Shown: positions 1-64,000 of the stretch, piece after piece | Layout: the number at the start of each line of letters is the position of its first letter | How positions within the stretch are numbered: position 1 is the stretch's first letter | Assembly (NCBI GenBank): GCA_963727625.1 | Contig: CAVSHR010000008.1 | Coordinates: forward strand, 96,001 to 160,000 | DNA length: 64,000 nt | Direction: 5' to 3' | Origin: an uncultured delta proteobacterium | Lineage (GTDB): Bacteria > Desulfobacterota > Binatia > UBA9968 | Position numbers and translations under genes: made by a program | Notes under the pieces: model-generated | Told to the model about the DNA's origin: nothing | Seen by the model: the letters and a program-made list of their open reading frames with translations, nothing else | Databases searched by the model: none

Positions 1-275
1 AGTTGGTAGGTGCGCAGATTGGCCTGATAGAGGGTGATGCCGGTGGCATCCGCAGCGGCCATCAGCTTTTGCAGGGCGGCGGAGATGTGCGCCTCGGAAT
101 AGCCGCGCCGCTTCAGGTTCGCCCGGAGCAGGTCCGCCTCGATGCAACGGTTGTTGTCCCGCTTGTTCCACTCGCCGAGGTAATCGTAGCCGAGGCAATC
201 AGGCCGGGCCTTGTCCGTGAACAAATCGATGACGCGGTTCTGCGTCTTGCGTTCGGAGCGGGGTTGTTCAGGCAT
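1..275 (-). CDS. hsdR: Type I restriction endonuclease subunit R, N-terminus (runs off the window edge)
   Basis: Hand translation from ATG at 275 (AAGGA SD upstream): [60 protein letters not shown]..., a typical HsdR N-terminus downstream of hsdM/hsdS. Not in the ORF track. Confidence 0.8.
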
Positions 276-528
276 GGGATTCCTTGAGTGAAATGCACCG
301 CAGCCTCCCGGCGAGGAGTTCCTGCATCATGCCCTGTTTAGCCGGATGGCTGATCTGTTCCCCCGAATATTTGCATTTCGTCAGACAGTCGGTGAGAAGA
401 TTCTCCTTGATTTTGCTGTTGTCCAGCCGGTCGGTCCAATCGCCGAGGTAACGGTAATAGAGTTTGTCGCGCAAAAGGGCGGCGACTCGGTTTTGTGTCA
501 CGCGTTTTGGCCTCCCGGCTACGTTCAT
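268..528 (-). pseudogene. Chimeric remnant: HsdR-like N-terminus joined to an HsdS-like C-terminal tail
   Basis: TQNRVAALLRDKLYYRYLGDWTDRLDNSKI parallels the hsdR start at 275; [12 protein letters not shown] parallels the hsdS end KQAMMQELLTGR. Confidence 0.7.
313..331. repeat. 19-bp direct repeat, copy 1 (GAGGAGTTCCTGCATCATG); copy 2 at 1843-1861
   Basis: Exact match between 313-331 and 1843-1861, within an imperfect 36-bp match (304-339 vs 1834-1869); encodes the HsdS C-terminal MMQELL motif. Confidence 0.9.
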
Positions 529-533
529 GCGAT

Positions 534-1748
534 TCAGCTTTTTTTCCCGGAGGTCTTCTTCGGTTTTGGTTTGAAGCTGGGGATGACACGGCGCATGAAC
601 TCATCAAACAGCGGCACAGTAAACGCCATGTCGCCATGCTCTGGACTGTAAATCATCCCCTTCTTGATGAGACTGGCACGCACTGGTCCTAGCGTCGTTA
701 TTTTAGCGCCGAGCGTTTCGGCGATGTCGCCGGTTCGGTATGGCCCCGCTCCAAGTTCAGCCATTGCGCGCAGATAGTCCTTTTCGCGTGGCGTAAGTCG
801 GTCAAAGCGAACTCGGAAAAAGTTTTGATCCAATCGGTCTTGGACAATGGTGCTGGCCTCGCGCGTGATTTTCAGAGTGATCGGCGTTGCCGGTGCATGA
901 TTCCACGCTTGATATCCCCATTCTTGAATGAAGTACGGATAGCCTTTGGTCAGGCGGACAATCTCTTTCAGTGCAGCGGCCTCAAACTCCACCCCTGCCA
1001 CCTTGACCGGGTCCTGCAATGCCTTGATTGCGTCGGGTTCCGACAATGCGCCGATGTCGGGGAAGTTAAAGAGCCGCTCGGCATATGATTTCGATTCGCC
1101 CGCCAGTCCGGGAAGTATCGGCAACCCCGCGCCAATCAGCACCAAGGGCAATTGGCGTTGCTGCATCCGATGCATCGCCATGATCAACGCGCTCAACTCC
1201 GCCGTTGTGAAATACTGAATTTCGTCAATCAGTATGGCCACCGCAACCTGCCGTTCTTCCGCCGCTTCAGCGACGGCGACAAACAGATTGGGCAAATCAA
1301 CTTCCAGATCCCCGCTGTCGGCTGTTCCTTTTTCCGGTTCGATGTCGAGGCTAAATTCAAGGTCGCCATAGGATACCTTGACCGCAGTGATAAAACTCTT
1401 CAGCACGCCAATACCCCGCCGCACCTTGTCGCCGGCAGCCTTGATCCGGTCTAATTCGAACAGCAGTCGACGCAGATGCGGCGCGAGCAGCGTCGCCAGC
1501 CGTTTGTCTTCGTGCGCCTCAATTAAGATCGTGCGATACCCCTCGGCTTGCGCTAGGCGCTCAATCTCAATAAGCAACACTGTCTTGCCAACCCCCCGCA
1601 GGCCGGTCAGAAGAATGCTTTTCTCCGGGCGTTTTATCTTGACTCGTCCGAGTAGAACCCTTGCCTGCTCCAGAACGCTGTCGCGGCCGGCCAGTTCTGG
1701 CGGCGGCGATCCCGCTCCCGGTGAAAATGGGTTCTTAATCCTGTCCAT
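534..1748 (-). CDS. AAA+ ATPase (AAA_16/ORC-Cdc6-like) with probable C-terminal winged helix
   Basis: NPFSPGAG...GRD N-terminus, Walker A GLRGVGKT, Walker B ILIDEIQ, GYPYFIQ motif; intact 404 aa. Confidence 0.85.
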   Translation of the reverse strand: MDRIKNPFSPGAGSPPPELAGRDSVLEQARVLLGRVKIKRPEKSILLTGLRGVGKTVLLIEIERLAQAEGYRTILIEAHEDKRLATLLAPHLRRLLFELDRIKAAGDKVRRGIGVLKSFITAVKVSYGDLEFSLDIEPEKGTADSGDLEVDLPNLFVAVAEAAEERQVAVAILIDEIQYFTTAELSALIMAMHRMQQRQLPLVLIGAGLPILPGLAGESKSYAERLFNFPDIGALSEPDAIKALQDPVKVAGVEFEAAALKEIVRLTKGYPYFIQEWGYQAWNHAPATPITLKITREASTIVQDRLDQNFFRVRFDRLTPREKDYLRAMAELGAGPYRTGDIAETLGAKITTLGPVRASLIKKGMIYSPEHGDMAFTVPLFDEFMRRVIPSFKPKPKKTSGKKS

Positions 1749-1818
1749 GGTGGTTTTCCAGTTTATACCGATTTATTCACGTTTATACGGCCAGCACCGT
1801 ATACATGCGTATACTTTG

Positions 1819-3066
1819 CTACACCAGTCTGGTCCTCCCAGTGAGGAGTTCCTGCATCATGGCTTGCTTGAGGGCGCGGGTCTTCTCCCGCCGCTGCTCC
1901 AGCGCCGCCAGCTCCGCGTCCATGTCCGTCAGCACCTCGGCGATGGCGGTTTGTTCGGGGGGGTGAGGCGGCTGGGAACCGAGGGCTCTTAACTTTGGGG
2001 GCGTCAAACGGGTGATGGCATTTCGCTCAATTGCGACTTGACGCGATCTGCCGAAATTGCACAGAATGATAATGAAATACGTGGCGAATGATGCCGACTA
2101 TCGAGAGCGAAGATCGCAACAACTGGAAAGAGAGGTTGATGTTCATTCATTCGGCTTCCAAGCGCATAACCTGCGTTGCAGCGATCGTAGAGTCAGCAGA
2201 AGGTCGCTCTATCTTACATCGCAGCGAGCATAGATCTTGAAAGTTCATCGTACTGAATGCGTTGGCGGTGGACATGTCGAGCAGCCCGAAGCGGATGTTC
2301 ATTGACGTGACATACAAGAGTCGTTGCCTCCTAGCTTGGGGAAAAGTCGTCCCCTCTTGGATCTATCCTGCGAATCTCATGAAGCCGTCTTCACCTCCCA
2401 CTCGCCGTGGAAGCCGGGGAGGCGGGTTTGGCCGGTGAGGAGTTGCTGCATGGCGGCCTGTTTGAGGTCGCGCTTCTTGGCGATGAGCCGGTCCAGCCCG
2501 CCCAGCAGCCCATCCACATCGCTCAACGCCGTCGCGATGGCGCGTTGTTCGGGCGAGGGACGGCGACAGTGGAATCGAAGATCTCGCCAAATCTGCACCA
2601 ACGTTTGGCTGCGGAGCGCCGCCCGGCCGCATCTCTGATCATTCGAGCGCAGATCGTGGAACTGAAGTAAGCAACTAGATATCCGCGACTCAGTGCCGCT
2701 TTGCTGTAGCGCGAATAATCGCGACTGACTTGCTATTGCGCCTTGGCCCGGAAGTTACTGCTCACGACGCCAACTATGCCAAGCGAGCTGCAATCGAAAT
2801 CGAGTATGTCGCCGGCTTTGATCTTGGCATCCGCCAAGCCGGTTAGAGGCCTCGCTGGTGATGTAGTGCGTTTCATTAGAATCGAGATTGCCCTCTGCGA
2901 TATGGCCAGCCTTGATGAACGGGATGCACTCTGCCGGTGTCCACGTCAGCCTAGTTACTGCTTCGGTAACCGTTCTCGAACAACCGATTCTGCCAAGCGT
3001 AGAGACCTCCCACTCCTCCGGGATGACGCCGACCTCGGTCTGTTTGTAGCCGGGTTTCACTTCCAT
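1819..3066 (-). pseudogene. hsdS: Type I R-M specificity subunit, multiply frameshifted
   Basis: Conserved blocks in different frames: MEVKPGYKQTEVGVIPEEWEV (from 3066), EQRAIATALSDVDGLL...KQAAMQQLLTG (2377-2601 ORF), EQTAIAEVLTDMDAEL...KQAMMQELLTGRTRLV (1819-2007 ORF). Confidence 0.85.
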
Positions 3067-5558
3067 ACCGCTCCCATCTTTTTGAGGTGTTCGTCCACGC
3101 GGGCGGCGAGCGTCGCCACTTCATCGGTGAGCTGCGGCAGCGGGGTGGCGTAGCGTTCGGCGAGTTGGCGGATGCGGCCGGTGAGGGTTTGCGAGACGCG
3201 GTCCAGCTCGCCCTGCACGGCGGCGGCGAGCGTGGCCAGCCATTTGTCGTCCACCACGAGGGTCTTGATTTCGTCCTCGGTGAGCGTGGGGTATTTGGCG
3301 TCGAGCTTGGCTTCGAGGTCTTCCTGCGCGGCTTTGAGCCGGGCCTTGGCGTCGGCCTGCTGGTCGAGCAACGCGGCGTAGTCTTCGAGGGCCTGGCGTT
3401 CCTCGGCGTAGTCCGGGTCGCGGCCGATTTCCTTGAGGCGGGCCTTCACGGCTTTGGCGGTGATTTTCTGCTTCTCGCCCTCGCCTTCGATGACTTCCGC
3501 GAGCAGCCCTTCCTCGCCGCTTTGCTCCTCGCGCTTTTCGTCGAGCTGCTGCTCGATGCCGGCGAGTTCGGCTTCGAGGGCGGCGATGGCATCCCGCTCG
3601 GCGGCGAAATAGCGGGCGATGAGAATGGCGGCGGGGACGAGGTCGGACTTGAAGCGGCGCTTGCCCTTCTTGAAGTCTTCCTTCTCGGGCCAGACGAGTT
3701 TGCTTTCCTTGTTTTTGACCTGACGGATTTCGCGGGGCTGCGCGCCCGCCTTCCACCCGGCATCGGCGATGAGGTAGCAATCGTCCTGCATGGTCTCGGC
3801 CCAGTAGTCCATGAGGTGCTGATAGACATCGTAGGCGTCGAGCAGCGGCGCGGTCTTGAAGGTGGCGAGCAGGTCCTCGGCGATGGTTTCGATGAGCGGC
3901 TTGGGATGGCCGTCCTGGGCGAAGCCTTTGAGCTGCGGCGTGCTGGCCTTTTTCCATTTGGTGAAGAGCTTGGTGGCGGACTCGTTGAAGGCGGTGAACT
4001 CGGCGTGGCCGAAGATGGCGGGCTTCACTTCGGCGATGGGGAGCTTCAGCTGCAGAGTAGCCGGGGCGGTTAGCGTTCTTGAACAAGGCGGCGCGCATGC
4101 CGGGCATGATTTTCCAGTAGTTGCCGAGGGCATCGAGGTCGCGCTCGGGGATGCCGCCGCGCAGGTGGCCGTCGATGTCCTGCAAGTCCTCCGGCTCGGT
4201 GCTGTCGATGTAGCGCGGGAGGTTGAGGTTGTAGTCGTTCTTCGGGTCGGCGATTTCCTCGACGGGCACCATGCGGGCGTAGCGCGGGTCGCTTTCATCC
4301 TGCCGGGTGAAGGTGTCCACGATCTTGTGGATGTCCTGCTCGCGGAGGCGGTTCTTCGGGCCGTCCTTCTTGAAGCCCTTGGAGGCATCAATCATGAAGA
4401 TGCCCTTGCGGGCGGTGGCGTTTTCCTTGTCGAGCACGACGATGCAGGCCGGGATGCCGGTGCCGTAAAAGAGATTGGCGGGCAGGCCGATGATGGCCTT
4501 GAGGTAGCCGCGAGCGGACGAGCTGCTGGCGGATGACGGCCTCGGCATTGCCCCGAAAGAGGACGCCGTGCGGCAGAATGCAGGCGCCTTTGCCCGTGCT
4601 CTTCAGCGAGCGGATGATGTGCAGGAGGTAGGCGTAGTCGCCCTGCTTCTTCGGCGGCACGCCCCAGTTGAAGCGCTGGAATTTGTCGCCTTTGCCGCTC
4701 TCGCCCAGGCTGAGGCCGGTGGACCAGCGTCTTGTCCGAGAAGGGCGGATTGGCGACGACGTAGTCGTAGGTGCGGAGCTGCTCGCCGTCCTTGAACTTG
4801 GGATCGAAGAGCGTGTTGCCCGAGAGCACGTTGGCCGTCGGGAAGTCGTGCAGGATCATGTTCATGCGGGCGAGACCGGCGGTGGTCACGTCCTTCTCCT
4901 GCCCTTCGAGGGTGATGTGCGTGCCGGCCTCGGCGGCGACCTTGAGCAAGCAGCGAACCAGAGCCGCAGGTGGGGTCGTAGGCGGTGGTGGCCGCTTTGG
5001 AGTTGGCCGGCGAGATGCCGATGGCCTTGGCCATGATGCGGCTGACTTCGGACGGGGTGTAGAACTGGCCCTTGCTCTTGCCGCTCTCGGTGGCGAAGTG
5101 CCGCATGAGATACTCGTAGGCATCGCCAAGGATGTCGTCGTTCTCGGCGCGGTTCTTCGAGAAATCGAGCGCGGGGTTCTCGAAGATGGCGATGAGGTTG
5201 GCGAGCTTCTCGACCATCTGCTGGCCCGTCGCCGAGCTTGGTCGGATCGTTGAAGTCGGGGAAGTCGCTACGGGCGAGGCGGGAGTTGGCGTCGATCAGC
5301 GGCTGGATGACCTGGGTGTTGATCTTGTTCGCCGATGTCGCTGTTGCCCTTGAGCGCGACCATGTCCTTGAAGCTCGCTCCCTTCGGAATGACGACCGGC
5401 GGAGCGAAGTCGTCGGAGTCGCCGTATTTGTCGGAGACATATTTGATGAACAGCATGAACAGGACGTAGTCCTTGTATTGGCTGGCATCCATGCCGCCGC
5501 GCAGTTCGTCGCAGGAGGCCCAGAGGGAGGAGTAGAGGTCGGATTTCTTGACGGCCAT
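3057..5558 (-). pseudogene. hsdM: Type I R-M N6-adenine methyltransferase subunit, frameshifted
   Basis: MAVKKSDLYSSLWASCDELRGGMDASQYKDY (ATG 5558), GQFYTP, YDPTCGSGSLL, VVANPPF, LPHGVLFRG and the C-terminus LKKMGAVWK are spread over several frames. Confidence 0.9.
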
Positions 5559-5779
5559 TGGCGCCTGAATTCCTTTGTTACAGTCTGCGGTTCGGGAAAC
5601 GGTGCCAGGACGGGTCAAAAATTCACGCACGGTAAAAATAGACTTTTTGGGAAGCGGGCCGCGTAAGTCCGGTTTAGTAGTTGGTTTGCCGATTTGGCTT
5701 TTCCGCCTTCCCCTACTATTTACTGTAACGTCCGGTATAATCCAAGGAGATTTGACCAGGATAATCGAGGAGGAAACGC

Positions 5780-6991
5780 ATGGCTCGACATTTCTCGACC
5801 AAAGACTTCTTCCGGCAGATTCCGAATGCGCTGCTCGCCCGCTATTTTCAAGCGCGGAGGGTGTTCTTGGATCTGGATTTCTCGGCGATGAAGGAGACCA
5901 GCCGGACGGGTTGTTCGACGGCGTGGTTGGCCCTGCCGGAGACCAGCGCCACGAGATGGACGCAGAGTTTCGCGAGATTTTCGAGCTGAGCTGTGAAAAG
6001 GGCTTCCGGGCGATCATTGACGAGGCGGAGTGGCATCTTGGCGACGATCCGGACGCCCGCCACGAGCTCATCGGCTCAGCTTTCGGCGCTATCCAATCAC
6101 TTCGAGCGGGCGATGGTCACTTTTCTGGACCACAATGAATACTGGAAGGGCGCGACGCTTTTCTATCACGCGGACACACTGCCCTATTGGCGCAAGCGCA
6201 AAAACTTTCCTCATGTCCCAGCAAATGTGGACGAGGCGAACCTCCAAGCACTGGCGGGGCTGATCCGCACCTATTTTCACCACACCGAAGGCCGGGGCAA
6301 TAACTGTGTGGTCGAGCCGTTCCGCCGTGGCGAGCTGGATTACTTCTTTGCTTACCCTGAGGACTATTCGCAGCATACCATCGAATGGGTCAACGGCGAG
6401 TTTGCCACCCGGCCGCACAACCCGGCGTTTGAAGTGATCTGCGTCTATTCGCAAAAAGACGGCACGCTCGACTTGAACTTTCGAGGGGCGAAGAAAGCCG
6501 TCGAACCGTTGCAGGGCATGTTCGCGACGGCGATCCTCAAGCTGCCGGGGCTTCCTGCCGACCCGAAGGACGACCGGGTGTACGACCTCAATCCGCTGCG
6601 CAACAAAAGTTTCGATTTCACCTGGGACCCGGCGAGCGGCATTGAGGAAGTGGCAGTGAAGAAGCTGCGGCTATCCTCCAAGATGACCAAAGGCGAGCGA
6701 ATCACCTTGGAGACCGATGCAATGAACGATCCGGGTTCGATCTACGACCTGCTGGAAAAGGTCAGTAAATCTAATCCGTTACACCTCTACAACGTGACGC
6801 AAGCGGAGATCGGCGCCTTGGTTGCCATGGATAATAAAAAACCGGCGAAATCGGTGACCATCCGAATCACGTTTCCAAACTCCTGTTCGCTCAAATACGA
6901 CGAGCTGGATTTGAAGCTTCGCGACATGCTGCACGCCTCCGGCATCGAACCGCGCGAGCCGGCAGAAGAAGAGAAAGCTTCAGACGAATGA
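5780..6991 (+). CDS. Conserved hypothetical island protein (about 400 aa once frameshifts near 5900-6075 are corrected)
   Basis: AGGAGG SD before ATG 5780 (MARHFSTKDFFRQIPNALLARYF); continues via EMDAEFREIFELSCEKGF and then the 5993-6991 ORF; its stop overlaps the next start (ATGA). Confidence 0.65.
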
Positions 6992-7776
6992 CGCCTGAGT
7001 CCGCTTTGATCGAGCTGCTTGTCCGTGTCGGTGCGCGGGACGGTGCGGCGGTTTTTGTCAGCGGCGAAGAACTGAGCCAGTGGCCGGTGCCTGCGGTCGC
7101 GGCCCTGAAATCGCAGAAGCTGCTCGTCAAGACGCGGCCGGCGAGAAGCGTGGTGTGTCCCGGCTGCGAGCGGGAGTGTGTCATGCCCGTGCATACGCTC
7201 CCCCGCGCCGGCAGCGCGGCGGTATCGTTCGTCGTGTGCGACAAACGCGACGACATCAATCGCGTGCCGGTTTCCGCTGAACGGCTGACGCAATGGCGGT
7301 GCGACGCTGAAGCTGTATGCGGGTTCATTACCAAGAGTCTCGGATTGCGCCGGAGCGAGCAGCATTCTACCGAGCTGGCGCTTTGGAACATCGGAATTGC
7401 CCGAGGCGAAAAGCGCAGCCAGATATTGACGCTCAGAGCGGATAGTGAGCTAAGCCTCGTTGCGGGCGACAAAGCCGTGCCGCTGGCGGAACTCGTTAGC
7501 TTCGGTGACGGCAGATATTCGGTTGACGCCTCGACGGCCCGCGAACTGGTGGACGCGGCGAGCACGGCGGACCCTCGCTACACGCCAAGCAACGCGAGGC
7601 GCGAAGCGCGGAAACTCGACACTCAGGCGATGTACGAGGAATGGCGGAAAGCGTACCGGCAACTGAAACGGCAACACCCCCATATGTCCGATGTATGGTA
7701 TTCGCGGCAAATTGCCAAGATGGATATTGCCACTCGCCGTAACTCGGACACGGTCCGAAAGCACATGAAGAAATAA
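6988..7776 (+). CDS. Hypothetical protein with a Cys cluster (CPGCERECVM...CDKR) and a possible C-terminal helix-turn-helix
   Basis: Intact 262-aa ORF coupled to the upstream gene; basic C-terminus SDVWYSRQIAKMDIATRRNSDTVRKHMKK. Confidence 0.7.
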   Translation: MTPESALIELLVRVGARDGAAVFVSGEELSQWPVPAVAALKSQKLLVKTRPARSVVCPGCERECVMPVHTLPRAGSAAVSFVVCDKRDDINRVPVSAERLTQWRCDAEAVCGFITKSLGLRRSEQHSTELALWNIGIARGEKRSQILTLRADSELSLVAGDKAVPLAELVSFGDGRYSVDASTARELVDAASTADPRYTPSNARREARKLDTQAMYEEWRKAYRQLKRQHPHMSDVWYSRQIAKMDIATRRNSDTVRKHMKK

Positions 7777-7781
7777 AAAAG
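7766..7781. repeat. 16-bp direct repeat, copy 1 (TGAAGAAATAAAAAAG)
   Basis: Identical to 9083-9098; overlaps the 3' end of the 6988-7776 gene. Confidence 0.9.
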
Positions 7782-7914
7782 ATTGAACTTGGGATAAGGC
7801 GAGAATAATCAACATCGAGTACCACGAGCGCTTCGGAAGCACGGCGCGAAATCCGACTTGCGATCTGCTTGGAGCAGTGACGGTGAATCGAAAACGCCAG
7901 AAAGAAGGAGTCCA

Positions 7915-8469
7915 TTGAGCCAAAGTACAACTAACGATCTGCTGATTCTGCGGGCCGTGCGTTTCGCAGCCGAGCGCCACCGTAACCAACGGAGAAAAGA
8001 CGAAGAAGCTTCGCCCTATATCAATCACCCGATCTCGGTTTCTTTATTGCTGGCCGACGTGGGGGGCATTACAGACCCCGAGATCCTGGCGGCGGCGATT
8101 CTTCACGACACCATCGAAGACACCCGCACCACGCCCGCCGAGTTGCAGGAAGCCTTCGGCGCCAGAGTCCGCGGTATTGTCGATGAGGTGACCGACGACA
8201 AGAGCCTCGCCAAAGAAGTACGCAAGCAGCTCCAGATCGAACATGCGCGCCATCTCTCGCCCGGCGCGGCGCTGATCAAACTGGGCGATAAGATTTCCAA
8301 CGTGCTCGACGTGGCCAACTCGCCACCGACCGGATGGAGTCTTGACCGGCGCAAGGAATATCTCGACTGGGCCGAGGCAGTGGTTCAGAGCTGTCCGAAA
8401 GTCAATTCAGAGCTGGAGAGCTACTTCGCGAGGGTTCTCGGAGAGTGCCGGCAAAAGCTCGACGTCTAG
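7915..8469 (+). CDS. Mesh1/SpoT-type HD-domain small alarmone ((p)ppGpp) hydrolase
   Basis: Motifs AAERHRNQRRK, PYINHP, AILHDTIEDT, EVTDDK, LIKLGDKISN; likely TTG start at 7915 after AAGGAG (ORF track starts at 7858). Confidence 0.85.
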   Translation: MSQSTTNDLLILRAVRFAAERHRNQRRKDEEASPYINHPISVSLLLADVGGITDPEILAAAILHDTIEDTRTTPAELQEAFGARVRGIVDEVTDDKSLAKEVRKQLQIEHARHLSPGAALIKLGDKISNVLDVANSPPTGWSLDRRKEYLDWAEAVVQSCPKVNSELESYFARVLGECRQKLDV

Positions 8470-8611
8470 GCGGCGGTCGCGGAACCCCCCCTTGACCGAG
8501 CTTGACTCTGGTCTAGCGGACGAAATAGGCTGCGGGTTAGAAGCGAAATCGGCCAACCGATATCTGTCGCCACCTGCGGTGGCTCGCAAGTTTTGAGTGA
8601 TTAGGTGCCAC

Positions 8612-9085
8612 TTGCCTACTGAGATCGAACGGAAATTTCTTGTTACGGGAACCGAGTGGCGCCAAGCCAACGGCGTTCGCTTTAGTCAGGGTTACTTGAA
8701 CCGGGATAAAGAGAGAACGGTCAGAGTCCGTTTGGCTGGGGAACAGGCCTTTCTTACCATCAAGGGCCTCACTACGGGAGCGTCACGGTCGGAGTTCGAA
8801 TACCAAATCCCGGTTGCCGACGCCGAGCAGTTATTGAAGTTATGTGACGGTCCAATCATTCAAAAGGTGAGATATTCAGTCGTTTACAAGGGCTTCAAGT
8901 GGGAAGTTGACGAGTTCTTGGGCGAAAATGCAGGGCTGGTAATTGCGGAAGTAGAACTAGAAAGTGAAGGCCAGCAATTCGACCGTCCAGTCTGGTTGGG
9001 GCGCGAAGTCTCTGATGATCCGCGCTACTTCAACTCGAATCTTGCTACAAACCCCTACAGTGCTTGGCGTGGACTTCCGGCTTGA
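8612..9085 (+). CDS. CYTH-domain protein (triphosphate tunnel metalloenzyme)
   Basis: Motifs EIERKFLV, QGYL, TVRVR, LTIKG, EFEY, WEVDEF, AEVEL, PRYFNSNL; likely TTG start at 8612. Confidence 0.9.
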   Translation: MPTEIERKFLVTGTEWRQANGVRFSQGYLNRDKERTVRVRLAGEQAFLTIKGLTTGASRSEFEYQIPVADAEQLLKLCDGPIIQKVRYSVVYKGFKWEVDEFLGENAGLVIAEVELESEGQQFDRPVWLGREVSDDPRYFNSNLATNPYSAWRGLPA

Positions 9086-9098
9086 AGAAATAAAAAAG
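9083..9098. repeat. 16-bp direct repeat, copy 2 (TGAAGAAATAAAAAAG)
   Basis: Identical to 7766-7781; supplies the TGA stop of the CYTH gene. Confidence 0.9.
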
Positions 9099-9141
9099 TT
9101 GGGCGGAATTTTTTCGCCCAATATCCCGCACACTATCCCGC
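9099..9141. promoter_or_regulatory. Inverted repeat TTGGGCG-N9-CGCCCAA followed by two TATCCCGC direct repeats (putative protein-binding site)
   Basis: Arms at 9099-9105 and 9115-9121; TATCCCGC at 9122-9129 and 9134-9141. Function is inferred. Confidence 0.45.
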
Positions 9142-9670
9142 TGTTTTCCTAGCGTTTCTTAGCCGATATTCGATCACACGCGGTGCTTTGGCGCCACTTC
9201 GCGCGCCGTCCAACCCGTTGACTCCACTGCTAGCCCAACTTTCTCAACTCGGATCGGAATGAAGTTTTTTAGCGGGTATGAAGGCGAAAAAGCTTCGTGA
9301 TTTCAAGGGGTGAGAGTTTCAAAGCGGCTGTAGTGTAGACCAAGTATCTTTTCAAGGGAAAGTTTTTGCGTACAATCAGACACCAAGATGTATTTACGCT
9401 GCAATCGGAGATTGAAGGACGGCAAAGAGCATTGCTATTGGAACATCGTCGAGAGTAAACGCTGCGCTGGGGGCAAGGTGGTGCAGCGCCAAGTGTTGTA
9501 TCTGGGCGAGCTCAACGACAGCCAGCACCAATCGTGGTACCGGGTGATTGAAGCCTTCGATGAGCAAAGCCAACAGCGCACGCAGCTGGCGTTATTCCCG
9601 GCGGAAAAGGAGTTGCCCGCGCACGCCGAGGGTTACGCAGTGCAGGTGCGTCTTGAGGCGATGGAGCTTA

Positions 9671-10766
9671 CTAAGGAGGCCACAATTTAGAGACTACGCA
9701 GCGGCGGCATAGCAGGTATCGGGTGCCTGAAAGAATGAGCGAACGATTTCAGGACTCTTTTGTAAGTATCGCAGTCTTCCCACCACAGCTCGATGCAAGT
9801 CACGCGGGCCGTGAACCAGGGTGCGACCCACGCCGTTGTTTTTCACATCATTCCAGACAAACTCGTCAGGGTTGAGTTCCGGTGAGTACGGAGGCAAAAA
9901 GAACAACTTTAGTTTTTCACTCAGTGAATCGACGTAGCTCCTCACGCTTTTGGAGCGATGAGAAGGATGACCATCCACGATTAGGAAAGCCGCACGTCGC
10001 CGGCCCTGCATTAACCGCTTAAGAAATTCTATGAACACCCGGGCACCCACGCCCCCGCGCACGACCATGAACCGCAGAGATCCCTTCGGGCTGATCGCCG
10101 AGATCATGTTCAGGCTAAAGCGCTGCCCGGTTACCCTGACCACAGGAGTCTTCCCCCTGGGGGCCCAAGTCGTCCCGCTATGGAAATCCGAACGAACCCC
10201 AGACTCATCCTCAAAAAATATCTCAGCACCTTCACGCTTCGCCATGGCACGAATTTTCGGATACTCCCTTTTGAGCCATTGCTCCACTAAGGACGGATTC
10301 TGCTGGTAAGCACGAAACAGCGGCTTCTGACAGGTCAGTCCTAACTGAGCCAGCAGTCTTCCAATCGAGCTCAGGCTCAACCGCATCCTAAACTTTCGAT
10401 AAACCACGGTCCTGATTTGGGAACGCGTCCACAGGGCGAAAGGAAGCTTCAATTGAAGCGGGTTTTTCATAGTCACCGTATTATAGATCCATTGGATTTG
10501 CCTGCCCGTAAGCCGTTTCGGTCGACCCGTACCCTTGCGGGCTCGAAGGGCGTCCCAGCCGCCCACCCGATAACTGGCTAGCCATACGAATATCCGATTC
10601 GCATATAGGCCCATCTCGCGCGCCACTACCGTAGGAGCTTGCCCTCCTTGTACGGCCTTGACCGCTTTGAATCTTATTTCTTCGAGCTTTGCATGGCTTA
10701 GCTTGCGTCCGTCGATATTCATCGATCGAACCATAACACATAGTTACTAAATTATGAACTGATTAG
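9671..10766 (-). mobile_element. IS630-family insertion sequence
   Basis: TA target duplication (9669-9670, 10767-10768); imperfect TIRs CTAAggaggcCAcAATTTAG and CTAAtcagttCAtAATTTAG. Confidence 0.9.
9694..10734 (-). CDS. IS630-family transposase
   Basis: HTH N-terminus, FFEDESG, IVDGHPSH, FLPPYSPELNPDE; intact (start may be ATG 10722). Confidence 0.92.
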   Translation of the reverse strand: MVRSMNIDGRKLSHAKLEEIRFKAVKAVQGGQAPTVVAREMGLYANRIFVWLASYRVGGWDALRARKGTGRPKRLTGRQIQWIYNTVTMKNPLQLKLPFALWTRSQIRTVVYRKFRMRLSLSSIGRLLAQLGLTCQKPLFRAYQQNPSLVEQWLKREYPKIRAMAKREGAEIFFEDESGVRSDFHSGTTWAPRGKTPVVRVTGQRFSLNMISAISPKGSLRFMVVRGGVGARVFIEFLKRLMQGRRRAAFLIVDGHPSHRSKSVRSYVDSLSEKLKLFFLPPYSPELNPDEFVWNDVKNNGVGRTLVHGPRDLHRAVVGRLRYLQKSPEIVRSFFQAPDTCYAAAA

Positions 10767-11900
10767 TAATCGGCCGCGCCAGTTTGGCGCGTGCTGGTTG
10801 GCTTGTCATCTCTACGAGCAGTTGGGCCTGGAGCAGTTCTGGAAGGATCGTTTGCCCGATAGTCGTGAGGGCACTTGTTGGCAGCATGTTGTTCAGACGT
10901 TGGTGTGTTACGGGCTGATTGATCCGGGCAGCGAGTGGCGATTGCACCGGCTGTGGTATGAGCAGAGCGCGATGGGCGATCTGTTGGGCGAGGACTTTGC
11001 GCTGGTGGAGAAAAATGCCCTATATCGCTGTCTGGACAAAGTGATCGAGCATAAGCAAGCCCTGTTTAGTCATCTCACCGAGCGCTGGCAGGATCTGTTT
11101 GGCGCCAAGTTCGATGTGCTGCTCTACGATCTGACCAGCACCTATTTTGAGTCCAGCCGACCCGATGACGAGAACGACAAGCGGCGCTACGGCTACAGCC
11201 GCGACAAGCGTTCGGACTGCGTCCAAGTGGTCATCGCATTGGTGGTGACACCGGACGGTTTTCCGTTGGCCTACGAAGTGCTGGCGGGCAACACCTCGGA
11301 GCGGACCACGCTTAAGGATTTTTTAACCAAGATTGAAACTCAGTACGGCAAAGCCCAACGCATCTGGGTGATGGATCGCGGTGTTCCCACCGAGAAAATC
11401 CTCACCGAGATGCGCCAGAGCGATCCGCCGGTGTATTATCTGGTGGGCACGCCCAAAGCGAGACTGAGTAAATTGGAACAAGAGCTAGTTGCGCTGCCCT
11501 GGCAAGCGGTGCGGTGCGGTGTCGAAGTGAAACTGTTAGCCCAGGAGCAAGAACTCTACGTGTTGGCCAAGAGTATCGATCGAGTCAACAAAGAACGCTC
11601 GATGCGCCAAAGGCAGCTCAGAGCGCTGTTCAAGCGGCTCAAAGAACTGCATGGGATGAAATTTAACAAAAGCCAAGCCTTGCTGCTCAAACTGGGAGCG
11701 GCCAAGGGAAAATATCGGGCGGCCTGGCGGCTGATTGACATCGTCCTACCTGAAGCCAAAAAACGCGCGGGCAAAATCGCTTTGGCGATTGTGTTGATGT
11801 TGACACTCGTGGGCCTAAAGGCGTAGATTATTCCCCAATCGAGCATTTAGCCAAGACTATAGCGTTATCGAGATTCGATTGGCGGAAGGTTAGCTTCGGT

Positions 11901-12665
11901 ATGTTTACGACTGCTTTTGATGCGGGTGGCAGTAAAGATGATCAGGATTTTATTGTCCTAGCTGGCTTCATAGCGCCGGCAGATGCCTGGATTGAATTTG
12001 ATCGTTACTGGCGCGATCGCTTAGCGCAAGAGGGATTAAACTACTTTCATATGGTGGATTTTGCTCAATTCGCGGGAGAATTCAAAGTCGGGTGGAGAGA
12101 TAACGAACCTCGTCGGCGAGCCTTGTTACGGAATCTGATAGAGCTTATTGAGCGCTATGCATCGCGGAAATTTGGTGCTGTCGTGCCGATTGAAGCTTTT
12201 AAACGTCAGTCTCCACCAGAGGGATGGGAAACGTATGACCTGTGTCCTTATTCGCTGGCGGCAATGCATACTGCGGCAAATGTGATGCGTTGGTGTATCC
12301 GCGACGGGTCGCCGCAATTCGAAAACATTAGCTTTATTTTTGAAGATGGTGATACGGGCGGCAAGGGGCGAGTCGAAAAGCAGTTTAAGGTTAACTTGGA
12401 TATGAGGCCTTTATTTAAACCTAAAAAGGATACACCGAACAACAAGACAGGCATGATAAAACCGATGTGGACTCCGCTTCATGCTGCTGATTTTTTGGCT
12501 TATGAAGTTTTTAAGTTTTGCAAAGAGTTTCAGGCTGGAAAACTTACGACCGAAAAATTACGATGGGGGTTGAAAGAATGTCAGAAAGCTCAGGGCGATA
12601 TAATGGTAATAGATGACAGCAATCTAGTCGAGGTTCGAATGCAAGCGCAACGTAGAAAACCGTGA
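11901..12665 (+). CDS. DUF3800-like protein (putative RNase H-fold nuclease), IS1595 passenger
   Basis: N-terminal AFDAGG...FIVLAGF, YFHMVDF, FIFEDG and C-terminal LHAADFLAY resemble the DUF3800 pattern (DESG...FH...LQxADxxA). Confidence 0.7.
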   Translation: MFTTAFDAGGSKDDQDFIVLAGFIAPADAWIEFDRYWRDRLAQEGLNYFHMVDFAQFAGEFKVGWRDNEPRRRALLRNLIELIERYASRKFGAVVPIEAFKRQSPPEGWETYDLCPYSLAAMHTAANVMRWCIRDGSPQFENISFIFEDGDTGGKGRVEKQFKVNLDMRPLFKPKKDTPNNKTGMIKPMWTPLHAADFLAYEVFKFCKEFQAGKLTTEKLRWGLKECQKAQGDIMVIDDSNLVEVRMQAQRRKP

Positions 12666-12691
12666 ACCTGCGGCTGTACAGAAAATCGCTA

Positions 12692-12841
12692 TCAAAGCAG
12701 TGTGTTGGCCAAGACAAAGGTCAATAGCCAGATGGCACCAAAGATAATCCAATATATCCGCTTCTGTTTGCCTTCGGACCCATACGCGGCCCAGGCGAAT
12801 GAAGAACTGAGAATAAATAGAGCGATGAAAAGATATTTCAC
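12692..12841 (-). CDS. Small two-helix membrane protein (49 aa)
   Basis: Hand translation from GTG 12841: MKYLFIALFILSSSFAWAAYGSEGKQKRIYWIIFGAIWLLTFVLANTLL*; starts 4 nt after the upstream stop; below the ORF-track cutoff. Confidence 0.5.
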   Translation of the reverse strand: MKYLFIALFILSSSFAWAAYGSEGKQKRIYWIIFGAIWLLTFVLANTLL

Positions 12842-12845
12842 CGAG

Positions 12846-13118
12846 CTACGCGCAAGGCTTCGTGATTCGGAAAAAGACTGCCTGACCAGATTCTTTTATT
12901 CGGCGGAATCCCTGAACGTAGTGGTCAATAGCGTACTTGATTTGGCTATCAAAATCAGTCGTGCAAAACGAGCATCTCAAGCCTTTGGTTTTCCAGTCCA
13001 CTTGTTGCAATTTCTCATTGGAAATATCCAAGGTTACTTCAGTGCCGCACTGCTTGCACTCAAGCGAGATATATCTCAAATCGTCGTAAGAGATGCGAAG
13101 TTGACGCTCTTCGGTCAT
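12846..13118 (-). CDS. Small zinc-ribbon protein (CKQC...CSFC), 90 aa
   Basis: Two CxxC pairs; start overlaps the upstream stop (ATGA). Confidence 0.65.
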   Translation of the reverse strand: MTEERQLRISYDDLRYISLECKQCGTEVTLDISNEKLQQVDWKTKGLRCSFCTTDFDSQIKYAIDHYVQGFRRIKESGQAVFFRITKPCA

Positions 13119-13255
13119 TTCCGTTTTTTCTTTGCAGGCGTAGGAGCAAGAGCGACTTTAACGGCCTTCTTAAACTTTCCCATGTCGGCGTTTTTGAGGG
13201 TCTCGCGGAGTCGGTCGTCTTCTTTTCTTGTAGCGGGAGTTATGGTGGTAGCCAC
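13115..13255 (-). CDS. Small basic protein (46 aa)
   Basis: Hand translation from GTG 13255: MATTITPATRKEDDRLRETLKNADMGKFKKAVKVALAPTPAKKKRK*; ATGA overlap with the Zn-ribbon gene supports coupling. Confidence 0.5.
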   Translation of the reverse strand: MATTITPATRKEDDRLRETLKNADMGKFKKAVKVALAPTPAKKKRK

Positions 13256-13287
13256 CCCGATACTTTAGCGCAGAGAGTCTTATATGT

Positions 13288-14187
13288 CTACTTGCTGCAC
13301 GTCGTTACGAGATCCTTAAAAGCGTCAGCGTTCTTTCGTTGATTGTGCCGCCAAGTAAATTCGTTGACGTACATAGGGAGATATTCTTTACTGACATGAT
13401 GAAACTGGCCCATAATTCCACGCTTCAAGAGCGACCAGAAAGAATCGATGCTCGCAGTGTGAACGAGGCCACGCACGTATTCATGGGCGCTGTGGTTTAC
13501 GGAATCGTGGGGATAATCTGGCCTCAAATCTTCGTATTGAGGCGCGTCATCGGTAGCAACGAGCGAAACTCTTTCGCTGACGGTGCTCCGAACGAAACGA
13601 TCAAGAGTTTTCTTGGTGGTATTCTCGACAACCTTGGCAACGACCATGCCTTTACGAGCGATAGCGCCGATCACGGCGACCTTGCCGGCAGGGCCACGCC
13701 CATCTTGCTTCTTGCTCCAGTGGCGATTCTTGTTTTTCCCGCCGACGTAGGTTTCATCAACTTCAACTTCGCCAGTGAGAGGCGGGGTGTAGGTAAGATC
13801 GCCGTGCATTGCCGCACGCCAGCGCATGCACATATACCAGCTAGTACGGTAGTCAGATCCAGAATCTTCACCAAAGATAACGCGATGAACCTGCAAGGCG
13901 CTGACTCCCTTCTTACCGACGAGCATCAAGTAGCCGACCTTAAACCAAAGTTTCAAAGGCTTCTTGGTATCTTGAAAGAACGTTCCGGTAAGAACCGAAA
14001 AGCGGTATCCGTTGCGACCGCCACAAGCTTTACAGACCCAGTTAAACGGGCGTGCTTTCAGCGTGTAGACCTTGGCGTTATCGCAACGTGGGCAATGCAC
14101 ACCTTTCGGCCAGCGCATCTCAACCAAAAAAAGGCGGCAAGACTCTTCGGTGGGAAATTGCTTGTCGAAGGCATCAATTGTTTTCAT
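13288..14187 (-). CDS. IS1595-family transposase
   Basis: N-terminal Zn ribbon (RWPKGVHCPRC...CKAC), VEVDETYVGG, ATDD, VNHS, SIDSFWSLLKRG, YVNEFTWRHN. Confidence 0.93.
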   Translation of the reverse strand: MKTIDAFDKQFPTEESCRLFLVEMRWPKGVHCPRCDNAKVYTLKARPFNWVCKACGGRNGYRFSVLTGTFFQDTKKPLKLWFKVGYLMLVGKKGVSALQVHRVIFGEDSGSDYRTSWYMCMRWRAAMHGDLTYTPPLTGEVEVDETYVGGKNKNRHWSKKQDGRGPAGKVAVIGAIARKGMVVAKVVENTTKKTLDRFVRSTVSERVSLVATDDAPQYEDLRPDYPHDSVNHSAHEYVRGLVHTASIDSFWSLLKRGIMGQFHHVSKEYLPMYVNEFTWRHNQRKNADAFKDLVTTCSK

Positions 14188-14923
14188 GCTCCAAAGGTAG
14201 CAAATTTATGAACGAGTGTCAACATCAACATAATCACCTTCGCTTTCTCGTTCCGGCTCAATCGGCAAAAGCTGAGAGAAGTACGCCGGCGCGAGGGCCG
14301 CTATCTATTACGGACCAATCTGACGGGCCGAGAGCCGGCGCAACTCTGGCAGTTCTACATCCAACTGGTCGAGATCGAAGCGACCTTCAAAAACTTAAAA
14401 GACGATCTGCAATTGCGGCCGATTTACCACCAGCTTCAACACCGCATCGAAGCGCATATCTTTGTCGCCTTTATGGCCTACTGCCTCAACGTTACGCTCA
14501 AGGCGCGCCTGCGGCCTGTGGCCGCTGGGCTGACCCCGCGCGCGGTGCTCGATAAGTTTGCCACCATGCAAATGTTGGACGTGAAGTTTCCCACCACTGA
14601 CGGGCGCATGTTGATCCTTAGCCGTTACACTGAGCCTGACACCGATCACAAACTTTTCTTAGAACAGCTCAAGCTCAGGATACCGCCCCAGCCGCCACCA
14701 CGAATCACCGCCCGTGGCCAACGCGTACACTGACGACAGAAAGCCCGATGTAGTGCAGACCTTTTGACTGTGCAGGTTGATTTTGTTGGCTTTTTAGATC
14801 GACTACCCTTCCAGTTGGGAAGGTTGGGCTAGACCACACGGGACGAAGCGCCGAGTCCAGATATTTCACCGCCCAAATCGCCCATCGACCGTCGCCATTA
14901 TCACGTTCCAAAGGAGTGTAACG

Positions 14924-15139
14924 ATGGCGCATACGATCTTGAGACTTCCCGAGGTAAAGCGAAGCACAGGGCTATCCCGCAGTACGATTTATCTCAAAAT
15001 CGCCCAGGACACATTTCCAAAGCCAATTCCCCTGGGGTCGCGGGCTGTGGGTTGGCTGGAAGCGGAGATCCAGGACTGGTTGCAGCGGCGCATCGACGCG
15101 AGCCGTAATAGTCGAGAGCAGCAAAGTCTCCGTAAATAG
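14924..15139 (+). CDS. alpA: AlpA-family regulator / recombination directionality factor
   Basis: ILRLPEVKRSTGLSRSTIY...FPKPIPLGSRAVGWLEAEI; AAGGAG SD. Confidence 0.92.
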   Translation: MAHTILRLPEVKRSTGLSRSTIYLKIAQDTFPKPIPLGSRAVGWLEAEIQDWLQRRIDASRNSREQQSLRK

Positions 15140-15165
15140 TGACTTTGGACAGGGAGCCGCGACCA

Positions 15166-16343
15166 ATGCAAACGCACAACCCAAGTAACGAACGGATCAA
15201 GCGACAGTATTTCGCTTACCTGAAGGAGGCCAAACGCCATAGTGAGGCAACCGTGGACGCAGTGGCTAAAGCTTTGGCTCGGTTCGAGGCCGACACCAAG
15301 TATCGCGACTTCAAGGCTTTCCATATGAGCAGGCGATCGCTTTCAAGAACCGCCTGGCGCAACAGGACAGTCAAGTTGACCGGCGAGAAATTGAGCAAGG
15401 CGACCTTGCACGCGACGCTTGCGGATTTGAAACGGTTCTTTCAATGGTTGGCCGGGCAGCCGGGCTACAAGTCCCGGCTGCAGATATTCGGACGCGGACT
15501 ATTTCAACTTGTCCGAGAAAGACACGCGAATCGCGACTGCACAGCGCGAAAAGAAATTCCCGACCTTGGAGCAGGTCAAGCATGTCATTGCAGCAATGCC
15601 GAGCAACTCCGAGATCGAGCGGCGCGATCGTGCGCTTATAGCTTTTACGCTACTGACCGGGGCGCGGGACAGTGCCATCGCATCGATGAAACTGAAGCAC
15701 GTCGATCTAGCGGCTGGATGCGTCTACCAAGACGCCCGCGAAGTGAACACCAAGTTCAGTAAAACCTTCACGACGTACTTTTTCCCCGTCGGCGACGAAA
15801 TTCGCCAAATCGTCGAGCGATTGGGTGAACTACCTGCGGCAAGAAAAGTTATGGGGTAATGACGACCCGCTGTTTCCGGCGACCCGGGTTGCAGTCGGCG
15901 TGGAGCGCCGATTCCGAGTGGTTGGTATAGAGCGCAAACATTGGAGCAGCGCGACGGCGATCCGTAAAATCTTTCGCGAAGCGTTTCAAACCGCCGGCCT
16001 GCCCTACTTCAATCCGCATAGCTTACGCAACACACTGGTCCAGCTCGGCGAGACTGTGTGCAAGACGCCCGAGGAGTTCAAAGCCTGGAGCCAGAATCTC
16101 GGCCACGAACAAGTGCTCACGACCTTTTGCAGTTATGGCCAGGTAGCGAGCGCGCGGCAGGCTGAGATCATGCGAGATGTCGCCAAGCCGAAGCGGGACG
16201 GAGCGAGCCGACGCTGCGGAATTTGCGAAAGCTGTAGCCCGGGAGTTGGCAGCGCAGAAGCGCGTCGGAATCAAAAAAACTATGAGCAGGGGCGTTGGTG
16301 CGGGGGCAACTTTGGGGGCAGCAGGGTAATTTCACTATTATAA
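15166..16343 (+). pseudogene. Tyrosine recombinase/integrase, frameshifted
   Basis: Pieces MQTHNPSNERIKRQY..., LLTGARDSAI (catalytic R), PHSLRN (HxxR) and NLGHEQVLTTFCSY lie in different frames; the true stop is 16329 or 16343. Confidence 0.85.
16302..16320. repeat. GGGGGCA direct repeats (16302-16308, 16314-16320), probable integrase arm-type sites
   Basis: Located about 60 bp before the att-like fragment, followed by an AT-rich spacer; role inferred. Confidence 0.5.
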
Positions 16344-16377
16344 ATTTATGTATTTTCAATGACTTATCGTGGAAAAG

Positions 16378-16397
16378 CGATTCCCTTCGGCCCACCA
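16378..16397 (+). other. att core: duplicated 3' end of a tRNA gene (CGATTCCCTTCGGCCCACCA)
   Basis: Half T-loop (CGATT), T/acceptor 3' strand and ACCA terminus, with no 5' tRNA half upstream; one base short of a canonical 3' half. Confidence 0.65.
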
Positions 16398-16464
16398 ATT
16401 TCACCTTCAGTTTTCCGCTATAAATATCTGAGTTAACGCTGGCCGCCTAGAGGCTGTTTGTCAA

Positions 16465-17136
16465 TTACTGGACCAAGTCGGAGCTGGTGACGGTGTTGAT
16501 AAACGCGCTCTCGCGCTTGGTATAGGCACGGTATTCATTGCCGAGGCGGTGATAGGGGTCTCGCGAGGTAATTTTCAGTATTTGCCCTTTCAGCTCGACA
16601 GCAATGCGCGCCTTGCCGGCGGGATCCTCAAGGCTGAATGTGCCGGCATTCTTGTTTAGGCCAGCCGCTTTGAAACCGACGGACTCACCGAGCGCCGCGA
16701 CCGTTTCTAACGGATCTTTGGCCGATATTTTTACTAGGTACCAATAGTCGTTGACAAACGGTTCCTCTTCAAAGAAGCGCGCGACCTCAATGGCTTTGAT
16801 GATTCCGGCCGCGTTGAAGGCAACACTCACGATCGCACGAGTGTTTGTCGGCACGACTCCCGCAGTGATCGGCAGGGCGCCTGGACCCTGTCGGCGATCG
16901 GAAATTTCAAACTGCCGGTCGGCAAATTGATAGATCCAGCGGTTACGATCGCCGCCGTGCTCGGCGCCGAAGATGCTCTCGACTTGGTTCTTGTCGGATT
17001 GTCCGATCCTGATTCTGGCGACTTTGTCCTCGACGGAAACTTGCGAAATGAATTCGGGCGATGAAGCGCAGCCATAAACAGCCAGGATCGCCACAATGGA
17101 TATTAGGAGATGTTCTTGCCGGTGCATGATCCGCAT
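16465..17136 (-). CDS. Putative lipoprotein with an SmpA/BamE-like N-terminal domain
   Basis: Hydrophobic stretch + VYGC lipobox; IRIGQSDKNQVESIFGA...WIY resembles SmpA/OmlA. Confidence 0.6.
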   Translation of the reverse strand: MRIMHRQEHLLISIVAILAVYGCASSPEFISQVSVEDKVARIRIGQSDKNQVESIFGAEHGGDRNRWIYQFADRQFEISDRRQGPGALPITAGVVPTNTRAIVSVAFNAAGIIKAIEVARFFEEEPFVNDYWYLVKISAKDPLETVAALGESVGFKAAGLNKNAGTFSLEDPAGKARIAVELKGQILKITSRDPYHRLGNEYRAYTKRESAFINTVTSSDLVQ

Positions 17137-17187
17137 CGCTAAGGAAGCCTTTTTGTCAATTTGCCGAGAACGTCGTTCGGTGGTTTG

Positions 17188-18471
17188 CTATTGTACCGTC
17201 GGCGCCGCGCCGAAATAGTTCTTCCAGGCCAGGGTCAAGAGATCGTTGGATAGCACCATGGGGCGATTCTCGTATTTGCACAGATCGACGCAACGGAGAA
17301 TCAAGTCACGCGGCTCGCAACCGCGCAGCGGGCGTTTATCCGCTTTATAGAGGCGAAAGGCAAAATCAAGATATTTGGGGTCATAGTCAAAGCCGCTTTG
17401 CCGGACGAATTGTTCGAAGATTTTCGCATACATATCACGATCCGGAGCGTTGACGTACAGACGGTAGCCCATGCGGCGTAAGAAAGCATCGTCCACCAGA
17501 TCACTGGGGTCGAGGTTGGTGGCAAAGATTAGCAGCTGCTCAAAGGGTACTTCGATCTTTTTGCCGGTATGCAGGGTGAGATAATCGATACGTCCTTCGA
17601 GAGGCACAATCCAGCGGTTGAGGAGGTCGTGGGGATCCACGCGCTGGCGGCCGAAATCGTCGATAACCAGTGTGCCGCCGTTGGATTTCATTTGAAACGG
17701 CGCCTCATAAAAGCGCACGGAGTTGCTGTAGATCAAGTCCATGGTCTCGATGGTCATTTCGCCGCCCACGATAACAACCGGCCGCTTGATCCTGATCCAG
17801 CGCTCGTCGTAGCGATCGATTCCGGTAACTGGAACCGGCTGATGGTTATGCAGGTCGAAAACTTTAATTACCTGGCTATCGACTTCGATAGCGTGGGGAA
17901 TCCAGATTTCGCCATGTTGAGCGCCGTGTAACGCCGTGGCGATGGTGGTCTTGCCGTTGCCGGAGGGGCCGGTCATGAACAGGCTGCGGCGCGAATTGGC
18001 GACGAGCCCGAGTGTCTGCACCGTGCTCTCGGGAAGCACCAGTCCTGACATGGCTAGGCGCACGTCCTCGGGTTGAATCGGTTCGCGCGCGGCGCTCTGG
18101 CGTAAGACCATCTCGTTATAAGCCGGCAAGGACACCGGCGCCGGACCGATGTAACCGTTCATATCAAGCAATTGTTGAGCGCGCTGCCAGCCGCGGTCGA
18201 GCATGCCGTAACGATTGTTGCCGTAGCTTATCAGGCCACGAATTTCAACGAATTTTTCGCGATAGAGATGCTGCAACAGTTCTTCGGTTACGGGCATCGC
18301 TAACCTGAGTTTTTCCGCTGCTCTTTCGGTGGTGCAATTAGCGTCGGCGTAAACGGTCTTCAGTGCCAGGTCGGCGAGAAAGCCGAAATCAAGTTGGGTG
18401 TTTTCAACTTTCAAGGGGATCGGTGGAACAAACATTGGCGCTGCAGATACGGTTGGCTCTGGTTTGCTCAT
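17188..18471 (-). CDS. Uncharacterised AAA-family ATPase
   Basis: Walker A GPSGNGKT, Walker B LVIDDFGRQ, FATNL...DAFLRR sensor/Arg-finger. Confidence 0.85.
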   Translation of the reverse strand: MSKPEPTVSAAPMFVPPIPLKVENTQLDFGFLADLALKTVYADANCTTERAAEKLRLAMPVTEELLQHLYREKFVEIRGLISYGNNRYGMLDRGWQRAQQLLDMNGYIGPAPVSLPAYNEMVLRQSAAREPIQPEDVRLAMSGLVLPESTVQTLGLVANSRRSLFMTGPSGNGKTTIATALHGAQHGEIWIPHAIEVDSQVIKVFDLHNHQPVPVTGIDRYDERWIRIKRPVVIVGGEMTIETMDLIYSNSVRFYEAPFQMKSNGGTLVIDDFGRQRVDPHDLLNRWIVPLEGRIDYLTLHTGKKIEVPFEQLLIFATNLDPSDLVDDAFLRRMGYRLYVNAPDRDMYAKIFEQFVRQSGFDYDPKYLDFAFRLYKADKRPLRGCEPRDLILRCVDLCKYENRPMVLSNDLLTLAWKNYFGAAPTVQ

Positions 18472-18736
18472 GATTCGCTAAAAACCTCCGATTTTACAGG
18501 ATCAGGACGGCATTTCGGCTACTGCTTGAAGCATGACCGCCTTGCCGACTCACAAGCCTTTATTTTAGGAGCTAACAGCCGCTTTAGCAATCAAAACCAG
18601 GGGTTTGAAGTGAATTTCCCGTTCCAGCTACCTGGAAGGCATGCTGGGGCACAAAAGGTGCCGTGGCGGTGCCTTTCCAGCGTGCGCCGATCCACCCCCC
18701 CTGATCTGAGCCGGTAGCGCCTGCAGTGGCCGCGCA

Positions 18737-18765
18737 TTGAAGCGCAAATACGCTTGTGTTATAAA
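18737..18765 (+). promoter_or_regulatory. Putative sigma70 promoter of rpmE
   Basis: TTGAAG (18737-18742), 17-nt spacer, TATAAA (18760-18765) with extended TG, 22 nt before the ATG. Confidence 0.55.
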
Positions 18766-18787
18766 TCGCTTGTTTAAGGGGAGTTCT

Positions 18788-18991
18788 ATGAAAGCAGCTA
18801 TCCATCCGGAATATAAGAGTTCGACCATTACTTGCGCCTGCGGCCATGTGGTGGAGACGCGTTCAACGGTGGGCAATCTCCACGTGGAAATTTGCTCCAA
18901 CTGCCACCCCTTCTTCACCGGCAAACAAAAATTGCTAGACTCAGCGGGTCGAGTAGAGAAATTTAGAAAGAAATACGGCCTGAAGAACTGA
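18788..18991 (+). CDS. rpmE: 50S ribosomal protein L31 (Zn-binding type)
   Basis: MKAAIHPEY...CACG...[15 protein letters not shown]...GRVEKF. Confidence 0.97.
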
Positions 18992-19044
18992 GACCAGCGG
19001 AGGACTGAGGCTGAATGTGAGTTACTAGGGAATTGCGGTACCTG

Positions 19045-19086
19045 AAAGGGCAAAGGGTGGCTATATAATCCCTTTGCCCTTTTTTT
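19045..19086 (+). terminator. Rho-independent terminator after rpmE
   Basis: AAAGGGCAAAGGG / CCCTTTGCCCTTT stem followed by a T tract. Confidence 0.8.
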
Positions 19087-19125
19087 ATTCCGGTAATTCC
19101 ATTTTTCTATAATTGTGAACCGGCC

Positions 19126-20229
19126 ATGCTTGATAAACTAGCTGAAGTTGAGAATCGCTACGTGGAGCTGGAAAGGATGATGTTGGATCCCCAGCTCTTA
19201 AGCCAGCAGCGGGAATACTCCAAACTTGCCAAGGAGCGCGCCGAGTTGGAGGAGATCGTCAGTTGTTTCCGCGAATGGCGCAAGGTCGAGCAGGAAATCC
19301 AGGAAAACCGCCAGCTTCTCGACGAGACTGACGAAGCGATTCGCGAGCTGGCGAAAGAAGAGATGACGACTTTGCGCGAACGCAAAGAAGCGCTCGAAAC
19401 TCGCCTGAAAATGCTGATTCTGCCGAAGGATCCTAACGACGCGAAGAACGTGATCGTGGAAATCCGCGCGGGTACCGGCGGCGATGAAGCGGCACTGTTC
19501 GCGGCGGAGCTTTTCCGTATGTACAGCCGGTACGCCGAGTCGCGGCGCTGGCGGGTGGAGATGATGAGCTCGAACCCGACGGGATTGGGCGGGTACAAAG
19601 AAATCATCATAAGCATCGAGGGCAAAGGCGCCTATTCGAGACTCAAATTCGAGGGTGGCGTGCACCGCGTTCAGCGTGTGCCGGTGACCGAAGGTTCGGG
19701 ACGCATACACACCTCGGCGGTGACCGTCGCGGTATTGGCTGAAGCCGACGAAGTGGAAATTGCCATCGATCCCAAAGAGTTGCGTATCGATGTCTTTCGT
19801 TCGTCGGGTCCGGGTGGGCAAAGCGTCAACACGACGGATTCGGCGGTGCGGATCACACATATTCCCACGAGCATAGTGATTTCCTGTCAGGACGAAAAGT
19901 CGCAGCACAAAAACCGCGCCAAGGGTATGAAGATTTTGCGCGCCCGCTTGTTGGAACGAAAGCAGGAAGAGCAACGCTCGGAAATCGCGGCTACGCGCAA
20001 GTTGATGGTTGGCAGCGGCGACCGCAGCGAGCGGATTCGAACCTACAACTTTCCGCAGGGGCGGCTGACCGATCATCGGATCAATTTTACCCTGTATAAG
20101 TTGGAACGGGTGATGGAGGGAGAGCTTGACGAAGTCATCGATGCGCTGATTACCCATTACCAAGCCGAAGTGCTGCGCGCGACTGGATCGGCCGAGCAGA
20201 ATGGAAAACCAGTCAACCGAAACGATTGA
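19126..20229 (+). CDS. prfA: Peptide chain release factor 1
   Basis: GGQ motif (GPGGQSVN), PVT anticodon motif, GTGGDEA. Confidence 0.97.
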
Positions 20230-21103
20230 AGCGCCGGCAACGCGACTCTCCGTGGTTCTGCGAGAGGGCGCGTGGCGTTTGCATGCCAGCGGCATCGACA
20301 GCGCGGCTCTCGATGCCGAGCTGCTGCTCGGGCATGTTCTCGAGATCTCCCGAGAACAGTTGGCGACCGCGACCGATAGAGTCCTTAGCCCCTCGAAATT
20401 GCAAGATTACCAGCGCCTTTTGGCGCGGCGCTGCGGTCATGAGCCAGTGGCCTACATCATCGGCAGGCGCGAATTTTGGTCGCTGGATTTTCAGATCACG
20501 CCGGCGGTGCTGATCCCGCGTCCGGAGACTGAACGCTTGGTTGAAATTGTCATCGAGCTGGCTGGCGAAGCAGGCTCTGGGCGACCGCTCCGAATTGTCG
20601 ATATCGGCACCGGCAGCGGCGCCGTTGCGGTCGCGCTGGCGAGCGAGTTGGCAAACGCGGAAATTTTTGCGACGGATATCTCCGCCGAGGCTCTCGCTGT
20701 CGCGGTGGCAAATGCGGCGAGAAATTGCGTCGCCGGCAAAATTGAATTTGCTCACGGTGATCTTTTTGCCGGGTTACCGACGGATCAGCTTTTCGATTTC
20801 ATCGTGTCGAATCCCCCCTATGTTCGCCGCGCTGAAATTGATCGGCTCGATCTTGAGGTGAGCCGTTGGGAACCGCGTGGTGCGTTGGACGGGGGGTTGG
20901 ACGGCCTCGATTTTTATCTGGGCATTGCGGCGCAGTCTTGTCAATATTTATGCCCGAATGGCGCCGTAGTTGTCGAAATCGGTGACGGCATGGGCGAGGC
21001 AGTGGCGGCGCTCTTCAAAGACAGCGCCGGCTGCGCCAGAGTCGAGATTCACAAGGATTACGCTGGAATCGATCGCGTCGTGGTGGCGCGCAAGAGCGTT
21101 TAG
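20201..21103 (+). CDS. prmC: Release factor glutamine methyltransferase
   Basis: [20 protein letters not shown]; follows prfA. Confidence 0.95.
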
Positions 21104-21133
21104 AGATCGAGCTCGGCTCAAGGAAACTCGCTG

Positions 21134-22402
21134 GTGGATAAGATCATCATTCAAGGCGGCAAGAGTCTTACCGGGGAAATCACCGCGAGCGGCTCGAAAA
21201 ACGCCGCGCTGCCGGTGTTGATCTCCTCGTTGCTCACAGCGGAGCCCTGCGTGTACCGCCGTATACCCCATCTGGCCGACATCCGCACGACGTTGAAACT
21301 CCTCGCCGGTTTGGGCGTGACAGTCGAGCAGCAACGCTGGCTCCAGGGCGCGGATGATTTAACGCTTGAAGCCGACGGCATCGACAAATGCGAAGCGCCT
21401 TATGATTTGGTTAAAATCATGCGCGCGTCGTTCTTGGTGTTGGGGCCGCTGCTGGCGCGCTTCGGCCAGGCGCGGGTTTCGACGCCGGGCGGTTGCGCCA
21501 TCGGCGCGCGGCCGATCAATCTCCATCTCAAGGGTTTGGAAGCGATGGGCGCGGCCATCGAGCAAAGCCACGGCTACGTGGAAGCCAAGGCGGCTCGATT
21601 GCGCGGCGCGAAAATTTATCTCGATCTACCCTCCGTCGGTGCCACCGAAAATCTCATGATGGCGGCGACGCTCGCCGAAGGCACCACGGTGATCGAAAAC
21701 GCGGCTAAAGAACCTGAGATCGAGGACCTGGCCAACGCTCTCAACGCGATGGGCGGCAGGGTGCAAGGTGCGGGCAGCGATATCGTTCAGATCGACGGCG
21801 TGCGGGCGCTGCATGGCGTGACCCATGACACTATTCCCGACCGTATTGAAGCCGGCAGTTTTGTTATTGCCGCCGCGCTCAACGGACGGGATGTGTTGGT
21901 AAGAGACGCCCGCGCCGAACATCTCGATGCATTTCTCATCAAGCTCAAGGAGGCCGGTATGCGGCTTGCCGCTGATGGCGCAGGGATCCGGGTGCAGCGC
22001 AGCGGCCCGATCAAGAGCGTCGATGTGACTACCCTGGCTTATCCTGGCTTTCCGACCGATCTCCAAGCGCAGATGATGGTGTTGATGGCGGTGGCCGACG
22101 GCGTGAGCGTGATCACTGAAACGATCTTCGAAAATCGTTTTATGCACGTCCTGGAGCTTGACCGCATGGGCGCGCAGATCAAGCTGGAAGGTAATCGCGC
22201 CGTGGTGCGCGGCGTGAAGGAGCTGTCGGGCGCGCCGGTGATGGCCAGCGACTTACGGGCGAGCGTTGCTTTGATACTCGCCGGTCTGGTCGCCAACGGC
22301 ACCACCGAAGTGGCGCGCGTCTATCATCTGGACCGCGGCTACGAATATATCGAAAGAAAATTGTCACAATTGGGCGCAGCCATAGAGCGCGTGCCGGGCT
22401 AG
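21134..22402 (+). CDS. murA: UDP-N-acetylglucosamine 1-carboxyvinyltransferase
   Basis: [39 protein letters not shown]. Confidence 0.97.
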
Positions 22403-22407
22403 AATGC

Positions 22408-22438
22408 GATCAATCGTTCAAGGTTCAATGGTTCAAAG
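22408..22438 (+). repeat. Tandem GTTCAA(N1-2) array at the murA-hisD junction
   Basis: GATCAATC GTTCAAG GTTCAATG GTTCAAAG. Confidence 0.8.
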
Positions 22439-22471
22439 CGATTGCGCAAGCGCCGAGATTCGGTTTTAGGG

Positions 22472-23758
22472 ATGAAAATCAGACTGGTCAAAACTACCGA
22501 TGCGGCATTCAAGCCGTTTATCGGCCGGATTCTCGCGCGACGGGGCACGCGCGATGGCGCAGTCGAGCGCCGCGTAGCCGAGATCGTCGCTGCGGTGCAA
22601 AAACAAGGAGACCGAGCCCTGCTACGCTATACCGAACGTTTCGATCACGTACGCCTCAGCCGAGCGACCATGGAAGTCCAGCCAGCCGAGATCGAGCGCG
22701 CTTTGGCCAATGTGCCAGGTAAGGACTTGGCGACTTTGCGATTCGCCGCCAAGCGGATCGCCGCGTTTCACCGCCGCCAACTGCAGAAAAGCTGGGAATA
22801 TCGCGACCCGCTCGGCGCCCGGCTCGGCCAAAGGATCACGCCGCTGGAGCGCGTCGGCGTTTATGTGCCGGGCGGCAAAGCGTCTTATCCATCGACCGTG
22901 TTGATGAACACGATTCCCGCGAGAGTCGCGGGAGTCAACGAAATCATCATGACCTCGCCCATCGGCGCCAGCGGCGACATCATTCTTGCCGCGGCGCATA
23001 TCGCCGGTGTCGATCGGATCTTTCGCGTCGGCGGAGCGCAAGCGGTCGCGGCTTTGGCTTTCGGCACCCAAGCGATTCCCAAGGTCGACAAGATCGTCGG
23101 ACCGGGCAATCTTTATGTTGCCACCGCCAAACGGCTGGTGTTCGGAGAGGTGAGCATCGACTCGATCGCCGGGCCGAGTGAGATCCTGCTCTTGGCCGAC
23201 GCGTCGGCCGATCCGCTCCATGTCGCCGCCGATATGCTGTCGCAGGCCGAGCATGACGAGTTGGCAGCGGCGCTGTGCGTGACCGGGTCGATGGCGACGG
23301 CACGGAAGATTCAAAACGCCATCGAAAAACAGCTGCTGAGCACGAAACGACAGGCAATCAGTCTCCAGTCGCTGGCGAAATACGGCGCGATTATCGTCGC
23401 GCGCGGCACAAAGGAGATGGTCGAGCTGGCCAACGCGATCGCGCCGGAGCATATCGAGTTGATCGTTAAACAGCCGCGAAAGCTGGCCAAACAGATCCGC
23501 AACGCCGGCGCAATATTTTTGGGGCCTTATTCGGCGCCGCCGCTGGGCGATTATCTCGCCGGCCCTAATCACGTCTTGCCCACCGGCGGCACCGCACGGT
23601 TTTTTTCGCCACTCGGTACCTATGATTTTCTCAAGCGCACCACCGTGATTCAGGCGGAACGGCGCGCGCTGCGCAGTCTGGCGCCGAAACTCATCCAGCT
23701 GGCGCGTCTCGAGGGGCTCTACGATCACGCGCATTCAGTGGAAGTTCGATTCAAGTAG
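22472..23758 (+). CDS. hisD: Histidinol dehydrogenase
   Basis: [39 protein letters not shown]. Confidence 0.96.
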
Positions 23759-23771
23759 GCGAGGAGCATTT

Positions 23772-24359
23772 ATGGGACGAAGCACAAAAGTTGCTCGCAA
23801 GACCAAGGAGACCGATATTACGGTTACTTTAGAAATCGACGGGTCCGGCCAAGCCGAGATCGAAACCGGCATGCCGTTTTTCAATCATATGCTCGATAGC
23901 TTCAGCCGCCACGGCTTTTTCAATATCACCGTTCGAGCGAAGGGCGATCTCGATGTCGACCTGCATCACACGGTGGAGGACGTCGGCTTGGTGTTGGGCC
24001 AGGCGTTCAAGGACGCGTTGGGCCAAAAGCACGGCATCCGGCGCTTCGGTGAGGCCAGTTGCCCGCTCGACGAAACTCTCGCCAAAGTGGTCGTCGACCT
24101 GAGCGGCCGGCCCTATCTTTCTTACAACGTCAAGATCCGTCCCGGCCGCGTCGGCGATTTCGACACCGACTTGCCGCACGAGTTTTTCGCCGCTTTCGCC
24201 AATCAGCTCGGCATGAACCTGCATATCGACGTGCCGCGCGGCGAAAACCCGCATCACATCATCGAGGCTTGCTTCAAGGCGTTCGCCCGCGCCATGGACA
24301 TGGCGACGCAGCTCGATCCGCGCGTGCAGGGCGCGCTCTCGACCAAAGGGACGCTGTAG
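23772..24359 (+). CDS. hisB: Imidazoleglycerol-phosphate dehydratase
   Basis: [31 protein letters not shown]. Confidence 0.96.
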
Positions 24360-24393
24360 AAATTGAGTTCAGTTCGTTCCAGGCGAAAAATCT

Positions 24394-25011
24394 ATGATTG
24401 CAGTGATCGATTACGGCATGGGCAACCTGCGCAGCGTGCAAAAGGGGCTGGAGCGCACCGGCTCGGTGGCTGAGATCACCCGCGATTTGGCCAAGATTCA
24501 AACGGCGCGCGGCGTGGTTTTGCCCGGCGTCGGCGCCTTCAGCGCCTGCATGGAAAACCTCGGCAAGTTCGGCTTGATCGAACCAATTTGCGAGATCGTC
24601 CGGCGGCAAACACCGTTCCTGGGCATCTGTCTCGGGTTCCAGTTGCTTTTTTCCGAGAGCGAGGAGTTCGGCCGTCAGAAAGGGCTAAATCTGTTTCCCG
24701 GAAAAGTGGTCGGCTTTCACGCCAAAGAAAATCTCAAAGTGCCGCATATGGGCTGGAATCGCATCGAGAAAAAATTGGACTCGCCGTTTCTCGACGGGCT
24801 TTCGAGCGGTGATTACGTTTACTTCGTGCACTCGTTCTACGTCGTGCCCGGCGACAACTCGATCGTCGCCACGACCACGGAGTATGGCGATTCATTCGTC
24901 TCCAGCATCGCGACCGAGTCCCTGTTCGCCTGTCAATTTCATCCGGAAAAGAGCCAGGAGCTGGGGCTGCGCATTCTCGCCAACTTTGGTCGTTTTGTAA
25001 ATTCGAATTAA
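24394..25011 (+). CDS. hisH: Imidazole glycerol phosphate synthase, glutaminase subunit
   Basis: DYGMGNLRS, LGICLG, PHMGWN, QFHPEKS. Confidence 0.96.
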   Translation: MIAVIDYGMGNLRSVQKGLERTGSVAEITRDLAKIQTARGVVLPGVGAFSACMENLGKFGLIEPICEIVRRQTPFLGICLGFQLLFSESEEFGRQKGLNLFPGKVVGFHAKENLKVPHMGWNRIEKKLDSPFLDGLSSGDYVYFVHSFYVVPGDNSIVATTTEYGDSFVSSIATESLFACQFHPEKSQELGLRILANFGRFVNSN

Positions 25012-25015
25012 GTTC

Positions 25016-25738
25016 ATGCTGATCATTCCCGCGATCGATCTCAAAGATGGCCGCTGCGTGCGCCTGTTTCAGGGGGAAATGGACAAGGAAACCGTCTATT
25101 TTGAAAATCCCGTCGACGCCGCGAAACATTGGGCCGCCGAGGGCGCAACTTTTTTACACATCGTCGATCTGAACGGCGCCGTCGAAGCCCGGCCGGTGCA
25201 TACCAAAGAAGTCGCAGCGATTGCCAAACAACCGGGATTGTCAGTGGAGCTCGGCGGCGGGCTAAGGTCGATCGAAGCCGTCGAGGCTGCGCTTGAGCTC
25301 GGCGTGGCACGGGTCGTGATCGGCACCGCCGCCTACGACAACGCCGAATTTTTCCGCGTTCTGTGCAAAAAATTCCCTGGAAAAATAGTCGTCGGCATCG
25401 ACGCGCGCCAGGGCAAAGTGGCGGTCAAGGGCTGGACGGAAACCACCGCGATGGCGTCCGTCGAGCTGGCTAAGCGCTGCGAAGGTGCTGGCGCGGCGCG
25501 GATCATCTACACCGATATCAGCCGCGATGGCACGCGCGACGGCGTGAACCTCGACGAAACGCTAAAAATCGCTGAGGCCGTACGAATTCCCGTCATTGCA
25601 TCAGGTGGCGTGGCGACGCTGGACGACATTCGCAAGCTTTTGTCGCTGGAGAAAGACGGCGTCGAGGGCGTGATCGTGGGGAAAGCGCTGTATGCGGGGG
25701 CGTTTACATTGCGGGATGGGTTAAACGCTATGAGCTGA
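25016..25738 (+). CDS. hisA: ProFAR isomerase
   Basis: IPAIDLKDGRCVRL, HIVDLNGA, GGGLR, TDISRDG, IASGGV. Confidence 0.96.
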   Translation: MLIIPAIDLKDGRCVRLFQGEMDKETVYFENPVDAAKHWAAEGATFLHIVDLNGAVEARPVHTKEVAAIAKQPGLSVELGGGLRSIEAVEAALELGVARVVIGTAAYDNAEFFRVLCKKFPGKIVVGIDARQGKVAVKGWTETTAMASVELAKRCEGAGAARIIYTDISRDGTRDGVNLDETLKIAEAVRIPVIASGGVATLDDIRKLLSLEKDGVEGVIVGKALYAGAFTLRDGLNAMS

Positions 25739-25976
25739 TGCGATCTCGGCGAATGGCGATATCCGGTGTCTGCACAAGTCGCGTCCCGCTGAGTAGTCAG
25801 CGTTTTCAATACAACGCTCAACCATAGGACTCAGGGGACTACGAACAGTTTCATGGTCGCACTTCATGGCACACGAAGTCGGGCGGGCGAAACAGGCGCA
25901 CGGCTTCGCCCTATCGGTGAAGATTGCCCGGCCAAGGCCATTTGGCAATTTCGCAAAAAGATGAATATATGAAGAA

Positions 25977-27305
25977 ATGAACTCCAACAGCTCAGACAAA
26001 ACCGCGAAGCAACCGCCGCTGTCGCTCCCTTTTTACTACGGCTGGCTTGTCGTAGCGCTCTGTTTTTTAACCACTTTGACCAGCGCAGGTGTGCGCTCAT
26101 CGCCGTCGGTTCTGATCCATCCGCTAGAAGCGGAATTCGGTTGGAGCCGCACGCTCATCGCCTCGGCGATCAGTATGAATCTATTGTTGTTTGGCATTGC
26201 TGCGCCGATTACCGGAATTTTGATCGATCGCTTCGGCCCACGCAAAATCATGATGGGGAGCCTGACCCTGCTCATTTTGGGGGTCAGCGGCACTATCGTC
26301 ATGACCCAATTTTGGCAATTTTTTTTAGTCTGGGGCGTCATTGTTGGGGTGGGCGCCGGCGGCGTGGGCTCGGTATTGACGGCAACGGTGGGCAACCGCT
26401 GGTTCGTCGCCAAGCGCGGCCTCGCCCTGGGGATTCTTGGCAGCGCCAGCTCGACCGGTCAGCTTATTTTTCTTCCTCTATTCATGGCGATGATCACCTA
26501 CGCCGGCTGGCGCCTGGGATCGATGACCCTGATCATCGTCGCCTTGCTTATCCTGCCGTTGATTTTTTTCTTTATGCGCGACGATCCATCTGAGGTTGGA
26601 TTAGAACCTTACGGTGCCGGTGATCCGGACGCGGCAAAAGCTGGCGCAACATCTTTGCGCGGCATGCCGGCGAAAAACGCCACGATCACGGTCAAGGAAG
26701 TGATTGGCCATCCGACTTTTTGGCTGCTCGCTGGAAGTTTTTTCGTTTGCGGCGGCACCGCCAATGGTCTGATCGGCACACACCTGATACCGCACGAAAT
26801 CGAGATCGGTATTCCGCAAATCGCCGCCGCGTCGGTGCTCGCCATCATGGGCGGACTGAATATGGTCGGGACGATTTTTTCCGGTTGGATGGTCGATCGG
26901 GTCAAACCGCAGCGCTGGCTCGCGCTGGTGTTTACGCTGCGCGGCGTGTCACTGCTGATCTTGCCCTTTGTCAGGGACTTCAGTGGCTTGGTATATTTTG
27001 CGATTATCTATGGTTTCGATTGGTTCGCTACGGTGCCCCCAACTATGGCGATCACCGCCGATACCTTCGGCCGGCAGAACGTCGGCAGGGTTTACGGCTT
27101 GATTTTTATGTCGCATCAAATCGGCGCGGCGATCATGGCGTCGACTGCGGGCGCGATGCGCACCTGGATGGGCGACTACCAGCTTGCGTTTCTTTCCGGG
27201 GGCGTGATTGCGATGATGGCGGCGGGGTTGGCGTTGCAGATCAAGACCCAACCGCGGGAAGCCGTGAGCCCGCCTCCGGCGGGAGCGCAGCCTGCGAGAG
27301 CGTAA
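25977..27305 (+). CDS. MFS transporter
   Basis: About 12 hydrophobic segments; motif A GILIDRFGPR. Confidence 0.9.
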   Translation: MNSNSSDKTAKQPPLSLPFYYGWLVVALCFLTTLTSAGVRSSPSVLIHPLEAEFGWSRTLIASAISMNLLLFGIAAPITGILIDRFGPRKIMMGSLTLLILGVSGTIVMTQFWQFFLVWGVIVGVGAGGVGSVLTATVGNRWFVAKRGLALGILGSASSTGQLIFLPLFMAMITYAGWRLGSMTLIIVALLILPLIFFFMRDDPSEVGLEPYGAGDPDAAKAGATSLRGMPAKNATITVKEVIGHPTFWLLAGSFFVCGGTANGLIGTHLIPHEIEIGIPQIAAASVLAIMGGLNMVGTIFSGWMVDRVKPQRWLALVFTLRGVSLLILPFVRDFSGLVYFAIIYGFDWFATVPPTMAITADTFGRQNVGRVYGLIFMSHQIGAAIMASTAGAMRTWMGDYQLAFLSGGVIAMMAAGLALQIKTQPREAVSPPPAGAQPARA

Positions 27306-27312
27306 GCGAAAA

Positions 27313-27378
27313 GTTTGTAGTTGCTGGTTTTCAGTTCCTGGTTAATACGGCCGCAAATAGAAACCAGGAAGCAGGAAC
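27313..27378. repeat. Inverted heptad-repeat hairpin between convergent genes (possible bidirectional terminator)
   Basis: GTTTGTA GTTGCTG GTTTTCA GTTCCTG ... TAGAAAC CAGGAAG CAGGAAC. Confidence 0.7.
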
Positions 27379-27384
27379 ATTGAG

Positions 27385-27801
27385 TCAGTCGGATTCGGTA
27401 AAGTTGGACACGCGCCACTGGCCGGCTTCCCGGCGCGCGGTGACCAGCCATTTCCTGGTGAAAGCTGTCCCGTCGTCGGACTGAATGGTGCCCTCGTAGA
27501 GAAAGGTGGCCCGCTCGGGTCCTTCTTTTTTCTCCAATAATTTATAATTAATTCGCGGCTTGTGCGTCGATGCGTCGATTTTTTGGCCGACGGTGAGACG
27601 CTGCTCTTCGTTCAATTTGTGCAGCGCAAGACTGACCGCGAGGGCCTTTGCCTTGGCGAGATCGATATTGACGTAATGTTGATCGACAAATTCTTCGACC
27701 ACACCCTTCGCCGTGTTGAGGTCGTGGCCGCAGGCGCCGATGGAAAATATTAACAGCGAAATGCCGAGCAGAATAGGACAGTACCGTTTGAGAAATTTCA
27801 T
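27385..27801 (-). CDS. Hypothetical lipoprotein
   Basis: MKFLKRY... signal with IGAC lipobox; likely start at ATG 27801. Confidence 0.7.
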   Translation of the reverse strand: MKFLKRYCPILLGISLLIFSIGACGHDLNTAKGVVEEFVDQHYVNIDLAKAKALAVSLALHKLNEEQRLTVGQKIDASTHKPRINYKLLEKKEGPERATFLYEGTIQSDDGTAFTRKWLVTARREAGQWRVSNFTESD

Positions 27802-27809
27802 AGCTTTAC

Positions 27810-28598
27810 TTAACGGACATGCTTCATGAGCCAAGCCAGCGATTCTTCGACCGCTGCTTGCATAACCGCCGGGTTGGAGAGCCGGTGATCGGTGTCTTTG
27901 AGAATCGACAAACGCTTCGAGTTGTCCAGGCAGCTGTTGAGTTCATAGGCCTCCTCGACGGGCACGATTTCATCGGCGTCGCCGTGCAGGATCAAAACCG
28001 GACAGCTGACGTTGCGCGCCGCCGCTGCCACGTCCAGCCGATCTAGATCTTCAAGCAGCGAAACGTTCAAACGCTGGCCGTTGTAGTGAGTGAAGCCGCG
28101 CTCGCGCCACTCTTGCAGCTGGGCGGCGGTCAGTATGCGGCGCGGAAATCTTTCTGGATGGAGCGGCGCGGCGACGGTCACCAAACCGGTCACCGCCGGT
28201 TCTTGGGCTGCGAACAACAATGCGACCGTGCCACCCATGCTCGAGCCGAGAATCGCAGTCTTACCTGGGCGGTGGCTTTGGACCACGGCATAACCCGCCT
28301 TGAGATCGTCGACCTCGCCGCTGTAGGTGATGTCTTCAAACTTGCCGCTCGACTCGCCGACATAGGAAAAATCAAAGCGCAGGGTCAATACACCACTTTG
28401 CGCGAGCTTCCGTCCCAAGAAAACGAGTTTTTCGCTATTCTTGTTCGAGTCCATGCCGTGGCAGAGAATGACCGCGCCGGTGGAATTTTCCGCCGATGGA
28501 TGATGCAGCACGCCGCTCAGGGTGTCGCCGCGGCGGTTGCGAAAGCTGATTTTTTCTTCGCGCACAAATCTTTTCTCGTTCGTTTCCATTTTAGCCAT
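27810..28598 (-). CDS. Alpha/beta hydrolase
   Basis: CHG oxyanion motif, GSSMGG nucleophile, HGDAD, DH triad residues. Confidence 0.9.
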   Translation of the reverse strand: MAKMETNEKRFVREEKISFRNRRGDTLSGVLHHPSAENSTGAVILCHGMDSNKNSEKLVFLGRKLAQSGVLTLRFDFSYVGESSGKFEDITYSGEVDDLKAGYAVVQSHRPGKTAILGSSMGGTVALLFAAQEPAVTGLVTVAAPLHPERFPRRILTAAQLQEWRERGFTHYNGQRLNVSLLEDLDRLDVAAAARNVSCPVLILHGDADEIVPVEEAYELNSCLDNSKRLSILKDTDHRLSNPAVMQAAVEESLAWLMKHVR

Positions 28599-28688
28599 AA
28601 CATTTCCGCTCGGGTGCGGAAAGCAGACCGAGGAGATTTCGTTATTTAGCCTGGCATGTTATTCTCGGGTTATTAGGGAACGAAGTCC

Positions 28689-29597
28689 GTGGACGCGCTC
28701 ATTCACCAATACACCGAGCATTTGCGCGGCGAGCGTAACGTGTCGCCGCATACGCTCAGAAACTATTTGAGCGATCTGGCGCAATTCGGCGGGTTTTTGC
28801 GCGAGCGTGAGTTTTGTCTCGACTCGCACGGCTTGGTCGACCCGCGCAAGATCGATGTGCATATCCTACGTGCGTATCTGGCGGCTCTAGCGAAAGATCG
28901 GAAAAAGAGCTCCGTCGGCAGAAAGCTCGCCGCGTTAAAGGGATTTTTCCGCTATCTGGTAAACGCCCGTAAGCTCGATAAGGATCCGTTGCTGCTGATT
29001 CACGCGCCCAAACAAGAGAAGCCGCTGCCGGCGTTTCTTTCCGTCGACGATGTCTTCCTGCTCCTAGGCGGGATCAAAATCGACAACGGTCTCGACATAC
29101 GCGACCGGGCGGCGTTGGAGGTTTTTTATTCAACCGGGATTCGGGTGAGCGAGCTGGTCGGTTTGAACTGGGCCGATGTCGATTTCCAACTGGGAATCAT
29201 TCGCGTGGTCGGCAAAGGTTCGAAAGAACGGATCGTGCCGATCGGAGAGATTGCCTTACAGGCCTTGCGCGATTACGGCCGGGAGCAGCGTCAAAAATGG
29301 CATTTTAGCGCCAAGGGTGAAACCGCGGTTTACTTGAATAATCGCGGTCAACGAATCACCACGCGGAGCGTGGCGCGCGTCGTGGAAAAACATTTGAAGC
29401 GGGCCGGCATCCAAGTCAAAATGGGGCCGCACGGGTTGCGGCACAGTTTTGCCACTCACTTGCTCAACAGCGGTGCCGACTTGCGCGTGATTCAGGAACT
29501 GCTGGGCCACGCCAGTTTATCGACGACCCAAAAATATACCCATTTAAATCTGGACGCGTTGACCGCGGTCTATGACAAGGCACATCCGAGAGCCTAG
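28689..29597 (+). CDS. xerC: Chromosomal tyrosine recombinase XerC
   Basis: SPHTLRNY, TGIRVSE, GKGSKER, HGLRHSFATH, LLGH, TQKY; position upstream of hslVU. Confidence 0.88.
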   Translation: MDALIHQYTEHLRGERNVSPHTLRNYLSDLAQFGGFLREREFCLDSHGLVDPRKIDVHILRAYLAALAKDRKKSSVGRKLAALKGFFRYLVNARKLDKDPLLLIHAPKQEKPLPAFLSVDDVFLLLGGIKIDNGLDIRDRAALEVFYSTGIRVSELVGLNWADVDFQLGIIRVVGKGSKERIVPIGEIALQALRDYGREQRQKWHFSAKGETAVYLNNRGQRITTRSVARVVEKHLKRAGIQVKMGPHGLRHSFATHLLNSGADLRVIQELLGHASLSTTQKYTHLNLDALTAVYDKAHPRA

Positions 29598-29602
29598 AGA
29601 AC

Positions 29603-29689
29603 GCACGAGGCTTGAGGCGACAGGCATGAGAAAGACAGGGGAAGCCAACTGAATTTAATTACTCATGTCTCAGGCCTCGTGCCTCGCGC
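29603..29689. repeat. Inverted heptad-repeat hairpin at the xerC-hslV junction
   Basis: GCACGAG GCTTGAG GCGACAG GCATGAG ... CTCATGT CTCAGGC CTCGTGC CTCGCGC. Confidence 0.8.
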
Positions 29690-29703
29690 CCAGGAATTCG
29701 AAA

Positions 29704-30234
29704 ATGTTTGAAGGCACGACCATATTGGCGATCCGGCACGGCGGCAAAGTCGTGGTGGTGGGCGATGGGCAGGTGAGTTTGGGCCAGACCGTGATGAAGC
29801 GTAGCGCGCGCAAGGTGCGCAAGCTGCATCATGACAGGGTCATCGCCGGTTTCGCCGGCGCGACGGCGGATGCTTTCACGTTATTCGAAAAGTTTGACGC
29901 CAAGCTGGAACAGTTCAACGGCAACCTCAAGCGCGCGGCGGTCGAATTGGCCAAAGATTGGCGCACCGATCGCGTGCTGCGCCGGCTCGAGGCGCTGATG
30001 GTGATTGCCGACATCGACGATTTACTGGTCATCTCCGGCGCGGGCGATGTCATTGAGCCGGACGACGGCGTTATCGCTATCGGTTCGGGAGGCAACTATG
30101 CGCTGGCTGCGGCGCGAGTCCTGGTCAAGCACACGCAGTTGGATGCCCGGGTCATCGCCGAGGAAGCGATGCGCGTCGCCGCCGGTATCTGCGTTTACAC
30201 CAACGATCAGCTTACCTTCGAAGAGTTGCCCTAG
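29704..30234 (+). CDS. hslV: ATP-dependent protease, peptidase subunit
   Basis: GTTILA N-terminal Thr, [17 protein letters not shown]. Confidence 0.97.
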
Positions 30235-30439
30235 GGGGCGGGGCCGCTTACGGCCAATTTCAGTCGCCACCGGAGTTTCGCGCGCCGCGCCTTGAGCGGC
30301 TTATAATTAGCCGCGCCACCAAGACTCCATCCGGATCCAACTCAGCCGAAATTCCGGGGTTTTTTGGCAAGCCGCGCAGCTTGCGGGGACCGGCGAATGA
30401 TTGCTTTTCCTGGAGGAATTGTTAGGAGTGAGTATTCCT

Positions 30440-33920
<3,481 letters not shown>

Positions 33921-33942
33921 GCCGGCGCGCCAACGTCGTGAC

Positions 33943-34944
33943 ATGAGCAAGCGTGATTTACTGAATTTCGAGGGCCTCAGCCGGCGCGAATTTGACGGCA
34001 TTCTCGGCCTCGCGGCCAGCCTCAAGCGCAAGCAAAAGCGCGGCATAGCGCACCGGCTATTGGCGGGTAAAAGCCTCGCCATGCTGTTTGAAAAACCGAG
34101 CTTGCGCACCCGCGCGACTTTCCAAACCGGCATGAGTCAGTTGGGCGGGAATGTGATCTTCTTGGGCCCGGCGGAGGTCGGTCTCGGTACCCGCGAGGCG
34201 CCTGCTGATTGCGCGCGCAGCTTGGCGCGCTGGGTCGATCTTATCACCGTGCGCACCTTCGCACAGAAAACACTCGAAGAGATGGCTGCGTATTCGTCGG
34301 TGCCGGTGGTCAACGCTTTGACGGATCTCTATCATCCGTGCCAGGTTTTGGCCGATTGTCAGACCCTGCTCGAACACAGCGGCAGGCTCGACGGCTTGAA
34401 AATTGTTTTCGCCGGCGACGGCAATAATATGGTGCACTCCTGGCTGGAAGCGGCGGCGATCGTGCCGTTCTCGTTCACCCTAGCGTGCCCCAAAGGTTAC
34501 GAACCCAACGGGACAATTTTACAGAGGGCGCGCGCCGCCGGCGCAGACGTCACCGTCACGCAGTCGCTTGAGGAAGCGGTGCGCGGCGCGGATGCAATCT
34601 ATACCGACGTCTGGACCAGCATGGGACAGGAAGACGAGGCGAAAGCGCGGCGCCAGGCTTTCCGCGACTACCAGGTCAATAGCGGCATCGTCGGGTTGGC
34701 AAAAAAAAACGCGGTGGTGATGCATTGCTTGCCGGCCCATCGCGGCGAAGAGATTACCCACGAGGTATTGGAGAGCCCGCAGTGCGTCGCCTTCGATCAG
34801 GCGGAAAATCGGCTGCACGCGCAGAAGGCCGTGATGGTGTGGTTGTTAATCGGGTTCAAACGTTCAAGAGTTCAAGGTTCAACGAGTGCAAAGAGGCAAA
34901 TTCGCAAGCGAGAAGGCGCTAGAGGAAGAAAGCTTCGACAATGA
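33943..34944 (+). CDS. argF: Ornithine carbamoyltransferase with a repeat-derived C-terminal tail
   Basis: KPSLRT, HPCQ, DVWTSMG, HCLP, QAENR. Confidence 0.93.
34854..34884 (+). repeat. Tandem GTTCAA(N1-2) array at the 3' end of argF
   Basis: GTTCAAAC GTTCAAGA GTTCAAG GTTCAACG. Confidence 0.85.
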
Positions 34945-36142
34945 AGGTCAACAAGGTGGTATTGGCCTACTCGGGTGGTTTGGATACATCGGTCATTTTG
35001 CTCTGGCTCAAAGAGCAATACGGCTGCGAGGTTATCGCGTTCTGCGCCGATCTGGGTCAAGGCGAAGATTTACAGGCGATCAAACGCAAGGCGATTAAGA
35101 CCGGCGCCAGTAAGGTGGTGATCGGCGACCTGCGCGAAGAGTTCGTCAAGGACTACGTTTTCCCCATGCTGCGTGCCAATGCAGTCTACGAAGGATCATA
35201 CTTACTCGGCACGTCGATCGCCCGGCCACTGATCGCCAAGGGGCAGATCGACGTCGCGCTGAAAGAAAAAGCCGACGCGGTTTCCCACGGGGCCACTGGG
35301 AAGGGCAACGATCAGGTGCGTTTCGAGCTGACCTATTACGCGCTCAAGCCAGACATCAAAGTGATCGCGCCTTGGCGGGTGTGGGATTTAAACGCGCGCT
35401 CAACCTTGATCGACTACGCGCGCAAGCACGGCATTCCCGTGCCGGTGACCAAGGCCAAGCCTTATAGCACCGACCGAAATTTGTTTCATATCAGTTACGA
35501 GGGCGGCATTCTGGAAGACCCGTGGAAAGAGGCGCCGGCCGACATGTTCGTGTGGTGCCGCTCGCTGGAACAAGCGCCGAATCGCGCGGAATATATTGAA
35601 ATCGATTACCGGCGCGGCGACCCGGTGGCGCTCAACGGGCGCAAATTGTCGCCGGCCAATTTGCTGGCGCGCCTCAACAACTTCGGCGCCAAGCACGGCA
35701 TCGGCCGGGTCGACCTGGTGGAAAACCGCTATGTCGGCATGAAGTCGCGCGGCGTCTACGAAACCCCCGGCGGCACGATCCTGCACGCGGCACATCGGGG
35801 CATGGAATCGATCACCATGGACCGGGAAGTGTTGCGGCTGCGGGATTCCTTGATCCCGCGTTATGCCGAAATGATTTATTACGGCTATTGGTTCGCGCCC
35901 GAGCGCGAGATGCTGCAGAAAGCCATCGACGCGGCGCAAGCCAACGTCAGCGGCCGGGTGCGGCTAAAACTCTACAAAGGCAATGCGATGGTGGTCGGGC
36001 GCAAATCGGATAATTCGCTTTACGACCCCAACATGGCCACATTTGAAGCCGACCGGGTTTACCAGCAGGCCGATGCCGAGGGCTTCATTCGTCTAAACGC
36101 TCTGCGCCTGCGGCTGCTGCGCTTGCGCAAGGCCAAGCGGGG

Positions 36143-36146
<4 letters not shown>
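34941..36146 (+). CDS. argG: Argininosuccinate synthase
   Basis: [30 protein letters not shown]. Confidence 0.97.
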
Positions 36147-37534
<1,388 letters not shown>

Positions 37535-37969
37535 ATGAAAAAAGTCTTGCTCATTGCGGCAATGCTGGCCGTGGCAGGCATGGGGTGCGGCAAAAAGGGA
37601 AATCCGCTCGCTCCCGAACTGGCGGCGCCGAAGACTATTACCAATCTCACGGCGCGCTCCGGTCCGAACGGCGTTATCCTCACCTGGAGCAGGCCCACCG
37701 AATATGTTGACGGATCCTCCTTGAAGGATCTGGCGAGCTTCGTCATTTTTCGCAAGGAAGTCTCATCGAGCTGCCCCGACTGCCCGGTGCCTTACCGCCA
37801 GCTGACCACCGTCAACGTCGAGGACCGGCAACGGTTCTCGCAACAAAAACAGTATCGTTATGACGATCAAGAAGTGCGTCAGAAGGCGATTTATCGCTAT
37901 CGCGTCTCGTCGCAGCTGCTCGACGGTTCCCTGAGCGCGCCCTCCAACGAAGTAGAAACCGCGAGGTGA
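37535..37969 (+). CDS. Lipoprotein with an LptM/YifL-like N-terminal motif and an FN3-like domain
   Basis: Signal + GCGKKGNPLAP; ILTW...YRYRV...SAPSNEV FN3-like pattern; directly upstream of lysA-dapF. Confidence 0.65.
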   Translation: MKKVLLIAAMLAVAGMGCGKKGNPLAPELAAPKTITNLTARSGPNGVILTWSRPTEYVDGSSLKDLASFVIFRKEVSSSCPDCPVPYRQLTTVNVEDRQRFSQQKQYRYDDQEVRQKAIYRYRVSSQLLDGSLSAPSNEVETAR

Positions 37970-39243
37970 TCATGAATCATTTTGAATATCGCAACGGGGA
38001 AATGTTCGCGGAGGGCGTGGCGCTCAAGCGCATCGCGCAGGAGGTCGGCACGCCGGCCTATGTTTACAGCTTGGCGACGCTGACGCGCCACTATCGGGTC
38101 TTCGACCAGGCTTTCGCTAACACGCCGCATATCGTCTGCTATTCGGTAAAGGCCAACTCCAATCTGGCACTGCTCAAAGCGTTCGCCAATCAGGGCAGTG
38201 GCTTCGATATCGTCTCTGGCGGCGAGCTGTTTCGCGCCCTCAAAGCGGGCGGCGATCCGAAAAAGATCGTTTTCTCGGGCGTCGGCAAGAAGAAAGACGA
38301 GATCGGGTACGCGCTCGACGCGGGAATTTTGATGTTCAACGTCGAATCGGACGAGGAGCTGACTGCGCTCAATGAAATCGCGGCCGGAGTGGGTAAAAAG
38401 GCGCCGATCAGCTTGCGCGTCAATCCCGACGTCGATCCGCAGACCCATCCCTATATTTCCACCGGAATGAAAAAGGCCAAGTTCGGCGTCGACATCAAAA
38501 AGTCGCTGGAGACGTATAAAAGGGCCGTGTCGCTAAAAAATATTGACGTCGTCGGCGTCGATTGCCACATCGGTTCGCAGCTCACTTCGCTGACGCCGTT
38601 CGTGGATGCCCTGGCCAAGGTGCGCGAGTACCTGGATCGCGTGCTCGCCGGCGAGATCAAGAAAGACGGCGCGCAGATTCGTTATCTCGATCTCGGCGGC
38701 GGCCTGGGCATCAACTATCACGACGAGACGCCGCCGTTGCCCGAAGAGTACGCCAAAGCGATCATCCAAGGCCTCGAAGGACTGGGCGTTACGCTGATCT
38801 TGGAGCCGGGCCGGGTGATCGTCGGAAACGCGGGGATTCTTCTCACCGAAGTGCAGTATTTGAAAGAAACCGAAACCAAAAAATTTGTTATCGTCGACGC
38901 CGGCATGAACGATCTGATTCGGCCGGCGCTTTACGGCTCCTATCAGGCGATCCAGCCCGTGGTCAAAACCAAACGCGCGAAAATAGTAGCGGACGTGGTC
39001 GGGCCGATCTGCGAGAGCGGCGACTTTCTTGCCAAGGATCGCGAGATCGCGCGGCCGCTGCGCGGCGATTTGATAGCGGTGATGAGCGCCGGCGCCTATG
39101 GCTTTACCATGGCCTCGAATTACAACTCTCATCCGAAGCCGCCGGAGGTGCTGGTGGATGGCGATCAATATTATGTTGTGCGCAAGCGCGAAACCTTGGA
39201 TGACCTGATCAACGGCGAGGTCATCCCGGCGTCGCTGCAATAA
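37966..39243 (+). CDS. lysA: Diaminopimelate decarboxylase
   Basis: YSVKAN, HIGSQ, DLGGG, EPGR, GPICESGD. Confidence 0.96.
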   Translation: MIMNHFEYRNGEMFAEGVALKRIAQEVGTPAYVYSLATLTRHYRVFDQAFANTPHIVCYSVKANSNLALLKAFANQGSGFDIVSGGELFRALKAGGDPKKIVFSGVGKKKDEIGYALDAGILMFNVESDEELTALNEIAAGVGKKAPISLRVNPDVDPQTHPYISTGMKKAKFGVDIKKSLETYKRAVSLKNIDVVGVDCHIGSQLTSLTPFVDALAKVREYLDRVLAGEIKKDGAQIRYLDLGGGLGINYHDETPPLPEEYAKAIIQGLEGLGVTLILEPGRVIVGNAGILLTEVQYLKETETKKFVIVDAGMNDLIRPALYGSYQAIQPVVKTKRAKIVADVVGPICESGDFLAKDREIARPLRGDLIAVMSAGAYGFTMASNYNSHPKPPEVLVDGDQYYVVRKRETLDDLINGEVIPASLQ

Positions 39244-39247
39244 GCCG

Positions 39248-39281
39248 GTTCAAGGGTTCAATCGTTCAAAAGTTCAAGGTT
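39248..39281 (+). repeat. Tandem GTTCAA(N1-2) array filling the lysA-dapF spacer
   Basis: GTTCAAGG GTTCAATC GTTCAAAA GTTCAAG GTT, immediately before the ATG. Confidence 0.85.
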
Positions 39282-40103
39282 ATGGAACTCGAATTCACCA
39301 AGATGCATGGGGCGGGCAATGATTTTGTTTTCCTCGATTGCCTGAAAGGAAATATCCATCCTCTGGACGCGATCGCCAAGAAACTCTGTGATCGCCGCTT
39401 CGGCATCGGCGCCGATCAGTTGCTGACCATTCATCCCTCGAAAGTCGCCGACTTCAAAATGGAGATTTACAACGCCGACGGCAGCCAGGTGGAGATGTGC
39501 GGCAACGGCATTCGCTGCTTCGCCAAGTATGTTTACGATCACGGCATCACCAAGAAGCGTGAACTCGAAGTGGAAACCCTCGCCGGCATCATCCGCCCGC
39601 GCATGGTCGGTGAACTGGTCGAGGTCGACATGGGCGAGCCGATTCTCGAAGGGCGCAAGATTCCGGTGGATGCCGATGGCGAAATCAAAAATCGGCCCCT
39701 GGTCGTGGACGGCAAGAGCTATGAGGTCACCTGCGTTTCCATGGGCAACCCGCACTGCGTGCTTTATCTTGACGATATCGACTCGCTCGATTTGGAAAAG
39801 CTCGGGCCGAGCTTCGAGCACCACCCGTTCTTTCCCAAGCGCGTGAACACGGAGTTTATCAAGATCATCGGCCCGAGCGAAGTGAAAATGCGCGTCTGGG
39901 AACGGGGCGCAGGGGAGACCTGGGCCTGCGGCACCGGTGCGAGCGCCGTGGGGGTCGCCGGCGTCATCACCGGACGCACCGAGCGCATGGTTACGATTCA
40001 TCTCAAGGGCGGCGATCTGTTGATCGAATGGCGCGACAACAACCGCGTCTATATGACCGGCGGCGCTGAAGAGGTGTTTCACGGCAGGGTCAAGATTTCC
40101 TAG
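39282..40103 (+). CDS. dapF: Diaminopimelate epimerase
   Basis: KMHGAGNDF, EMCGNGIRC, GNPH, ERGAGET.ACGTG. Confidence 0.96.
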   Translation: MELEFTKMHGAGNDFVFLDCLKGNIHPLDAIAKKLCDRRFGIGADQLLTIHPSKVADFKMEIYNADGSQVEMCGNGIRCFAKYVYDHGITKKRELEVETLAGIIRPRMVGELVEVDMGEPILEGRKIPVDADGEIKNRPLVVDGKSYEVTCVSMGNPHCVLYLDDIDSLDLEKLGPSFEHHPFFPKRVNTEFIKIIGPSEVKMRVWERGAGETWACGTGASAVGVAGVITGRTERMVTIHLKGGDLLIEWRDNNRVYMTGGAEEVFHGRVKIS

Positions 40104-40114
40104 GAGATTAATTT

Positions 40115-40993
40115 ATGTTTAGCGGTTCCATGGTTGCGTTGGTGACGCCGTTCAAAGACGGCCAAGTCGATTGGCCGAGTCTCGAAGGGCTGATCGAGTT
40201 CCATCTGCAGAACGGCACCCACGGCATCGTGCCCTGCGGCACTACAGGCGAGTCGGCGACGCTCAGCCACAAGGAGCACGACGAAGTGATCCGCGCGGTG
40301 ATCAAGGCGGTCAACCAACGGATTCCCGTGATCGCCGGCACCGGCTCCAATTCAACCGAAGAGGCGGTGCGTCTCACCCGCGAGGCGGAAAAATCCGGCG
40401 CCGACGGCGCGCTGATGATTTCTCCCTATTACAATCGGCCGACTCAGGAAGGGATCTATCAGCACTATAAAAAAGTCGCTTCCGAGGTCGGCATCCCGAT
40501 CATCGTCTACAATATCCCTGGCCGCACCGGCTCGAAGATCGAACCGGAAACTCTGGCGCGCCTGGCCGAAATCAAGAACATCGCCGGCGTCAAAGAAGCC
40601 ACCGGCTCGGTGGATCAGGCGATCGACGTGATTCGCCTGTGCGGCGATCGCCTGGCAGTCTATTCCGGCGAGGACTCTTTGATCTATTCGCTGATGGCTC
40701 TGGGCGGCAAGGGCGTGATTTCGACGGTGGCCAACGTGGCGCCCAAGGAGACCGCACAGCTCGCCGACGCCTGTTTGAAAGGAAAGTGGGAGCGCGGGCG
40801 GAAGCTGCAGTTTGAGCTCATCCCGTTGATCCGCAGTCTATTCATCGAAACCAACCCGATCCCGGTCAAGACCGCGCTGGCTCTGATGGGCAAATGCAGC
40901 GGCGAGCTGCGCCTGCCGCTGACGCCGATGGCTGAAGGAAATCTGCAGAAGCTCAAGCAGGCGATAAGCGATTTTGGGCTTCTGAAAAACTGA
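40115..40993 (+). CDS. dapA: 4-hydroxy-tetrahydrodipicolinate synthase
   Basis: GTTGES, PYYN, YNIPGRT, GVKEA, NPIPVK. Confidence 0.96.
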   Translation: MFSGSMVALVTPFKDGQVDWPSLEGLIEFHLQNGTHGIVPCGTTGESATLSHKEHDEVIRAVIKAVNQRIPVIAGTGSNSTEEAVRLTREAEKSGADGALMISPYYNRPTQEGIYQHYKKVASEVGIPIIVYNIPGRTGSKIEPETLARLAEIKNIAGVKEATGSVDQAIDVIRLCGDRLAVYSGEDSLIYSLMALGGKGVISTVANVAPKETAQLADACLKGKWERGRKLQFELIPLIRSLFIETNPIPVKTALALMGKCSGELRLPLTPMAEGNLQKLKQAISDFGLLKN

Positions 40994-41796
40994 TGGCGCT
41001 CGGCATAATCGTCTGCGGTGTCGGAGGGCGGATGGGTGGCGCGGTGGTCCGTGCGCTTCAGCAGTCTGCAGCTCTGAAGCTTCTCGCGGCCGTCGATCGG
41101 GCCGGCAGCGCGCGATTGGGCAAAGACGCCGGCGAAGTGTCCGGCGCGGGTCATTTGGGGATTCCCGTCACAGACATGCTCGGCAATGCGCTGAGACCAA
41201 ACAGCGTTATCGTCGACTTCACTAACCCGGAAGCCTCGTTGGGTTTCCTCCGCAGCGCGGCAAAAAAGCGCATGCCCATCGTCATCGCAACCACCGGCTT
41301 CAATGCGACGCAGCAGGCGGAAATCAAGCGGCTGGCCCGGCGCACGGCGGTGCTGTTATCGGCCAATACCAGCTTGGGTATAAACGTCCTCGTGTCGCTC
41401 TTAGGCAAAGCAGCGAAGATGCTCGGCGACGACTACGACGTCGAGATTGTCGAAGCGCACCACCGCTTCAAAAAAGACGCGCCCAGCGGCACGGCTCTAG
41501 CGCTAGGACGTTCCGTAGCCGACGCGCTCGGCCGCGACCTCGACAAAGTTGCGCTCAACGGGCGCAATGGCATTGTCGGTGAGCGCAGCAAAAAGGAGAT
41601 TGCGCTCTTATCCGTTCGCGCCGGCGACATCGTCGGCGAGCACATGGTGATTTTCGGCGGCATCGGCGAGCGCCTCGAATTCATCCATCGCGCCCACAGC
41701 CGCGACACGTTTGCGCGCGGTGCCCTGCGCGCCGCCCAGTGGCTCGCCAAGCGCAAGCCGGGGCTTTACGGCATGGAGGATGTGCTGGGGCTGTAG
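40993..41796 (+). CDS. dapB: 4-hydroxy-tetrahydrodipicolinate reductase
   Basis: GGRMG, DFT, EAHHRFKKDAPSGTA, FARGA. Confidence 0.96.
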   Translation: MALGIIVCGVGGRMGGAVVRALQQSAALKLLAAVDRAGSARLGKDAGEVSGAGHLGIPVTDMLGNALRPNSVIVDFTNPEASLGFLRSAAKKRMPIVIATTGFNATQQAEIKRLARRTAVLLSANTSLGINVLVSLLGKAAKMLGDDYDVEIVEAHHRFKKDAPSGTALALGRSVADALGRDLDKVALNGRNGIVGERSKKEIALLSVRAGDIVGEHMVIFGGIGERLEFIHRAHSRDTFARGALRAAQWLAKRKPGLYGMEDVLGL

Positions 41797-42035
41797 CCGT
41801 TCTTAATTGCACTATCTGCAGCCGTCCGGCGGCCGAGTCTCAGCCGAGCTGGTTCAGGCAACCGACTGACCTAATATCGTTGAAAAAGCTTCTTAAGCGA
41901 CGGCCTTATAAGAGGGGAAGTTTTTCGCGCCCACGCCAAAAACCGATTATAATCCTCATGCGGCCTGATTGTGGAAGCGCTTTAAGTCGGCATGAATATG
42001 AGTCTTAAGGTGTCAGCTGGTATCGGATTCCGCCC

Positions 42036-43565
42036 GTGACAAAGCAGAAAAAACCTCGCGTGCTGGTCTTTGTGGTGGCGTACAATGCCGAGCGCACGAT
42101 TGAAAGTGTTCTCTCGCGGATTCCAGCTAGCCTATCCGAGGGCTATGAGGTCGAGATTCTCGCCATTGACGACGCTTCACGCGATCGCACCTTCGAGGTC
42201 GGCCACAAAATCAAATCGGCCGGCTCGCTGTCTTTGCCGCTGCGCGTGCTTTTCAATCCGATCAACCAAGGCTATGGCGGCAACCAGAAAATTGGTTACC
42301 ACTACGCAATCAAGAATGAGTTCGATTTTGTCGCGCTGGTTCATGGCGATGGCCAATACGCCCCCGAAGCTCTCCCGGATCTGTTGAAACCCTTGGCTCA
42401 GGGCGAGGCCGACGCGGTGTTCGGTTCGCGCATGCTCAGCCGGGGCGCGGCATTGAAGGGCGGCATGCCGCTCTACAAGTTCGCCGGCAATAAGATTCTC
42501 ACCTGGTGCCAAAACCGTTTGCTGCGCACCCATTTCAGCGAATTTCATTCCGGCTATCGGGTCTACTCAGTGGCCGCCCTCAAACAAATTCCGTTCGATC
42601 GCAACACCAACGATTTTCATTTCGACACGGAGATCATCATTCAATTGTTGATCGCGGGCATGCAGGTCCGCGAGGTTTCGGTACCGACCTACTACGGCGA
42701 TGAGATTTGTCATGTCAATGGAATTCAATACGCCTGGAACGTCCTCAAAGCGACGCTCAAATCGCGGGTGCATGATTTCGGCATATTTTACGACAGCAAG
42801 TTTGATTGCGGCCCGGGATATGCCGCCAGCGTTCACTATGGACTCAAGATAGATTTTGACAGCCCGCATAGCGCGACTCTCGACCTCGTTCCAGCCGGAG
42901 CGAAAGTGCTTGATCTCGGTTGCGTCGGCGGTTATATGAGCGCGCTCTTGGAGCGCGAGCGCGGCTGCCAAACCACCGGTGTGGGCAAATTCCCCCTGGG
43001 AGCGAACGTCAAATTGAGCCGATTCATCGAGCATGACCTCAACGACGGTGTTCCCGAGGTGAACATCGCGGAGTACGACTACGTCTTGCTGCTTGACGTG
43101 ATCGAGCACCTGAACGTTCCGGAGATCTTTTTCGACCGCCTGCGCGAAGCCATGAAGTACTGTATCAAAACGAAATTGATCATCAGCACGCCCAATGTCG
43201 GGTTTTTTATCGTTCGGTTGATGCTACTACTGGGGCAGTTCAACTATGGCAAGCGCGGGATTCTCGACATGACCCATACCCGGCTCTTTACGTTTTCGTC
43301 GCTGCGCCAGTTGCTCGAACAACGGGGTTTCCGGATCGACAGCTCGCGCGGCATCCCCGCGCCGTTTCCGGTCGCGTTCGGCAACAACCGGGTCAGCCGC
43401 TTCCTGGTGGCGGCAAATAAGGCGGTGTTGCGAATCCTGCCCACGATATTTTCCTACCAAATACTCGTCGTCGCTCAGCCGCAACCTTCGTTGGAGTTGC
43501 TTTTGCGACGCGCGGAGGACGAGTCCTCCGCGCGGGCAAATACAATTGAATCGCCGCCGGGTTGA
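42036..43565 (+). CDS. Bifunctional GT2 glycosyltransferase / class I SAM methyltransferase
   Basis: AYNA, DDAS, NQGYGG, HGDGQY N-terminal domain; VLDLGC, DVIEHL, STPN, LDMTH C-terminal domain. Confidence 0.88.
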   Translation: MTKQKKPRVLVFVVAYNAERTIESVLSRIPASLSEGYEVEILAIDDASRDRTFEVGHKIKSAGSLSLPLRVLFNPINQGYGGNQKIGYHYAIKNEFDFVALVHGDGQYAPEALPDLLKPLAQGEADAVFGSRMLSRGAALKGGMPLYKFAGNKILTWCQNRLLRTHFSEFHSGYRVYSVAALKQIPFDRNTNDFHFDTEIIIQLLIAGMQVREVSVPTYYGDEICHVNGIQYAWNVLKATLKSRVHDFGIFYDSKFDCGPGYAASVHYGLKIDFDSPHSATLDLVPAGAKVLDLGCVGGYMSALLERERGCQTTGVGKFPLGANVKLSRFIEHDLNDGVPEVNIAEYDYVLLLDVIEHLNVPEIFFDRLREAMKYCIKTKLIISTPNVGFFIVRLMLLLGQFNYGKRGILDMTHTRLFTFSSLRQLLEQRGFRIDSSRGIPAPFPVAFGNNRVSRFLVAANKAVLRILPTIFSYQILVVAQPQPSLELLLRRAEDESSARANTIESPPG

Positions 43566-43591
43566 TGCAAACCAGTGAATGCAGGTCGCTA

Positions 43592-45250
43592 TCATTTGGA
43601 TGAAGCATAAGGAATGCGAATTGAATCCACATTCTGATCTGTCATCGAATAAATAAACGGCTCTGTTTTCTGAGGCAGAATGTTGGCCCGAGTCAAGCCG
43701 GCCTCGAACGCGAACTCCGCAAAAAGCTGTTCCAGCGGCCGAGGCGACTTATCGTATCTTCCTTTTTTGCCGGGGAGTTTCATCGCAAATAAAGTCGAGA
43801 ACCCATCTGTCAGATCTTGGCTTGTGAGTGAATGCTGATTTTTTGAGATCGGCTCGTTTATCACGATTCTTGAGCCATGATCCCCGTGCAAAAGAATGAT
43901 CGAGTCGTCATATACCCCTGCCGCTCGCATCTCATCGAACAGTTCGTCCAATCGCAGATAAAGGCACGCAATTGCTCGAAATACTGTTGATAGCGCTCTT
44001 TTCGTGAGGCAATCGTGTTAAATGGAGGTTGGCTAAATAGACCTCTGTAATTCCACAAGAAGGCTCGATTCGGTGGCCGGATCGAACAGTCAGACAGAGC
44101 AACGTATGGGTAATGCGGGAATTATTAAATGCGCAAATAACGCTGTTCCACGCGGCAAGGACAGGATATCATTCCACAGGAGCTTCAAGTCTGCCAGGGT
44201 ATTAAGAGAATCAGTCCTAGTCCGTTCAATGTTGAGTGCCCACGTCCACGGAGATACTGAAGTCGCCAAGGCGGGAAACTTTGATTGGAACGACGAATAG
44301 AACACGTAAATTATCGCGGAAACGATGAGAGACTGACTGAAGGAACCGAGAATACAGCACTTGAAATTTCTGAGCGAATAGGCAAGTTAAGTTTTGCGAA
44401 GTTCTTTAAAGCACCCCAATGTCGTCTCGATGCAGCGACAATGACCACCGGCGAATCTGAACAGTAGTCGATCCATCCCGGCGAGAGCACCTCAATGTGA
44501 TAATTTCTCTCGGATAACAAGTTTAAAATATTTGTTGCGTAATAAAATATACGGACCTCCACCGCTGTATAAGACGCAGTAGGGTTAGCTTCGAGCCGCA
44601 AAATTTAGCATGTTCGGTATGGACAAATGGGTATTGAAATAGTGACTAAAAGCGCCGCCGAACAGTTGAAACCCATTTTTCAGATAAAACTGGGTGATCA
44701 AATTCTTGGTTGCAAGCCCTCCCTCAATATCGGTCGGAATGCCCTCGATGCCGATATGTTCGTCCAATATCAGATGAATAATGCGTGGAGGAGCATGAAC
44801 GCCTGGCTTGCTGATGCGCAAAAAGCGAATCGCTGTTCTTCGAGGGCAGAGCTAATTGAAACACCGTGACGACAAAGAAAGTCGAAAAAACCGCCGTGGC
44901 GATCGTGTAAAATTTCTCTTTTAAAAACAGGCATAGAACAAACGTTTGCATTCCGGTGAAAAGCAAGAGAGCTGTCCATTCATCTGACCCAATCTTGCAA
45001 GTTGAGCGGGGTGAACTGAAGATCGATGAAGGCAGTTATGAGCACGGCCATAACCAACCCTGAGACGACCCGTCCTCCGAGCAGCATGGCGACCGAACAG
45101 ATCATCGCCAAAAGGAGTAATCCGCCGAGCGCGATCAATGTTTCGGCGCATGCCAAGCAGTAGGAGTTATAGTTTAAAAACACCAGGAAAGGCGTAATTA
45201 AAATTAGCGCCGGCAATAATGAATATTTGTGTCTTAGTGGAACGAGTCAT
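43592..45250 (-). pseudogene. Membrane-anchored sulfatase/alkaline-phosphatase-superfamily protein (NoeB-like), frameshifted
   Basis: N-terminal TM helices (44980-45216), IIHLILDEH (44585-44821), FAHLIIP (44090-44305), IILLHGDHG (43592-43951) lie in different frames. Confidence 0.7.
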
Positions 45251-45303
45251 TAATCGTTAGGCGGTCGCGCTACCATCGTTTGCGATTTCAAAATCGCCAG
45301 CTC

Positions 45304-46717
45304 TCAGGTGTTTTGCCGCCTTGTGTACGAGACTAACAAACGACCCGTGGAAGAAACAATTTCAGTGTCGAGGATTCTTGTCCTGCGGCCGAGGTCGTTC
45401 AAGAACGCTTCCTTGGTGTAATCCGGAAAAATATCATCACGACGGCGCAGCAGAGACTGGACCATCGGATCGCTCTTCGGAACAAATTCGATCACGCCCC
45501 GAGGCGCCAAAGCGGATGAGCCAGTCAAGCAATTGGTCAAGGGGAACGTTGCGAGATATCGCGAGATGATGAATGAACGCTAGGGCGAGGATTGCGTCCG
45601 CCGACGCGCGGGCCCGAAGGCCATAGCGTTCTTGCTCCTGCCAACCCTGGTTCGGAGAAGGATTGGCTGCATCAAAGAACACCGGTTGAAAGCTTAAGTT
45701 TTTTTCTCGGGAGCGCGCGAAGGCAAGCTCCAGCGCGCCCTGGTCGTAATCAAACCCAACCGCATATTCAGCCCCGGCCTCGAGGGCAGCCACACAATAG
45801 TCCCCCGTGTTGCAGCCGAGATCCCATATTAGCTTTGGCCTCTCCCGGCGGACGAATTCACTAACGAATCGTTTCTTGTGCTCGACTTCTTCCGAAGAAT
45901 AACTATGGGTCTTGGCATACTCTTGCCACACGGTTTTCCCTGTATCGGCGGGTGTGAGTTTGCTGATCCATGAACTCAATTTTTGAAGGACCCGCCGAAA
46001 TGCAGCGAGCGATAACGCGTTTTTGGGAAGACTCTCTTTTTCTAATTTTACGTTGTCACTTTCCACGGATCGCTGGAAGAAAGATTGCAGCACGACATGC
46101 GCCAACACATTCCAGCGTATATGGTGGCGCCATTTCAAGAATCGGGAAAGCTCCTGGGCTTTGATCCCCTCCTGAGTTCCCCGGTACCACGCATTGTGAG
46201 GAACTCCAAACAGGGCGCGCAGCAACAATGGGTTCAAGAACTGTTCGCAAAATTGGCGATGGCCGGTCCAAATTTCCCCAGGGCGGTAGCGGCGAAAAGA
46301 CAAATGATCGATGAAAACCGGTCGCACCCCTTGAAATTGAATATTGTAAGCGCTCGCGTCGGTCAGGGTAACGCCGAATTCGAGGGCGGCTAACTGGATA
46401 TCGAGATGCAATAGGGCAGCGGCTTTGAGGGCAGAGAAGGGCCATTCATAGGGATATGAAATGAATCGCAATCGCGGTATTTGAAGCACATGTTTGGTGT
46501 CTTGGGGAAATCGGGCTCGAAGGTCGCCAGCATCGGCGCGTTCGAAAGGGAGTAGTAGGTTATCTGCTATGAGTCTTTGCAGGAATCCCGTTGTCTCGAC
46601 AAATTCAAACTCATGGGCGCCGGGTGCGGCGACCGTCCTGAAAATTTGACCGTCAAGCTCGTACACTCGACCGGACGGGTCGCGAAACGATCCGGGAAGC
46701 GGATGGATGTCATTCAT
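45304..46717 (-). CDS. NoeA-like protein: kinase-like N-terminal domain + class I SAM methyltransferase (one frameshift near 45510)
   Basis: GSFRDPSG, ISYPYEW, DASAYNIQF, FIDHLSF, DLGCNTG, ANPSP, LAFIHHL; the C-terminus IEFVPKSDPMVQ is in the 45304-45540 frame. Confidence 0.8.
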
Positions 46718-46953
46718 GGATCTCGTTCTTGGGGAGGCAAATTGTCTTCTTGATCGCGTTTGTGGCGAAATAGACCCATAAAACTCCTCCAATAGAGTTT
46801 TATGATTACGGCAACGCCGGCGATCCCGCCAAACAGCAGTTGCAACATCATGCTTCCGCTGCCGGGGTCCAGATACGCAAACGCCTGGTCGGTGAAGACA
46901 AGCATGTAGAGGCCTATAAATACAGACACGATCCGAAATGAAATTTGCTTCAT
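46714..46953 (-). CDS. Small membrane protein with an AYLDPGSGS motif (79 aa)
   Basis: Signal-like N-terminus ending AFA, YLDPGSGSMMLQ, TM helix, charged tail; ATGA overlap with the NoeA-like gene. Confidence 0.75.
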   Translation of the reverse strand: MKQISFRIVSVFIGLYMLVFTDQAFAYLDPGSGSMMLQLLFGGIAGVAVIIKLYWRSFMGLFRHKRDQEDNLPPQERDP

Positions 46954-47289
46954 GACTATCGTCCTTTGTTTCGTGTCGCCCTTGCCAAAATTACCGTCAA
47001 ATTTGGCGACCTAGTTACGGATGATTTGACCGATCCGGGTCGCATCGCACCAATTCACGGGTTACTTGACGGGAAAGTGCTGAACATTTACTGTTCGCCG
47101 ATTATAGCCGATGGTCCATACTCTGGGTAGTAAAAATGGATGTTGAGAATCCTCCCGGGCCGGTTTTGGCTCGAAGAGCCGGGACTGTTGATCGGGCTGC
47201 TCGGCTTTTAAAAATAATACTGGCGATATCCTCCTTGATCGTTTAATATGCTGATTTGTATGAAGTTTTGTCTCGCGAGGATGGTCTAA

Positions 47290-48423
47290 GTGAGTAAATC
47301 GGCGCGGCGAATCAATGAGCAGGTGGGAATCGACCTACGCGGCGTCGGTCGTATCCCGGTCGACAACGCGGAGGCTGCGCTGCGATTTTGCCAGGCACTG
47401 GCGCGCCAAGTCACCGCCGAGGCCACGTCGGTTGGTGTGGAACCATGTCATGATATTTCCGATATTGAACCAGGCGGGTCGGCACAAAGCACTGCGCAGC
47501 CAGAGTTGTCAGTTGTCCTACCAGTCTATAACGAAGCGGAAAATATTTCAGTACTGTACGAAAGGCTGATTAGCGTGCTCGAGAGAGAGAATTTCGATTT
47601 CGAGCTTCTATTTGTAGACGATGGCAGCAACGACGAAAGCGCGCAGAAGTTAAATGACCTCGAAGCGTCGGATGAGCGCGTCGTCGTGATTGAGCTGGCT
47701 CGTAATTTCGGTCATCAGGTCGCGATCACGGCCGGGCTCGATTTCGCTCGCGGCAAAGCCGTTGCGGTGATGGATGCGGACCTGCAAGATCCGCCGGAAG
47801 TGTTGCCCGAATTTATTAGCAAATGGCGCGAGGGCCACGACGTCGTTTACGCGGTGCGCGTGCAGCGCAAGGAAGGTTGGCTCAAGCGAGCCAGTTATAA
47901 AGCTTTTTATCGCTTACTCCGCCATGTATCGAATATCGATATTCCCCTCGACGCCGGCGACTTTTGCGTGATGGATCGCCGCGTCGTCGATTTGCTCAAA
48001 AGCATGCCGGAGCGAAACCGCTTTGTGCGCGGCATTCGCAGCTGGGTAGGGCTCAAACAAGTTGGAGTAACGTTCCAGCGCCAGGCGCGGCACGCCGGGA
48101 AATCGAAGTATACGTTCTTTGGTTTATTGCTTTTGGCTCTGGACGGACTGATTTCTTTTAGCTACGTCCCGTTGCGTATCATTACGTTCTTGGGGTTAGT
48201 AGTATCTACGCTTTCAATTTTGCTGGCGCTTTTTTACGTGACGATAAAGCTTCGGTTGGGGCTCAATCCGCCTGGATTCGCGACAATCATTGTCGCGATC
48301 TTCTTCCTTGCCGGAATTCAACTGATCACGCTCGGCGTGATCGGCGAATACGTCGGGCGAATCTTCGAAGAGGCGAAGCGACGGCCCTTATATGTTGTGC
48401 GCCGCTTACCCGGACTTCGTTAA
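47290..48423 (+). CDS. GT2 polyprenol-phosphate glycosyltransferase (GtrB/ArnC-like)
   Basis: PVYNE, DDGS, RNFGHQ, DADLQDPP, two C-terminal TMs, GEYVGRI; start uncertain. Confidence 0.9.
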   Translation: MSKSARRINEQVGIDLRGVGRIPVDNAEAALRFCQALARQVTAEATSVGVEPCHDISDIEPGGSAQSTAQPELSVVLPVYNEAENISVLYERLISVLERENFDFELLFVDDGSNDESAQKLNDLEASDERVVVIELARNFGHQVAITAGLDFARGKAVAVMDADLQDPPEVLPEFISKWREGHDVVYAVRVQRKEGWLKRASYKAFYRLLRHVSNIDIPLDAGDFCVMDRRVVDLLKSMPERNRFVRGIRSWVGLKQVGVTFQRQARHAGKSKYTFFGLLLLALDGLISFSYVPLRIITFLGLVVSTLSILLALFYVTIKLRLGLNPPGFATIIVAIFFLAGIQLITLGVIGEYVGRIFEEAKRRPLYVVRRLPGLR

Positions 48424-49616
48424 TGCGCATCTTGATGCTCAATAACGAATTTCCGCCGTTGGGCGGGGGTACGGGAACGGTCAATCGTGCCATACTCGAG
48501 CAATTCGCCCGCGTCCCCGGACTAGAAATTGACCTGGTGACGTCGGCGTTGGGGAGCCGACCGGAGGAAGAAGTTTTCGCGAGCAACATCAAGATCTACA
48601 AGGTGCCGGTACGAAATAAAAATATCCATCACTCGTCGAATCGAGAACTGATCGAATATTTTTTTCGTGCGCTGCGCCTCGCTTTGAAATTTTCTCGACA
48701 ACGCTCCTATGATCTAAGTTTCGCGTGGAGTGCCGTGCCCGCCGGCGCAATCGCGCTGGCGCTGCGTCGTCTTGTCGGACTGCGCTACATCGTGCGCGTC
48801 TGCGGTCCCGACATTCCTGGCTTCGAGCGTCGTTACCAATCCCTTCATCGTTTTTTGTCGCCGGTAATACGCCGGATCTGGCGCGGCGCGGAGCGAGTGG
48901 TCGCGAAATCAGAGCGCGAAATTGAATTGATCCACGCGCTAGATTCTGCATTAAACTGCTTGCTGATCCCCAACGGCGTCGACCTCGATGCCTTCAAACC
49001 AAATGCGAGCATGGATGAAAAAGAGCCGCTACGTATCCTCTGCGTCGGCCGGCTGATCGAGAGAAAAGGGCAACACCACTTGATCGAAGCGGTGAAAAGG
49101 CTCACCGATGACGGGATCGACGTCGAACTCGATCTTATCGGAACCGGGGATGCCCATTCCGATAACGAGGCTCAAGTCGTCCGGCTTGGACTAACCGATC
49201 GGGTTCATTTTCGTGGCTACGTGCCGCGCGAAAAGATCGCTGAGCACTACGCCGCTGCACACGTGTTTGTGCTGCCGTCTTACAACGAGGGCATGAGCGT
49301 GGCGCTTCTCGAAGCGATGGCCTCGGGACTCGCAGTTGTGGTCACGCCAACCGGGGGCACTCCTGAACTGGTGGCGCCCGAGGTCAACGGACTCATTTTC
49401 AATTGGGCCGACGTCGACGGTTTGACGGCGAGCCTGCGTCGCTTGGCGCGAGATCGTTCCATGGTAAGTCGGATGGGCGAGGCATCGCGAAAGCGGGCGG
49501 GCGATTTTTCCTGGGACCGAGCCGCGAGCCGCTATATCGATCTGCTGAATAGACTATCCGCGGCGATTTCCTCTTCTGACGCGCGTCTCAGCGCCGAGGC
49601 AAAGCACAAGGCTTAA
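48423..49616 (+). CDS. GT4 glycosyltransferase
   Basis: EFPPLGGG, PNGVD, GRLIERKG, EGMSVALLEAMA. Confidence 0.92.
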   Translation: MRILMLNNEFPPLGGGTGTVNRAILEQFARVPGLEIDLVTSALGSRPEEEVFASNIKIYKVPVRNKNIHHSSNRELIEYFFRALRLALKFSRQRSYDLSFAWSAVPAGAIALALRRLVGLRYIVRVCGPDIPGFERRYQSLHRFLSPVIRRIWRGAERVVAKSEREIELIHALDSALNCLLIPNGVDLDAFKPNASMDEKEPLRILCVGRLIERKGQHHLIEAVKRLTDDGIDVELDLIGTGDAHSDNEAQVVRLGLTDRVHFRGYVPREKIAEHYAAAHVFVLPSYNEGMSVALLEAMASGLAVVVTPTGGTPELVAPEVNGLIFNWADVDGLTASLRRLARDRSMVSRMGEASRKRAGDFSWDRAASRYIDLLNRLSAAISSSDARLSAEAKHKA

Positions 49617-49619
49617 CCC

Positions 49620-51524
49620 ATGTGCGGTATTTGCGGCCAACTTGCCTCGGACCCGGCGCGGGGCGCGGATAGCGATCTGCTACGGCGGCTTAACATGACC
49701 ATCCGGCATCGCGGACCGGATAGCGAAGGTTATCACGTCAAAGGCACCGTCGGTCTTGCCATCTCCCGCCTCGCCATCATCGACGTCGCCGGCGGCCAAC
49801 AACCGATCACCAACGAGGACGGTTCCATCATCGTCGTTTTTAACGGCGAAATTTATAACTTCCGTGAATTGCGCACTGAGCTGGAAAACCTCGGCCATCG
49901 CTTCCGCACCCGGAGCGATACCGAAATCATCGTGCACGGCTACGAGCAGTGGGGCGATGCGGCATTGCCGCACTTTAACGGGATGTTCGCCATCGCGCTC
50001 TGGGATGAGCCGCGTCAACGTCTCCTCCTCGCGCGCGACCGGATGGGCAAGAAACCGCTTTACTGGCACTGGTCGAAACATGGCCTGCTGTGGGGTTCGG
50101 AGGCCAAAGCCGTTTTGGCGGCGCCGTGGGTGGAAAGACGCGTCAATCCAGTTGCATTACATCACTATCTCACGCTTCAATACGTTCCCGATCCGCTGAC
50201 GATCTTCGACGGCATGAACAGACTTCCCGCGGCGCACAAGCTTGTGGTCGAGCGCGGCGGTGAACCGCAGGTGTCGCGCTGGTGGCAACTCGAGTTTGAG
50301 CCGAAATGGCAAATCGATGACACGGAAGCCATCGAACAGACGCGTAAATTTTTGGCGGCTGCCGTAGAGCGTCGCTTGATCTCAGAGGTGCCGCTCGGCG
50401 CGTTTCTCAGCGGCGGCATTGATTCCTCGACGATCGTCGCGCTCATGGCCGAACGGAGCAGCAAGCCGGTGCAGACTTTTTCGATCGGCTTCGAAGAAGA
50501 ACGCTACTCCGAAACTCCCTATGCGCGCCAGGTCGCGGATCGTTATCACACCGATCATCATGAGTTCGTTTTTCGCGCTGAGGATCTGATCCGTGTGATC
50601 GACGAGTCAGTCAGCGCGTTCGACGAGCCGCTCGCCGATCCCGCGGCTCTGCCGCTCCTGGAGCTATCCCGACAGGCGCGACAGTCGGTGACGGTCGCGT
50701 TGTGCGGCGACGGTGGCGACGAGACGCTCGCCGGTTATCGCCGCTATGCCGTCGACGGCCTGCTTCGGCCTTATTCGGCGCTGCCGGCGTGGCTGACGCA
50801 ACGAGCCGTCCCGGCGATGATGCGCCATGTGCCGGAACCCACCTGGATTCCGGAAGACCGCAATCCGATTACCGGATTGAAAAGACTTGGTCAATTCTCC
50901 AAGACGACGCCCAAGGCTTCATTGGTCCGTTGGGGCTCGTATTTTTCACAGGAAGAAAAACTTTCACTCTACACCGAATGTTGGCGCGATAAATTCTTAC
51001 AGACCGATAGCGCCGACTGGCTCTCCGGCGCTTATGACGAGGCGCACGCATCGAGTCTGCTCGACCGCACGCTCTATGCCGATCATGTGACGTATCTGTC
51101 CGGTGATCTGCTGCCCAAGACCGACCGCATGACCATGGCACATTCGTTAGAGGGCCGGTCGCCGTTTCTCGACGTCGAATGGGTCGAATGGACGGCGCGC
51201 TTGCCGGAGCGTTTTAAAGTCCGCCGCATGGCAGGGAAATGGCTGCTCAAGGCCGCTTTTGGCGAGATGCTCCCGCCGGCTATCTGTGCCCGTGGCAAGC
51301 AAGGGTTCGGCGTGCCAATCGGGCACTGGTTCAAGAACGAGCTTCATCATTGGGCAAGAGATCGTCTACTCGACAACCGTTCCCTGTCGCAATGGTTCCG
51401 TCAGGCGGAGATGGCGCGCTTGCTGAACGAGCACGACAGCGGCAAAGCCAATCACGGAAAGAAACTCTGGGCGTTGCTATCCTGGCGGTTTGGTCGAAGA
51501 AATACCTTGCGCAGTAATGTTTAG
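49620..51524 (+). CDS. asnB: Asparagine synthase-like glutamine amidotransferase
   Basis: MCGI, HRGPD, NGEIYN, LSGGIDS, GDGGDE, KQGF; true stop probably TAA 51515-51517 after a frameshift near 51480. Confidence 0.92.
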   Translation: MCGICGQLASDPARGADSDLLRRLNMTIRHRGPDSEGYHVKGTVGLAISRLAIIDVAGGQQPITNEDGSIIVVFNGEIYNFRELRTELENLGHRFRTRSDTEIIVHGYEQWGDAALPHFNGMFAIALWDEPRQRLLLARDRMGKKPLYWHWSKHGLLWGSEAKAVLAAPWVERRVNPVALHHYLTLQYVPDPLTIFDGMNRLPAAHKLVVERGGEPQVSRWWQLEFEPKWQIDDTEAIEQTRKFLAAAVERRLISEVPLGAFLSGGIDSSTIVALMAERSSKPVQTFSIGFEEERYSETPYARQVADRYHTDHHEFVFRAEDLIRVIDESVSAFDEPLADPAALPLLELSRQARQSVTVALCGDGGDETLAGYRRYAVDGLLRPYSALPAWLTQRAVPAMMRHVPEPTWIPEDRNPITGLKRLGQFSKTTPKASLVRWGSYFSQEEKLSLYTECWRDKFLQTDSADWLSGAYDEAHASSLLDRTLYADHVTYLSGDLLPKTDRMTMAHSLEGRSPFLDVEWVEWTARLPERFKVRRMAGKWLLKAAFGEMLPPAICARGKQGFGVPIGHWFKNELHHWARDRLLDNRSLSQWFRQAEMARLLNEHDSGKANHGKKLWALLSWRFGRRNTLRSNV

Positions 51525-52297
51525 GATTTTTGACTTTGGCTCCAACTGGGAAGATTTTTCAAAGCGGCACATTGATCGCCGGCGGTTGGAAGCGGCCTGC
51601 GAATCTTTGCGGTCTTTATTGGCCAAAGAGAATATCGAGGGAAAGAGCTTTCTCGATGTTGGTTGCGGCAGTGGTCTTTTTTCGATCGCCGCGCATCAAC
51701 TCGGTGCAACAAAAGTGGTTGGCATTGACGTTAATCCTCGTTGTATTGAAATTTCTCAAAGCAACCGCGATCTTTTGGCTCCCGGTTCGCCGATCGAGTT
51801 TTATATCGCTTCGGCTTTGGAACCCGAAAAACTCCAGCGCTTCGGAAATTTTGATCTCGTCTACGCTTGGGGTTCATTGCATCATACCGGGTCGATGTGG
51901 GACGCCGTTCGTAACGTCTCAAAATGCGTCGCGCCCGAGGGAACCATGATTTTGGCGATTTACAACAAACACATCACCTCGCCGGTGTGGAAAGCGGTTA
52001 AATGGATCTACAATCAAGTGCCCGGATTAGTCCAGCAGGTTGATGATCTTGATATTCGCGGGAATTATTTACGTTGCGAAATTCCTCATCACTCGAAGCA
52101 ATCCGTTAAAGAAAGAACGCGGCATGGATTTTTGGTTTGACGTAATTGATTGGGTTGGCGGTTATCCATACGAGTATGCAACGCCGGCGGAGATAGAGCG
52201 GTCCGTCTGTGACCGTGGATTCTCGCTCCAGCGCTATATCCCAGCTCAGGTTCCAACAGGATGCAACGAATTTGTCTTTCGCAAACTCCTGACATGA
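51517..52297 (+). CDS. Class I SAM methyltransferase (one frameshift near 52040)
   Basis: FDFGSNW, LDVGCGSG, WGSLHHTG, then DWVGGYPYE...GCNEFVF in the second frame. Confidence 0.85.
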
Positions 52298-53400
52298 AGA
52301 TCGCCTACTTCGTCGACAACTTGCGCGGCGACGGAACCCAGAGCGCGTTGACTCATCTGGTTCAGGGTCTCGCTAGCCGAGGTCACACCCAAAAAGTGCT
52401 GTGTCTAAACGACTCGTACGACGAAGAAGTCGTCAACGAACTGCGGAGCGCGCCGGCCGAAGTTCGAATGGTGGGCAAAACGGCCTTGGCAATGGGGTTT
52501 GGTTTAATGTCGACCAAGGCATGGTTGGGTCGCGAGAAATTCGACGCAGTAGTGACCATGCTTTTTGCTGCTGACGTCATCGGCCGTCTTCTAGCACGCT
52601 GGAGCGGGGTTCCTCGGATTATCTCGTCGCTGCGCGCTCGAAATGTGCACTATTCGCGGTTACAACGTTGCCTCGTTCGGGTCACGATGGATGCAGCGGA
52701 TGCTGTCGTTATCAACAGTCCGCACTCGAGGGAGTTCGCGATTGACGCGGAAGGGGTCCAGCCGGATCGTATTGTTTTTATACCTAATGGAGTTCAGGTC
52801 ACCAAATACGCCAAGCCAGTGTGTCAAGAATCATTGCGTGACAAGTTAGGTTTATCCACTCAAGGATATTTGCTTGGATGTGTTGGCCGGCTAACGAAAC
52901 AAAAAGGCATTGACGTCTTGCTAAAGGCGCTTTCGCTAATGAACAAGCCAGATTTCAACTTGGTAGTTTTTGGAGCCGGTGAAGAGGAAGCCTCGCTAAG
53001 AACTCTTGCTCTCAAGCTAGGTTTGGAGTCACGGGTGCATTTTGCAGGATATCGTCGTGATCTTCCAAGTCTGCTTGGTGCTTTGGACCTATACGTTCAT
53101 CCGGCTCGATTCGAAGGCATGCCCAACGCTCTACTGGAAGCCATGGCGGCGGCTTGTCCCATCGTCGCCACAGCAGTCGACGGTAATCGCGAGTTAATCG
53201 AAGACGGAAAACACGGATGGCTGGTACCGCCGGAGGACCCTGGTGCTCTCGCGACAACGATTAGTGCAGCCTTGAGCGATCTCGACGACGCTCGATGTCG
53301 CGGAAACGCCGCGCGGCAACGGGTTCGCGAGAGCTTTAGCGTTGATAAGATGATCAACGGTTGGGAAAACATCCTGATGGGAAAACAACCGCAGTCATGA
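52294..53400 (+). CDS. GT4 glycosyltransferase
   Basis: IPNG, GRLTKQKG, EGMPNALLEAMA. Confidence 0.92.
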   Translation: MKIAYFVDNLRGDGTQSALTHLVQGLASRGHTQKVLCLNDSYDEEVVNELRSAPAEVRMVGKTALAMGFGLMSTKAWLGREKFDAVVTMLFAADVIGRLLARWSGVPRIISSLRARNVHYSRLQRCLVRVTMDAADAVVINSPHSREFAIDAEGVQPDRIVFIPNGVQVTKYAKPVCQESLRDKLGLSTQGYLLGCVGRLTKQKGIDVLLKALSLMNKPDFNLVVFGAGEEEASLRTLALKLGLESRVHFAGYRRDLPSLLGALDLYVHPARFEGMPNALLEAMAAACPIVATAVDGNRELIEDGKHGWLVPPEDPGALATTISAALSDLDDARCRGNAARQRVRESFSVDKMINGWENILMGKQPQS

Positions 53401-54497
53401 GAGAAACTTTGCTTTCCTTTCTCTCTTGCCCTGAATGTGGGTCAGGATTCGATCTAACCGTGCTGGTTAAAGAAGATGATCGAATCATAGAGGGCTTGCT
53501 GCACTGCGTCGCAACTCGCCATGTCTATCCCGTCGTGCGCGCGGTGCCTCGAATCCTGGCGTCCGCCTTTGGACAGGAACCCCAATTTACCGCTAAACAC
53601 AGGGCTCTCATTGCAACGTACCGCAGTGTTGCTTCAACTCCTACTGAACCGGAAATAGAACAGACAAAAAAAGGCTTTGGACGGCAATGGACCACGTATC
53701 AGGTCCAACGGTCCGACGAAGATCTCGCTTATTTTCAGTCCAAGACTGGTGTGACTCCGTCCTATTTAAACGGAAGATTGGTGCTGGACGCCAGATGTGG
53801 GAGCGGCCGATACGCCGAAGTGGCGGGGGAAGCGGGGGCAGTTGTCGTTGGAGTCGATCTTAGCGCTGCCGTTGAAACCGCGGCATCGAGTACATCACAT
53901 CTACCGAACGTGCATATCGTCCAATCCGATATATTCCGTCTTCCCTTTAAGGCACAGGCCTTTGACTTTATTTATTCAATCGGCGTTTTGCACCATACAC
54001 CCAACACGAAACAAGCTCTGTCTAGTTTAATTCCGCTGTTGACCGATTCCGGAGAGATCGCCATATGGTTATACCCGAGATGGCCGGCGCCGGTTGAATT
54101 ATACAATCAAATGCTTCGAGCCGTAACTACGCGCATGAGTCACGAAATGCTGCATCGAGTGGCTGTGTCCATGGAACCTATTGGTCTCTTGAAACTGAAA
54201 CTTCTAACGTCCAGCCAATCATGGAAAAGAGTTTTAGGTCAATTATTACGAGGAGTGACCATTGGCGTGTCATATCATCCCGACCGCGAAATTCGCATCT
54301 GCGATACGTTCGACTGGTTCTCGCCACCGTATCAATGGCATCATACAGATACCGAAGTTGAGTCGTGGTTGCGAGAGTTTGGTTTCAGTCAAATCGTTAA
54401 TCTGTCTAAAGGGCAGAGCCATTTTCAATATAACTACGGCAACGGCGTTAACTTTAAGGCCGGACGTATCGCGTTAACCAATCGATCAATGAGCTAA
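53397..54497 (+). CDS. Trm112-like domain + class I SAM methyltransferase
   Basis: LSCPECG...YPVVRAVPR N-terminal domain; LDARCGSGR, SIGVLHHTP, FDWFSP. Confidence 0.8.
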   Translation: MRETLLSFLSCPECGSGFDLTVLVKEDDRIIEGLLHCVATRHVYPVVRAVPRILASAFGQEPQFTAKHRALIATYRSVASTPTEPEIEQTKKGFGRQWTTYQVQRSDEDLAYFQSKTGVTPSYLNGRLVLDARCGSGRYAEVAGEAGAVVVGVDLSAAVETAASSTSHLPNVHIVQSDIFRLPFKAQAFDFIYSIGVLHHTPNTKQALSSLIPLLTDSGEIAIWLYPRWPAPVELYNQMLRAVTTRMSHEMLHRVAVSMEPIGLLKLKLLTSSQSWKRVLGQLLRGVTIGVSYHPDREIRICDTFDWFSPPYQWHHTDTEVESWLREFGFSQIVNLSKGQSHFQYNYGNGVNFKAGRIALTNRSMS

Positions 54498-54501
54498 TAT
54501 T

Positions 54502-55461
54502 ATGATTTGGCCAAAGTCTCGCGAGGGGTCTCCAGGGTTTGCTCCCGTGGTTAGACGACAGCGAACTAAAATCGTTCAGCTAACGATACAGCTTATCGTT
54601 GCGGCAACGCTTCTGTGGTTGATTTTTAGGTCGATCAAACTCGATAGCGATGGCTTTGTGCAGGCTGTTGAGAACGCGTCGTTATTGCTGCTATTGAGCG
54701 CGGTACTTTGCTTTAGCGCTTCGGCGATCTTGAAATCACTTCAGTATTGCATGTTATTCCCACGCTCGCTGTCCGGCAGTTATATTGCCGGATTGGTTCT
54801 TTCCCAAAACGCTCTGCTAACTTTTTTGCCCTGGAGAACGGGAGAACTAAGTGTTCCTATTCTCCTACAAAAGGACCATAACGTTTCCTTGATGAAAAGT
54901 GCCTCTGCGATCCTAATCGTGCGGTTTCTAGATTTCTTGGTCGTTGTTCTCGTGACTATCATTGTAAGCCGGAATTTGCCCTTTCGGATAGAGTTCGCCA
55001 ACGCGATTTATGGCCTCGGCGCAGCTATGGCTCTAGTGGGTTTGATTTACTTAGTCTGGCGTCGCTTTCGATTGCAATCATTGTTTAGTGGATTTGTATT
55101 TACCATCAATCCGATTCGAAATCCGCTTCAGTTTGGCGTTCTGATTGTCCTTTCGGCCGGCGTCTTTGTTGTGTCCACACTCCAGTCTACTTTTACGCTG
55201 CGAGCCTTTGGGCTTCCTGTGTTGTTGCCCGAGGTCGCTCTGCTCAACGCTCTCACGCTACTAGCGGCGATTTTACCGATACACCCGCCGGGAGGGTGGG
55301 GAACCATTGACTCGATTCAGATAGCAATTTTACAGTACCTGCACTATCAACCTGAGCATTCGGCGCCCGTCATTTTGGTTGCGCACTGCTTCTACACGCT
55401 TTTGTTAGTTGTTGGAGGAAGTCTTGGATGGATTCTCCGAGTAAAAAGCTTGCCGAGATAA
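54502..55461 (+). CDS. Lysylphosphatidylglycerol synthase TM / flippase-like (UPF0104) membrane protein
   Basis: Multiple TMs, FLPWRTGE, RFLD, PIHPPGGWG. Confidence 0.75.
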   Translation: MIWPKSREGSPGFAPVVRRQRTKIVQLTIQLIVAATLLWLIFRSIKLDSDGFVQAVENASLLLLLSAVLCFSASAILKSLQYCMLFPRSLSGSYIAGLVLSQNALLTFLPWRTGELSVPILLQKDHNVSLMKSASAILIVRFLDFLVVVLVTIIVSRNLPFRIEFANAIYGLGAAMALVGLIYLVWRRFRLQSLFSGFVFTINPIRNPLQFGVLIVLSAGVFVVSTLQSTFTLRAFGLPVLLPEVALLNALTLLAAILPIHPPGGWGTIDSIQIAILQYLHYQPEHSAPVILVAHCFYTLLLVVGGSLGWILRVKSLPR

Positions 55462-56204
55462 GACGGTGGTTGTCTATTATTTCAGATGCCGAGAGCTTGG
55501 AAGCGCCGCAACGTGATTTTATTGGACACCGTGACATAATTACGCGAAATCTTTCAAGATATCATTTCGTCGCACCGCACGTATTTGGACGCCTGGTTGA
55601 GGTCGGCTGTGGTCGGGGTTACGGTCTCGACGTTCTGGCGCCGAAGAGCAGTGCGCAAGTGGGTATCGATATCTCGTCTAAGTTCTTGAGCGACGCGCAG
55701 CGAGATCACCCTGAGACTGTGTTTGTTTGTGCTACCGGTGACGCATTACCGCTGGTAAGCGATAAATTTGATTCGGTCATAGCTTTTGATGTTGTCGAGC
55801 ACACCCAAGACGATGTTGCGTTTCTTGCGGAACTAAGACGAATAGCTCGTCGCAGTGCCTTAATCGCGATTTCTACACCGAATAGGTTGATATCCTCCGG
55901 TAACAGAAAAACGCCCTTGAATTCATTTCATGTTCGAGAATACCTAGCATCAGAGTTCCATGATTTGCTCAAAGACAATTTTCGTTCGGTGGAAGTATTC
56001 GGACAATTTGACCAAGAGACCTCGGGCCTTTCTCGAAACGGGATGCTTGATCGGATTCCGATTCGCTGGAAATACTTTTTGCCACATAACGTACAATCGC
56101 TTCTAAGTGTTGCAATAAGGCCTCCGCTTCGCCTTGAATCTTGTCGGTTTCTCAACAACAATCTTGAACGCGCGCATACTTTTGTCGCTTTGTGTCGGAC
56201 TTAA
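55428..56204 (+). CDS. Class I SAM methyltransferase
   Basis: RYHF, EVGCGRG, FDVVEH, STPN, FHVREY; start uncertain. Confidence 0.85.
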   Translation: MDSPSKKLAEIRRWLSIISDAESLEAPQRDFIGHRDIITRNLSRYHFVAPHVFGRLVEVGCGRGYGLDVLAPKSSAQVGIDISSKFLSDAQRDHPETVFVCATGDALPLVSDKFDSVIAFDVVEHTQDDVAFLAELRRIARRSALIAISTPNRLISSGNRKTPLNSFHVREYLASEFHDLLKDNFRSVEVFGQFDQETSGLSRNGMLDRIPIRWKYFLPHNVQSLLSVAIRPPLRLESCRFLNNNLERAHTFVALCRT

Positions 56205-56417
56205 ATTCGCAAAATCATTCAAGCGGGGCGAGAATTATAGACCGTGTTCGTTATGGTTGCTGGCAGGTCAATCCTATTACGACAAGCGAGAAAAGATGAA
56301 TTTGTTCCGGAGCGAACGAGATCTCGTCGAGATCTCCCGACTCTTTTCGGTGCGGTGGACCTAGCCGTGAACGATAATTGTCTCAACGAGAATGGAATAG
56401 TTTAGGGGTGATACGGG

Positions 56418-57215
56418 GTGAGAGACTCCAGCTACACCGATCCATTCGGTAGTCATAAAAGATTTATACGATATGAGTATCGTATGGCTTTGGATCGTAT
56501 TTTGCCCATCTTATTCAAATGGGGCATCGAGGTGAATGGACGAAGAGTGCTCGATCTCGGCTGTGGCGCGGGTGGTCTGACAGTAGCGTTAGCTGAGAAC
56601 GGTGCCCACTGCTTGGGAATCGATCTTATTCCTTCCCAGATCGAACAAGCTTCGCGCTTTGCCTCTGAACGGCGTGTTAGCGTCGAATTTCTGGCTACTG
56701 ATGTTCTCAAATTAAATGAACTCGACAGAGCTTTGGATAGGCGTTCATTCCAATTGATTGTGCTGTCAGAATGTGTCGAGCATTTAGTGGACCGTGAAAA
56801 CGTAAAGTTCGTATTGAGTCGAATAAAGAAGTATTTAACTCCCGACGGTCTTGTGTATGTGTCCTTCCCGCCATGGTTCAATCCCTATGGTGGCCACCAG
56901 GCCGGTTGGCCAATAATTCGCCGCATCCCCTGGTTTCATCTGATGCCGACGCGAATTCAGCAATTGATTGCTCCTGCGCAAGTAGGGCATTACCTTAAGT
57001 TTTGTCAAGAGCTGAATCATTTAACGATTAGCTCTTTCGAGAGGATAACCGGACAAGCAGGACTGAAAGTCGTTAGGAAAGAATTATTTCATTTGCGGCC
57101 GGAGTATTACTGGCGTTATCGAGTTCCGACAATACGGTCGTCAATAATCGGCAGGATTCCAGCTCTCCGGGAAATTACAACCACGGGAGCTTTCTATCTC
57201 CTTGCAGCGGAATAA
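56418..57215 (+). CDS. Class I SAM methyltransferase
   Basis: VLDLGCGAG, ECVEH, FPPWFNPYGGH. Confidence 0.85.
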   Translation: MRDSSYTDPFGSHKRFIRYEYRMALDRILPILFKWGIEVNGRRVLDLGCGAGGLTVALAENGAHCLGIDLIPSQIEQASRFASERRVSVEFLATDVLKLNELDRALDRRSFQLIVLSECVEHLVDRENVKFVLSRIKKYLTPDGLVYVSFPPWFNPYGGHQAGWPIIRRIPWFHLMPTRIQQLIAPAQVGHYLKFCQELNHLTISSFERITGQAGLKVVRKELFHLRPEYYWRYRVPTIRSSIIGRIPALREITTTGAFYLLAAE

Positions 57216-57218
57216 ATC

Positions 57219-58861
57219 GTGTCAGCACCCATTGATCAAGCCCCCTATGATTCTACCGATTCGGTTAGTCCACGGCGGTTATCTGTGAGCCAATTGGAAA
57301 TGAGTATCAAAATACCGCCGAAGGAGAGGATGAGCTACACCAGTGTTTTGTGGAAGGTGGTCTCAATATGTTTTGTTCTTTTGTTGATATTCGCTTCGAC
57401 CGTAAAGCTCGAAAGTGTGCCTCCCCTATGGTGGGATGAAGGCTGGACCCTATCGGTGGCTCGTCACTGGGTTGAAGAAGGGTTCTACGGGAGGTTGTTG
57501 CTGGGGAACCAGGTCGCCCCGGGCCTAGAAGCGCATTTCACAGTTACAGCCCCTATTGCGTTGTCTTTCTGGTTATTTGGCGTTGGTGTGTGGCAGGGTC
57601 GATTGGTCGGAGTGCTCTTCTTTTTCGGAACGACTGTCCTCTTTTACCGGTTGGCTATTCACCTCTATGATCGTTGGGTGGCCAACCTGACTCTGGTGGC
57701 GTTATTTCTAATGGCCATTGCGCCGCAATGGCATCCCGTCGTAATGGCCAGACAAGTCCTGGGCGAAACGCCCATGCTGTTTTTTTTGTTGGCCGGTGTT
57801 TTCTCTTTTACTTGGCAATTTCTCGTAACTTGTGCTTTTTCCCCTTTGCAGTAACATGCTGGGCGATTGGCACTTTGACCAAAGCGCAAGCTTTTCCGTT
57901 CTGGGCAGCATCTTTACTTCTACCATTGATGTTGATGGTTTCTTCTCGCCAGTGGAAACATGCGATTCTTGTTTCCTCGGGGTTTTTTTTCTCGCTTCTA
58001 ACTGCAAAGTGTATTTCCTTTTTACAAAGACTAATTCTTGCGCATCATACCCTGCCGAGTCCAGGCGTCACGGGTATCTACGATGTCTTGGCCTTTGTTC
58101 CAGACAGTGACGTCCGATTGAGAGCTCTCCAAGTATCGGTGTTTCTTTTGCCTACGATTATTGGGGTAGTTTACGCTTTCCGCGAATTAAAGTTAGGCAA
58201 ATGGCGCGAGTCCAGAAGCGCCGTTGAAGTTGGTCGTATGATGCTCTTGGGGTTCGTTGGTAGTTGGTTGACGTGGTACATGTTTTCGTCAAACGGCCAC
58301 CCTAGATACGCCTTTCCGGCTAGCTTTGTTGGGAGTATCTTCGTCGCGAAGCTGCTGCACGATCTTTTGGATAACAAATCTCAGATCTTTCAGTGGCGCA
58401 AAACAGCTCGTTCGTCAAATTTTCTAAACCGACATTTGCACCCTGAGCGGTTACTGGCAATATTGCTGATTGGCTTTTGGGCAATACCAACGATACGAAT
58501 GCTTCATAAAGTGTATTTTATCGACGCTGATCACTCTGCCTTGGAAGTTGCCCACTTTCTGAATACTCAAACGCCCGATGCCACGGTCGTGGAAACCTAC
58601 GATAGTGAAATCCAGTTCCTGCTTAAGCGTCCGTATCATTTTCCGCCCGATCAGATAATCGTAGATTTGATTCAACGAGCCATAGTCGGACACAAACGAA
58701 ATGTGGTGATCGGGTATGATCCTTTGCTCGCGGATCCAGATTACCTAGTGATCGGTGAGTTCATAAAAGGTTTAAGACTTTACGATCCTGTCCTTCAGAC
58801 CGATGCATTCCGTTTGATCAAGACGTTTGGGCAATATGATGTGTACAAACGGGTGCGATAG
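57219..58861 (+). CDS. ArnT/PMT-like GT-C glycosyltransferase (one frameshift near 57800)
   Basis: WWDEGW after the first TM, GVWQGR, RQVLGE, then LTK and many TMs in the 57674-58861 frame; start uncertain. Confidence 0.75.
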
Positions 58862-58909
58862 TGTGAGCTGTGAACACCACGTAACTCGCTTGCACCCGTG
58901 TTGCTTTCA

Positions 58910-61900
58910 TTAGTTTGTATTCCTCGTATCGTCAACTGTGAGAGGTGTGGTACCGACGAGGCTAAACTTATTCCGTTTAGTCTGGTTGTAGACCTCCACG
59001 GTTACGGTACCGGCGCTCAGTCCTGGACGCGGCCCGCCGATGCTGGTCGCGTCGGTGGGATAAGGAACAGTTAGACTGGTTCCGCTACCGGAAGTGGCGC
59101 GGGCCTGAGCGATAGCCAGACCGTCGCGAACGAAGTTAACGACGGGCAACCCGAAGCCCAGATTGGCAAAGCCACCGCCGGTGATCGTGAAAGCGGTAGG
59201 TGGAGCAGCTAAGTCTATTGGATTGGGGGTAATCGAGCTTACGCTGGGCGTAGCGCGTGTATCGTTGACGGTTAGAGGAGTAGTACCGATAAGACTGAAA
59301 CTGCTCGGTCCAGACTGGTTGTAGACCTCGACGGTTACCGGACCGGCACTGAGTCCTGGAGCGGCCCGCCGATGCTGGTCGCGTCGGTGGGATAAGGAAC
59401 GGTGAGACTGGTTCCCGTGGTAGAAGTGGCGCGGGCCTGAGCGATAGCCAGACCGTTGCGAGTGAAGTTTACTACGGGCAGGCCGAAGCCCAGATTGGCA
59501 AAGCCACCGCCGGTGATCGTGAAAGCGGTAGGTGGAGCAGCTAAGTCTATTGGATTGGGGGTAATCGAGCTTACGCTGGGCGTAGCGCGTGTATCGTTGA
59601 CGGTTAGAGGAGTGGTACCGATAAGACTGAAACTGCTCGGTCCAGACTGGTTGTAGACCTCGACGGTTACCGGACCGGCACTGAGTCCTGGACGCGGCCC
59701 GCCGATGCTGGTCGCGTCGGTGGGATAAGGAACGGTGAGACTGGTTCCCGTGGTAGAAGTGGCGCGGGCCTGAGCGATAGCCAGACCGTTGCGAGTGAAG
59801 TTTACTACGGGCAGGCCGAAGCCCAGATTGGCAAAGCCACCGCCGGTGATCGTGAAAGCGGTAGGTGGAGCAGCTAAGTCTATTGGATTGGGGGTAATTG
59901 AGCTGACGCTGGGTGCAGCGCGCGTATCGTTAACGGTCAAAGTCGTGGTACCGAGGGGGCTGAAACTGCTCGGTCCAGACTGGTTGTAGACCTCGACGGT
60001 TACCGGACCGGCACTGAGTCCTGGACGCGGCCCGCCGATGCTGGTCGCGTCGGTGGGATAAGGAACAGTTAGACTGGTTCCCGTGGTAGAAGTGGCGCGG
60101 GCCTGAGCGATAGCCAGACCATCGCGAACGAAGTTAACGACGGGCAGGCCGAAGCCCAGATCGGCAAAGCCGTTGCCGGTGATAGTGAACGTGTCGGTGG
60201 TGAAGCCAGGTCAATGGGATTCGGTGTAATCGAGCTAACTTCCGCCGCGGCGCCAGTCACCGTTACTGACGCACCATCTGCACCGGTGAAATTCACGTTA
60301 CCAGCAAATGTTCCTAAAGTGGTCGGCGCAAAACGCACTGTAACGTTCTGACTCTGGCCGGCACTGAGACTATAGGTACCCCCCGACACAATCGAGAAAG
60401 GCGCGTTAGTCGTGGCATTTCCCGCAAATATCCCGCCGCCGGTATTTGTGACGTAATATTGTTATCGCTGGAGCCCCCCAGGCCGACGCCGCCAAAATTG
60501 ATAGAGCTTGGTGTGACCTCAATGGTCGGGTTTGCGACATTGACGGTAATTTTGTCGTTGCCGGGGAATGTAAGGGTATAAGTTCCCGTCGCGCTCGGCG
60601 TCCATTGACCGGAATAGATTCCGTCTCCTGCCGCCTGATCGGCGCCGGCGCCGTCGTCGAGCAGCGTTACCGAAGAATTTCCCGGACTGACAGTGACGTA
60701 GACACTGCCATTGGGGTTGGCGCAATTGATATTTTGAAATGCGAGACCCACCGGTACACCCGGCGATGCGCTGATCGTGCTGTTGATCGGCTGTAAGCGT
60801 GTTTGAATGACTTTGTTGGAGCAGGTCATGGCGCCGTTGGCGTTGATCCGCTTTCCGCTGATCGTATTCGACATGGAGCTGACGGTATCGCCGCCGGCCA
60901 AAATCAGGTTTTTAATTGCGCGCCAATCCCGGTTGGGATCTTGAGCTTTGAGAAGAGCTGCTAAACCGGATACATGGGGAGTCGCCATCGACGTGCCGTC
61001 CAGCGATGCGTAACCGCCTCCGGGAACGGTGCTTAGGATGCCTTGACCGGGCGCGCCGACATGCACCGTGTGGCGGCCATAGTTTGAGAAACCGGCTTTG
61101 CCATCGTTGCTTTTGGTCGCGGCCACGCAAATGATATTAGCGAGGAAATAGTTGCAGGGATAAAATGGCGTCAGGTCATTATTCTGCCCGATGCCAAGCC
61201 AATTTCCGTTACCCGCCCCGGCGATGAATAGAATCCCGCTCTGGCGCTGCTCGTCGATGGCGTCATACAGCGCCTGTGAATTCTCATCTCCGCCCCAGCT
61301 ATTGCTGGTGGCGACAATGTTGACGCCACGCGCCTTCATGTCTTTGACATAGTCCAAGCATTCGATGGCTCCTTCGGTGGTCGCCGATCCGTTGGCATCG
61401 AAGAATTTGCACGCCAGCAGCTTAACGTTCCAGTTGACCCCGACCACACCGATACCATTGTTGCCCACCGCACCGATGGTGCCGGCCACATGTGTGCCAT
61501 GGTAGTGATCATCCATCGGATCAGAGTTGCCATAGGCCACGTTGATGCCGAAGCAATCGTCGACGTAACCATTGCCGTCATCGTCCACCCCATTGCTGTT
61601 GCAGTCGGCCGAGTTGCGAAACATGTTGGCCGCCAAGTCCGGGTGAGTGTAGTCGATGCCGGTGTCGATCACGGCCACCACCGCATCGCTGCTGCCGGTG
61701 GTAATATTCCATGCGCCGGGGGCGTTAATTTTGGTAAGACCCCACAAGCTGCCGAAACTCGGATCGTTGGGGATGGCGGTTAGTTCGGGTTTGGCAGTGA
61801 GCCTGAGGATGTAGTTGGGCTCGGCGTACAGTACGTTGGGATCTTGTTCCAGAGCGTCGATGGCGTCCTGAACCGACACGTTGGCGGCTAACTTCATCAC

Positions 61901-62131
61901 TTCGAGTCCGGGAACGGTTTTAAAGGCTCTTTTACGATTGCCGAAGACCCGAAAGCGTGCCAGATCCTTTTGCGACTGCTCGACGCCAGTACGAAATCTG
62001 ACGATGACCTCGCCGGAAACATATTCGGGCCCTTGTTTCTGCGATTGGGCGGCGTACTGCGAGCTCGAGCGCGTGTCCAATACCAGAAGGCCAAGTAGGA
62101 AGAGAACGGTAAGGCCGATCCGTTTGGTCAT
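58910..62131 (-). CDS. Secreted S8 subtilisin-family protease with C-terminal Ig-like domains (about 1070 aa; three apparent frameshifts)
   Basis: Signal peptide, propeptide (YAEPNY), triad VIDTG / HGTHVAG / GTSMATPHV, LLDDGAGADQAAGDGIYS motif, ASH-like domain (VTVRFAP), then repeats to the stop at 58910; frames break near 60450, 60190 and 59360. Confidence 0.85.
58913..60240 (-). repeat. Four tandem 333-bp (111-aa) IPT/TIG-like repeats
   Basis: Near-identical units (ORF-track entries 59456 and 59789 are 333 bp apart); unit VSSITPNPIDLAAPPTAFTITGGGF...LTVNDTRA. Confidence 0.92.
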
Positions 62132-62676
62132 GGGAGCCTCCTGAAAATGACTTTTTCTGCACTAGCCGATGCGACCCGTGCAATATGAAATGGTTGCGTG
62201 AGCGCTTGTATCTGCATGCCGCCCGGCTTCGGTCGCTTTTCGATAAACGAGACCGTAAGTATGCTGTCGCTTCGTTGCGCGCTGGTGATCTCTATTTCAT
62301 AGCCGCCCGTAGGTTTTTCGCCGAGAAAGACCGCTATGATCAATTCGTTGCTAAAATCCATGGCTGGCGGCGGCGGCGAATTTGATTGGATCGACACATG
62401 CTTTTGCCACAACTTCTGCCATTCGGCTCTGTTGCGAATGACTGTTTGCAGGGACTCGCGGATGCCACTTCGATAGCCTTTCGCAACGGTTTGGAAAGAC
62501 AGTGGACTTGCTGACGCCATCTTGCTTTCCGCAGCGGTTAGAGAAACGAAAACAAACAAAATTGAAGCAAGGAAAACATGGCTCTTGCCCAACCGCCGCG
62601 GCCTCGCGATAACCGTAAAATACGGGCGCAAATTCGACATACTATGAAGTTGCTTCATGAGCAAAAGCCGATCCAA
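62128..62676 (-). CDS. PrcB C-terminal-domain protein
   Basis: VIRNRAEWQKLW, PAMDF, LGEKPTGGYEIEI, QALTQPFHI; signal-like hydrophobic stretch; true start probably downstream of 62676. Confidence 0.8.
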   Translation of the reverse strand: MDRLLLMKQLHSMSNLRPYFTVIARPRRLGKSHVFLASILFVFVSLTAAESKMASASPLSFQTVAKGYRSGIRESLQTVIRNRAEWQKLWQKHVSIQSNSPPPPAMDFSNELIIAVFLGEKPTGGYEIEITSAQRSDSILTVSFIEKRPKPGGMQIQALTQPFHIARVASASAEKVIFRRLP

Positions 62677-63404
62677 TTAGGAAAAAGGGATCGAGAGTTC
62701 CCTTGATTTCCTCAGATCTCGCTAAAGTTCCACCAATGGCAAACTCTTGGTGCAGCCCCCGGCTTAACCGGCTGACATGGTTCGCCACCGTGTTGGCATG
62801 CTTATCGGTGCTTGCTCCGAGGACTCCCTTATAACTAAGGCAATGCTTGGTCAAGTCCTCCGTGTTAGGTTTATCGAATCGTTTTTCGGGTTCGAAATTT
62901 TTCCAAAAACTGCGTTACTATGAACGCGATGTTCGAATTGTTTGAAAGTTGACGAAGAGCTCTCAATAGTCGGTAGATTCTAGGTTCCAACGACAAGCCT
63001 ACTTTGGGAGAGCGTTGCAAGGTCTGCCAACATGTTTCCGGGGGCCGACGATGTGAAAAGGCTTATCTCATTGACGCTGGTAATTCGGCTGATTTGCCCA
63101 GTCGAACAAACTTACGCGGCCTAGGCGGTTTTTGACTCTCCCTAACCGGGCCTTTTGCACTGTGACAATTCGCCGTTAGATAGGGCTACTTTAATGGTCG
63201 AACTCGACAAGGTCGTGTACGCGAATTCGGCAATCCGCCAGCATTTTCAGGACTTCTGTTGTGTTTAGGGGGACTCCTTGCGTATCGGAAGAGATCCATT
63301 CACTATTGGGAATCGGCCACTAGAAGAACATCGTAGGTGCCACCGCTGATTCGGCCGGAGTTACAGCACGCGCCATTGTAGACGCACCGGTTCAACCTTT
63401 CGCA

Positions 63405-64000
63405 ATGTCGGATAACACGATCGCAAAGTTCTACAGATTGATTTTAGCGGCGCTGGTTGCAGGCTCCATCATCTTCCATTTGGCGATCCTTTGGGAGAGT
63501 CGAAAGGAAATTGCCGCAGGCTACGGCGACTTCATCATCTTTTACACCGGCGCACAGATCATTAATGACGGGAAGTCGAAAGAACTGTTCAAGGTCGAAA
63601 CACAAAATGCCTATCAAGCAAAATTCGATGTTCCACAACTGGAATGGCCTTTGCCGTTTAATCACGCGCCGTATGAGCTGATCCCTTTTTTGCCGTTGGC
63701 CCATTTGTCTTATCCGGTAGCTCATGCCATCTGGTCGGGTCTGAATTTACTATTTTTAATCATTATGCTCCGATGGCTTCTGCCGTATGTTCATTCGCCG
63801 CATAGTTTCTTCATTGGAGCATCGGTCCTCGGCTGGTTTCCCACCATGGAGGCGCTGAGGATGGGGCAAGATTCGATCCTATCAACCTTGCTTTTGCTAG
63901 CCGTTTTTGTTGCTTTAAAGCGCCGCCGCGACGGTTGGGCGGGCTTTCTTTTAGCGCTCGGGCTTTACAAACCGCAGCTTGTCCTGCCGATGGCGGGTGC
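63405..64000 (+). CDS. GT87 (DUF2029-like) GT-C glycosyltransferase, partial
   Basis: Hand translation: MSDNTIAKF...GDFIIFYTGA...PFNHAPY...LRMGQDS...YKPQ; runs off the window edge, not in the ORF track. Confidence 0.8.
   Translation, partial: MSDNTIAKFYRLILAALVAGSIIFHLAILWESRKEIAAGYGDFIIFYTGAQIINDGKSKELFKVETQNAYQAKFDVPQLEWPLPFNHAPYELIPFLPLAHLSYPVAHAIWSGLNLLFLIIMLRWLLPYVHSPHSFFIGASVLGWFPTMEALRMGQDSILSTLLLLAVFVALKRRRDGWAGFLLALGLYKPQLVLPMAG

Follow-up and report, generated by a model that had tools for sequence, protein, structure and literature searches.

Do two enzyme genes that stand side by side between the copies of a perfect direct repeat form a system of their own, or do they merely share a point of entry into a mobile island? 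The question is raised by the 64-kb window, by which we mean the whole stretch of DNA analysed here, in which the sequence TGAAGAAATAAAAAAG occurs in exact copies at positions 7766–7781 and 9083–9098 (all features are on the plus strand unless stated otherwise). The copies enclose only an HD_4 gene (7915–8469) and a CYTH gene (8612–9085), and neither the open reading frame (ORF) list nor Pfam reveals a transposase ORF there. The left copy comprises the last codons and the TAA stop of the upstream gene, named geneB here, followed by AAAAG, and the CYTH gene takes its TGA stop from the three bases with which the right copy begins. A third copy was found neither in the window, with up to 2 mismatches tolerated, nor elsewhere in the 6.62-Mb genome. 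A preliminary description of this DNA had reported the repeat, whose coordinates we reproduce exactly, together with the lack of a transposase, and had read the two genes as a module for erasing nucleotide signals and a candidate for an undescribed system.

Taken alone the repeat is unexceptional, because the genome contains 110 isolated direct pairs of at least 16 bp at a spacing of 300–2000 bp, or about one per 64 kb. A 20/21 near-match to the right copy is furthermore found at an unrelated site on contig C11. Both observations would suit the reading that two A-rich gene ends match by chance and that no insertion took place. What speaks against it are the relatives of the locus, for which we examined the best 80 of 134 genome matches, distributed over many phyla and including 52 loci with the geneB end in view. 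In 32 of these 52 the geneB stop is followed within 0–8 nt by the palindrome that stands at 9099–9121 in the window, so that the empty-site check proposed earlier returned just what an insertion predicts, a single repeat copy directly before the palindrome. It is this arrangement in the relatives that lifts the repeat above chance level. Homology between window and relatives restarts base-exactly at 9083 in 14 loci and extends to 9221 in one of them (L047), just short of an insertion sequence (IS) that begins at 9229, and the conserved palindrome is displaced by exactly the length of the insert. We therefore regard a chance match as extremely improbable, the empty sites ruling it out despite the high genome-wide repeat background.

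The segment 7782–9082 (1301 bp) is a discrete, true insertion with target duplication that is missing from the 32 empty-site relatives. In the alignment of the junctions (A1) the left side tracks the family consensus until ...ATGAAGAAATAAAAAAG, and the right side rejoins it at TGAAGAAAT... onward; the right repeat copy, where the geneB-end alignment of the relatives begins in the 14 loci, is the 3′ end that geneB originally had in the island backbone. The insert has no terminal inverted repeats, as none of 17 inverted pairs links its two ends, and lacking these as well as a transposase inside the duplicated target, it does not qualify as a transposon or insertion sequence.

The stretch separating the geneB stop from the palindrome has repeatedly served as a slot for cargo. 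Elsewhere it is occupied by toxin-antitoxin pairs in seven loci, six of which carry a Gp49/HigB-like toxin with an HTH antitoxin and one TumE with HVO_A0114, and by larger cargo of 3.7–4.5 kb in three loci, consisting of a methylase with a Z1 ATPase, a Sortilin-like protein, and a TPR-metallo-beta-lactamase with a radical SAM enzyme. Vestiges of the geneB 3′ end are found directly 5′ of the palindrome at the right junctions of two loci (L047 and L070) and of the toxin-antitoxin group.

The palindrome itself, TTGGGCGGAATTTTTTCGCCCAA (9099–9121, unstranded), stands where the cargo region gives way to the island core module. With up to 3 mismatches it is present in 41 of the 52 related loci that show the geneB end (42 if an inverted-loop copy in L046 is included), and exact copies were found in 13 IMG/VR contigs, while the source genome holds a single occurrence. 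At the same tolerance it was not found in the genomes G008 and G014. Two direct copies of a palindrome half-site (ACCGCCCAAATCGCCCAT) are located at 14868–14885, just 5′ of alpA. In the relatives the half-site family consensus ATCGCCCAAATCGCCCAA lies about 200 nt past the palindrome, and the window matches it with 2 mismatches. A search against Rfam gave nothing at the gathering score for three related loci, and for window positions 5000–20000 no family at E ≤ 0.1.

Around the slot, the island is broken in several places. Upstream, a type I restriction-modification methylase gene, hsdM, is spread on the minus strand over three ORFs (3121–6071, with ORFs at 3121–4548, 4603–5217 and 5268–6071), which successively match the Pfam families N6_Mtase (C-terminal part), N6_Mtase (N-terminal part) and HsdM_N. 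These pieces are island cargo upstream of geneA. geneA (5780–6991) would encode about 403 aa when intact, judged by homology to an intact 447-aa ORF in genome G008 of the same genus, and is disrupted by an in-frame stop at 5987–5989 and local frame changes around 5890–6090. It belongs to no Pfam, NCBIfam or PADLOC family and matches PHROG 37634, a family of unknown function; in the PLSDB plasmids it has no match. Its best Foldseek hits, CENP-N (1.7e-3) and RdgC (6e-3), with RexA at rank 34, are weak leads, none of them reaching E ≤ 0.001. Its partner geneB (6988–7776; 262 aa, with a Cys-rich motif), whose 3′ end is the insertion target, adjoins geneA in 74 of the 80 related loci, these being the best 80 of 134 genome matches. 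geneB has no Pfam, NCBIfam, PADLOC or PHROG family, and its structural model (pLDDT 90) gave weak winged-helix-like matches with VIA Z ≤ 6.1 and no Foldseek match at E ≤ 0.001. PDB profile searches with both proteins yielded nothing below E 0.1, and their Atlas neighbours are hypothetical proteins, with GAPS4b_N at merely 0.78. Among the families of PADLOC-DB 2.0 none was matched at E ≤ 0.01 by the HD_4 (Mesh1) protein, the CYTH protein, geneA, geneB or ORF126, a further slot gene described below.

Downstream, an IS4-like insertion sequence (9229–11783; Pfam DDE_3, HTH_33 and DDE_Tnp_1) with a nested IS630-like element (9671–10766) parts the palindrome from the remaining core module; an uninterrupted, 100 % identical copy of the IS4-like element is present at C4:965510-966966. 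The core comprises a gene for an AlpA-family regulator or excisionase (14924–15139; Phage_AlpA, 6.3e-22), also recovered by tblastn to the AlpA proteins of relatives, and a tyrosine recombinase of about 370 aa (15166–16343) that according to the ORF list and tblastn is split over three frames, the integrases of three relatives giving separate matches at 15166–15597, 15452–15856 and 15780–16274. In the relatives the backbone encodes an HTH_17/AlpA protein, a RepB-primase-like protein and a roughly 370-aa tyrosine recombinase, and the window retains alpA and the frame-split recombinase in conserved order with the locus, as in an integrative island. The general layout would be variable restriction and defence cargo, geneA-geneB, the palindrome, alpA, sometimes a primase-like gene, and the tyrosine recombinase. 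The window appears to hold a decayed copy of such an integrative genomic island, whose family is widespread. The defence-island setting proposed earlier agrees with this picture of a decayed island with a restriction-modification remnant.

The first gene of the insert encodes a Mesh1-type small alarmone hydrolase (SAH) of 184 aa (7915–8469; Pfam HD_4, 2.1e-18), which starts from a TTG behind GAAGGAG, a start that we infer from the orthologue in G008. HD_4 is the sole domain, with no synthetase, TGS or ACT domain, as is typical of the Mesh1 subgroup. Among solved structures it matches human and fly MESH1 best, and human MESH1 (3nr1) is matched over residues 11–171 with E 4.9e-50, so the Mesh1-like HD hydrolase of the preliminary description is indeed a Mesh1 orthologue. 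Its HP, HD..ED and D..N motifs are identical to those of 3nr1 in the HMMER alignment and are presumably the metal-binding and catalytic residues. Like human MESH1/HDDC3 (PDB 3nr1, 5vxa) the protein consists of one HD_4 domain, about 180 aa long, without synthetase, aligning from end to end with identical HD, ED and RRKD motifs. Unlike the metazoan and bacterial Mesh1 proteins and SAHs compared here it is cargo in a mobile-island slot instead of a gene at a stable chromosomal locus, and it is rare, being found in 3 of 31 genomes of the genus and in 8 of 400 other genomes of the phylum. From its sequence, the enzyme is expected to remove the 3′-pyrophosphate of (p)ppGpp and (p)ppApp and probably also the 2′/3′-phosphate of NADPH-type cofactors.

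A small alarmone synthetase was not found in the genome, PF04607 being restricted to two long RSH genes (C4 and C14). PMC9765508 describes orphan bacterial SAHs that act alone as promiscuous alarmone and NADPH hydrolases, and the window protein resembles the orphan XccSAH of Xanthomonas treated there in having no toxic synthetase in its genome. Like the hydrolases of toxSAS-SAH modules such as FaRel/ATfaRel (PMC7229694), it is a small alarmone hydrolase carried by mobile DNA, and its slot is occupied in other loci by toxin-antitoxin pairs. It differs from them in having no adjoining synthetase gene, its neighbours being geneB and CYTH, the latter widespread on its own. As PF04607 occurs solely in the two long RSH genes, we do not count the locus among these modules.

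The second gene encodes a single-domain CYTH protein or triphosphate tunnel metalloenzyme (8612–9085; Pfam CYTH, 4.5e-17) of 157 aa from a TTG at 8612, or of 162 aa from a GTG at 8597. It aligns over its full length with the structures of NeuTTM (NE1496 of Nitrosomonas europaea; 3typ and 2fbl) at E ~1e-21, and the EXEXK motif is intact as EIERKF at residues 9–14 of the 162-aa ORF, in keeping with the CYTH enzyme named previously. The two proteins have in common a single CYTH domain of about 155 aa, EIERKF, and aligned basic and acidic tunnel residues; they differ in that the window protein is only moderately similar, with a substrate class that sequence does not reveal, and ends in a stop codon supplied by the duplicated target. 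Members of the family are triphosphatases, cyclases or RNA triphosphatases according to PMC8233210. The window protein would be expected, on its family assignment, to hydrolyse inorganic triphosphate or a related triphosphate. CYTH genes are found in 41 of 400 other genomes of the phylum.

Could the two genes nevertheless constitute one functional module that erases nucleotide signals, namely alarmones and a triphosphate or cyclic product, serves in anti-phage defence, counter-defence or addiction, and moves as a unit? One perfect repeat pair brackets both genes, which share their orientation and are 142 nt apart, and the slot holds two-gene toxin-antitoxin pairs in the seven related loci. Mesh1-like domains are also fused elsewhere to conflict-type domains, with Zeta-toxin, CARF-like (PF09651) and restriction-enzyme domains among the 120 longer proteins listed. 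Both ORFs are intact whereas geneA, hsdM and the integrase are broken; this contrast, already pointed out in the preliminary description, is real in the sequence but carries little weight, since the assembly consists of 15 contigs and its frameshifts could stem from consensus errors. Against such a module stands the distribution of the genes. CYTH was found near Mesh1 in 0 of 80 metagenomic Mesh1 loci (48 of which show at least 700 bp downstream and 52 upstream) and in 0 of 8 same-phylum Mesh1 loci, Mesh1 near CYTH in 0 of 29 same-phylum CYTH loci and in 0 of 11 CYTH loci of the sister family (g3), and a CYTH domain in 0 of 120 longer or fused Mesh1-like proteins among those listed. These tests covered relatives of about 45–75 % identity with flanks of 1.5–4 kb, many metagenome contigs being short. 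Neither gene was found at any of the 80 geneA loci (again the best 80 of 134 genome matches), and only one of 400 other phylum genomes contains both, on different contigs. Each gene thus occurs alone, at the phylum frequencies given above, and since each is common on its own, CYTH cannot be a Mesh1-dependent toxin.

The same-genus genome G008 carries the order geneA-geneB-ORF126-Mesh1, in which ORF126 overlaps the Mesh1 start, so that Mesh1 is paired there with a different gene. No CYTH was found in this 99 %-complete assembly; its contig stops 22 nt past Mesh1, leaving the right junction out of view. The two genes in the window moreover differ by 0.16 in GC3, CYTH having 0.55 (6th percentile of long ORFs) vs 0.71–0.72 for Mesh1, geneA and geneB, and a weak terminator-like hairpin on the plus strand at 8575–8588, a consensus match only, separates them. 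We consequently hold a joint module to be very unlikely; the pair was not found conserved together elsewhere, an outcome that the preliminary description itself had named as refuting its reading, and a co-evolved two-gene system is not supported. The suggestion that the genes were inserted as a unit is borne out in part: the insertion is discrete, but the unit is doubtful in view of G008, where Mesh1 occupies the same slot with ORF126 and no CYTH, and of the GC3 values. Local alignments revealed no vestige of repeat or palindrome between Mesh1 and CYTH, and with a single perfect repeat pair around both genes a one-step insertion fits at least as well as two steps. From location alone, the other occupants of the slot being toxin-antitoxin and defence-like genes, a conflict-related role for the pair may still be considered.

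A different possibility is that Mesh1 alone is under selection, as orphan immunity against (p)ppApp- or (p)ppGpp-producing toxins of competitors or incoming elements, with CYTH as a passenger. Mesh1 occupies the same slot in two islands of the genus whose geneB proteins are just 55 % identical, vs 70–71 % between the window geneB and islands of other phyla; the two Mesh1 proteins are sisters nonetheless (SH-aLRT 93 in a quick tree), and the left junctions of the two islands are unrelated. Together these observations suggest that Mesh1 was gained or exchanged at the slot more than once within the genus. The third genus member has the gene at another location, beside an IS, and the genome has no cognate synthetase toxin. 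Self-resistance to toxic alarmone synthetases conferred by SAHs is in print (PMC9765508 and PMC7229694), but the former also shows orphan SAHs serving general metabolism. The toxin pressure is moreover hypothetical, the tree comes from a quick search and its support lies below threshold, and the gene is present in only three of the 31 genus genomes, which leaves this reading rather unlikely.

Our preferred reading, which we consider reasonably probable, is that Mesh1 and CYTH are ordinary, stand-alone, independent cargo genes inserted in the slot of a decaying mobile island, and not a new two-gene system. The 1.3-kb insert carrying both would have entered the slot with 16 bp of the geneB 3′ end being duplicated along the way, and the two enzymes in all likelihood work separately and differ in their histories, with Mesh1 as probably the older slot occupant in the genus and CYTH as a later, compositionally foreign arrival. 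As to mechanism, break repair or palindrome-directed recombination would be more plausible than transposition. In 42 relatives, no second copy of at least 12 nt of the geneB end or the palindrome exists downstream of the recombinase, and an att-core or tandem-accretion model was rejected. A sequential cassette array with internal sites was likewise discarded, both spacers scoring within shuffle range in local alignments to repeat and palindrome.

How, then, does the slot compare with known sites of cargo uptake? P4-like satellites and small AlpA-primase-integrase islands share the core of alpA, a primase-like gene and a tyrosine recombinase, as well as variable defence cargo at a fixed position. 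Unlike the cargo hot spots of P4-like satellites, the slot described here is a second, much smaller one that is base-defined by a palindrome, and insertion there leaves the preceding gene's 3′ end in two copies. To our knowledge no such base-defined slot has been described, our literature searches having addressed the genes and not the island family. In an integron, an attC site (inverse core ... core) follows each cassette, and attI-intI adjoins the array. The slot resembles this arrangement in that promoter-less small gene units are placed at one defined site beside a palindromic element with a tyrosine recombinase nearby, and the junction GTTGGGC presumably fits the integron core consensus GTTRRRY. 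In contrast to integron cassettes, the window palindrome reads from core to inverse core, opposite to attC, the first gene is not followed by a copy of it, 16 bp are duplicated, and the slot is mostly empty or holds one insert. With one palindrome only, none between the genes, and a frame-split recombinase 6 kb off, the insert does not conform to an integron cassette.

Beyond this comparison, the palindrome TTGGGCGGAATTTTTTCGCCCAA and the A-rich end of the preceding gene might together serve as a site dedicated to gene capture in an integrative-island family that is widespread and undescribed. Promoter-less cassettes such as toxin-antitoxin pairs, Mesh1, CYTH and small defence genes would be inserted there repeatedly, each duplicating about 16–20 bp of the upstream 3′ end, directed by the palindrome or by a protein binding its half-site, which stands twice before alpA, in a manner integron-like and yet mechanistically distinct. 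We currently assign this idea a fairly low probability.

With both enzymes being ordinary members of known families and the proposed new system not holding up, a false lead is removed, and the slot with its conserved palindrome becomes the more interesting part of the finding. The window provides a case, resolved to the single base, of small genes entering a mobile island, with the duplicated target still visible at the junctions and a palindrome conserved across phyla, and it shows a close counterpart of human MESH1 circulating among bacteria as mobile cargo. Should the slot be actively capturing genes, it would offer a tractable model for the accretion of cargo by defence islands, and its occupants in other genomes would be flagged as candidate conflict genes.

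The exact 16-mer TGAAGAAATAAAAAAG is found twice in the window, at 7766-7781 and 9083-9098, as the preliminary description had reported; no further copies were detected in the window, even at two mismatches, or in the 6.62-Mb, 15-contig source genome. Its left copy holds the last codons and the TAA stop of geneB (6988-7776), a 262-aa ORF, while the right copy opens with the stop codon of the CYTH ORF (TGA) and runs directly into a palindrome at 9099-9121 (TTGGGCGGAATTTTTTCGCCCAA). A near copy of the right repeat, matching at 20 of 21 positions, occurs on contig C11 at a site unrelated to this locus. The only real genes between the repeat copies are a Mesh1-type HD_4 gene (7915-8469, TTG start preceded by GAAGGAG) and a CYTH gene (8612-9085), both recognized by protein domain matches. 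A genome-wide script returned 471 direct pairs of at least 16 nt at a spacing of 300–2000 nt, 110 of them isolated (29 exactly 16 nt long), or about one per 64 kb. A 16-bp repeat pair alone is not beyond chance, so that related sequences were needed to decide. The second isolated pair in the window, the perfect 19-bp direct repeat GAGGAGTTCCTGCATCATG at 313-331 and 1843-1861, is embedded in imperfect similarity of about 30 bp and encloses an AAA_16/STAND-like ATPase gene (534-1748, minus strand); this pair may represent a further scar of insertion, or else ends that two paralogous genes have in common.

Related loci were collected using the intact geneA of the same-genus genome G008 (protein P0005) as query, with one genome per species. 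This search gave 134 loci, the best 80 of which (56–75 % identity) were retained and stem from Acidobacteriota, Beta- and Gammaproteobacteria, Nitrospiraceae, Binatia, Desulfobaccales and others. GeneB follows geneA in 74 of these best 80 loci, and none of the 80 carries the HD gene or CYTH. The 3' end of geneB was in view in 52 loci, and in 32 of them the palindrome, with up to three mismatches allowed, lies 0–8 nt past the geneB stop, which is the empty site anticipated in the preliminary description, with one repeat copy followed by the palindrome. It is displaced by 0.7–0.8 kb in seven of the 52 loci and by 3.7–4.5 kb in two, while a third locus, L046, has an inverted palindrome loop at about 13477 (GAAAAATTC instead of GAATTTTTT) with intact arms, as if flipped. 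The remaining loci of this set, mostly a group of Vicinamibacterales whose geneB C-terminus differs, lack the palindrome. At the left junction in alignment A1, the window tracks the family consensus through ...CACATGAAGAAATAAAAAAG and diverges thereafter; at the right junction it is unrelated before TGAAGAAAT and follows the consensus from there through the palindrome. In blastn comparisons of the window with the relatives, homology resumes exactly at 9083 in 14 loci, the match to L047 extending to 9221 and ending shortly before an IS. The junction alignment and this restart show 7782-9082 to be an insertion between geneB and the palindrome with a 16-bp target duplication, so that the empty-site test proposed in the preliminary description came out positive.

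The same slot is used by other cargo. The 0.7–0.8 kb inserts are toxin-antitoxin pairs on the opposite strand, with a Gp49/HigB-like and an HTH protein in six loci and TumE with HVO_A0114 in one. Large inserts carry a methylase alongside a Z1-domain ATPase, a Sortilin-like protein (1049 aa), or a radical SAM enzyme alongside a TPR-metallo-beta-lactamase protein. Just 5' of the palindrome, filled loci show vestiges resembling the geneB 3' end (...CCTGAAATAG, ...ACATGATTAACAAAG, ...CTGAAGAAATAATACAAAAG), which suggest that target duplication may be a general feature of slot inserts. At L113 (8182-8237) geneB is deleted save for its last ~30 nt, which are fused to the geneA end with the palindrome still next to them.

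About 200 nt past the palindrome, relatives carry two direct half-site copies (ATCGCCCAAATCGCCCAA), followed by an HTH_17/AlpA gene and a tyrosine recombinase of ~370 aa, with a RepB-primase-like protein of 850–960 aa between the two in some cases; upstream of geneA they have variable restriction-modification, helicase or Cas9-like genes. The corresponding core parts of the window, namely the doubled half-site (14868-14885), alpA (14924-15139) and the recombinase gene (15166-16274, split over three frames), lie 5.7 kb away, beyond IS elements. Downstream of the palindrome lies an IS4-like element (9229-11783) with an IS630-like element (9671-10766) nested in its transposase gene; the source genome holds an uninterrupted, 100 % identical IS4-like copy on contig C4 (965510-966966) and no other IS630-like copies. 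Two ORFs of 254 and 188 aa at 11901-13268, between the IS4-like and an IS1595-like element, match no Pfam family and fall where relatives have the 200-nt spacer from palindrome to alpA. GeneA (5780-6991) is disrupted by a stop codon within its frame and by local changes of frame, and a type I methylase on the minus strand upstream of it is split into three ORFs; the frameshifts of these neighbours could be assembly errors. No Pfam, NCBIfam or PADLOC family was found for geneA or geneB, and their fold models give weak leads, with winged-helix-like ends for geneB (pLDDT 90, Z up to 6.1) and RdgC/CENP-N likeness for geneA (pLDDT 77, Foldseek E 2e-3 to 2e-2). Elsewhere in the window, a tandem array at 58982-60236 with 3.8 copies of a 333-bp unit (93 % identity) is probably a repeat-domain coding region.

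The exact palindrome is present in 13 IMG/VR contigs and preceded by geneA-geneB in just one of them, which places it on the core-module side of the boundary. As no compensatory changes among its variants were seen by eye, no Rfam match was obtained and its half-site is repeated, the palindrome points to a putative protein-binding DNA site rather than an RNA structure.

The HD protein aligns with human MESH1 (3nr1) at an E-value of 4.9e-50 over residues 11–171, the HD and ED motifs being identical; the next structure matches, far behind, are fly Mesh1 and hydrolase domains from long RSH enzymes. Two long RSH genes are encoded in the source genome; since no small alarmone synthetase was found there, the HD gene product is by its sequence an orphan small alarmone hydrolase (SAH). 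An orphan SAH of Xanthomonas, which the window enzyme resembles in this orphan state, hydrolyses pppGpp, ppGpp, pGpp, pppApp and NADPH (PMC9765508). The CYTH protein, encoded by the only CYTH gene of the source genome, has NeuTTM (2fbl, 3typ; E ~1e-21) as its sole solved-structure match and keeps the EIERKF motif. Both genes are new members of known families.

The two genes had been proposed to form an undescribed two-gene system for erasing nucleotide signals. Among 24 same-genus genomes drawn, which include G005 with neither match, close Mesh1 relatives occur in two (G008, 71 %; G014, 61 %) and CYTH in none. In G014, Mesh1 is a lone gene flanked by gltX and an IS, and in G008 it comes after geneA, geneB and a 126-aa ORF, in this order, and is followed by the contig end. 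The 126-aa ORF (locus L038 on G008 contig C4, 583-963, minus strand) overlaps the Mesh1 start by 4 nt, belongs to no known family and is absent from the window; it is a candidate Mesh1 partner in G008. A survey of 400 further genomes of the phylum found Mesh1 in eight and CYTH in 41, both being present in a single genome on different contigs. No CYTH lies within 1.5 kb of Mesh1 at the eight phylum loci (tblastn and Pfam), and no Mesh1 within 1.5 kb of CYTH at 29 phylum or 11 sister-family CYTH loci. CYTH is likewise missing from 80 metagenomic Mesh1 loci (51–73 % identity; 48 with at least 700 nt downstream and 52 with at least 700 nt upstream, one being the G008 contig) and, as a domain, from 120 Mesh1-like proteins of at least 323 aa among the matches listed. 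With adjacency and fusion tests empty throughout, the pair is not co-conserved, an outcome that the preliminary description had itself named as refuting, and the proposed system is not supported. Literature searches on the genes gave no paper that links an SAH functionally with CYTH, PMC6416229 mentioning both, and none that places an SAH in a defence island apart from the phage genome paper PMC12846349.

Fusion partners of Mesh1-like proteins among the matches listed include MTHFR (PF02219), Zeta toxin (PF06414), DUF429, CARF-like (PF09651) and PARG-like (PF10021) domains and a type ISP restriction enzyme; at L123 (G281 contig C118, 1492-2490, minus strand) a Mesh1-type HD_4 lies behind DUF488 in one 333-aa stop-free frame. 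Such fusions hint at a recruitment of Mesh1-like hydrolases into conflict or NADPH-linked systems. The DNA upstream of the CYTH gene is common to the sister-family loci L027, L029 and L031 (g3 genomes); in L027, where CYTH adjoins an integrase, this DNA contains an ORF that by eye resembles a flavin oxidoreductase. Other CYTH neighbours in this family are Schlafen/AlbA_2 ATPases (L031, L035), a UvrD-like helicase (L030) and hsdM (L033), suggesting that its NeuTTM-like CYTH is often located at island borders.

The idea that both genes were inserted as a unit is doubtful. A single event bringing in Mesh1 and CYTH together, to which we give slightly less than an even chance, agrees with the one perfect repeat pair enclosing both genes and with the lack of any repeat or palindrome vestige between them, but GC3 is 0.55 for CYTH (6th percentile of long ORFs in the genome) versus 0.71 for Mesh1 (geneA 0.71, geneB 0.72, genome median 0.685), the G008 slot contains Mesh1 with no CYTH detected, and the left junctions of G008 and the window are unrelated. 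GeneB of the window shares 55 % identity with that of G008 and 70–71 % with islands of other phyla, and the two islands are not each other's closest relatives, yet their Mesh1 proteins group as sisters in a tree from a quick search (SH-aLRT 93). Mesh1 therefore looks like an entrant or exchange at the slot within the genus, and its arrival there with CYTH added later is the course of events towards which we lean slightly.

A search of 42 relatives gave no second site copy past the recombinase, and the repeat was rejected as an att core on that ground. The insert has no terminal inverted repeats, and as it holds no transposase, which bears out the first reading of the sequence, it is not a transposon or integron array. 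Because unrelated cargo uses the same base-exact site, we favour insertion by break repair or recombination that would be directed by the palindrome or its putative binding protein. Mesh1 and CYTH are most likely two independent housekeeping-type hydrolases riding as island cargo, whereby selection may favour Mesh1 as an orphan safeguard against toxic alarmone synthetases or as a stringent-response modulator, and CYTH is predicted to act as a triphosphatase. The palindrome-defined cargo slot is a variant on the known island hot spot theme.
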